From: Pirellulales bacterium
GTDB taxonomy: Bacteria > Planctomycetota > Planctomycetia > Pirellulales > JAIMBC01
Assembly (NCBI GenBank): GCA_023511675.1
Contig: JAIMBC010000068.1
Location: 1-23,403 of the forward strand
Length of the DNA: 23,403 bases
Direction: 5' to 3'
Part shown: positions 1-23,403 of the stretch, one piece after another
Layout of the letters: the number at the start of each line of letters is the position of its first letter
How positions within the stretch are numbered: the stretch's first letter is position 1
The notes under the pieces: model-generated
What the model saw: the letters and a program-made list of their open reading frames with translations, nothing else
Told to the model about the DNA's origin: nothing
Databases searched by the model: none
Program-made: the position numbers and the translations under genes

Positions 1-1314
1 GGCGAGCGCCACATGCCACAGGCGTGCCGCGGGACCGGCGCCGTCGATGGCCGCAGCATCGAGTTGCTCCCTCGGCACGCTACGCAGGGCGTGCCAGAGA
101 ATCATCGTGGCGGGCGGCAGGCCGCGCACCGCCTGTACCGCCCAGCACGCCGCCGGAGTGTGGTCATAGAGCCAGGCCAGCCAAGGAAGCTCAGCACGAT
201 CGAAACACCAGATTGCCGCCAGTCCCAGCACCGGGCCGGGAACAGACAGCGCCGCCGCCAGCAAGGCCACCGTCACGACGCTGCCCCAGGCCGAACGACA
301 ACACCACCACGCCAGCAGCACTCCCAGCAGGAGGCTGATCAGCGACGCCGGAATGCCGGTCAGTAGTGTCCCATACACGTGCCGCCGATAGTCCCAAAGT
401 GCGGTGGCCGTAAGACTGACAAACTTGCCCACCGACCAGTGCCGCACAAATCCGCCCGTAGCGGTGCGTTCGACATCCCAACCCGCCTGAATCGCCAGGC
501 TGATGACCGGCACGGCCACCATGACCAGCAACACCAACAGCACCGCCCCGGCCGCCGCCAGGCGGTACCGCCCCAACCGATAGTCGTACGGAGCGAGCCG
601 CGTCTCTCCTCCCGAAGGCGACAGCCGGCTCACGGTCCATCCGGTAGCCAAGAGCAACCAGGCTGAGAGCACAACGCCCGGCAAGATGCCAGGGGGTAGC
701 ACGCCCGGCTCAATCGCCAGGTCCTGGTAGACCACCTCGGCATAGGTGCGAACCTGAAACTGGTCCGTCACCACCATCTGACTGGCGGCAGCCACCATGA
801 CCCACAGTGCGGCAGCGGCCAAGGCTCCCAGGCTGCGCCGCAGCGTCACGCGCCAGGCCACCACCCAGGCCGGATGCTCCAACAGCGCCGCTTCTTCGAG
901 CTGCGGCTCGACGTTCGCCAGACCGACGCCCACAATCAAGGCGCTCCACGGCACGGCACCCAGGGCATGCACGCCTACGGCGGCCGCAAATCCTCCCACG
1001 CCATCCGCTCCCACGAGCCGCACCAGCCAGCCCTGCGTGCCCCAGGCCGCCTGCCAGCAGGCCGTCTGTACGTAGAGGGGTACGGCCAGCATGCCTACCA
1101 GCAGGATGAGCACGCCACGCCGCCCGGGCAGGTCGCTACGCACAACCAGGAATGCCAGCAAAGCGCCCAGAGGCAAACTGATGGCGGCGGTTGCCACCGC
1201 TAACTGGCAGGTGTTCCAGGCCAGTCCGCGCAGATGCGCATCGTGCAGCAGGAACAGCAGCGCCAACAGAAGCAGCAGCCAGCACAGAAGGTGCGCGGGA
1301 AAGCGGCGCGCCAT
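1..1314 (-). CDS. ABC transporter permease, two transmembrane-domain FbpB/ThiP-like type (N-terminal roughly 438 aa; the 3' end lies before the window start)
   Basis: The reverse-strand frame is open from an ATG (complement of 1312-1314) to the window edge. The hand translation begins MARRFPAHLLCWLLLLLALLFLLHDAHLRGLAWNTCQLAVATAAISLPLGALLAFLVVRSDLPGRRGVLILLVGMLAV and continues as hydrophobic helices. I read two EAA-like permease loop motifs (..LEEAALLEHP.. and ..LDAAAIDGAGPAARLWHV..), which would indicate a duplicated permease core. It is absent from the ORF track only because it runs off the window. It sits 34 nt downstream of the SPFH gene on the same strand. Confidence 0.65.
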   Translation of the reverse strand, partial: MARRFPAHLLCWLLLLLALLFLLHDAHLRGLAWNTCQLAVATAAISLPLGALLAFLVVRSDLPGRRGVLILLVGMLAVPLYVQTACWQAAWGTQGWLVRLVGADGVGGFAAAVGVHALGAVPWSALIVGVGLANVEPQLEEAALLEHPAWVVAWRVTLRRSLGALAAAALWVMVAAASQMVVTDQFQVRTYAEVVYQDLAIEPGVLPPGILPGVVLSAWLLLATGWTVSRLSPSGGETRLAPYDYRLGRYRLAAAGAVLLVLLVMVAVPVISLAIQAGWDVERTATGGFVRHWSVGKFVSLTATALWDYRRHVYGTLLTGIPASLISLLLGVLLAWWCCRSAWGSVVTVALLAAALSVPGPVLGLAAIWCFDRAELPWLAWLYDHTPAACWAVQAVRGLPPATMILWHALRSVPREQLDAAAIDGAGPAARLWHVALA

Positions 1315-1347
1315 CCGTCGTTCCGCCGGTTGAGGAGAGCGTGTCGC

Positions 1348-2790
1348 TTACAGGCTGTCTTTGCCGGAGAGGCGCTCTTCCACGCGATCGGCCTGCCAGG
1401 CCACGGCCGCCAGCGTGCGTGACACTTCGAGCGGATCCAGCGTATCTGCCAGCAGGTTGGCCCGCACCTGGATGACCTCTGCATCGCCGGGTGCTGCCGG
1501 CGCCACGCAAAACGCACCATGCACCAGTCGTGCATTGTAGCGCAACAGCGCCATGGCGTTTTTCTCGTTCGCCGGCCCGCACGTGGAGGCAAAGCTGACC
1601 ACGGCGTGGCCGCCATCGTCGCTGCGGCTGAAGTCGATCGTCACGGTCTGCTTGCGCAGCGGACCCACAGGGACGGTCACCACCCACGGCGCGCCCTGCT
1701 CGTTGAGGGCGTACCCTGCGGCCTGAATCACGCTGCGCACCACCGCCTGGGGATTGCCCGCAGGGGCGAGCGAGGCAAAATCGGGTCCAGGCTGAACCTC
1801 ACGATTGCCTGTTGCGGCTGGCTGCCGCGGCCCCATCGGCATGGTGGCCCCAGCGGCGGCGGCCTGTGCAGCCACGGCGGCCTGTGCAGCCACGGCGGGC
1901 TGGACCGCCACGGCGGGCTGGACTGGTGCGGCCATCGGCATGCTGGGCTGGTGCATGGCCTGTTGCATCATGGCGGGCAGCATCATGCCCAGGCCGGCGC
2001 CCATGCCCATCCCCATGGCGCCGCTTTCGCCCCCCCCGCTGGCCGCGAGGGAGGCCATGCTATTAGCGGCCTGGTACTTGACGAAGCTGTTCAGATCTCC
2101 CACCACACCCATGGCGCTGCGGGCATCGATGGCGCGTTGCACCTCTTCGGGGGGGGTGATGGCGTGGATAATGAAGTTCAACAGTTCCAGGCCGAACTGG
2201 GCAAAATCGTCGGCGATCTTGGCGCGTGCGGCCGAGGCCAGTTCGTCGTACCTGGCGGGCAGGTCCAAGAGGCTGGTGCCCAGCGTGCCGAGCAAGTCGG
2301 CCAGCCGGCTGACGATCACATCCTTGAGGTAGGCATTGATCTCGTCGGTGGTGTACCGGCCCTGGGTGCCGACGAGCGTGTTGAGCAACAGGGAGCTGTC
2401 GGCGACGCGCATGGCATAGCTGCCGAAGGCCCGCAGCCGCACCATGCCAAACTGGGCGTCGCGGAGCGTGATCGGCTGGCGCGTGCCCCATTTTTGATCG
2501 ACAAAGGTGTGCTTGGCGACGAAGTACACCTGCGCCTGGAAGGGAGACTTCTCCCAGGGGATGGTGAGCAGGCGCGTGATGATCGGCACATTCGCCGTGG
2601 TGAGCGTATGGCGGCCGGGACCAAAGCGGTCGAGTGCCCGGCCGTCGCGAAAGAACACTGCCTCCTGGTTCTCCTGCACAATGAGCTGGGCGCCGTACTT
2701 GATATCGGCCGAACCTTCGGGCGGGATGCGTTGCACCAGCGAACGGTTGGTAGGGTCGAAGAAATCGATGACTTCCAGGCGCAGTCCCAT
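1348..2790 (-). CDS. SPFH/band-7 (stomatin-prohibitin, COG4260-like) domain protein with an Ala/Met/Gly/Gln-rich repetitive linker and a YbjN-like C-terminal domain
   Basis: The 480-aa ORF begins [71 protein letters not shown], which is characteristic of the COG4260 SPFH family. An AAGGAG Shine-Dalgarno site lies 7 nt upstream (complement of 2798-2803). The middle of the protein is low-complexity ([36 protein letters not shown]), encoded by 18-nt tandem DNA repeats. The C-terminal roughly 130 aa (..[53 protein letters not shown]) fit the YbjN/T3SS-chaperone-like pattern, at lower certainty. Confidence 0.8.
1857..1928. repeat. Four tandem 18-nt units, two of cggcggcctgtgcagcca then two of cggcgggctggac(c/t)g(c/g)(c/t)(a/g), inside the SPFH gene; they encode the 6-aa periodic Ala/Val/Gln/Pro linker
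   Basis: Direct reading of the sequence. Units lie at 1857-1874, 1875-1892, 1893-1910 and 1911-1928. Confidence 0.8.
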
Positions 2791-2858
2791 GCGTGTGCTC
2801 CTTGAAGGCGTTGGCGTGCGTGGAGGGAATGAATCGAGGTGCTGAGTTGAGTGTTGAT

Positions 2859-2930
2859 TAGCGACGGTCTGAACGAAGGATCTGAGTCGAGCGTGTGAAG
2901 CGACGGACTGAATGGGCGGTCTGAGTACAG
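2859..2930. repeat. Imperfect tandem duplication (period 39 nt, about 75 % identity) in the 5' leader of the SPFH gene, dense in TGA/TAG triplets
   Basis: 2859-2890 reads tagcgacggtctgaacgaaggatctgagtcgag and 2898-2930 reads aagcgacggactgaatgggcggtctgagtacag. The GGTCTGA/GGACTGA/GATCTGA motif recurs at 2866, 2879, 2905 and 2918. The repeats lie between the stop of the upstream gene (2947) and the SPFH start (2790). Confidence 0.55.
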
Positions 2931-2946
2931 GCTTTGAATAGAAGTT

Positions 2947-3588
2947 CTAAATGAGGCCTGCGAGGATGTCTTGTTCGGTCCCCCGCAGGATGCGCTCGCG
3001 GCGTGCCCAGGCACGCTCGAAGGCGTCAAGCTGCTGTTCGACGGCCTGGGCATCGAGCTGTGTTGGCGGCTCTTGTGGTGAGGAAGAAGCCGGCGGCTCG
3101 GCAATGCTCTGTACCAGGCGTTCAGCCCACTCGTCCAGCAGGCAGTCGTGTTCGTACACGAGTGCGAGCACGCGCTCGTCGATCTGTGCCTGGGCGAACA
3201 GGCCGCTGTAGCCCTCGACCGCGCCGCGGATCCGATCTTCCAGTCGCAGCAGCCGGGTGCGCAGGCGTTCGATGGCGGGCAGGTCGTCCAGGCGGGCCTG
3301 CTCCACAGCGCGGCGGGCCCACGCATCGAGGCGCCGGCGGCAGCGCGCCAGCTCGTCGGCCAGCAGGCTGCGCTGGAGGCGATCGCTCTCTCGCCGCTCT
3401 TCCCTTTGCATGTAGCCGCGGAAGCCGGGGATACGGCGCACCAGGTCGGCCAGTCCCCCGCGGCGGGACGGGCCCAGTTCAGGCTCGGCCATAAGTACGG
3501 GTCCCCAGCATGGGATAGCAAGGCTGCCGGATTCGAAAGGTACTTCGCTCTCCAGGGGGCGAGCTTGCCCGCCGCACGGTGCGCTCAT
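2947..3588 (-). CDS. Hypothetical Arg/Glu/Leu-rich coiled-coil protein. The start is ambiguous: ATG at 3588 or ATG at 3492.
   Basis: The 213-aa ORF (..LQRSLLADELARCRRRLDAWARRAVEQARLDDLPAIERLRTRLLRLEDRIRGAVEGY..) has heptad-like charge periodicity and a plausible composition. It lies directly upstream of the SPFH gene on the same strand. I recognised no motif. Confidence 0.45.
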   Translation of the reverse strand: MSAPCGGQARPLESEVPFESGSLAIPCWGPVLMAEPELGPSRRGGLADLVRRIPGFRGYMQREERRESDRLQRSLLADELARCRRRLDAWARRAVEQARLDDLPAIERLRTRLLRLEDRIRGAVEGYSGLFAQAQIDERVLALVYEHDCLLDEWAERLVQSIAEPPASSSPQEPPTQLDAQAVEQQLDAFERAWARRERILRGTEQDILAGLI

Positions 3589-3841
3589 TGATCATACCGC
3601 AGCGGCGCGAGCCGACAAAGCAACCGCCAACAACGGGGCGTGCTGTCTGGAAGGGCGCGACGCCGCTGCCAACCGCAGCCAAAGGGGAGCACGCGCAGGC
3701 CAGACCGGGCGTGCCGCAGCCACGCCAGCGGGTGAGAACCATTAGCCGGACTCGGCGATGCAGTGGATGGCCGCGACCCTGGGCTGACCACAGGGAGGCG
3801 GCCTGTGGTACTGGCCGCACCAGGCAAGCAAGCCCACACCA

Positions 3842-3925
3842 GGATGAGGAGGCGGGGTGCCGAATGTTGAGGCGGGCAACAGCCCCGCGCCCGAATGAGC
3901 AGGCGGGCGAGAAGCCTGCGCTCCC
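3842..3925. repeat. Triple direct repeat GAATG-NN-GAGGCGGG(C/G), each copy followed by a short hairpin, inside the ORF-free region
   Basis: The copies are ggatgaggaggcgggg (3842-3857), gaatgttgaggcgggc (3862-3877) and gaatgagcaggcgggc (3892-3907). The third copy is followed by the stem GCAGGC, a 9-nt loop, then GCCTGC. The second is followed by ggcgggc aacag ccccgcgcc. Confidence 0.45.
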
Positions 3926-4289
3926 AGGGGGCACGGTAGCCTGCGTTGGTGGGAGGTTGGCCTGGCTTGGGCTGCTGTACGGGCCAGGGGCCATGCCGAA
4001 GTTCCCCGAGCATTGGTGGCGCTGGCCCTTGCCGGTTGGCGGCCGCCATCCCGACGACGTAGCGGCCGCGGGGCACCGGCCGGCTGACCTTATGCCACGG
4101 GCAGCGACCGGGGTGCAGAGGCCGTTTCAAACCACGTGACCGGAAGGGCAATCGAAGGCCAGTGGATATATTGTGTGCTTTTACGGGGGCTTCTACCGAG
4201 CGGGTCCGCAAGCCATTGTCTCGTAGCACGTAACGGAAATGCATGTTCGCGGGCCGTGCAGTCGAATGTCGTGCGGGCATGCCGTTTCT

Positions 4290-4339
4290 GTTTTACATTT
4301 TCATTACATACTATGCATAGTTACTAGACAATGTAAAAC
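4290..4339. promoter_or_regulatory. AT-rich island holding a 50-bp nested palindrome. The outer arms are GTTTTACATT (4290-4299) and AATGTAAAAC (4330-4339); the core ACTATGCATAGT (4310-4321) is perfectly palindromic. It is a probable operator/promoter for the downstream small ORF and XRE-ImmA-PIN unit.
   Basis: Direct reading: gttttacattttcattacatactatgcatagttactagacaatgtaaaac. It is the only markedly AT-rich stretch in the window. It sits 60-110 bp upstream of ORF 4401 and about 480 bp upstream of the XRE gene. TTACAT occurs twice and ATGTAA once. Confidence 0.5.
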
Positions 4340-4400
4340 CTACGGCATACCAAGCGTTGGAGCACGGTACAAATGAACACCCGACGAACTCAGAAACCCG

Positions 4401-4676
4401 ATGGAAGAGAACGAATCTCTTGATCTTGCAAGGAACATCCGCTTTCGGCCCGTCATCCAGGCCCTTCGTAGCGGCTGCGGCAGTGCCGAGGTTGCCGCGA
4501 AGCTCGAACGTGGGCTGATCGGAGGTCTCCGCCGCGCGCTCAAGCAATTTGGGCGATGGGGTGTCATGCTGCCCGACCTTGCGGGAGCCGATCTGCCTCC
4601 CAGTCGCCGATGCAAGTACTTCTACCGTCTTATCGGTCGATGTCGTGTGGCGCGTCGTGAAGCGCGGGCCCAGTAA
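4401..4676 (+). CDS. Possible small protein (91 aa), first gene of the XRE-ImmA/PIN unit; unrecognised
   Basis: The ORF is MEENESLDLARNIRFRPVIQALRSGCGSAEVAAKLERGLIGGLRRALKQFGRWGVML.. and has a protein-like composition, unlike the overlapping minus ORF (Arg/Ser-rich). It has no clear Shine-Dalgarno site and third-position GC is lower than in the other genes. It lies just downstream of the AT-rich palindrome. Confidence 0.25.
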   Translation: MEENESLDLARNIRFRPVIQALRSGCGSAEVAAKLERGLIGGLRRALKQFGRWGVMLPDLAGADLPPSRRCKYFYRLIGRCRVARREARAQ

Positions 4677-4819
4677 CCTCGCCGCCCGCCGAAGCGAGCG
4701 CCATGCGCCGCAATGTCTGGCCGCGGCAGGATCCTTTAGCACTTCGGCAGCAAGTGGACGAGGGCACACCTGGGCGCGGCTGCTCGCCCCGCAGCGACCG
4801 GCTATTCAAGGAGTGACCC

Positions 4820-6046
4820 GTGCCTCAGGCTGACACGCTCGACCCGCGGATTCTGGGACAACGCATTGCCGAGGCCCGCAAGGCACGCGGCAAGACGCAG
4901 CAGGAGCTTGCGGAGTTCCTCGGGTGCAGCCGCCCCACGTACATCGCGATCGAGAAGGGAGACCGCCTACCCCATACGGAAGAGATCATCAAGCTCGCCG
5001 CCTTCTTGGGCAAGAAGGTGAATGATCTCGTCCGACCTACCGAGCCGGTGGTGGATCTCCAGCCCCACCTGCGGGCCGTCGCCGAGAAGATGAAGGGGGG
5101 CGACCAGGCCGCACTGCAGGCCACCATCGCCGATCTTCAAGAGCTGGCGGAGGACTACCGAGAGCTGGAGCGAATGATGCACGCGCCGCTGCCGTCCCAT
5201 TACCCGGCTGAGGTCGCACTCGACAGCCGCATCGACGCAGCCCAGCTCGCCGAGAGCGTTGCTGATCAGCAACGGTGCCGGTTGGGGCTGGGCGATCAGC
5301 CGGTCATCTACCTCCGCAGCACGCTGGAGTGGGAGGTGGGCCTGCGCATCTTCTACTCCAGCCAGTTGCCCTCGGCCGTTGCCGGAATGTACGCGTACAC
5401 CGCCGACCTCGGCTGCTGCATCCTTGTCAACCGCAAGCACCCGCCCGAGGGCCGCCGCGTCTCGATGCTGCACGAGTATGGCCACCTGATCGTGGACCGC
5501 TACAAGCCGGGCATCGACTACCTCACCCTGAGCGGGCGGAAGACCGCCAACGAGCGGTTCGCCGAGGCGTTCGCGCTCGCCTTCCTGATGCCCGCCGCTT
5601 CCGTGCGGCAGCGCTTCCATGAGATCGTGACGAGGACGAAGGACTTCCTGGTGCGCGACCTGCGGTACCTGAGCCACTTGTACTACGTCTCGGTCGAGGC
5701 GATGGCGAGGCGTTTGGAGGAGCTGGGACTGATTCCGAAGGGGAGTTGGCAGTTCCTCAAGGAAGCTAGCTTTGCTCCGCAACAGGCGGCGGAACTGCTT
5801 GGCCTGCCGCCGCAGCCGACCAACGACCGTCCGTACCCAGAGCGGTACATGTACTTGGCTGTACACGCCTATGAGCGGGGTGAGATCGGCGATAGCGATC
5901 TGGCCCACTACCTGCGGTGCGACATCGTTTCGGCCCGAGAGATCGTCGCCCGCACGCTCATCAGTGCCGGTGAAGTAGGCGAGACGGGAGAGAAGAAACA
6001 GATGCGGCTCGACTTCAACCGCTCGCTGTTGAGCGGGTCTTCCTGA
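4820..6046 (+). CDS. Fusion of an XRE-family HTH transcriptional regulator with an ImmA/IrrE-family (COG2856) zinc metallopeptidase
   Basis: A GTG start at 4820 follows AAGGAG (4808-4813) with 6-nt spacing. The N-terminus (LGQRIAEARKARGKTQQELAEFLGCSRPTYIAIEKGDRLP) is a canonical Cro/C1-type HTH. The HEXXH motif lies in MLHEYGHLIVD, followed by the helical C-terminal region typical of COG2856 proteins. Confidence 0.85.
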   Translation: MPQADTLDPRILGQRIAEARKARGKTQQELAEFLGCSRPTYIAIEKGDRLPHTEEIIKLAAFLGKKVNDLVRPTEPVVDLQPHLRAVAEKMKGGDQAALQATIADLQELAEDYRELERMMHAPLPSHYPAEVALDSRIDAAQLAESVADQQRCRLGLGDQPVIYLRSTLEWEVGLRIFYSSQLPSAVAGMYAYTADLGCCILVNRKHPPEGRRVSMLHEYGHLIVDRYKPGIDYLTLSGRKTANERFAEAFALAFLMPAASVRQRFHEIVTRTKDFLVRDLRYLSHLYYVSVEAMARRLEELGLIPKGSWQFLKEASFAPQQAAELLGLPPQPTNDRPYPERYMYLAVHAYERGEIGDSDLAHYLRCDIVSAREIVARTLISAGEVGETGEKKQMRLDFNRSLLSGSS

Positions 6047-6063
6047 GACCACAGAGGGGGGGA

Positions 6064-6600
6064 ATGGCCCACGCGGCGATCGATGCCTGCTGTCTGATCG
6101 ACTTGCTGGCCGGGGGGCACGTGGAAGAGATCCTGCGGGCGGCGGGCTTCGACTGGCACCTGCCATCCGCCGTGCAGGGCGAGGTCCGGCACGTGCGCCG
6201 GTACAACACGGCCCAGCCGGGCCAGTTGCTCGGGGTGGATGTGGATCTGTCGCCGCTGATCGCCTCGGGCGTGTTGCAGCCGTGCGGCCCCAGCAACCAG
6301 ACGGAACAGGACTGCTTTGTGCGGTACGCTGCCCAGTTCCGCTCCGAGGGGGAGGCCATGTGCCTGGCCCTTGCCGAGCAGCGCAACTGGACGCTGGCAA
6401 CCGGCGACCGACGGGCCATCTGCATCGCGCGGCAAGCCGGCCTGAGCGTAGTCAGTTGCCCTGTGCTGCTGAAGCGGTGGGCAGATGCGACTCAGCCCGA
6501 TCAGGCCACGCTGTCCAAGGTGCTGAGGGACATTCAGGTGCTCGCCCAGTTCAGGCCGAGTCCGTCCATGCCCGAGTACCAGTGGTGGCTCGATGCATGA
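6064..6600 (+). CDS. PIN-like nuclease domain protein (resembles the DUF4411-type PIN-like proteins found next to ImmA/IrrE peptidases); putative toxin/effector partner
   Basis: The start at 6064 follows agaggggggg and lies 17 nt after the upstream stop. The N-terminus AIDACCLIDLL is a PIN beta1 with the first Asp. Further acidic positions lie in ..VQGEV.., ..EGEAMCLALAE.. and ..LATGDRRAICIARQAGL... The size (178 aa) and operon position fit. Confidence 0.6.
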   Translation: MAHAAIDACCLIDLLAGGHVEEILRAAGFDWHLPSAVQGEVRHVRRYNTAQPGQLLGVDVDLSPLIASGVLQPCGPSNQTEQDCFVRYAAQFRSEGEAMCLALAEQRNWTLATGDRRAICIARQAGLSVVSCPVLLKRWADATQPDQATLSKVLRDIQVLAQFRPSPSMPEYQWWLDA

Positions 6601-6835
6601 GCGAAGGCGGCCCCATGAGGTGTGGCGGCACCAGTTGCCTCCACTCGATTCTGGCCTTCAGCTCCACGCAGGCAACCTGGCTGCGCGTTGCTTGCGACGT
6701 GGCAAGGCTCCGCAGCTTCCGACCGGCTCGGATCCGATCGAGGTTAGCCGCAACCAGTTGTGATGGAGAGATTCAATACGGTCTTCGTCCCAACACCCAA
6801 CATGAAGGTCCGTGGTGTGGCGGGGACCGCAGCGG

Positions 6836-8128
6836 CTAGATCGCCGGCAGCTCGAAGCCCTTGCGATATTCGCGGGAGAGGTAGCGGTTGGCCTCGTCGT
6901 CGTGGGGGAAGGTTTCGGTGTGGGGGTCGAATTCCAGGCGTCGGCCTGTGCGGTAGGCGATGTTGCCCAGGTGGCAGAGCAAGGAGGAGTAGTGCCCCTC
7001 TTCAATGTCGGCGATGAGATCCTCAGCGCGGCGGCTCTTCACACAGTCGACGAAGTTCTGGTAGTGGCGGGGCGAGTCGTGCCATGGCTCGCCTGCCGTA
7101 GGGCCGGGCTCGCCGCCGCGGAAAAAGACGCGGTAGCCGTCTCGATCGATCATCAAGAAGCCGCTTTCGCCAAAGAAGATATTGTCGTTGTCATGTCGGT
7201 GGCCGGGCATGCGGTAGGGGGTGAAGTCGCGCTGTTCGTAGACGAACAGCAGGTCGTCGTATTCCCAGGTGACGACCATAGTATCGGGCGTCTCCTGCGC
7301 ATCGCCCCGCGAGCCGAGCTTGGCCCCGCTGGCCGAAACCGCCTTGGGAGCCTTCAGGCCCAGCGCCCAGCGGCCCAGGTCGATCTGGTGCACGCCATCG
7401 TTGCCGATGTCTCCGGTACCGTACTCCCAATGCCAGTGCCACCCGCCGTGGAAGCGGTTGTAGTTGAAGGGACGTTGGGCGGCGGGCCCAAGCCAGAGGT
7501 CGTAATGCACGCCCTCGGGCACAGGCTCGTCTGGGCGGGCTTCCAGGCGGCCGCGCCGCTGGTTGTTGATGGCCTTGACCAGCAGCACCTTGCCGATAAT
7601 CCCCTGCCGCAAGAGTTCCCAGGCCTGCTGGTAGTACGGCACTGCTCGCAGGTTGGTGCCGTGCTGGACGATCCGGCCGTACTTGCGTGCGGCGGTCACG
7701 GCCAGGCGGCCTTCCACAATGTTGTGAGAGGCGGGCTTCTCCACGTAAACGTCCTTGCCGGCCAGGCAGGCCAGAATGGTGGCCGGGGCATGCCAGTGGT
7801 CGGGAGTGGCAATGGCCAGGGCGTCCACGTCCGAGCGGTCCAGCAGCGTGCGAAAGTCGACCACCAGCGGAGGCGCCTTGCCCTGAATGGCGCCGATCTC
7901 CTCGGCCAGCTTGTAGCCGCGGCCCTCGTCCACCTCGCAGACGGCGACCACCTGGCTGTCGGGAAGCGCGGCAAACTGCCGCGCCAGTGCCGCGCCCCGG
8001 CTGGCGCCCAGCACGGCCACGTTCACACGCTCAGAGGGAGCTCTCTTGGCTCCGGCCGCGCCGGCGGCCAGCCAGCTCACGGCCGCAGCCGTGCCCCGCA
8101 GCACGTCTCGTCGAGATAGGGTGTCCAT
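6836..8128 (-). CDS. Gfo/Idh/MocA-family NAD(P)-dependent oxidoreductase with a twin-arginine (Tat) signal peptide (possibly a GH109-like glycosidase)
   Basis: The start MDTLSRRDVLRGTAAAVSWLAAGAAGA (ATG complement of 8126-8128) follows GAGGAG. The sequence carries the SRRDVL Tat motif, the Rossmann stretch VNVAVLGASRGAALARQF and the family EKP motif (DVYVEKPASHN). The track start at 8230 is rejected. The overlapping plus ORF 6812-8119 is antisense junk. Confidence 0.85.
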   Translation of the reverse strand: MDTLSRRDVLRGTAAAVSWLAAGAAGAKRAPSERVNVAVLGASRGAALARQFAALPDSQVVAVCEVDEGRGYKLAEEIGAIQGKAPPLVVDFRTLLDRSDVDALAIATPDHWHAPATILACLAGKDVYVEKPASHNIVEGRLAVTAARKYGRIVQHGTNLRAVPYYQQAWELLRQGIIGKVLLVKAINNQRRGRLEARPDEPVPEGVHYDLWLGPAAQRPFNYNRFHGGWHWHWEYGTGDIGNDGVHQIDLGRWALGLKAPKAVSASGAKLGSRGDAQETPDTMVVTWEYDDLLFVYEQRDFTPYRMPGHRHDNDNIFFGESGFLMIDRDGYRVFFRGGEPGPTAGEPWHDSPRHYQNFVDCVKSRRAEDLIADIEEGHYSSLLCHLGNIAYRTGRRLEFDPHTETFPHDDEANRYLSREYRKGFELPAI

Positions 8129-8320
8129 CTCAGTCTCCTCGCTGGCGGATCTTGGAGCCGGATACCAGCGCGCTCTGCGTGCAGGACGCGCAAGCTGCCC
8201 GCTAGCATACCTGCCGCTGCCCGCGCGCACACCCGTTTTGCAGTCAGACTCGCCCGACCGCTAGCCGGAGGCACCGCTCATGCAGCCGCCCCTCAACAGC
8301 TCGCCCACTGCACGAGCGGC

Positions 8321-9544
8321 TTATCCGCTCGCCTCCCCGCCCTGCTCGGCGTACAGGCGCTGCGCGATCTCTTCGGCGTGAAACACCATCCAGGCCTGCT
8401 CCGTGTACACGGCGTGGCCGGCCAGGTGCCGGTAAATGGGCCTGGTTTCGGGACCATAATCGACCAGCAGAGTCGTGCCGGCATTGTGAACGCGTATGCC
8501 CAACGCCAGGCGGGCCGGCAGCTCGCGAGCCCGCAAGTGGGGTTGCAAGAGGCGGTGCAGTCGCCGCTCTGCCAGCCACAGCCGCGGGCGGATCCAGGAG
8601 GGAGGCGTGTTGGTGCCGGCAATGCCGAACTGCTGCACGTAGTCGCCGCCGGCAGCCGCCTGAACATCGGCCAGGGTGGGGGGCCAGGCGGCCTGCCAGG
8701 GTTCCCGTCCGGCTACAGGACGATGATGGATGATGTGCAACAACCGCGAGAATCCCCGCGGCTGCCAGCCGTAGCGCACGGGCGTGCCCAGGGTAACGAT
8801 GTCGAGCCCAGAGGGGTCCGGCCGTGGCACGGTTGGGGCGGCAACTGGGCGTTGCCGGTCGGCCACATCGTCGGACGCCGGTGGGGTGTGGCCGAGCAAC
8901 GCTTGGCGCACGCGCTGCCAAACGGGAATGTCCACGCGGCCGGTGAGCGGGTTGCGGTAGAAGGGCTCACAGGCGGTGAAGAAAGCCGAGAGTTGCTCGG
9001 GTTGGCCGCCCAGCAGTTGGGTGACCAGGGCCAGCACATTGCCTCCGTGGCTGTGCCCCCAGAGCAGCACGCGCTGCGGCTCAGGCGGCCAGGTTGTTGC
9101 CAGTTCGTCGATCAGGCGCACGGCGGCATCGGCGCGGGCAAGGTGGTAATTGCCACTGGACCAGAGAAACCGCCGCACGGCGATGGGCGGGCCGCCTGCG
9201 GTCAACTGCCGTTGCAAGAGGGCTGCGTACTGCGGCGTGTAGTTAGCCGCTTCTCCCTGGAGGCGATCGACCAACCCCTTGAATTGCCTGACCAGGGCGC
9301 GATGCGCTCGCGGCAGCCAGCGTTCAAGCTGCACCAGCGCCCCCAAGGCGTCGTAGCCGGCAAAGGTGCCGTGCAAAAGATAAATGACCGACACGTGTGC
9401 CGCCCGAAGGAGATCTCCGGTGCGGGCCAGGCGGGCACTCCCCTCCTCAGACTCAGGGGCGGGGCAGGGCGGCGCAGCCAGAAGCTGGTAGCGCGAAGTG
9501 GGGGGCCCCGGTTGGTACGGCTGGTGCAGCAGCGGGGCTGACAT
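8321..9544 (-). CDS. alpha/beta-hydrolase fold protein (esterase/lipase-like)
   Basis: The 407-aa ORF has the nucleophile elbow GHSHGG (GxSxG) in ..RVLLWGHSHGGNVLALV.. and the stretch VIYLLHGTFAGYDALG near the N-terminus. The overlapping plus ORF 8378-9541 has an antisense-like composition. Confidence 0.65.
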   Translation of the reverse strand: MSAPLLHQPYQPGPPTSRYQLLAAPPCPAPESEEGSARLARTGDLLRAAHVSVIYLLHGTFAGYDALGALVQLERWLPRAHRALVRQFKGLVDRLQGEAANYTPQYAALLQRQLTAGGPPIAVRRFLWSSGNYHLARADAAVRLIDELATTWPPEPQRVLLWGHSHGGNVLALVTQLLGGQPEQLSAFFTACEPFYRNPLTGRVDIPVWQRVRQALLGHTPPASDDVADRQRPVAAPTVPRPDPSGLDIVTLGTPVRYGWQPRGFSRLLHIIHHRPVAGREPWQAAWPPTLADVQAAAGGDYVQQFGIAGTNTPPSWIRPRLWLAERRLHRLLQPHLRARELPARLALGIRVHNAGTTLLVDYGPETRPIYRHLAGHAVYTEQAWMVFHAEEIAQRLYAEQGGEASG

Positions 9545-9663
9545 GGCGGCCGGCTTCCAGGACGTGATCGGGCGCTTCGTATGGACGAACTACCAGCGTA
9601 CCACACCAGGTCTTGTCGGGCCGCCCCTTCCGCTCGTCGGCGAAGAGAAGGCTAGCTGCGATA

Positions 9664-10554
9664 TCATGTCGCCGGCAAGGAACTCGTGCTTGGCCAGCAC
9701 CGTCTGAAGGCGCACGCCGCCACGTACCGCCGTTGAAACACACCTGGTTCAGCTTGGCCGCGTCGGCAATGCTGGCAAGCGGCCTCACGGCTTTCAGAGT
9801 GGTGCGTGCGGCCGTACACGAGTAACGCGCGACGCTTACGGAAGTGCTGCCCGCCAAGGGCATAGTGGCGGCAAGAGGTTGTGGGCTGCACGCACAGGCC
9901 CGTCAGCCACTGCACAAGGTGCGCCGCCCAGCGAATCGAGTTTCGCTTGCTGAACGTGAACAGCCGCTTCAGGCCATCGATCCTGTCGGCCGGGTTCCGA
10001 GTGTCGTGGGCACGCGCCGAAGGCAACTGCAAGAAGCGATCTGTCGGTCCGTCGCTGGTCAGCTTGCTTGCCGGTGGAGCGGCCAACGTGTTCGTCGCCG
10101 CTCTATCTCCCAACATGGCAACGCATGTACGGCAGTAGGCCATGGGGGGAACGGTAGAACACGCCAGAGCGAAGATGCCAACCCCTCGTGCAGGCGAAGT
10201 GTCTGCCGTGGCAGCAGGCCGCGCAGCAGATGCCAGATGGTCGATCTCGCAGATCTGCCATGCAAATAGCGTCACCTAACGAGACAAATCATGCTGCCAG
10301 GTGGTGAATATTGGTGAATATTGTTGCTGGCCAACGCGCGCGAGGATAGAGTGGAAGTGATGCAGACGGGTTCCTCCGAGGTGCCAAGATGCGTGCTGCT
10401 GCACGCCGATTGAGAACCTCTGGGGAGCCGAGGTTGCGTTGAGCAGGATTGCCTGCGCAGCCGTCGGCGCCGCGAGCATGCCCTCTGGGCACGCGTTGGC
10501 AATGGCGGTGTGCAACCACTCGATGAGGCCCGTGCTTCCAGCGCGAGGCTGCAT
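9664..10554 (-). pseudogene. Possible decayed gene: one reverse frame runs for about 297 codons with a single in-frame TAG (complement of 10276-10278); unrecognised
   Basis: Track ORFs 10276-10554(-) and 9664-10275(-) are contiguous in one frame and separated only by a stop. The composition is poor (Arg/Cys/Ser-rich) and I recognised no motif. The stretch lies in a 1.4 kb span without credible genes. Confidence 0.15.
10301..10321. repeat. Tandem direct repeat GGTGAATATT x2
   Basis: Direct reading of ..ccaggtggtgaatattggtgaatattgttgctgg.., a locally AT-rich spot in the gene-poor region. Confidence 0.6.
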
Positions 10555-10710
10555 GGTCTTGCTAGCTCGCGCCCGCGACAGTTTTTAGGGCAGGGCTGGC
10601 ACGGCGTTGCCGCCTCGCAAGGCCTTGTGCCGTTTGCAACCTCGCAATGACGATTTCGGACTGGGTTGAAGAGAAACGCTGCAACCCACGGGGACGGAGT
10701 CCGCGCCATG

Positions 10711-10739
10711 GTCAGAACCTTGCCGTAGTCAGAACTTTG
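10711..10739. promoter_or_regulatory. Direct repeat GTCAGAAC(C/T)TTG x2 (spacer 5 nt), about 300 bp upstream of the first cluster gene; candidate regulator binding site
   Basis: gtcagaaccttg (10711-10722) and gtcagaactttg (10728-10739). Its position at the head of a co-directional 10-gene cluster is the only functional hint. Confidence 0.25.
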
Positions 10740-11033
10740 TGGGGCGTTCGCCTCATCTCCGCAGCATGACGGCATCGCGCGCGTACAGCCGCTCGCCTCT
10801 GCGATGCCCGTGAGACTTGACTCTACCCCATTCGCTTGGCGGCTTGGCGCCGCTGGCGCGTTTCACCTCGTATCAGGGTTTGGGTTTTTGCGCCGACGCC
10901 TTGGCGCAGCAGCTTGCTGCGCTAGCGGCGTTTGACCTGCACATGTTGCCGCACCAAGGGCCCTTGGGTGCCGGGGGGCGGCCATGCAAGGCGGCCACAT
11001 CGACGCGTATCTCTGGTTTATCGAAAGGCAGCC

Positions 11034-12938
11034 ATGCAGCAGGGCCAGCTTGATTTGGGGGCTGTGGTGAGCAGCGCGCCGGCAGCGGTGCGCGGGGAGG
11101 CAGCGGGCGATCCGCTCGGCGTCGCGGCCGCCGAGGTGCGCGGAGGGCCGGCCGTGCGGCGCGTGCTGGTGATTGGCGCAGGGCCGGCCGGCCTGACCGC
11201 GGCCTACGAGCTGACGCGGCAGGGCGTGGCCGTGCAAGTGGTGGAGCAGCACGCGCTGGTGGGCGGCCTGGCACGCACCGAGAGCTACAAGGGCTACCAC
11301 TTCGACATGGGAGGCCACCGCTTCTTCACCAAGAGCCGGGAGGTGGAGCGGTTGTGGCACGAGATCCTGGAAGACGACTTCCTCCGCCGGCCACGTCTCT
11401 CTCGCATCTACTACAACAAGAAGTTCTTCTACTATCCGTTGCGGCCGCTGAACACGCTGCTGGGGCTGGGCCTCTGGGAGAGCCTGCGGATCGCAGCCAG
11501 CTACTTGAGGTGGCAGTTATTCCCCTACAAGCAGGAAGAGACGTTCGAGCAGTGGGTCACCAACCGCTTCGGGCGGCGGCTGTTCGAGACCTTCTTCAAG
11601 ACCTACACAGAGAAGGTGTGGGGCATCCCCTGTACGGAACTCAAGGCAGAGTGGGCAGCGCAGCGCATCAAGGACCTGTCGGTCAAGACGGCCCTGTTGA
11701 ACATGTTCTTCAAGCCGCGGAAGGTGATCAAGACGCTGATCGAGCAGTTCGATTACCCGCGACTGGGCCCCGGCATGTTGTGGAACGCCGTCCGCCGCAA
11801 GGTCGTCGAGCTGGGCGGCCAGGTCCGCACGCAAACCGAGGTGGTGCGGCTGCACCGCAACGGCCGCCGCATCGAGGCGGTGACGTTGCTTGCCGACGGG
11901 CGGCAATCCACGGTCACGGCAGATGCCTTCCTTTCCAGCATGCCCATCAGCGAGGTGATCAAGCGGCTTGATCCCCCCCCGCCGCCCGAAGTGGCCGCCG
12001 CGGCCGCACGCCTGACGTACCGCGACTTTCTCACCGTCTGCCTGATCGTCAACCAGCCTGTGTTGTTCCCCGATAACTGGATCTACGTGCACGACCCCGA
12101 GGTCCGCGTGGGCCGGATCCAGAACTTCAAGAACTGGAGCCCCGACATGGTGCCCGACCCCGGCAAGACCAGCCTGGGGTTGGAATACTTCTGCTCCGAG
12201 GGAGACGCCCTCTGGTCGATGAGCGATGCCGAGCTGATCGAACTAGGAAAGCAGGAACTGGAACGCATCGGCCTGGCCCGCGCGGCGGACGTGCTGGATG
12301 GCTGCGTCTTCCGCGTGGCCAAGTCCTACCCCGTCTACGACTCGGACTACCGAGAGCATCTGAGCGTGGTCCGGCAGTACGTGGAGGGGCTGGAGAACTT
12401 CCAGACCATCGGCCGCAACGGGCTGCATCGTTACAACAACCAGGACCACGCCATGCTCACCGGCATGTATGCGGTGCGCAACCTGCTGCACGGAGAGCGG
12501 CACGACCTGTGGCAGGTCAATGCCGACATGGAGTACCACGAAGAGGTCCGCGCCGCGGGCGTGGCCGCAGATGCGGACAAGCTGGCCGAGGCCATTCAGG
12601 CGGCATTGGCCGGGGCGTTTCTCAAGCTCGATCGCGGGGCCTTTGGCGTGGCGCTGGGCGTGGTGTGCGGCCTGGCGCTGTTTGCCGCCACGCTGGTGCT
12701 CGTGTTGCGCGAAGGCGCCAACGTGGGCGCCACGCTGGGCCTGTTGCGCAACTACTTTCCCGGCTATCGTGTGACGCCGCTGGGCAGCGTGCTGGGCCTG
12801 GGGTACGGCTTTCTCACAGGCTTTGTGCTCGGCTGGACCACGGCCTTTTTCCGCAATCTGGCGGTGTTCCTCTACATGGCCGCTGCGCACCGCCGCAGCG
12901 AGCACGCCTTGCTGCGCAAGCTGCTGGAGTACCTGTAA
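11034..12938 (+). CDS. FAD/NAD(P)-binding flavoprotein of the UDP-galactopyranose mutase-like (Glf/amine-oxidase) superfamily, with a C-terminal 2-TM membrane domain
   Basis: The start ATG at 11034 (gaaagg upstream) is preferred over the track start 10932. It has the dinucleotide fold RVLVIGAGPAGLTAAYEL. The run VGGLARTESYKGYHFDMGGHRFFTKSREVERLWHEIL and YTEKVWG parallel Glf (HIGGNAY..YGAHIFHT.., YTEKQWG). The C-terminal 130 aa are hydrophobic (GVALGVVCGLALFAATLVLVL.. and GSVLGLGYGFLTGFVLGW). Confidence 0.8.
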   Translation: MQQGQLDLGAVVSSAPAAVRGEAAGDPLGVAAAEVRGGPAVRRVLVIGAGPAGLTAAYELTRQGVAVQVVEQHALVGGLARTESYKGYHFDMGGHRFFTKSREVERLWHEILEDDFLRRPRLSRIYYNKKFFYYPLRPLNTLLGLGLWESLRIAASYLRWQLFPYKQEETFEQWVTNRFGRRLFETFFKTYTEKVWGIPCTELKAEWAAQRIKDLSVKTALLNMFFKPRKVIKTLIEQFDYPRLGPGMLWNAVRRKVVELGGQVRTQTEVVRLHRNGRRIEAVTLLADGRQSTVTADAFLSSMPISEVIKRLDPPPPPEVAAAAARLTYRDFLTVCLIVNQPVLFPDNWIYVHDPEVRVGRIQNFKNWSPDMVPDPGKTSLGLEYFCSEGDALWSMSDAELIELGKQELERIGLARAADVLDGCVFRVAKSYPVYDSDYREHLSVVRQYVEGLENFQTIGRNGLHRYNNQDHAMLTGMYAVRNLLHGERHDLWQVNADMEYHEEVRAAGVAADADKLAEAIQAALAGAFLKLDRGAFGVALGVVCGLALFAATLVLVLREGANVGATLGLLRNYFPGYRVTPLGSVLGLGYGFLTGFVLGWTTAFFRNLAVFLYMAAAHRRSEHALLRKLLEYL

Positions 12939-12950
12939 CAGGCCCTCACC

Positions 12951-13277
12951 ATGCCCGAAGCCCTCAAGCCGCCGCAGGAGGCGGTGCTGACGAAATTGCT
13001 GAGGCTGAATGCCGCGCTCTATGGATTGGTGGCTGGCCTGGCCGCGGGCAGCGGACTGGCCGCCGCCACGCTGTGGCTGGTGATCAAGGGCGGTGTGCAG
13101 GTGGGGAAGCACCTGCAGTTGCTGCACCATTACTGTCCCGGTTACACCGTCACGGCGGGCGGCGCGCTGGTCGGCTTTGCCTACGGCTTTGGGTACGGCT
13201 TCGCGGCCGGCTACCTGGTCGCGCGCATCTACAACCTGGTGGTCGACTGGCGTGAACGACGCAAGCCTGCTCGCTGA
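12951..13277 (+). CDS. Small 2-TM membrane protein, paralogous to the C-terminal domain of the upstream flavoprotein
   Basis: The 108-aa ORF starts 13 nt after the upstream stop. LRLNAALYGLVAGLAAGSGLAAATLWLVIKGGVQVGKHLQLLHHYCPGYTVTAGGALVGFAYGFGYGFAAGYLVARIYNLVV aligns by eye with LKLDRGAFGVALGVVCGLALFAATLVLVLREGANVGATLGLLRNYFPGYRVTPLGSVLGLGYGFLTGFVLGWTTAFFRNLAV of gene 11034-12938. It has no strong Shine-Dalgarno site. Confidence 0.6.
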   Translation: MPEALKPPQEAVLTKLLRLNAALYGLVAGLAAGSGLAAATLWLVIKGGVQVGKHLQLLHHYCPGYTVTAGGALVGFAYGFGYGFAAGYLVARIYNLVVDWRERRKPAR

Positions 13278-13415
13278 TCGGCCGATGCCTCGCGTCCTGT
13301 CACCGCGAGGACGTCGGCACCCATCTCCTCTGCTTGGCAAGAGTTTGGGGGCCCTGGCGGCCATTCGCCCGGACGTGCCTGGCGGGCCCTCGAGTTGAAG
13401 CACGAGCACGTGGAC

Positions 13416-14312
13416 ATGGCCACCCTGCCGCAAACAGCCGCTGTAGTCCCCGACTTGACCGTGATCATCCCCGCTTACAACGAGGAAGCAGGCATCGTCC
13501 CCACGGTCAACGAGCTGCGCGCGGCCCTGGCGGGCGTGCCGCTGCGGAGCGAGCTGCTCGTGGTGGACGACGGCTCTACCGACGGCACCGCCGCCGCCGC
13601 AGAAGCCTTGGGCGTGCGCGTGATCCGCTTGCCCAACAACGAGGGCTACGGCGCGGCCATCAAGGCCGGCATCCGCGCTGTGCCTGCCGATCTGATCGCC
13701 ATCATCGACGCAGACGGCACCTATCCTCCCGCGGCTCTCGCCAAACTTGTCCATGCCATGGCCGACGCAGACATGGCCGTGGGCGCACGCGATATCCAGG
13801 GGCGCAACATCTCGTTCTTCCGCCGGCCGGCGAAGTGGTTCCTGAACTGGCTGGCCGGCTATCTGGCCGGACGCAAGATCCCCGACGTGAACTCCGGATT
13901 GCGCGTGATGCGCGGCAGCCTGGTGCGTCAGTTCCTCCCGCTGCTGCCCGCGGGCTTCTCCTTCACCACAACCATTACCCTCAGCATGCTGTGTACGGGC
14001 CGCCGCGTGCATTACGTGCCGATCGAGTACCGTGCCCGCGTGGGGCATTCGAAAATCCGCCCCGTGCACTTCACGGCCTTTCTCGTGCTTGTGCTGCGTA
14101 CGGTGATGCTGTTCAACCCGCTCAAGGTGTTTCTTCCGCTGGGCGGGCTGGTGTTTCTGGTGGGCATGGGCAAGCTGGTCCAGGATCTGGTGCTGAAGAA
14201 CCTTTCCGAAACGGCCGTGATGGCCTTTCTCTCCGCGCTGGTCATCTGGTCGCTGGGGTTGCTGGCAGACATGGTCGCCCGCACGCAGCTATTGCGGAAT
14301 GGATCGAACTAG
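13416..14312 (+). CDS. GT2-family polyprenol-phosphate glycosyltransferase (DPM1/GtrB/ArnC-like) with C-terminal TM helices
   Basis: The N-terminus LTVIIPAYNEEAGIVPTVNEL..LLVVDDGSTDGT..IRLPNNEGYGAAIKAGI..DADG.. shows the GT-A hallmarks (DDGS, DAD). The C-terminus carries two hydrophobic helices, as in GtrB/ArnC. The ATG at 13416 is preferred over the track's TTG at 13395; the start is uncertain (GTG at 13410 is also possible). Confidence 0.85.
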   Translation: MATLPQTAAVVPDLTVIIPAYNEEAGIVPTVNELRAALAGVPLRSELLVVDDGSTDGTAAAAEALGVRVIRLPNNEGYGAAIKAGIRAVPADLIAIIDADGTYPPAALAKLVHAMADADMAVGARDIQGRNISFFRRPAKWFLNWLAGYLAGRKIPDVNSGLRVMRGSLVRQFLPLLPAGFSFTTTITLSMLCTGRRVHYVPIEYRARVGHSKIRPVHFTAFLVLVLRTVMLFNPLKVFLPLGGLVFLVGMGKLVQDLVLKNLSETAVMAFLSALVIWSLGLLADMVARTQLLRNGSN

Positions 14313-14325
14313 GGAGGCACGCCGG

Positions 14326-15405
14326 ATGTGGGAGGCACCGTCATGGCGGCACGCCGGCGAGGGGAACGCAGGGATGCGGCCGCCTCGCGGCGTGCGCGCG
14401 ACAGGCCGCGCATGGGTTGCCGCCGCGCTGCGGCTGGCGGCCAGCGCCGTGCTGCTTTCCGGTCTCTGGATGGTTCTGCCGCGACAGCGGCTGGTGGCGG
14501 CCTTGGCAGGCGTGCCCTGGGCGGCCTGGGCTGCCGCGGTGCCGGCCTTTTTGTTGTTGCACCTGCTGGGTGCCTGGAAGTGGCGGTGGACGGCCAATCT
14601 GGCCGGCAGCGGCCTGCAATTGCGTGACGCCGTCCGCTGCTACTATGCGGGGCTGTTCGGCAATACTCTGCTGCCCTCGATTGTGGGCGGAGACGTGTTG
14701 CGGGCAGCCCTGGCGTGGCGGCGAGTGCGTTCGCCCGCCGGGCTCGTGCTGGGCAGCCTGGCCGACCGCATGCTGGACGTGCTGGCACTGGCCGTGCTGG
14801 CCGCAGGGGGGGGTGTGTTGGCCGCCAGCGAGGCAGGTACTGCCACACCCCTTGTGTTCGGCTCGTTGCTGGCCGGCGGTCTGGCCGCCGCGCTGGTGCT
14901 GGGAGCAGGGCTGTGGCTGTTCAGATTTCGCAAGCTCTCGTGGCGGTGGCGCCGCAAGTTGGCACTGGCGCGGCGTGCGGGGCGGCTGTTGTACCAGCAA
15001 CGTGCGCGGCTGCTGGTGAGTCTGGCAGCGTGCACGATGCTGCAAATGGGATTGATGGGACTCAACCTTTGGCTAGCCAGTTTTTGCGGACTGCGCGCCG
15101 CATGGCGGGTGTGGCTCTTTGCGTGGCCCCTGGGAAAGCTGGCGGCCATGGTGCCGGTGACGCAGGGCGGCATCGGCATCCGCGAGGCTGCGCTGGCAGG
15201 CCTGTTGCGGCCGTTTGGCGTGCCGGCGGCGCTTGCCGTGGCAGCCAGCCTGGTGTTTGAAGGCGTGATCATTCTGGGCAGTCTGGCCGGCGGATTGCTG
15301 GCAGTGTGGCTCGGCCGCTGGGGGAGCCCTTGCGTGGCGCAGCACGGGGTGGCCGCAGTACCGGGTGTGCGTGCGACTGCGTGGGAGGCACCGCATGCAG
15401 GCTGA
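14326..15405 (+). CDS. Polytopic membrane protein of the lysylphosphatidylglycerol-synthase-TM / UPF0104 'flippase-like' family, the usual partner of GT2 DPM1-like enzymes
   Basis: The ATG at 14326 lies 8 nt after AGGGAGG (14311-17) and 13 nt after the GT2 stop. The protein has multiple hydrophobic helices, Arg-rich loops and the family-like motif ..PLGKLAAMVPVTQGGIGIREAALAGLL... The track start 14299 lies inside the upstream gene. Confidence 0.7.
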   Translation: MWEAPSWRHAGEGNAGMRPPRGVRATGRAWVAAALRLAASAVLLSGLWMVLPRQRLVAALAGVPWAAWAAAVPAFLLLHLLGAWKWRWTANLAGSGLQLRDAVRCYYAGLFGNTLLPSIVGGDVLRAALAWRRVRSPAGLVLGSLADRMLDVLALAVLAAGGGVLAASEAGTATPLVFGSLLAGGLAAALVLGAGLWLFRFRKLSWRWRRKLALARRAGRLLYQQRARLLVSLAACTMLQMGLMGLNLWLASFCGLRAAWRVWLFAWPLGKLAAMVPVTQGGIGIREAALAGLLRPFGVPAALAVAASLVFEGVIILGSLAGGLLAVWLGRWGSPCVAQHGVAAVPGVRATAWEAPHAG

Positions 15406-16903
15406 CGAGCGTGCGCCACAGGTTGCGGATCGCATGCCCGCGGCATCGCAGGCGATGGAGTTGCAACCGCGGGCAGGCGCGGCGGCCCGGCCGCACATTG
15501 CCGTGCTGGGTGCGGGGCCGGCGGGCGTGGCGGCAGCGTGGCAACTGGCGCGCCGCGGCCTGGCGAGGGTCACGGTGCTGGAGGCGTGCGACGCTCCCGG
15601 CGGCAACGCGGGGAGTTTCGAGTTGGAGGGAGTGTATTGCGATTACGGCAGCCACCGGCTTCATCCGGTGGTAGAGCGGCGGATTCTGCGGGATCTGCGC
15701 GAGCTGCTGGGCGACGAGCTATTGTTGCGCCAGCGGCGCGGGCTGATTCGGCTGGGGGGCCGATGGATTCGATTTCCCCTGCGGCCGTTCGATCTTGCGG
15801 CGAAGCTACCGCCGCGCTTCCTGCTGGGCGTGATGCTGGATGCGGCGCGGAGGTTCGTCCCTGGGGGGAATCATCAGCCGGAGACATTTGCCTCGGTGCT
15901 GCGGCGCGGGCTGGGAGACACCATCTGCCGCGAATTCTATTTTCCCTATGGGCGGAAGATCTGGGGAGTGGAGCCGGATGCGTTGGACGCGGCTGCGGCG
16001 CGGCGGCGCGTCTCGGCGGGGACCGTGGGCCGCATGCTGCGCAAGGTGGCGGGCCAGCTCCCTGGCCTGCGTTCGGCCATGGCGGGAAAGTTCTACTATC
16101 CCCGCCGGGGGTACGGGCAGATCAGCGATGCCTTGCATGCCGCGGCGGTGCGTGAGGGGGCCGAGTTTCGCTTCGGCGCCCGGGTCACAGCCATTGAACG
16201 TCAGGCGAACGGCGTCGCCTGCGTGCGCTTCGAACAAGGGGGCTGTGAGCAGCGCTTGTCGGCAGATTCCGTCTGGTCCACGCTGCCGCTCAACTTCACC
16301 CTGCGCTGCGTGCAGCCTGCTGCCCCGCCCGAGGTGCTCGCCGCCGCCAGCCGCCTGCGCTTTCGCGGCATGCTGCTGATTTACCTTGTGCTGGCACAGC
16401 CGCGGTTTGGCGATGCCGACGCGTATTATTTTCCCGAGCCAGACATTCCCATCACGCGGCTCTCGGAGCCGAAGAACTATTCGGGTGCCGATGCACCGCG
16501 CCACTGCACCGTGTTGTGCGCGGAACTTCCCTGCGACTCGCAGGACATGCTCTGGCAGCAAGACGACGCCAGCCTGGGACGCAGCGTTTGCCAGTGGATC
16601 CGCGCCGCGGGCCTGCCGCTGGCGGATACGGTGCGGCGGGTGGAAACGCGCCGGCTGCCGCACGCCTATCCGATCTACGACGTGGGGTACGCGCAGCACC
16701 AGCGGCGGGTGGAGGAGTGGCTGGGAGGCATCGAGGGCCTGGTACTGCTGGGGCGGCAAGGGCTGTTCGCACACGACAACATCCACCACACGCTGGCCAC
16801 GGCCTATGCGGCAGCGGACTGCCTGGGCGCAGACGGCTGCTTTGACCGGCGGCGCTGGGGCGAGTGCCTCGAGCGTTTTCAAGACCATGTGGTCGAAGAT
16901 TGA
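15395..16903 (+). CDS. FAD/NAD(P)-binding flavoprotein, a paralogue of gene 11034-12938 (Glf-like superfamily) without the membrane tail
   Basis: It has the HIAVLGAGPAGVAAAWQLARRGL dinucleotide fold. GGNAGSFELEGVYCDYGSHRLHP parallels GGLARTESYKGYHFDMGGHRFFT. The ATG at 15395 overlaps the upstream stop (TGA 15403-15405), and alternative downstream ATGs are possible. Confidence 0.8.
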   Translation: MQADERAPQVADRMPAASQAMELQPRAGAAARPHIAVLGAGPAGVAAAWQLARRGLARVTVLEACDAPGGNAGSFELEGVYCDYGSHRLHPVVERRILRDLRELLGDELLLRQRRGLIRLGGRWIRFPLRPFDLAAKLPPRFLLGVMLDAARRFVPGGNHQPETFASVLRRGLGDTICREFYFPYGRKIWGVEPDALDAAAARRRVSAGTVGRMLRKVAGQLPGLRSAMAGKFYYPRRGYGQISDALHAAAVREGAEFRFGARVTAIERQANGVACVRFEQGGCEQRLSADSVWSTLPLNFTLRCVQPAAPPEVLAAASRLRFRGMLLIYLVLAQPRFGDADAYYFPEPDIPITRLSEPKNYSGADAPRHCTVLCAELPCDSQDMLWQQDDASLGRSVCQWIRAAGLPLADTVRRVETRRLPHAYPIYDVGYAQHQRRVEEWLGGIEGLVLLGRQGLFAHDNIHHTLATAYAAADCLGADGCFDRRRWGECLERFQDHVVED

Positions 16904-18055
16904 ATGGCAGACATGAACATCCTGCAACGCATCGCACGCCACGTCCGCCTGACGCTCAAGAGCTACCGGCCTGCCAGCACGCCGCCCTTTCTGGTGCTGT
17001 TCATCAACTCCATCTGCAACATGAAGTGCGACCACTGCTTCTACTGGCAGCAGCTCAATCAGCGCGATGACTTGACCTTCGAGGAGCTGGTGCGGCTCTC
17101 GGAGGAGCTAGGACGCGTCGAAACGTTGAACCTGTCCGGGGGCGAACCATTCTTGCGCAAGGAGTTCGCGCCCATCTGCCGCCAGTTCATCCGCCGCAAT
17201 GGCGTGCAAGAGATCTACGTGCCCACGAACGCCTATTACACCGAGCGGACCGCCAGCGCCGTCCGCGACGTGTTGCAGGAGCGTTCGCTGCGGCTTTTGG
17301 CAGTGGAACTCTCGCTCGACGGCATGCCGGAGTTTCACGACACGTTCCGCGCCACGCGCCATGCGTTTGCCAGAGCCATGGATACCTATGAAGCGCTGGC
17401 AAGGCTCCAGCAGCAGGACCGCCGGCTGCAGATCCATGCCAACTCCTGCGCCACCCAGCTCAATATGGAAGAGATCAAGCGGCTGACCACCTATCTGTTC
17501 GACCGCTGCCCGCAAATCTCGCACCATAATCTGGCCATCATCCGGGGCGATCGCAAGAACCCGACCCTGCAAGGCCCGGCGCTGGAGGAGTACCGCGCCC
17601 TCTACGCCTACATGCGCCGCTTATGGGCGCCGCGCGAGGCGGCACGCCTTGGCGCCATTGTGGAACCGATGTTGCAATGGACCAAGCTCAAGGCCGCCGA
17701 GACGCAGGCCCAGTACGTGCCCTGCCGGGCTGGCGTGTTGAGCGCCGTGATCCATGCCAACGGAGACGTGGCCGTTTGCGAGCAGCGTCCGCCGATCGGC
17801 AACCTGCGGCGGCAGACGTTCACCGAGATCTGGCAGTCTCACGTGGCGCAGCAGGTGCGGTGCTCGATTCGCGCCAAGGAATGCTACTGCACCAATGAGG
17901 TCTTCATGTGGCCGAGCATCGTGTTCCAGCCCGCGCACCTGGTCAGGGCGATGGTCGGAGCGAGGGCGTGGCAAAAGGCCTCGCCGCTACCCCAGCAGGA
18001 ACGCGCCGCTTACGCGGACGCGGTCGATGTGCCCGCCAACCACAGAGCTTCCTAA
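16904..18055 (+). CDS. Radical SAM enzyme with a C-terminal SPASM/twitch-type auxiliary cluster domain
   Basis: The CxxxCxxC motif lies in [17 protein letters not shown] Gly-rich SAM motif sits in [11 protein letters not shown]-terminal Cys cluster spans ..[36 protein letters not shown]... The start ATG immediately follows the upstream stop (tgaATG at 16901-16906). Confidence 0.85.
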
Positions 18056-18151
18056 CCCAGCGCCGCACGCCGTCTCGGCAACGCCTCACGCCTGGCGCCA
18101 CGCCGGGGCGGAGATAACCCTCCTGACGCGCGGCGCGCAGGTTCCCACGAG

Positions 18152-19276
18152 ATGACCACTGACCGCAACGAGGCCGAACACCTCTCCCCTGCTGGACGAT
18201 CCGCCGGCGGCGACGCGCAGCCTCTCCTCCAGGACAGCGTGCCGTCGATCACGTTGATCGATCCTTCGGTTGCAGCCAGCAACCTGGGCGACTTCATCAT
18301 CATGGAGGCCGTACGCCGGGAGCTGGCGGAGCTGCTGGCCCGGCTACGCTGTTTCACGGTGGCCTCGCACGAACGCATGACGCGCTTCAGCCGCGGCCTG
18401 ATACGCCAGTCTGCCGTTGCCATCGTGGGGGGCACCAACCTACTTAGCTCAAGAATGTGGTTCCGCTGCCCGTGGAAGCTGACCCCGCTGGACGGACTGC
18501 TCTGCCGGCGGATCGTGCTCATGGGCTGCGGCTGGTACCAGTTCCAGCGCCGGCCCGACCCGTATTCCCGCTGGCTGCTGCGGAGCATCCTCAGCGCAAC
18601 GCACGTGCATTCCGTGCGAGACAGCTACACGCTCGCCAGGCTGCGGTCGATCGGCATCACCAACGCGCTCAACACGGGCTGTCCCACGCTGTGGTCCTTG
18701 GACCCAGAACGATTGCGTACCATCCCCGTGGAGCAGGGCCATGCCGTGCTCACCGCGCTCAACACCTACTTTCCCAACCGCAGGCTCGACGGCGAGTTGC
18801 TCCAGCTCCTCTGCCGTGCGTATCGCAAGGTCTATCTCTGGCCGCAGAACCCGGCCGATTACCCTTATGTCCGGCAGTTCGGTCTGCGCATCCACTATGT
18901 CGACCCCACCTTGCAGGCACTGGACGAACTGCTCGTGCGCGAGGCAGGCATCGATTACGTGGGCAACCGCCTGCATGCGGGCATTCGTGCCCTGCAACAC
19001 GGCGTGCGTTCGCTGATTGTGGAGGTCGACAACCGCGCACAGATGATGGGGGCTGATTTTGGCTTGCCCACGGCGGCGCGGGCGGATCTGGCGGGTATTG
19101 CCCGATGGATCGAACGCTCCCCTCCGCTGGCGCTGCGCCTGCCGCGGGCGGCGATCGATGAATGGAAGCAGCGGCTTTGGGCATCGCTGGGCATCGTTGA
19201 GCCGGCTGGCGGTGCGGTGGCGCGTGCCTACCAGCCGGCGGCGCGCAGGGCGGAGTGCGGCAGCCATGATTGTTGA
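18152..19276 (+). CDS. Polysaccharide pyruvyl transferase family protein (CsaB/WcaK/ExoV-like)
   Basis: The N-terminal ITLIDPSVAASNLGDFIIMEAVRREL fits the family's NLGD motif. ..VGNRLHAGIRALQHGVRSL.. fits the C-terminal conserved block. The match rests on recall of the Pfam PS_pyruv_trans pattern. Confidence 0.65.
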   Translation: MTTDRNEAEHLSPAGRSAGGDAQPLLQDSVPSITLIDPSVAASNLGDFIIMEAVRRELAELLARLRCFTVASHERMTRFSRGLIRQSAVAIVGGTNLLSSRMWFRCPWKLTPLDGLLCRRIVLMGCGWYQFQRRPDPYSRWLLRSILSATHVHSVRDSYTLARLRSIGITNALNTGCPTLWSLDPERLRTIPVEQGHAVLTALNTYFPNRRLDGELLQLLCRAYRKVYLWPQNPADYPYVRQFGLRIHYVDPTLQALDELLVREAGIDYVGNRLHAGIRALQHGVRSLIVEVDNRAQMMGADFGLPTAARADLAGIARWIERSPPLALRLPRAAIDEWKQRLWASLGIVEPAGGAVARAYQPAARRAECGSHDC

Positions 19277-20931
19277 GGCCGGAACGCTTCAGGACGGCGC
19301 TGAGGTGGCAGCGGACGTCTGCATTATCGGAGGGGGGGCTGCGGGCATCACGCTGGCCCGCGAGCTGTCCCACACCAGATTGCGCGTTTGCCTCCTAGAA
19401 GGCGGCGGCCTGAGCTACGAGGCGGAATCGCAGGCGCTGGCAGCCGGCGAAACCAGCGGCGTGCCCTATTTCGACCTGGCGGAAAGCCGGTTCCGCATGC
19501 TGGGCGGCAGTACCTACCGTTGGGGTGCACGGGGACGCCCCATGCAGCCGATAGACTTTCAACAGCGGCCTTGGGTACCGCTGAGCGGGTGGCCGATCTC
19601 GCTAGCGGAGCTGGAACCGTATTATGATCGGGTCCACGAGCTGATCGGCTGGCACAGGCCGTTCCACTTCGACGGAGGCGTGTGGCGGCATTTCGGCACC
19701 CAGCCGCCGCCACTGGATGAGCGGAGGCTGGCATACTGTGCCTTCCAGTTTGGCAAGACGCTGCTGTTCGGCACGCACTTTCGCAAGCCGCTCGAACAGG
19801 CCGCGAACGTGCGGGTCTATCTGCACGCCAATGCCGTGTTGCTGGCAGCCAACGGAGCGGGGAATCATCTGGAAGCGGTCGAGGCGCGCAAGCCTGGCGG
19901 CAGCTTCCGCGTGCGGGCTAAGTACTATGTGCTCGCCTGCGGCGGTATCGAGAACGCCCGACTGCTGTTGCTGTCCAACGACGTGGTGCCCAGCGGCCGG
20001 TGCAACGAACGGGACCTGGTGGGCAGGTACTTCATGGAGCATCCAACCTTCACGGCAGGCGAGCTGGAGACGGCCGATCCGTGGCGCGTGCTGGATCTGT
20101 TCACGCCCGGCCTGTTGCGCCGTAGGCTGGTCGAGGTAGGCATGTGCCTTTCTCCCGAGGTGCAGGGCGCGCGACGTTGTTGCAATGCCGTTGTGCACGT
20201 CAAGCCGGTCGTTGACGGCGACGCCACGCAGGCACTGCGAGAGCTGCTGGCCGGACTGGTGCGGCGGCAGGCGCCGGACCACACGCGCCGCCTCTTGCGC
20301 ACCCTGCTACGCGACCCGGGAGGAGTGATGGCCAACCTGTTACGCCACGCGCTGGGCCGGCCCAAGCGCTTCCGCATCCAAGGGCTGCGCGCAGAGGTGC
20401 GCACGGAACAGGAGCCAAATCGCGCCAGCCGCGTGACGCTGGCTGAAGCTCGAGACGCCCTGGGGCTCCGCAAGGCGCATGTGCACTGGGTACTGTCCGA
20501 ACGAGACCGCCTCACCATGCGCGTCATGGCCGAGGTGTTTGGCCAGGAGATGGAGCGTCTCGGCCTGGGACGCCTGCTGCCAGGCGCCTGGATCAGGGAG
20601 CACTCTGAAGCCTGGCCCGCTCACCCGGGTTTGCACTACCATCACCCCCAACTCCGCCAGCCCCAACGCACAAGACAGCGGCTGGCCCCCGGACCTGGTC
20701 GGCGGCCACCACCACATGGGAACCACCCGCATGCCGCAGTCCCCGCACGATGGAGTGGTAGACCCAGACTGCCGCGCACACGCCGTGGACAATCTGTTCA
20801 TCGCGGGAAGTTCCGTGTTCCCCACAGCGGGTTTTGTCAATCCCACCCCCACCATCCTGGCCCTGACCCTGCGGCTGGCCGAGCACATCAAGCACCGTTG
20901 TGCCCTGCCAGGCGCTGACGGGGCGCCGTGA
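19266..20931 (+). pseudogene. GMC-family FAD oxidoreductase (choline-dehydrogenase-like) interrupted by an apparent +1 frameshift between about 20617 and 20700
   Basis: The N-terminus DVCIIGGGAAGITLARELS..RVCLLEGGG..RMLGGSTYRWGARGRP is GMC-like in frame 0 (ATG 19266), and that frame stays plausible to ..GAWIREHSEAWPAHPG (about 20630). The conserved GMC C-terminal block GHHHMGTTRMPQSPHDGVVDPDCRAHAVDNLFIAGSSVFPTAGFVNPTPTILALTLRLAEHI is only in frame +1 (track ORF 20479-20931). C5, C4 and C5 homopolymers lie in between (20645-49, 20661-64, 20686-90). Confidence 0.7.
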
Positions 20932-21019
20932 AGGTCGGCATGACCAGCCGCCTTTGCCTGGCCACGCCTCTACGGTGCGTGTGCGCCTTGCAGCTACAAC
21001 CACCAAGCGAGCTACGTCG

Positions 21020-22426
21020 ATGAGCATCATGTCCCAGGCAGTGGATGTATCCCAACTGCTGAACGAGGGTTCGTATTACATACTGGACCAATACGCGCTG
21101 CGCGAAGAGATGTATGCCAAGGTGGTGGACACCTTCCTGGACGGCGTGGCCGCGATTGCCGGCCGGGCGTGCCGCGATCGCGTGGCCGCAGCGGGTTTAG
21201 GACAACTGCACAGGTTTTTTCCGGTGGAGGATGTGCTGCTGCTCGAGGACTACTTGCTGCGCCGGCTGCGCAACGACCTCTATTACTGGTCGTTCCGGGT
21301 GGGGCGCGAGACTCTGGGCCTGGCTGGCACCTTCTACGTCGACTATTTGATTGTGATTCGTATCCACTATCCGTTCATGATTGCCCGGCAGGCGCGGCGA
21401 GTGAAACATCCGGCCAAGTCCCTGAAGGAGCAGGCACGTCTGCTTCTCGCCGCCGCCCGAGACTGGCGGCTGCTGGCCAATCTGCTGGGCAAACGCCTGC
21501 GAACTCTGTTTCGCAAGCGCTCCCGCAAGGACTCCGGCGCTTTCAACCCCAACGATTATCATCGCAGCCTGCCTGACCCGGCCCGCTCTCACGGCCCGCA
21601 TGTCGACACCTGGTACGGCCACTCGTACGATGGCGTCAACCTCTGGTGGGCCATCGATGGCGTCAACGAAGACAATACTGTCATTCTCTATCCCGAGGTG
21701 TTTGGACACACACTCCCCTTCGATCCGCGGAGCATGTACGTGGCCCCCGGCATCACTCTGCCCCGGCCTGTCAAGCCCGCGCTGGAGCCGGGCCAGCTCC
21801 TGGTCTTCAATCCAGAAACACTGCACGGCACGCAGGTCAATATTTCGGACCGCACGCGCGTGGTCATCAGCACGAGGCTCAACCCGGACGTGCCCCGCTT
21901 CGACCCCCACGCCCCATTTCACTTCGAACATTGGTTCAGCTCCCAAGATCTGGAGCAGCGTCGCTTCGGCAGGATCCGCGTGTTTGCACGCACCAAGTAC
22001 CAGGGACGGCGCAGGCAAGTGCGGCCGCGCGCCCCTCTTCAGGAGACCCCGGCAGCCATCGCCTGCCCGCAAAGCGCAAGGCTGGGCCAGCCGGTTCGGG
22101 TATGTGCCTCGCGCGAGCTGGAGCAGGGCGGCCGGCTGGCCGTGGACCTGGAGAACGCCAGGCTGCTGTTGGTTCGTTGCGGGAACGCCGTGGTGGCATA
22201 CTCGAGGGTGTGCCCCCATCTGGGGATCGATCTGGCCGACGGCCACTATGACGGGACACGAGTGTTCTGTCCGGGACATGGGATTGCATATTCGGTTGAG
22301 GACGGGTCATCTGGCTGTGCAGCATTTCGCCTGCGTGCGTATCACGCCTTTGAGCAGGATGGGGCCATTTTCGTGGAGCCGGCGGGGGCGGATGCGGCGT
22401 CCTGTCCGGTGGCGACGCAGGAATGA
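21020..22426 (+). CDS. Fusion protein: phytanoyl-CoA dioxygenase (PhyH)-like Fe(II)/2-oxoglutarate oxygenase domain plus a C-terminal Rieske [2Fe-2S] domain
   Basis: The PhyH-like motifs are HVDTWYGH (HxD) and later LHGTQVNISDRTRVVISTR (H..N.S..R). The Rieske motif is CPHLG, then 15 residues, then CPGHG, in ..YSRVCPHLGIDLADGHYDGTRVFCPGHGIAYS... The ATG at 21020 is preferred over the track start 20900. It has no strong Shine-Dalgarno site, so the start is uncertain (in-frame GTGs lie at 20966 and 20972). Confidence 0.65.
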   Translation: MSIMSQAVDVSQLLNEGSYYILDQYALREEMYAKVVDTFLDGVAAIAGRACRDRVAAAGLGQLHRFFPVEDVLLLEDYLLRRLRNDLYYWSFRVGRETLGLAGTFYVDYLIVIRIHYPFMIARQARRVKHPAKSLKEQARLLLAAARDWRLLANLLGKRLRTLFRKRSRKDSGAFNPNDYHRSLPDPARSHGPHVDTWYGHSYDGVNLWWAIDGVNEDNTVILYPEVFGHTLPFDPRSMYVAPGITLPRPVKPALEPGQLLVFNPETLHGTQVNISDRTRVVISTRLNPDVPRFDPHAPFHFEHWFSSQDLEQRRFGRIRVFARTKYQGRRRQVRPRAPLQETPAAIACPQSARLGQPVRVCASRELEQGGRLAVDLENARLLLVRCGNAVVAYSRVCPHLGIDLADGHYDGTRVFCPGHGIAYSVEDGSSGCAAFRLRAYHAFEQDGAIFVEPAGADAASCPVATQE

Positions 22427-22446
22427 GGGCGGCGGAGACCTGCACC

Positions 22447-23403
22447 ATGAACGGAGCCGGGCTACACGTGGGCATTGATGCCACTACCTGGTCGAACGAT
22501 CGCGGCTTTGGCCGGTTTACGCGAGAGTTGGTGGCGGCACTGGCCGTACGGCAGCGTGGCATCCGCTACACGCTGCTGTTCGACCGGCCGCCGCAGGGGC
22601 GGCTGCCCGAGGGCGTACAGGTGATCTGTGCGGGCACGGACCGTTCGCTGAATGAGTCGGCCGTAGGCGATCGCTCCCGGTCGTTCGCCTATTTGTGGCG
22701 GATGGGGCGAGCGGCAGTCCGCGGCGGATTCGACCTGTTTTTCTTTCCCGCTGTCTATTCCTACTTCCCGATCCTGTCGCGCATACCCTGCGTGGTCTGC
22801 TACCACGATGCCACGGCGGAGCGCATGCCGGAGTTGTTGTTCCCCAACCGCTGGAACCAGCGGTTGTGGCGGCTGAAGACAGCGCTGGCGCGCTGGCAGA
22901 CGGCGCGAGCCATGACCGTCTCGCGCACCTCGGCCGAGGATCTGCACCAGCTTCTCGGTATTCCCAGGGAGCGCATTGATGTCGTGACCGAGGCGGCGGA
23001 TCCCGTGTTTTGCGTGTTGGAGGACGCCACGGCGGCACGGCGTGCGCGGCAGCGGCATGGAATACCCCTTGCGGCGGAACTGCTGGTCTACGTGGGCGGC
23101 ATGAACCGCCACAAGAACGTGCTGGGCCTGTTGCAGGCCATGACTCGTGTCACTGCCGCGCGGCCAGCGGTGCACCTGGCCGTGGTGGGCGACACGTCGG
23201 GACAGGGTTTCTGGGACAACGTTCCCGAACTGCTGCGCTTTGCGCAGAGCCAGGCATCCCTGCGGGAACATGTCCATTTTACAGGCCGTGTGGAGGATGC
23301 TGAGCTGGTCGCCCTGCTGAACTCGGCCGCGGCGCTGGTCCTCCCTTCGTTGTGGGAGGGTTTCGGCCTGCCAGCCGTGGAGGCCATGGCCTGCGGCTGT
23401 CCG
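22447..23403 (+). CDS. GT4-family (GT-B) glycosyltransferase; N-terminal roughly 319 aa, running off the window end
   Basis: The ATG at 22447 lies 20 nt after the upstream stop. The open frame to the window end translates MNGAGLHVGIDATTWSNDRGFGRFTREL.. and ends ..LVLPSLWEGFGLPAVEAMACGCP, the EX7E/GT4 signature region. It is absent from the track because it is incomplete. Confidence 0.85.
   Translation, partial: MNGAGLHVGIDATTWSNDRGFGRFTRELVAALAVRQRGIRYTLLFDRPPQGRLPEGVQVICAGTDRSLNESAVGDRSRSFAYLWRMGRAAVRGGFDLFFFPAVYSYFPILSRIPCVVCYHDATAERMPELLFPNRWNQRLWRLKTALARWQTARAMTVSRTSAEDLHQLLGIPRERIDVVTEAADPVFCVLEDATAARRARQRHGIPLAAELLVYVGGMNRHKNVLGLLQAMTRVTAARPAVHLAVVGDTSGQGFWDNVPELLRFAQSQASLREHVHFTGRVEDAELVALLNSAAALVLPSLWEGFGLPAVEAMACGCP

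Follow-up and report, generated by a model that had tools for sequence, protein, structure and literature searches.

A co-directional locus, probably for a cell-surface glycan, that joins a lipid-phosphate-sugar decoration module to mutase-like, radical, pyruvyl and oxidative tailoring enzymes

The Arn, Lgm, Flm and PpgS-Rv3779 systems combine a GT-C transferase and a flippase with a polyprenyl-phosphate GT2 and an enzyme that is either a deacetylase or a deformylase. Arn (L-Ara4N), Bordetella Lgm (GlcN) and Francisella FlmF2/NaxD/FlmK (GalN) are amino-sugar systems, in which the deacetylation step belongs to ArnD, LgmC and NaxD, respectively. Three-component decoration of the Gtr type is represented by GtrA/GtrB/Gtr(type) in Shigella, by CsbB/GtcA/YfhO and by the lactococcal Csd system, and in mycobacteria decaprenyl-phospho-arabinofuranose is the lipid-linked furanose donor for GT-C arabinosyltransferases; DprE1, a flavoenzyme of the vanillyl-alcohol-oxidase type, epimerises ribose. 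The PhyH-subfamily oxygenases that modify sugars include KanJ, AviO1, EvdO1/O2 and HygX, and Rieske ferredoxins stand alone; we know of no characterised enzyme with PhyH and Rieske domains fused in one chain.

The window, i.e. the whole 23,403-nucleotide stretch of DNA analysed here, carries ten co-directional plus-strand genes (A to J, 11034–23403), and the coordinates and junctions given for them in an earlier, sequence-only reading proved exact. The carrier is an uncultured high-GC bacterium. The GT2 gene C stops at 14312 and the ATG of the flippase-like gene D lies at 14326, two overlaps of 11 nt each are found at 15395–15405 and 19266–19276, the ATG of F (16904) comes immediately after the stop of E (16903), and the remaining intergenic gaps measure 12, 117, 96, 88 and 20 nt. 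The called frames of all ten genes display a GC fraction of 0.75–0.88 at the third codon position versus 0.42–0.59 at the second; the start is ambiguous for C (TTG at 13395 or ATG at 13416) and for D (14299 or 14326). Terminator-like sites are not enriched relative to shuffled sequence (9 observed, 8.4 ± 3.2 expected). The ten genes had been taken for a cluster of their own, but they turn out to be no self-contained unit: they form the opening 12.4 kb of a longer co-directional locus, which spans about 21 kb and has at least 17 genes. In two close relatives with the same gene order, contig L001 (98.4% nucleotide identity) and L086 (72–86% protein identity over genes A–I), the locus continues past the window edge with GT4, GT2b, GT2-like, Polysacc_deac_1 and PMT_2 (GT-C) genes, which are followed by Polysacc_synt (Wzx), GT4 and Phosphodiest. 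Neither the window nor these two relatives showed a gene for an initiating phosphoglycosyltransferase, for Wzy or for export.

Pfam and NCBIfam searches upheld every family assignment of the sequence-only reading. The Pfam gathering cut-offs are passed by all main families (Amino_oxidase twice, Glycos_transf_2, LPG_synthase_TM, Radical_SAM and SPASM, PS_pyruv_trans, GMC_oxred_C, PhyH and Rieske). Curated NCBIfam cut-offs are passed only by A, in a family named ‘hypothetical protein’, and by D, and the NCBIfam matches to ArnC, AglJ, PpgS, CsaB and PgaB are all sub-threshold. Neither the curated models nor the literature that we found places the set in a characterised pathway, and the unusual enzymes of the locus are without a studied relative.

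Gene C (13395–14312, +) encodes a GT2 of the GtrB/ArnC/DPM-synthase architecture and is a probable polyprenyl-phosphate sugar synthase. It matches Pfam Glycos_transf_2 with 110 bits, and its best NCBIfam matches (AglJ, dolichyl-P hexose transferase, ArnC and PpgS) all stay below their cut-offs. Given its C-terminal transmembrane helices (hydrophobic residues 221–291) and the AglJ, ArnC and PpgS matches, C looks like a polyprenol-phosphate GT2, as had been proposed. Gene D (14326–15405, +) encodes a multi-pass membrane protein of the LPG_synthase_TM or ‘flippase-like domain’ family (Pfam PF03706, 93 bits; TIGR00374, 55 bits versus a cut-off of 43) with at least six hydrophobic segments. It is the downstream GT-C transferase, deacetylase and Wzx that give this GT2/flippase pair its meaning.

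Gene A (11034–12938, +) encodes a 634-amino acid FAD protein similar to eukaryotic-type UDP-galactopyranose mutase (UGM) with a two-helix C-terminal membrane tail (about residues 497–618). Gene E (15395–16903, +) encodes a 502-amino acid soluble, divergent UGM-like flavoprotein that is a paralogue of A (30% identity, E = 2e-46), so that both the paralogy of the pair and the membrane anchoring of one member had been read correctly. Their earlier label, ‘Glf-like’, holds in that their nearest solved relatives by sequence and fold are eukaryotic-type UGMs (A. fumigatus and T. cruzi; PDB 3uka/3ute and 4dsg), with the A. fumigatus (E = 2e-22) and T. cruzi enzymes leading for A and the T. cruzi enzyme (E = 1.6e-18) for E. 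It fails in that the identity is just 21–22% and neither protein reaches the Pfam GLF (A, 18 bits versus 26.3) or TIGR00031 cut-off. A passes Pfam Amino_oxidase and, with 698 bits, also exceeds the 389-bit cut-off of NCBIfam NF005548 (PRK07208.1-4). The greater length of A and E compared to Glf is explained by their closest relatives, the eukaryotic-type mutases of about 500 amino acids. In a Foldseek comparison, which had been proposed for distinguishing a mutase from an amine oxidase, the fold of A matched UGMs with a TM score of 0.75–0.82, but protoporphyrinogen oxidase was almost equal, and mutase chemistry is therefore not shown by the fold alone.

Judged by sequence, the mutase active-site residues are fully conserved in A and partly in E. 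The counterparts of H63, W167, R182, W315, Y317, R327, R447, Y453 and N457 of A. fumigatus UGM are invariant in 36–37 orthologues of A, which shares R182, R327, R447, Y453, N457 and the GGH histidine loop with the eukaryotic-type enzymes; N163 and N207 are not kept. In 39 orthologues of E, the counterparts of H63, W167, R182, Y317, R327, Y334, R447 and N457 are invariant, and two mutase residues are absent (W315 is replaced by Ala and Y453 by His). Features that A does not share with eukaryotic-type UGMs are its two-helix tail and a paralogous partner, gene B (12951–13277, +). B is a small membrane protein of 108 amino acids with two hydrophobic helices, which is paralogous to the tail of A (41% identity over 93 amino acids to about residues 519–611, E = 1e-14); it belongs to no Pfam family, and NCBIfam gave a weak holin_4-like match below the cut-off.

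Gene F (16904–18055, +) encodes a radical SAM enzyme whose C-terminal domain is of the SPASM/Twitch type, and both Pfam Radical_SAM and SPASM are matched. Its CxxxCxxC motif is formed by C38, C42 and C45, the only other invariant cysteines are C202, C274, C292, C327 and C329, no NCBIfam cut-off is passed, and SkfB and MoaA are the solved proteins closest to it. Its relatives number more than 3,289, come from 524 species genomes and are 60–70% (typically about 65%) identical across phyla; F-like genes also occur outside glycan loci, as in Ruegeria sediminis, beside ffh.

The remaining genes encode further tailoring enzymes and a glycosyltransferase. Gene G (18152–19276, +) is a polysaccharide pyruvyl transferase (Pfam PF04230, 73 bits) that misses the CsaB equivalog (39 bits versus 213) and is found in 89% of the loci anchored on the PhyH-Rieske gene. 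Gene H (19266–20931, +) was correctly assigned to the GMC family of FAD oxidoreductases, but in the window a +1 frameshift near 20650 disrupts it, some 50 nt before the GGHHHMG motif. The frame that starts at 19266 encodes the N-terminal FAD part and that of the open reading frame 20479–20931 encodes GMC_oxred_C (71 bits), a split that stems from a 1-nt insertion relative to L001, where H is intact with 558 codons; in NCBIfam the intact protein is matched best by pyranose oxidase, with a score that stays far under the cut-off. Gene I (21020–22426, +) encodes a rare protein in which a PhyH-type Fe(II)/2-oxoglutarate oxygenase domain is fused to a Rieske [2Fe-2S] domain and the catalytic motifs are intact. 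Gene J (22447–23403, +), a GT4 glycosyltransferase matched by GT4-type NCBIfam and Pfam models, is cut by the window end; in L001 it is 403 amino acids long and passes Glycos_transf_1 and Glyco_transf_4, and it is 57–69% identical to counterparts in distant phyla.

The locus is mosaic in structure, and its blocks are found again in about ten phyla: (i) A-B, (ii) GT2/flippase-like/E, (iii) pyruvyl transferase/PMT_2/PhyH-Rieske, and (iv) GT2b/GT2-like/deacetylase/radical SAM/Wzx. Counted over independent loci from these phyla, A and B are adjacent in 27 of the 32 that hold both, C and D in 24/25, and D and E in 23/25; in the fourth block, adjacency is found for GT2b/GT2-like in 23/24, GT2-like/deacetylase in 35/46, deacetylase/radical SAM in 30/49 and radical SAM/Wzx in 34/55 loci. 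G and PMT_2 are immediate neighbours in 16/18 loci and PMT_2 and the PhyH-Rieske gene in 17/22, which lends indirect support to the earlier suggestion of a modified, pyruvylated lipid-linked sugar. The GMC, pyruvyl transferase and PhyH-Rieske genes, present in 2–5% of the loci anchored on the radical SAM gene, are optional accessories. A compact six-gene module, A-B-PMT_2-GT2-LPG_TM-E, is seen in one locus (L087). In the isolate Pseudohalocynthiibacter sp. F2068 the module is adjoined by Poly_export (Wza) and Bac_transf, and elsewhere (L088) it lies among Wzz, Bac_transf, a deacetylase with DUF3473, a FemAB-like gene, Wzx and asparagine synthase. Tight co-directional packing is ordinary for an operon, and it is the conservation of blocks across phyla that exceeds chance. 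The combination of enzymes, described earlier as unusual, matches no pathway in the curated models and papers that we found but is no one-off, as its blocks are present in hundreds of genomes. These genomes belong to soil and sediment bacteria.

We propose that this operon-like locus probably serves an exopolysaccharide- or O-antigen-type glycan of the cell surface. In the best reading, its core is an Arn/Gtr-like module for lipid-phosphate-sugar synthesis and GT-C decoration, to which mutase-like, radical, pyruvyl and oxidative tailoring has been added. Gene content, domain families, active-site residue conservation and the conserved blocks are directly established; we infer every substrate, the order of the steps and the acceptor as follows. 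On the inner side of the membrane, C would load a sugar, probably an N-acetyl-hexosamine, on polyprenyl phosphate. The downstream deacetylase would take off the acetyl group, and D would carry the lipid-linked sugar across the membrane. In the periplasm, PMT_2 would then move the sugar to a glycan made by the GT4/GT2 enzymes and exported via Wzx. A, which its own tail and B would keep at the membrane, and the soluble E may provide ring-contracted (furanose) forms of a sugar-1-phosphate ester. Oxidation or rearrangement at C-H and C-OH positions of the sugar may be the work of the PhyH-Rieske protein, the GMC oxidase and the radical SAM enzyme, which is of the Twitch type, and G may add a pyruvate ketal while the sugar is lipid-linked. 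CsaB provides a precedent for pyruvylation at the lipid-linked stage (PMC6030368). Its action on a lipid-linked repeat fits the tight linkage of G to the GT-C gene.

If the module attached an amino sugar to lipid A or to the LPS core instead of decorating an exopolysaccharide, the list of components would be identical, namely a GtrB/ArnC-like GT2, a deacetylase and a GT-C enzyme of the PMT_2/ArnT superfamily, and ArnC is among the best matches of C. We nevertheless consider this unlikely: C scores 72 bits with the ArnC model, whose cut-off is 529, PMT_2 falls short of every ArnT model, and the module sits among three to five more glycosyltransferases and Wzx and, in other genomes, adjoins Wza, Bac_transf and Wzz. 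The same Wzx, together with the several GT4/GT2 genes and the pyruvyl transferase, indicates a polymer and makes it quite improbable that PMT_2 uses a polyprenyl-phosphate sugar to glycosylate proteins of an S-layer or of the envelope in the manner of actinobacterial Ppm1/Pmt O-mannosylation. PMT_2 and PMT are indeed protein O-mannosyltransferase families, and a gene for a GT2 polyprenyl-phosphate-sugar synthase adjoins PMT_2, but the loci showed neither a target protein nor an S-layer gene, and the best NCBIfam matches of PMT_2 are weak (33 bits).

Little weight can be given to the tailoring of an isoprenoid lipid, a hopanoid or carotenoid glycoside, for which A and E would be HpnE/CrtI-like desaturases, C HpnI/CrtQ-like, D HpnL-like and the radical SAM enzyme HpnH/HpnJ-like. 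In NCBIfam there are weak matches of A and E to HpnE and crtI_fam and of C to HpnB, and HpnL shares its Pfam family with D. These scores are, however, far below the cut-offs (HpnE, 59 bits versus 283; crtI_fam, 58 versus 238), and the closest solved relatives are UGMs, whose phosphate- and sugar-binding residues are conserved. No squalene/phytoene synthase or cyclase matched in about 130 loci screened with the cluster proteins, none is seen in the Pfam-annotated neighbourhoods, and the deacetylase, PMT_2, Wzx and the pyruvyl transferase do not fit. That F matures a ribosomal peptide and merely neighbours the glycan genes is scarcely credible, even though SPASM domains are typical of peptide maturases and SkfB and YydG are among its nearest solved relatives. 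There is no precursor-like small open reading frame, the sole small gene, B, being the membrane paralogue of the tail of A; the four or five invariant auxiliary cysteines are Twitch-like, a trait of BtrN and MoaA, which are small-molecule enzymes; and the conserved neighbours of F are the deacetylase, GT2-like genes and Wzx.

The proposed glycan locus can thus be set against the described systems. G passes Pfam PS_pyruv_trans, as CsaB/WcfO-type pyruvyl transferases do, but it scores below the CsaB equivalog cut-off and the locus offers no SLH-protein context. I, set beside PhyH-subfamily oxygenases and Rieske ferredoxins, is a fused protein and is 8–30% identical to its structural neighbours. 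The decaprenyl-phospho-arabinofuranose route may be alike in logic only, with a flavoenzyme-made polyprenyl-phosphate furanose donor used outside by a GT-C enzyme, whereas nothing in the locus is homologous to DprE1, DprE2 or UbiA. Gtr-type systems are alike in that a cytoplasmic lipid-phosphate monosaccharide is flipped and put on the finished glycan outside by a GT-C enzyme, but their sugar (glucose or GlcNAc) is unmodified, whereas the module of the locus is tightly linked to up to six tailoring enzymes. Compared to the Arn, Lgm, Flm and PpgS-Rv3779 systems, no component of the locus reaches the curated ArnC, PpgS, AglJ or ArnT scores, the candidate flippase is of the LPG_synthase_TM type and not ArnE/F or GtrA, and the UGM-like flavoproteins, the pyruvyl transferase, the PhyH-Rieske protein, the GMC oxidoreductase and the radical SAM enzyme have no counterpart there. 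What the locus does have in common with these systems is a co-directional set consisting of a GT2 of about 300 amino acids with C-terminal transmembrane helices, Polysacc_deac_1, D and PMT_2.

The ten plus-strand genes (A to J) that the sequence-only reading had placed at 11034–23403 are borne out, and their called frames are backed by codon-position composition: GC content is 0.75–0.88 at the third position and 0.42–0.59 at the second, in a window with a GC content of 62–69%. The gene junctions that it quoted are exact, with the stop of the GT2 gene (C) at 14312 and the next ATG at 14326, a stop at 16903 abutting the ATG at 16904, and overlaps of 11 nt at both 15395–15405 and 19266–19276. Its family assignments were each confirmed by a Pfam match above the gathering cut-off: Amino_oxidase/NAD_binding_8 in two proteins, Glycos_transf_2, LPG_synthase_TM, Radical_SAM with SPASM, PS_pyruv_trans, GMC_oxred_C, and PhyH with Rieske. 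Gene J, which is cut by the window end, matches GT4-type models, and its full-length copy on contig L001 (see below) passes Pfam GT4 families. Curated NCBIfam cut-offs are reached solely by A, in a family without a function, and by D, with a generic domain model. Terminator-like sites (9, against 8.4 ± 3.2 in shuffled sequences) and the promoter scan were at background level, and no part of the window matched an Rfam family.

The genes of the cluster thus stand, but its end at the window edge does not, since relatives carry further genes downstream. The closest, a JGI metagenome contig (L001) that is 98.4% identical over 16.5 kb, continues beyond the window: its GT4 is complete (403 aa) and is followed by a second GT2 (296 aa) that ends in two transmembrane helices, a 318-aa GT2-like protein, a deacetylase (Polysacc_deac_1) and a GT-C glycosyltransferase (PMT_2). 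A more distant relative, L086, has 72–86% protein identity for genes A–I and the same gene order throughout, and adds a Wzx flippase (Polysacc_synt), another GT4 and a Phosphodiest-family protein after the common set. The second GT2 (L001 16817–17707) has its transmembrane helices arranged as in gene C, so the locus may encode two GtrB-like polyprenyl-phosphate sugar synthases.

Upstream of gene A, about 1.5 kb (9545–11033) contains no convincing gene, as its long open reading frames have no family matches and the L001 counterpart yields only calls of 54–122 aa. The rest of the window encodes, on the minus strand, a 480-aa SPFH/Band_7_1 protein (1348–2790), whose linker is long and rich in Ala, Pro and Met and whose C-terminal stretch of about 130 aa matches no Pfam family, as well as a Gfo/Idh/MocA oxidoreductase (6836–8230) whose N-terminus (…LSRRDVLRG…) resembles a twin-arginine signal, so that it is probably periplasmic. 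On the plus strand, an XRE helix-turn-helix protein fused to an ImmA/IrrE-like Peptidase_M78 domain (4820–6046) is followed after 18 nt by a weak PIN-domain gene (6064–6600), a pair that looks like a toxin–antitoxin or regulatory module.

Gene C encodes a 305-aa protein in which a Glycos_transf_2 domain (residues 22–150) precedes hydrophobic helices (221–291), a layout shared with GtrB, ArnC and DPM synthase. Its best NCBIfam matches all lie far under their cut-offs (AglJ 113 of 325 bits, dolichyl-phosphate hexose transferase 80 of 375, ArnC 72 of 529, PpgS 61 of 370). Its partner D, which passes the ‘flippase-like domain’ model TIGR00374, adjoins it in 24 of the 25 loci that hold both, and a PMT_2 gene is present in L001, in L086 and in 72% of the loci anchored on the PhyH–Rieske gene described below. 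The product of gene G exceeds the cut-off of the pyruvyl transferase family PF04230 (73 against 25.3 bits) and falls below that of the CsaB equivalog TIGR03609 (39 against 213 bits). There is a precedent, CsaB, for adding pyruvate while the glycan is still lipid-linked (PMC6030368).

The two flavoproteins, A and E, are indeed paralogous (30% identity, E = 2e-46), whereas their description as Glf-like, after the bacterial UDP-galactopyranose mutase (UGM), holds only with reservations: the Glf family models fail, and the nearest solved relatives are nevertheless UGMs. Scores for PF03275 (18.2 bits for A and 19.1 for E, cut-off 26.3) and TIGR00031 (41 and 23 bits, cut-off 304) are below threshold, and A belongs to NCBIfam NF005548 (PRK07208.1-4; 698 bits against 389), a family titled only ‘hypothetical protein’. 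In phmmer searches of the PDB, A is closest to the UGM of Aspergillus fumigatus (AfUGM, E = 2e-22) and E to that of Trypanosoma cruzi (E = 1.6e-18); the top relatives of both are eukaryotic-type UGMs of roughly 500 aa, followed by weaker matches to bacterial Glf (1e-10 to 1e-5) and amine oxidases (about 1e-6). The AlphaFold model of A has a mean pLDDT of 73, with a core mostly above 85 and C-terminal helices at about 497–618. Foldseek searches with this model, proposed earlier as a test between a mutase and an amine-oxidase fold, retrieved UGMs of the same three-domain fold first (TM 0.75–0.82). However, the fold is insufficient by itself to decide the question, because Myxococcus xanthus protoporphyrinogen oxidase scores almost equally well (E = 2e-26, TM 0.78).

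The active site is more informative. Using residue numbers taken from the printed PDB alignments, against which our numbering was checked, we followed AfUGM H63, R182, R327, R447, Y453 and N457, which we take to be the flavin-loop histidine and the arginine, tyrosine and asparagine residues that hold the sugar diphosphate. Orthologues of A have invariant counterparts of H63 (in a GGH loop), W167, R182, W315, Y317, R327, R447, Y453 and N457. Those of E keep H63 (as GSH), W167, R182, Y317, R327, Y334, R447 and N457, and have alanine for W315 and histidine for Y453 in every case. Given this conservation, we consider A to be probably a mutase that interconverts the pyranose and furanose forms of a sugar-1-phosphate ester, whose leaving group could be a nucleotide or a polyprenyl phosphate, with E a divergent relative. 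Gene B (108 aa) is a paralogue of the C-terminal membrane tail of A (41% identity, E = 1e-14), and neither B nor the tail had a meaningful Pfam match even at a permissive threshold. A membrane-tethered UGM-like protein with a paralogous small partner suggests that furanose formation takes place near the lipid carrier. The small partner is amplified in some lineages, where three tandem copies of a B-like gene (L017 5723–6627, L095 369–1348 and L101 458–1386) precede a more distant homologue of A (34–36% identity).

The radical SAM (rSAM) protein F carries an invariant CxxxCxxC motif (C38/C42/C45) and passes both Radical_SAM (55 against 29.5 bits) and SPASM (40 bits) in Pfam. Its further invariant cysteines are only C202, C274, C292, C327 and C329; the full seven-cysteine SPASM motif of two auxiliary clusters is absent. 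The arrangement C274-x12-G-x4-C292 fits the first SPASM half-motif, and a CxC stands where CxxCx5Cx3C would be expected, so that the C-terminal domain looks like a Twitch-like domain with a single auxiliary cluster. SkfB and MoaA are the nearest solved relatives, but a profile search of the PDB returned distant Twitch/SPASM relatives only, which is too little to name a reaction. As speculation, a BtrN-like dehydrogenation or an epimerization with the invariant C202 as hydrogen donor may be put forward.

An exact look-up of the window’s rSAM protein gave no match, the closest record being on the 98.4%-identical JGI contig. Its family is large and remarkably well conserved, with more than 3,289 clusters at E ≤ 1e-10 and a relative encoded in 524 of the species-representative genomes. 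The best 80 relatives from these genomes are 60–70% identical despite their spread over Gemmatimonadota, Acidobacteriota, Planctomycetota, Chloroflexota, Myxococcota, Alpha-, Beta- and Gammaproteobacteria, and Binatia. The sole cultured genome among these 80 loci is that of Ruegeria sediminis CAU 1488 (L079 9935–11176), in which the gene lies outside any glycan cluster, directly upstream of ffh and preceded by two open reading frames without a Pfam family (273 and 497 aa); this genome thus offers no functional clue. The gene is duplicated in tandem in an alphaproteobacterial MAG (L030, at 10001 and 11506) and occurs twice, about 12 kb apart, on contig CAVUZR010000011.1 of another MAG (L011 and L013).

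Of the two remaining oxidative enzymes, the GMC oxidoreductase H (19266–20931) was assigned to the correct family, as both of its domains are found, but it is not a continuous gene in the window. Compared with L001, the window carries one extra base near 20650, beside a C-run and some 50 nt before the GGHHHMG motif, so that the N-terminal FAD part and the catalytic C-terminal domain (GMC_oxred_C) are read in different frames. The gene is intact in L001 (558 codons) and L086 (537 aa), and the indel could be either a sequencing error or a real pseudogene; the intact protein is most like pyranose oxidase, weakly. In the fusion protein I, the PhyH part has the HxD...H iron triad, the 2-oxoglutarate arginine and the double-stranded beta-helix fold, and the Rieske part has the CxH...CxxH ligands and the Rieske fold. 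This family is small, with 174 matches in a collection of 5.8 billion proteins and, among 1.84 billion, 76 representatives at E ≤ 1e-30 and 257 at E ≤ 1e-10. Several versions of the cluster (L002 7751–8491, L092, L113, L115 and L117) also contain a prokaryotic-type cytochrome b561 (Ni_hydr_CYTB) gene, which adjoins the GT4b or the PhyH–Rieske gene and whose product may carry electrons in the membrane for the redox enzymes.

We screened rSAM-anchored loci, the best 80 from the 524 genomes, with the cluster’s proteins by tblastn. The recurrent order is A-B-GT2c-GT2b-GT2-like-deacetylase-rSAM-Wzx-...-PMT_2-GT2(C)-[D]-E. In the 42 loci with full 10-kb flanks, the GT2-like gene (69%), the deacetylase (64%), Wzx (62%), B (55%), A and PMT_2 (52% each), E (40%) and C (38%) are the more frequent companions; the pyruvyl transferase and PhyH–Rieske genes (5% each) and GMC (2%) are the least frequent. 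A metagenome scan anchored on PhyH–Rieske gave 44 loci with a very regular order, GT2(C)-D-E-deacetylase-[GMC]-pyruvyl transferase-PMT_2-PhyH-Rieske-GT4-...-Wzx. The 18 of these with at least 10 kb contain the pyruvyl transferase in 89%, E and GT4b in 78% each, C and the deacetylase in 72% each (as for PMT_2), GMC in 28%, A in 22% and rSAM in 17%. Adjacency, counted over the loci holding both genes of a pair, is seen for A–B (27/32), D–E (23/25), GT2b–GT2-like (23/24), GT2-like–deacetylase (35/46), deacetylase–rSAM (30/49) and rSAM–Wzx (34/55). The GT-C gene is closely flanked by the pyruvyl transferase (16/18) and PhyH–Rieske (17/22), which suggests that both take the lipid-linked sugar of the GT-C enzyme, or its product, as their substrate.

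Relatives of A at about 67% identity are found in other glycan loci too. L087 has A-B-PMT_2-GT2-LPG_TM-E in one contiguous run, then two GT4 genes and AlgX-like genes; L088 has A-B-PMT_2 amid Wzz, Bac_transf, a deacetylase with DUF3473, a FemAB-like gene, Wzx and asparagine synthase. In the isolate Pseudohalocynthiibacter sp. F2068 (L085), a C-D-E-deacetylase-GMC-methyltransferase-pyruvyl transferase-PMT_2-PhyH-Rieske-GT4 block adjoins Poly_export (Wza) and Bac_transf. The trio of membrane-bound Glf-like protein, rSAM and PhyH–Rieske, whose recurrence elsewhere had been raised as a question, does recur, for example in L005, L095, L101 and the L001/L086 lineage, and is a rarer combination of otherwise independent blocks.

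The best-supported reading of the region is a surface-polysaccharide locus. Its core would be a module for decoration with a lipid-phosphate sugar, comparable to the Arn, Gtr, Lgm and PpgS systems and made up of a polyprenyl-phosphate GT2, a deacetylase, a GT-C transferase and a flippase-like protein, which would be combined with cytoplasmic GT4/GT2 assembly and Wzx; the substrates, the step order, the acceptor and the rSAM reaction are as we infer them. Amino-sugar modification of lipid A of the Arn/Lgm/Flm type is less well supported, as no locus protein reaches an ArnC/ArnD/ArnT or LgmA-C equivalog cut-off. The same holds for tailoring of isoprenoid lipids (hopanoids or carotenoids): A and E score 59 and 50 bits with HpnE against a cut-off of 283, the HpnB score is 31 against 379, and the annotated neighbourhoods contain neither squalene synthase nor cyclase genes. 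Protein O-glycosylation and a peptide-maturing (RiPP) role of the rSAM enzyme are likewise less well supported than a surface-polysaccharide locus.

Systems of this general kind are on record; neither the tailoring set nor the association of UGM-like protein, membrane tail and GT-C enzyme is known from earlier work. The earlier remark that this combination was not recognized from a described pathway agrees with our literature search, which found no description of it. Four families are not known to have a characterized member: the PRK07208 UGM-like flavoproteins with a membrane tail, the strongly conserved Twitch-type rSAM, the PhyH–Rieske fusion, and the LPG_synthase_TM flippase-like partner of the GtrB-type GT2. 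Hundreds of genomes carry the blocks; they belong to abundant lineages of soil, sediment and the sea that are mostly uncultured (Acidobacteriota, Gemmatimonadota, Planctomycetota, Chloroflexota, Myxococcota and several Proteobacteria). The surface glycans that such bacteria make shape soil aggregation and biofilms, and, to our knowledge, their chemistry is almost unknown. As the PhyH–Rieske/pyruvyl transferase/GT-C block has at least two cultured carriers, Pseudohalocynthiibacter sp. F2068 and Rhodobacterales bacterium HKCCE2091, these predictions can be put to a direct test, which could bring to light novel sugar chemistry as well as a lipid-linked donor of a new type.

A bolder proposal, which we regard as improbable, is that A-B-PMT_2-GT2-LPG_TM-E constitutes an undescribed route to a ring-contracted or rearranged polyprenyl-phosphate sugar, joined to C–H chemistry on the sugar by the rSAM enzyme (about 65% identical over some ten phyla) and the PhyH–Rieske fusion that would be without studied precedent. 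At the membrane, UGM-like flavoenzymes would make this sugar by acting on the lipid-linked form or immediately before it, and the GT-C enzyme would then use it in the periplasm. The six genes, contiguous in L087, are dispersed in the window’s locus. Such a route would give Gram-negative bacteria a widespread equivalent of the logic by which mycobacteria employ lipid-linked arabinofuranose.

Follow-up and report, generated by a model that had tools for sequence, protein, structure and literature searches.

Organization of the locus

The window, a stretch of 23,403 nucleotides from a Pirellulales bacterium (GenBank assembly GCA_023511675.1, contig JAIMBC010000068.1), carries a flavoprotein gene (11034-12938) whose product ends in a putative membrane module, a small gene for a 108-aa protein, a glycosyltransferase gene, a gene for a flippase-like membrane protein and a second, tail-less flavoprotein gene (Table 1). 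The best NCBIfam similarities of the glycosyltransferase (GT2) are to AglJ, dolichyl-phosphate hexose transferase, ArnC and PpgS, all of them below cutoff. Across about 90 related loci the neighbours are glycan-biosynthesis genes.

Table 1. Features of the locus; amphipathic, transmembrane (TM) and loop segments are predicted.
Feature	Position	Strand	Basis
Catalytic part of flavoprotein, UGM-like FAD enzyme, NF005548 / PRK07208.1-4	11034..12584	+	NCBIfam, Pfam, PDB relatives
Type B module at flavoprotein C-terminus (aa 518-634 + stop codon)	12585..12938	+	family HMM 120 bits; type B consensus
Type B: N-terminal amphipathic helix	12585-12644	+	
Type B: TM1	12645-12707	+	hydropathy
Type B: conserved loop with L.LL..YFPGY.VT	12708-12779	+	
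Type B: glycine-zipper TM2	12780-12851	+	hydropathy
Type B: basic amphipathic C-helix	12852-12935	+	
Spacer, flavoprotein TAA stop to small-gene ATG, 12 nt	12939..12950	+	sequence
Free type A module, 108 aa	12951..13277	+	family HMM 142 bits
Type A: N-terminal amphipathic segment	12978-13016	+	
Type A: TM1	13017-13085	+	
Type A: conserved loop	13086-13157	+	
Type A: glycine-zipper TM2	13158-13232	+	
Type A: basic C-terminus	13233-13274	+	
GT2, polyprenyl-phosphate glycosyltransferase type	13395..14312	+	Pfam Glycos_transf_2
Flippase-like membrane protein, LPG_synthase_TM	14299-15405	+	
Flavoprotein 2, tail-less divergent UGM-like	15365/15395-16903	+	

Homology of the flavoprotein tail and the small gene

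Flavoprotein residues ~518-634 are homologous to the product of 12951-13277. BLASTP of the tail against the 108-aa ORF aligned 93 positions without gaps, 38 of them identical (41%), with E=1e-14 under compositional adjustment. The Smith-Waterman score of 171 compares with 32.2 ± 6.1 and a maximum of 61 in 2000 composition-preserving shuffles (z=22.6). The preliminary description had pointed out a shared pattern in these two segments and proposed pairwise alignment with shuffling as a check, and the significance of the outcome bears it out. The family HMM finds a single module in each protein, at aa 517-621 (of 634) in the flavoprotein and aa 4-106 (of 108) in the small one, and no further copy in the window. 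Both copies match the family profile over its full length, including the motif L.LL..(F/Y).PGY.V(T/S)..G and the N that ends helix 2, and the columns that do not vary in the family (L, G, Y, V, G, G, G, G and N) are kept in tail and ORF alike. The GC3 of the ORF, 0.83, is what coding regions of this genome usually show; its product is 100% identical to a protein from a Pirellulales MAG (P0001) and has 73 free homologues of 94-141 aa. As the preliminary description had suggested looking for, the module occurs in other genomes both fused and as a separate gene.

Tail and ORF are both rich in G, A, L and V, and the genome has 66% GC, as would suit a similarity that merely reflects transmembrane or glycine-rich composition. 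That reading is refuted by the shuffles, by the E-value that persists after compositional adjustment and by position-specific motifs that are invariant across the 2130 representative proteins of the family search; its probability is next to nil.

Architecture of the module

Each module is predicted to form an N-in/C-in hairpin of two glycine-zipper-lined transmembrane helices with basic cytoplasmic flanks. In both window copies, helix 1 has the zipper GxxxGxxxG and helix 2 the longer GxxxGxxxGxxxGxxxG. Helix 1 shows a clear hydrophobic peak, with Kyte-Doolittle 19-residue maxima of 2.7 (tail) and 1.9 (ORF). Helix 2 reaches about 1.4 in the window, a marginal value, against a family average of 1.7-1.8. 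AlphaFold2 models both as long helices. Lysine and arginine residues are concentrated in the N- and C-flanks, which is consistent with the N-in/C-in topology and a cytoplasmic enzyme. Conservation in the family is strongest in the outer loop and at the start of TM2. The outer loop of ~24 residues carries the most conserved motif, the one cited above. Between phyla there is little or no variation in this motif, in a polar T of TM1 or in the N that ends TM2. Both copies had been described as ending in a GxGYGF helix, but the tail continues past its zipper helix with an additional basic amphipathic helix of ~28 aa (aa 607-634) that the free copy lacks. AlphaFold2 gave confident all-helical models both for a natural tandem of modules (P0113; pLDDT 85, pTM 0.67) and for an artificial chain of the two window modules, hand-joined by the linker QALT and modelled with the tandem-protein alignment (pLDDT 85, pTM 0.75). 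The membrane-anchoring or oligomerisation role proposed earlier is still the best reading of such two-helix, glycine-zipper modules.

Family size, fusions and relation to holin models

An exhaustive HMM search places the module in 2130 representative clusters at 50% identity. Fusion counts rest on this search and on six-frame locus analysis, as a word-indexed search under-reports fusions. Two or three modules in one chain were found in 32 of the best 150 representatives, and other fusions join two modules to the flavoprotein (P0146), two modules to a TM-bearing GT2 (P0124), three modules to Wzy_C (P0116) and a type B module (defined below) to a methyltransferase (P0219). The family is absent from Pfam, and a sequence search of the PDB with the family profile gave no match even at E<=10. 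All homologues that have a name at their source are called "hypothetical protein", except four with JGI automatic labels as ion transporters, and nothing relevant was found in the literature on PRK07208, NF037947, DUF5676 or membrane-anchored UGM. To judge from its sequences, the family is an undescribed two-helix membrane module that is nearly always paired. Many proteins whose annotation is hypothetical thereby gain a name and an HMM, and the natural fusions predict which proteins touch each other.

Only two library models gave any signal for the family, and both describe small two-TM proteins. NCBIfam NF037947 ("holin_4") is matched by 28 of 28 aligned family members over nearly the whole of its 75 positions (best E 4e-12), with scores in the window of 35.8 bits for the tail and 26.3 for the ORF, far below the cutoff of 70. 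Pfam DUF5676 (2TM family) is weakly matched by 12 of the 28 (best E 2.9e-4), and the ORF scores 14.6 bits (E=0.063) against a gathering threshold of 27.6. Class II holins have a two-TM, N-in/C-in layout like that predicted for the module, and holin-like pore formers of phage origin would account for the NF037947 matches. Such an origin is nonetheless very unlikely, given the sub-cutoff scores in the window, the lack of a family match in PHROGs, the lack of a single tblastn match in 50,697 phage genomes with type A (108 aa) as the query and the lack of a structural match among predicted viral proteins (BFVD). A lysis cassette or phage genes were seen in 0 of about 90 loci, and the surroundings are those of glycan biosynthesis. 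The relation to NF037947 and DUF5676 may be one of distant homology or of shared glycine-zipper composition. Not every distant relative of the NCBIfam "bacteriophage holin" model is a phage lysis gene.

Two orthologous groups kept as a pair

The modules split into two orthologous groups: type A, the free module, and type B, which has the extra C-terminal helix. The broad family alignment offered no stretch conserved enough for a locus search, so a narrower type A alignment was used, and modules were counted by six-frame analysis of each locus with flanks of ~10 kb. Exactly two modules were present in 78 of 80 species-level genomes (GTDB species) from more than ten phyla, in a set that is biased by this procedure towards relatives of the type A protein of the window. 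The lineages covered were Chloroflexota, Binatia, Methylomirabilota, Desulfobacterota and other "delta" lineages, Acidobacteriota, Nitrospirota, Nitrospinota, Verrucomicrobiota, Gemmatimonadota, Rhodothermales, Planctomycetota and Actinomycetota. The flavoprotein carried type B as a fusion in 71 loci; in 7, type B was a free protein. The layout of the window, a flavoprotein with fused B followed directly by A, recurred in 65 of the 80 genomes; in six others A lay 1-5 kb downstream of the fused B, in six a free B was followed by the flavoprotein and then a free A, and in one B and A were adjacent.

The preliminary description had taken tail and small gene for a local duplication whose free copy may dock the tail-less flavoprotein 2. 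The copies are indeed adjacent and the tail-less paralogue lies 2 kb downstream, but a recent local duplication with recruitment of that paralogue is highly improbable on the comparative evidence. A-to-B identity is 36% within a genome and 36% between genomes, while A-to-A and B-to-B identities across phyla are higher, at 52% and 43.5%. By these figures the duplication is an ancient one, after which the two copies were kept as a pair. By sequence, then, the tail and the small gene are two ancient sister copies, of types B and A respectively. Docking finds no support either: the pair is present in 78 of the 80 loci and an orthologue of flavoprotein 2 within 10 kb in two (L027 and L073), the natural tandem fusions link module to module, and the constant partner of type A in the 80 loci is type B. 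Flavoprotein 2 is also present in two loci outside this set (L007 and L091).

In the window the flavoprotein and the small gene share a reading frame, separated by the TAA and 12 nt. Stop-codon readthrough from B into A was rejected as a conserved feature, the two being in frame in 19 of 68 adjacent pairs, about the proportion expected by chance.

The flavoprotein as a probable nucleotide-sugar mutase

Residues 42-512 of the flavoprotein match NCBIfam NF005548 (PRK07208.1-4, an unnamed FAD oxidoreductase) with 697.8 bits against a cutoff of 389, and the Pfam domains Amino_oxidase and NAD_binding_8 are present. Its best solved relatives are eukaryote-type UDP-galactopyranose mutases (UGM; 3UKA, ~82 bits, E=2e-22). 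By the active-site residue table for the Aspergillus enzyme, AfUGM (PMC3322874), 14 of 20 positions are identical, including H63, F66, F158, Y162, W167, R182, W315, Y317, R327, R447, Y453, N457 and Q458; N163 is replaced by T, as in bacterial UGMs, and E373 and Y419 are unaligned. The scores for the curated UGM models are below cutoff, with 40.9 bits against 303.75 for TIGR00031 and 18.2 against 26.3 for Pfam GLF. Since the arginines that bind the UDP diphosphate and most active-site residues are kept, a nucleotide sugar is a more likely substrate than the polyprenol-linked one suggested initially, and the flavoprotein is probably a nucleotide-sugar pyranose/furanose mutase, an assignment that rests on the conserved residues. 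Flavoprotein 2 is 30% identical to the first flavoprotein and is changed at the equivalents of W315, Y453 and Q458; no module was detected in it by the family HMM.

A proposed membrane tether for the probable mutase

We favour, with a probability of roughly 0.55, a model in which A and B form a four-helix unit that tethers the UGM-like mutase to membrane glycosyltransferases. As a heteromer, B and A would lie next to each other with their glycine zippers in contact. Since B extends the C-terminus of a UGM-like FAD enzyme of the cytoplasm, the unit would hold that enzyme at the inner face of the membrane and plug it into membrane glycan-assembly enzymes, mostly GT2 with a transmembrane region of their own. 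The thermodynamically disfavoured furanose nucleotide would then be produced at its site of consumption and might be channelled directly. The significant homology, the pairing in 78 of 80 genomes and the Rosetta-stone fusions support this model, as does the TM-bearing GT2 subtype, the one fused to modules in P0124, which in 59 of 89 loci is encoded directly ahead of the flavoprotein. Also in its favour are the split of A and B into separate orthologous groups, the all-helical AlphaFold2 models, the lysine- and arginine-rich flanks and the conserved active-site residues of the flavoprotein.

Some observations count against a tether. Conservation of the outer loop and the start of TM2 is greater than passive anchoring would call for, a hint that this side of the membrane may have a specific ligand or partner. 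The TM-bearing GT2 typical of other loci is not in the window, whose own GT2 reaches only 44.6 bits against it and is of a different subtype, and TM2 is only marginally hydrophobic in this genome. The mutase assignment rests on conserved residues, and the flavoprotein scores below the curated cutoffs for UGM.

Long glycine zippers are commonly seen in oligomers whose helices line a pore or pack tightly. Together with the (near-)invariant outer-loop motif, TM1 threonine and TM2-end asparagine, the fusions to TM-bearing GT2 and Wzy_C and the constant occurrence of modules in sets of two or three, the zippers could instead mark an active translocation element. This would be a minimal flippase or channel subunit of four helices (six with three modules) for a lipid-linked sugar or nascent glycan, by analogy with GtrA or ArnE/F, or else an accessory subunit required for GT2 activity, as the small membrane protein PgaD is needed by the GT2 PgaC (PMC8461298). 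We regard translocation as possible but doubtful: the same loci hold other flippase candidates, LPG_synthase_TM in the window and Polysacc_synt/Wzx in three related loci (L005, L006 and L090), and the commonest architecture has the module covalently attached to a soluble enzyme, which is anchor-like and unusual for a transporter. A more elaborate version appears unlikely. In it, the A/B pair, or the trio of some lineages, would sit in the membrane and do the actual work of a so far undescribed exporter of glycans or glycolipids. As a minimal flippase or channel of heteromeric make-up, it would receive a furanose-containing lipid-linked product straight from the complex of tethered mutase and GT2, with the invariant PGY.VT loop handling the substrate.

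Comparison with known systems

The equilibrium of mutases that make furanose sugars lies strongly on the pyranose side. To our knowledge, it usually goes unexplained how the furanose donor, being scarce, reaches the glycosyltransferases of the membrane, since the characterised mutases are soluble. If the tether model is true, more than ten mostly uncultured phyla share a widespread and dedicated solution to this problem, in which two conserved paralogous hairpins make the mutase part of a membrane complex.

Eukaryote-type UGM, such as UgmA of Aspergillus fumigatus (3UKA), has the FAD fold in common with the flavoprotein, which keeps the His loop (GGH), the essential arginines R182 and R327 and the Tyr/Asn of the sugar pocket. 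The flavoprotein fails the TIGR00031 and Pfam GLF thresholds and belongs to the unnamed PRK07208.1-4. It also carries the C-terminal two-TM module, whereas the characterised mycobacterial Glf is cytosolic (PMC10951656), and a tether would thus be an added feature.

As an accessory TM subunit, the closest functional analogy is PgaD, a small inner-membrane protein in complex with the GT2 synthase PgaC (PMC8461298). Both PgaD and the modules are small integral membrane proteins, predicted as such for the modules, with a gene that adjoins a GT2. PgaD has no sequence or fold relationship to the modules, is single-copy where the modules are a paralogous pair and, unlike type B, has no nucleotide-sugar enzyme attached to it. 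PgaD is also regulated by c-di-GMP, of which there is no sign for the modules.

GtrA and ArnE/ArnF are small membrane units of four helices whose genes adjoin that of a polyprenyl-phosphate GT2, a neighbourhood in which they resemble the modules; ArnE/F is a heterodimer of paralogues. The modules have no match to Pfam GtrA or SMR, with no GtrA hit even at E<=1. A module subunit has two predicted helices, whereas a GtrA, ArnE or ArnF subunit has four, and one module of the pair is normally fused to a soluble flavoenzyme.

Results

The tail of the UGM-like flavoprotein (UGM, UDP-galactopyranose mutase) and the small product encoded just downstream are related membrane modules, here called type B and type A. 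On translation of the window the flavoprotein comprises 634 aa and the free product 108 aa; the last 124 aa of the former align ungapped with the latter at 38 of 93 identical positions (41%; BLASTP with compositional adjustment, E=1e-14), and the Smith-Waterman score was 171, against 32.2±6.1 (maximum 61) over 2000 shuffles (z=22.6). The likeness asserted in the preliminary description thus withstands both alignment and shuffling, and a compositional artefact is contradicted. A family HMM located exactly two copies in the window, at aa 517–621 of the flavoprotein and aa 4–106 of the small protein. Both carry the glycine zippers first described, GxxxGxxxG in helix 1 (TM1) and four GxxxG in helix 2 (TM2), but the tail does not end there: type B continues for about 28 aa as a basic amphipathic C-terminal helix, which the free copy lacks. 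The window derives from a MAG of the Pirellulales (Planctomycetota) and has 66% GC; GC3 was 0.87 for the flavoprotein gene and 0.83 for the small gene, the bias shown by genuine genes in it. Four contigs encoding exactly this 108-aa product had been annotated independently with the same gene calls; three of them contain the whole upstream gene (634 aa), and one, cut off at the contig end, a fragment of it. Between the TAA stop of the flavoprotein and the start codon (ATG) of the small gene lie 12 nt, and the two genes share a frame, so that a single readthrough would give a B-A tandem resembling natural tandem proteins of about 200 aa; in other genomes this in-frame arrangement occurred in 19 of 68 adjacent pairs, no more often than by chance.

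Helix 1 is clearly hydrophobic (Kyte-Doolittle 19-residue maximum 2.7 in the tail, 1.9 in the ORF), while in this genome helix 2 is borderline, at about 1.4, with a mean of 1.7–1.8 over 82 orthologue pairs. In AlphaFold2 models each module consisted of two long helices with a short loop helix between them. Lysine and arginine are concentrated directly ahead of helix 1 and just past helix 2, and a single conserved K stands where the loop begins. This distribution fits an N-in/C-in topology, which a cytoplasmic location of the FAD enzyme fused upstream of B would demand. The natural tandem protein P0113 was modelled with pLDDT 85.2 and pTM 0.67 (109-sequence alignment), and an artificial construct, in which the four intergenic codons join B and A of the window, with 85.1 and 0.75; the latter model would accord with the two hairpins packing in a defined way, the linker being artificial.

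The pairing of A and B was followed by six-frame analysis in 80 loci from species-representative genomes of more than ten phyla, all but one labelled MAGs. A flavoprotein::B fusion directly followed by free A was found in 65 and the same fusion with A 1–5 kb downstream in six; a further six had free B, flavoprotein and free A in that order, one had B adjoining A with the flavoprotein elsewhere, and two had one module only, one of these at a contig end. The unfused form is clear in a JGI metagenome contig (L006) with GT2, B (121 aa), flavoprotein (465 aa) and A (106 aa). The sole clear exception to pairing among the 80 genomes was a lone type A in L015; neither a second module nor a flavoprotein lay within 10 kb of it in either direction. 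Mean identity across genomes was 52% for A to A and 43.5% for B to B, while A to B averaged 36% both within and between genomes. These values point to a duplication older than the divergence of these phyla; judged by them it is ancient, with both copies retained, and the recent, local duplication suggested at first is contradicted.

Lineages with tandem proteins also have a third module, B-like and free, encoded ahead of the tandem gene and likewise next to a flavoprotein. Three-module loci (L089–L091), for example in one gammaproteobacterial MAG, have a free B-like module and then a two-module tandem protein, a pattern matched by P0116 and by P0111, a single chain of three modules. Apparent frameshifts break flavoprotein::B into many short ORFs in L005, L039, L064, L065 and L067, which are long-read-style assemblies, and explain tail homologues of "158–217 aa" such as P0078.

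The 108-aa protein had 73 close homologues, all free, of 94–141 aa and without any Pfam domain, named "hypothetical protein" at source save for three JGI auto-labels as NhaP-type antiporter. Relatives of the tail were flavoprotein-fusion fragments and free proteins of 120–140 aa with the same extra C-terminal helix. Exhaustive HMMER searching of 1.84 billion representatives returned 2130 proteins at E<=1e-3, of which 838 reached E<=1e-10; two or three modules per chain, mostly of about 200–225 aa, were present in 32 of the best 150 of the 2130. The module thus occurs elsewhere both as separate genes and in fusions: flavoprotein with B (P0176), two modules with flavoprotein (P0146), TM-bearing GT2 with two modules (P0124), three modules with Wzy_C (P0116) and Trm112 with methyltransferase and B (P0219). 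The family appears to be undescribed, large and phylogenetically broad. Pfam has no model for it (DUF5676 gave only weak, sub-threshold matches), its profile matched no PDB sequence, and no solved or viral structure resembled the models beyond generic hairpins.

All 28 aligned members of the broad family alignment matched NCBIfam NF037947 ("holin_4"/"bacteriophage holin"; best E 4e-12). A holin is contradicted by scores of 35.8 and 26.3 bits for the two sequences of window 12585-13274, far below the 70-bit cutoff, by the lack of any PHROGs match, of any tblastn match for type A in 50,697 phage genomes and of any phage gene in the loci analysed. The label is treated as distant or compositional resemblance and not as function; either the model name is misleading or the relationship is very distant.

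Coordinates of features in the window and in loci from other genomes
Feature	Location	Strand	Remarks
SPFH/Band_7_1 family membrane-scaffold protein	window 1348-2790	-	480 aa
HTH_3 + Peptidase_M78 (ImmA/IrrE-like) protein, then directly PIN-domain protein	window 4820-6600	+	408 aa; 178 aa
Three ORFs directly upstream of flavoprotein	window 8321-10775	-	407, 203, 167 aa
Flavoprotein with type B tail	window 11034-12938	+
Stop/start junction	window 12936-12953
Free type A	window 12951-13277	+
Downstream cassette	window 13395-22426	+	genes 1–7 in order
Gene 1, polyprenyl-phosphate-type GT2	window 13395-14312	+
Gene 2, LPG_synthase_TM flippase-like protein		+
Gene 3, divergent UGM-like flavoprotein 2		+	GGH->GSH, Y453->H, W315->A, Q458->I
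Gene 4, radical SAM/SPASM protein		+
Gene 5, polysaccharide pyruvyl transferase		+
Gene 6, GMC-type FAD oxidoreductase		+
Gene 7, PhyH-Rieske fusion		+
Lone type A	L015 9920-10321
Broken flavoprotein::B	L005 8673-10474
Three-module locus	L089 7626-8663		tail-less flavoprotein follows
Three-module locus	L090 7611-8588		no adjacent flavoprotein
Three-module locus	L091 7669-8675		tail-less flavoprotein follows

The HTH_3/PIN gene pair resembles a toxin-antitoxin or stress-switch pair and has no relation to the modules; it is present in L001 and absent from the related contig L002. No Pfam or NCBIfam model matched the three ORFs upstream of the flavoprotein; two of them, of 407 and 203 aa, were called again in L002, and GC3 is coding-like for the 407-aa ORF, the 203-aa and 167-aa ORFs being doubtful.

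Discussion

With 697.8 bits (cutoff 389), the catalytic part of the flavoprotein is assigned to PRK07208.1-4, an NCBIfam family without a name; the nearest solved relatives of this part are eukaryote-type UGMs (3UKA, E=2e-22). Aligned to 3UKA and read against the published residue table (PMC3322874), it retains H63, F66, F158, Y162, W167, R182, W315, Y317, R327, R447, Y453, N457 and Q458, with T at the N163 position as in bacterial UGMs; mutation of the two arginines R182 and R327 inactivates or cripples UGM (PMC3322874). Since these residues are kept, yet the protein falls below the curated UGM models, it is termed only UGM-like; it is probably a mutase of unassigned specificity that interconverts the pyranose and furanose forms of nucleotide sugars. 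The retained residues also argue against the polyprenol-linked substrate proposed earlier, which is probably wrong.

In 59 of 89 loci the gene directly upstream of the flavoprotein encodes a GT2 bearing a TM region at its C-terminus, of the subtype fused to two modules in P0124. From the fusions of GT2 with modules, modules with flavoprotein and flavoprotein with module, we predict that the modules physically bridge mutase and GT2. This partner is absent from the window, whose polyprenyl-phosphate-type GT2 is part of the second cassette. That cassette, followed by a GT4 on the source contig, looks like a separate conserved glycan-modification module, since parts of it (GT2, LPG_synthase_TM, flavoprotein 2, radical SAM) recur in L007, L027, L073 and L091. 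Flavoprotein 2, to which the free copy had been supposed to dock, lies no more than 10 kb from the pair in just two of the 80 genome loci and cannot be the general partner of A.

The membrane or oligomerisation role first envisaged is retained. In the reading with most support, whose probability we put at roughly 0.55, A and B would assemble as a heteromer of four TM helices, anchoring the UGM-like enzyme at the cytoplasmic membrane face and docking it to membrane enzymes of glycan assembly. That the outer loop between the helices is so very strongly conserved favours the main rival, in which the unit would itself be active in translocation or, like PgaD, be an obligatory subunit of a GT2; this we consider unlikely, since the same loci contain further flippase candidates and the module is covalently attached to a soluble enzyme. 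The putative A/B unit would be a known type of component in glycan biosynthesis, a small TM element serving as anchor or accessory subunit. What distinguishes the flavoprotein here is its predicted membrane tethering, as the characterised mycobacterial Glf is cytosolic (PMC10951656).

Follow-up and report, generated by a model that had tools for sequence, protein, structure and literature searches.

Few oxidative enzymes have been studied as intensively as the Fe(II)/2-oxoglutarate (2OG) oxygenases. They are regarded as self-sufficient, 2OG itself being their source of electrons, and canonical 2OG hydroxylation does not require electrons from an external source. In a 23,403-nucleotide stretch of contig JAIMBC010000068.1 of a Pirellulales bacterium (assembly GCA_023511675.1; hereafter the window), one gene encodes a PhyH-like oxygenase of this type followed, in the same polypeptide, by a Rieske [2Fe-2S] domain. 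The locus raises the question of what a Rieske domain contributes to a 2OG-type oxygenase. An initial annotation had called the architecture unusual, and no precedent was found: NCBIfam contained no family model for it, no PDB chain carried both a PhyH-like and a Rieske domain, and literature searches on Rieske fusions with PhyH or 2OG domains, and on the gene set of the surrounding cluster, did not retrieve a description. A review of Rieske oxygenases makes no mention of PhyH-Rieske fusions (PMC12445004), and the Rieske-plus-cupin operons of PMC2922099, considered as members of the same family, were rejected as haem-oxygenase-like diiron/cupin systems. The PhyH-Rieske architecture is apparently undescribed, and the enzyme apparently unstudied.

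The ORF list and a codon check placed the start of the fusion gene at the ATG at position 21020 and its TGA stop codon at 22424-22426 (Table 1). The longest open reading frame starts from a GTG at position 20900; the alignment with homologues begins at the ATG. The protein passed the gathering threshold of Pfam family PhyH (PF05721, aa 189-281) with 27.1 bits (cutoff 22; E = 6e-6), a marginal match with a small margin that covers only profile positions 108-212, the C-terminal half of the profile. The Rieske match (PF00355, aa 358-430) scored 48 bits against a cutoff of 20.3 (E = 1e-12). Many homologues of the fusion protein carry no precomputed PhyH match. An AlphaFold model yielded a confident single unit (pLDDT 89.7, pTM 0.88), in which the double-stranded β-helix (DSBH) and linker extend to about aa 345-355, followed by the Rieske domain at approximately aa 356-456, close to the division into roughly 330 and 110 residues proposed in the initial annotation. 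HMM, profile and structure tests all upheld its assignment of a 2OG-type, PhyH-like N-terminal half and a Rieske C-terminal half.

Table 1. Features of the fusion gene and its neighbours; positions refer to the window.
Feature	Position	Strand	Basis or remark
Polyprenyl-phosphate-type GT2 glycosyltransferase	13278-14312	+	Pfam
Flippase-like LPG_synthase_TM protein	14299-15405	+	Pfam; NCBIfam TIGR00374
Amine-oxidase-fold FAD protein	15365-16903	+	Pfam
Polysaccharide pyruvyl-transferase-like gene	18152..19276	+	Pfam PS_pyruv_trans; 22/24 loci
GMC-family FAD oxidoreductase, directly upstream of fusion gene	19266..20931	+	Pfam
PhyH-like oxygenase/Rieske fusion, complete gene including stop	21020..22426	+	468 aa; full-length alignment with 45 homologues
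N-terminal helical region and first β-strands of oxygenase domain, aa 1-118	21020..21373	+	Secondary structure, pLDDT 95-98
Basic amphipathic helical insert, aa 119-185	21374..21574	+	Charge and hydrophobic moment
DSBH catalytic core, aa 186-325	21575..21994	+	
Iron ligands (predicted)	H194 21599-21601, D196 21605-21607, H269 21824-21826	+	
PhyH-type 2OG motif: T271, N274, S276, R280	R280 21857-21859	+	
Inter-domain linker, aa 326-355	21995..22084	+	Alignment; pLDDT 88-95
Rieske [2Fe-2S] domain, ferredoxin type, aa 356-456	22085..22387	+	
Rieske ligands (predicted)	C398 22211-22213, H400 22217-22219, C417 22268-22270, H420 22277-22279	+	
GT4 glycosyltransferase, runs off window	22447..23403	+	Pfam Glyco_transf_4/Glycos_transf_1

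The N-terminal domain has the double-stranded β-helix fold that characterizes the PhyH family. Its structural matches include 2OG enzymes of this family, among them SnoK/SnoN, KanJ, EvdO1/2, AviO1, and HygX, which act on sugars. A broadened family profile matched MysH (5e-5), PHYHD1, AndA, PAHX, and PtlH, with the HxD and H-x-[ST]-x2-N-x-S-x3-R motifs of the fusion family in register with those of the matched PhyH enzymes. The residues of the previously noted HxD..H..N.S..R signature were found as described, in the order H194-V-D196 and H269-G-T-Q-V-N274-I-S276-D-R-T-R280. H194, D196, and H269 align with the HxD and H of MysH, while T271 and R280 occupy the positions of the 2OG C5-carboxylate site (Ser/Thr at H+2, Arg at H+11) in register with MysH, PHYHD1, and AndA. 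R114 and W209, both conserved, are presumably the counterparts of 2OG-contacting residues of PAHX. Residues 1-118 lie outside every Pfam model, the PhyH match starting only at aa 189, and include positions conserved among 88 divergent representatives (H64, 84/88; R114, 83/88; P118, 86/88). The adjoining insert (aa 119-185) contains 18 K/R versus 4 D/E residues (net charge +14). The model was least confident in this region (pLDDT block means of about 60-87 between aa 131 and 200), and the insert is shortened in distant relatives, whose matches fall in two stretches that skip aa 119-185. It may represent a membrane-surface or anionic-substrate binding element.

The Rieske motif was present as C398-P-H400 and C417-P-G-H420; its spacer counts 16 residues rather than the 15 initially reported and lies within the canonical range of 15-17. 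The domain combines this CxH-X(15-17)-CxxH motif with a Rieske fold and an HMM score above threshold. It reads CPHLGI and CPGHGI and lacks the bc1-type disulfide cysteines, an absence that is a mark of low-potential Rieske proteins. Its best matches were ferredoxin components, not bc1/b6f subunits, and it most closely resembles the ferredoxins that carry electrons in Rieske oxygenase systems (CarAc, NDO, T4moC, BphF). Because of this resemblance to electron carriers, the suggestion that the Rieske domain forms a second catalytic site received no support. Several other class assignments were rejected. A classical Rieske oxygenase α subunit is ruled out by the C-terminal position of the Rieske domain and by the DSBH catalytic fold, and such α subunits matched the fusion protein only via its Rieske part, over about 100 residues. 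TIGR04324, the sporadic carbohydrate cluster 2OG-Fe(II) oxygenase, gave only a local match of 34 residues (24.4 bits, cutoff 150), and NirD (TIGR02378) scored 20.3 bits against a cutoff of 74.65. Relatives carry the JGI label 'nitrite reductase/ring-hydroxylating ferredoxin subunit'.

More than 120 full-length homologues, with 45-98% identity, were found in Alpha- and Betaproteobacteria, Gemmatimonadota, Acidobacteriota, and Planctomycetota, and the family comprises about 300 clusters at 50% identity from several phyla. The nearest relatives are a JGI protein (P0001, 98% identical) and a protein on metagenome contig FWPU01005677 (77% identical); an exact-sequence lookup of the fusion protein itself gave no record. 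Cultured strains with an orthologue include Rhodobacterales HKCCE2091 (P0092), Polymorphobacter arshaanensis, and Croceibacterium salegens. The homologues, of 450-475 aa and from many assemblies, share the fused architecture and a conserved linker; conservation along this linker is partial, with G329 invariant among close homologues. Joining of two adjacent genes by a sequencing error is ruled out by the more than 120 independent full-length homologues, and the fusion was thus confirmed as real and conserved. Residues of the oxygenase and Rieske motifs were invariant in 46 full-length homologues, which places these motifs far beyond chance. Conservation of the iron-binding triad and of the 2OG-binding Arg extends across the family: among the 88 divergent representatives, the triad was intact in 87, R280 in all 88, and T/S271 in 85. 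The oxygenase motif was kept by 90 of the 101 representatives that reach 360 aa or more.

The coupling between PhyH-like and Rieske domains is near-obligate, with a Rieske domain present in 83 of 88 N-domain representatives (50%-identity set, at least 400 aa). In two actinomycetes the pair is split into a PhyH-like gene and a stand-alone Rieske gene with a 4-bp overlap, and a third locus probably encodes a split PhyH and Rieske pair as well; one such split pair is that of Streptomyces sp. Ag109_O5-1. In a few distant members the Rieske ligands deviate (CPH..CPGC, CPH..CPAD, CPD..CAWH) next to an intact oxygenase motif, so that redox coupling may not be universal. Rosetta-stone fusions link PhyH-Rieske relatives to PS_pyruv_trans, GT2, and GT41, and two proteins (P0207 and P0216) combine PS_pyruv_trans, PhyH, and Rieske in a single chain. 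A search for a reductase domain in long family members found none; their extra domains were only PS_pyruv_trans, GT2, GT4, and GT41.

Comparison with known systems set the protein apart from each of its partial relatives. The PhyH-family enzymes PtlH, human PAHX, EctD, MysH, AndA/SptF, SnoK/SnoN, KanJ, EvdO1/2, AviO1, and HygX are stand-alone, single-domain proteins of about 250-310 aa without an iron-sulfur domain; the fusion protein shares only 12-18% identity with them and, in addition, has an N-terminal helical region, a 67-aa basic insert, and the C-terminal Rieske domain. Rieske ferredoxins such as CarAc, NDO ferredoxin, BphF/BphA3, T4moC, and TodB are free proteins of ~105 aa that shuttle from an NAD(P)H reductase to a Rieske oxygenase, whereas the domain described here is covalently joined or translationally coupled to a 2OG-type oxygenase, with no reductase encoded nearby. 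The α subunits of Rieske non-haem iron oxygenases (NDO, CarAa, SxtT/GxtA, DdmC) likewise place a Rieske cluster and a 2-His-1-carboxylate iron site on one polypeptide, which makes Rieske-to-iron electron transfer plausible as a functional analogy. Unlike in these α subunits, the Rieske domain is C-terminal, the catalytic fold is a DSBH instead of START/Bet v 1-like, and 2OG-binding residues are retained. The PhyH-Rieske pairing arose independently of them.

The fusion gene sits in a conserved polyprenyl-phosphate-sugar/glycan tailoring cluster of the cell envelope, which was present at 33 loci in five phyla-level groups. Neighbours were counted at the 24 related loci that span 15 kb or more; the contigs of two distant representatives, P0179 and P0197, were too short to be informative about context. 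The most constant were the pyruvyl-transferase-like gene and the GT4 gene, which starts 21 bp past the fusion-gene stop and is the downstream partner in 22 of the 24 loci. A cluster core of GT2, flippase-like protein, and FAD protein (13278..16903) co-occurs in 19-20 of them; in NCBIfam, the GT2 resembles AglJ, Dol-P-hexose transferase, ArnC, and PpgS. A Polysacc_deac_1 deacetylase, a methyltransferase, and a PMT_2 (ArnT-like) GT-C transferase are also encoded in the cluster. The GMC gene is frameshifted between about 20645 and 20668, as seen in two frames by tblastn with an intact 537-aa orthologue (L001). No ferredoxin reductase was conserved in the neighbourhoods examined, comprising the window and the related loci. 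The cluster resembles the ArnC/ArnD/ArnT, Lgm, and Flm pathways in its ArnC/PpgS-like GT2, Polysacc_deac_1 deacetylase, flippase-like protein, and PMT_2 GT-C transferase. Pathways of the Arn, Lgm, and Flm type are not known to include a PhyH-Rieske enzyme, pyruvyl-transferase-like protein, amine-oxidase-fold FAD protein, or methyltransferase.

With a probability of approximately 0.5, the protein is a cytoplasmic PhyH-family 2OG-type oxygenase that acts on an envelope-glycan sugar and has in its Rieske domain a dedicated donor of single electrons for the catalytic iron. The N-terminal domain would hold Fe through H194, D196, and H269 and bind 2OG, most likely through T271 and R280, while the low-potential C-terminal ferredoxin would pass electrons singly to this iron, either within the polypeptide or across subunits, with H64, H191, N207, and R286 as candidate bridging residues. 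One role for this transfer could be to restore Fe(II) from Fe(III) when turnover has been uncoupled, for which eukaryotic 2OG oxygenases rely on ascorbate. Another could be the supply of two extra electrons for 2OG-driven ferryl reactions in which the substrate undergoes no net redox change, with sugar C-H epimerisation or rearrangement as candidate reactions by comparison with CarC, SnoN, and AndA. The stereoinversion by CarC, the sugar epimerisation by SnoN, and the rearrangement by AndA are Fe/2OG reactions that require a reductant, since substrate-neutral radical chemistry leaves the 2OG enzyme oxidised and in need of external electrons; none of these enzymes has a built-in electron-transfer domain. 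SnoN and AndA are PhyH-family 2OG enzymes, SnoN being a sugar epimerase, and for AndA 'the biological reductant remains unknown' (PMC12006828). Hypothetically, the fusion enzyme could perform chemistry of the CarC, SnoN, or AndA type.

As substrate, the enzyme would take a sugar from an envelope glycan that is either nascent or linked to polyprenyl phosphate. The neighbouring genes of the cluster, which encode GT2, a flippase-like protein, a deacetylase, an FAD oxidoreductase, a methyltransferase, an ArnT-like GT-C, and GT4, would presumably produce this glycan. The fusion enzyme and the pyruvyl-transferase-like protein may act jointly, and the basic amphipathic insert may tether the enzyme to the membrane surface. 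The initial proposal of a redox repair or activation module fits all results and was strengthened by the near-obligate fusion and the split-gene variants, although its mechanism is one that we infer.

Only tentatively, we propose that the PhyH-Rieske pair defines a mechanistic class of its own among non-haem-iron enzymes, one that depends on electrons from its dedicated Rieske cluster at each turnover. Its members would be either 2OG enzymes with a built-in physiological reductant for substrate-neutral radical chemistry, for example sugar epimerisation, or, in a more extreme form, 2OG-free, convergent Rieske oxygenases. The 2OG-free form, in which the Rieske domain would provide both electrons for O2 activation at a mononuclear iron on a DSBH scaffold, appears improbable. 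In classical Rieske oxygenases these electrons come from the Rieske cluster and in ACC oxidase from ascorbate, and in the DSBH relatives IPNS and ACCO the equivalent Arg serves the substrate carboxylate. By the same token, the conserved Arg and Thr of the fusion protein would bind a substrate carboxylate, for example of a uronic acid or of a pyruvyl-ketal from the partner pyruvyl transferase. Tight linkage to that pyruvyl-transferase-like enzyme, a potential carboxylate installer, agrees with such a scheme, as does the near-obligate pairing with a ferredoxin-type Rieske domain, which is hard to square with a merely occasional need for electrons. However, the full PhyH-type 2OG motif (H-x-[ST]..N-x-S...R at H+11) is kept throughout, as are W209 and R114, and the neighbourhood has no conserved reductase that could provide two electrons for each turnover.

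Conversely, the protein might be an ordinary 2OG hydroxylase whose Rieske domain acts outside the individual cycle, in occasional Fe(III) rescue, as a sensor of redox state, O2, or iron, or as a structural module. This explanation would suit the balance of electrons in canonical 2OG chemistry, the degenerate Rieske ligands that some members combine with intact oxygenase motifs, and the lack of a dedicated reductase in the neighbourhood. We nevertheless consider it unlikely, given that nearly all members keep all four cluster ligands and that the split forms are translationally coupled, which together indicate strong selection on a functional cluster; moreover, the domain looks like electron carriers and not like known sensors. 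An annotation or assembly artefact, or a mis-named NirD or ring-hydroxylating ferredoxin subunit, could be suspected from the genuine frameshift in the neighbouring GMC gene, the split versions found elsewhere, and the JGI ferredoxin-subunit label. Against the independent fused homologues with their conserved linker, the sub-cutoff NirD score, and the confident single-unit model, this explanation is extremely improbable.

For bacteria, which lack ascorbate, the question arises of what re-reduces the iron of their 2OG oxygenases. A second question concerns the electron source for substrate-neutral reactions such as those of CarC, SnoN, and AndA. The PhyH-Rieske family is a natural system in which the architecture itself points to the electron donor, and both questions become directly testable because the 2OG-type domain is nearly always fused or coupled to a Rieske ferredoxin. 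The fusion family may thereby show how bacteria feed electrons to 2OG oxygenases, and it flags an uncharacterised, widespread pathway for envelope-glycan tailoring in Alphaproteobacteria, Gemmatimonadota, and other groups.

The fusion gene, a plus-strand ORF ending in a TGA stop (22424-22426), encodes a 468-aa protein when read from ATG 21020, the start used in the initial annotation and the one at which close homologues begin; an upstream GTG at 20900 gives the longest form of the ORF. Pfam matches were detected to PhyH (aa 189-281; 27.1 bits, gathering cutoff 22) and Rieske (aa 358-430; 48 bits, gathering cutoff 20.3). All residues of the PhyH-type HxD..H..N.S..R signature that had been claimed were found, as H194-x-D196 followed by H269-G-T271-Q-V-N274-I-S276-D-R-T-R280. 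Both Rieske motifs, C398-P-H400 and C417-P-G-H420, were likewise present, with a spacer of 16 residues instead of the 15 originally counted, a trivial difference inside the canonical range. Sequence searches on the two halves assigned the N-domain to the PhyH/2OG oxygenase type and the C-terminal part to Rieske proteins, nearest to the ferredoxin subunits HcaC, AndAb, and CarAc and without the additional cysteines that high-potential Rieske proteins of the bc1 type have. The target is a PhyH superfamily member with a bona fide Rieske domain. A classical Rieske oxygenase was ruled out by its reversed domain order and different catalytic fold, and identity with NirD or TIGR04324 by scores below cutoff. 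Third-position GC of the fusion gene (0.75) was somewhat below that of its neighbors (0.79-0.87), and 21001-22000 was the lowest-GC stretch of the window (0.61).

Because the adjacent GMC oxidoreductase gene carries a frameshift, mis-fusion through sequencing error had to be considered. A search of 5.8 billion proteins yielded 174 matches to the target; the best 120 of these were nearly all 440-480 aa long, with 45-98% identity over 93% or more of the query length, and only a single one lacked a precomputed Rieske match. Scanning a single genome from each species gave 33 loci, from Alpha- and Betaproteobacteria, Gemmatimonadota, Acidobacteriota, and one Pirellulaceae MAG, including three from cultured strains (Rhodobacterales HKCCE2091, Croceibacterium salegens, and Polymorphobacter arshaanensis). 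These full-length fused homologues in many genomes excluded mis-fusion. When 45 of the 120 best matches were aligned with the target, the oxygenase motif residues, including the Fe facial triad and 2OG-binding Arg, and the four Rieske ligands were invariant. An AlphaFold2 model built from these 46 sequences was confident (pLDDT 89.7, pTM 0.88); so high a pTM for a two-domain protein is an argument that the domains are held in a fixed position to each other.

On sequence alone, a profile of the N-domain, broadened with distant family members, reached MysH (E 5e-5), PHYHD1, AndA, PAHX, PtlH, and leucine hydroxylase. The target HxD aligned on that of these enzymes, and its H-x-T-x-x-N-x-S-x-x-x-R on the family's H-x-S/G..N-x-S...R. 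Among 88 divergent representatives at 50% identity, R280 was present in all 88, H194, D196, H269, and W209 in 87 each, T/S271 in 85, and N274 and R114 in 83 each. Of the 101 representatives with 360 aa or more, 90 matched a strict regular expression of the motif. The family retains the 2OG site on all sequence criteria.

When the N-domain alone (aa 1-345) was searched against 1.84 billion cluster representatives, only 315 matches were obtained at E ≤1e-3 (193 at E ≤1e-10). A Rieske domain was detectable in 106 of the best 150 of these 315 and in 83 of the 88 among those 150 that were at least 400 aa long; most others were fragments or frameshifted. Genuinely unfused versions also occur. Rugosimonospora acidiphila has a PhyH-like gene (322 aa) whose end overlaps by 4 bp with a stand-alone Rieske gene of ~102 aa. 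In Streptomyces sp. Ag109_O5-1, the PhyH-like gene (326 aa) is overlapped to the same extent by the Rieske gene that comes after it, and a third, truncated contig is probably arranged likewise. The split pairs lie in non-glycan surroundings, with a DcsG-like (DcsG_N) ATP-grasp, a Zn-ADH, a 2-hydroxyacid dehydrogenase, and an RyR-domain protein; this conserved cluster, which also has a large WD40 protein, may make a natural product of the amino-acid or peptide type. That most lineages fuse the two modules and the others couple their translation, in pathways of different kinds, is strong evidence that they work together and speaks against a chance combination. In a minority of the family, seen in the distant representatives P0164, P0169, P0134, and P0216, altered Rieske ligand sets (CPH...CPGC, CPH...CPAD, CPD...CAWH) are combined with an intact HxD...H..R oxygenase motif; the cluster of these proteins may be ligated differently or be absent.

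Features of the window and, in the last two lines, split gene pairs in related loci
Feature	Position	Strand	Remark
ABC permease fragment	1-1347	-	
SPFH/Band_7_1 protein	1348-2790	-	
Five ORFs	2947-3588, 3585-4280, 4311-4769, 8321-9544, 9664-10275	-	no match in Pfam scan
HTH_3 + Peptidase_M78 (ImmA/IrrE-like) gene	4820-6046	+	regulator/toxin-like pair with next ORF; no relation to fusion gene
Weak PIN-domain ORF	6064-6600	+	
GFO/IDH/MocA oxidoreductase	6836-8230	-	
ORF	10272-10775	-	
FAD protein, amine-oxidase fold, 668 aa, GtrA-like tail	10932-12938	+	NCBIfam PRK07208.1-4 'hypothetical protein', well above cutoff
Small GtrA-like ORF, 112 aa	12939-13277	+	weak holin_4/GtrA-like similarity; conserved in related loci L001, L009, L010
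Radical SAM/SPASM protein	16904-18055	+	inside glycan cluster; best NCBIfam similarities (NirJ2, ScmE, others) far below cutoffs
Polysaccharide pyruvyl-transferase-like protein	18152-19276	+	upstream of GMC gene
GMC-family FAD oxidoreductase, frameshifted	19266-20931	+	directly upstream of fusion gene
Fusion gene	21020-22426	+	
Split PhyH-like + Rieske pair, L041	6001-7274		Rugosimonospora acidiphila
Split PhyH-like + Rieske pair, L042	7001-8289		Streptomyces sp. Ag109_O5-1

The C-terminal membrane segment (aa 566-640) of the 668-aa FAD protein shows weak holin_4/GtrA-like similarity. After the small GtrA-like ORF follow, on the same strand, an ArnC/PpgS/AglJ-like GT2, a flippase-like LPG_synthase_TM protein, and a second FAD protein. 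The next gene downstream of the fusion gene, beginning 21 bp beyond it, encodes a GT4 protein. In a 77%-identical relative (L001), the genes are collinear with those of the window, and the cluster goes on with GT2, Polysacc_deac_1, PMT_2 (ArnT-like), a Wzx-like flippase, and GT4. Residues 1-460 of the intact, 537-aa GMC orthologue of L001 matched one frame of the window and residues 445-523 the next, which placed the frameshift between ~20645 and ~20668; the variable loop at this point is longer in the window as well, and the gene is either a pseudogene or affected by a sequencing error. An especially clear example is the Rhodobacterales locus, with the order epimerase/dehydratase, GT2, flippase-like, FAD, deacetylase, GMC, methyltransferase, pyruvyl-transferase-like, PMT_2, fusion gene, GT4. 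In the 24 related loci that span 15 kb or more, pyruvyl-transferase-like and GT4 genes each occurred in 22, GT2 and FAD proteins in 20, flippase-like, deacetylase, and methyltransferase genes in 19, Wzx in 18, PMT_2 in 15-16, epimerase in 9, GMC in 7, and radical SAM in 3. Since it was present in only 3 of all 33 loci, the radical SAM/SPASM protein is an accessory tailoring enzyme of the window's sub-lineage. We take the window cluster to resemble an Arn/Lgm/Flm-type polyprenyl-phosphate-sugar pathway with extra tailoring.

Several relatives, independently of one another, combine such functions in one protein: PS_pyruv_trans-PhyH-Rieske-GT41 (P0207, 1616 aa), PS_pyruv_trans-PhyH-Rieske (P0216, 1102 aa), PS_pyruv_trans with a weak PhyH match and no Rieske domain detected (P0206, 1080 aa), PhyH-Rieske-GT2 (P0132, 837 aa), and a GT4 domain joined to an N-domain homology region without a Pfam PhyH match (P0259, 759 aa). 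These predicted multidomain proteins tie the oxygenase physically to glycan-modifying enzymes, of which the pyruvyl-transferase-like enzyme appears to be its closest functional partner. The fusion protein has no signal peptide and a 67-residue amphipathic insert of net charge +14, consistent with, but no proof of, action at the cytoplasmic membrane surface.

The comparisons showed, in the predicted protein, a PhyH-type iron/2OG site and a Rieske module of the ferredoxin type, with strong selection acting jointly on the two. The Rieske cluster would be a one-electron donor to the catalytic iron. Since canonical 2OG hydroxylation requires no external electrons, the Rieske domain must serve one of three purposes. 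It could rescue Fe(III) after uncoupled turnover, or supply two electrons per cycle for substrate-neutral radical chemistry, of which the reductant-requiring CarC is the paradigm among 2OG enzymes. Because the 2OG motif is intact everywhere, one or other of these two roles is favored (combined probability 0.5 or more), and replacement of 2OG altogether by the Rieske domain is unlikely. The PhyH family offers precedents for such substrate-neutral radical chemistry: SnoN epimerises a sugar carbon, and the AndA rearrangement closes with a radical reduction whose 'biological reductant remains unknown' (PMC12006828). A redox role in every member is opposed by the few distant proteins with altered cluster ligands and by the neighborhood of the fusion gene, in which no conserved reductase was found.

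The architecture is covered by no NCBIfam family model and by no paper in the searchable literature, and among solved structures no chain with both PhyH-like and Rieske domains was found, which bears out the initial view of it as unusual. Homologues are named in the source databases only 'Rieske 2Fe-2S domain-containing protein' or, misleadingly, 'nitrite reductase/ring-hydroxylating ferredoxin subunit'. The PhyH and Rieske parts are each familiar; their obligate combination is unfamiliar, and gives a direct way into the problem of how bacterial 2OG oxygenases are supplied with electrons.
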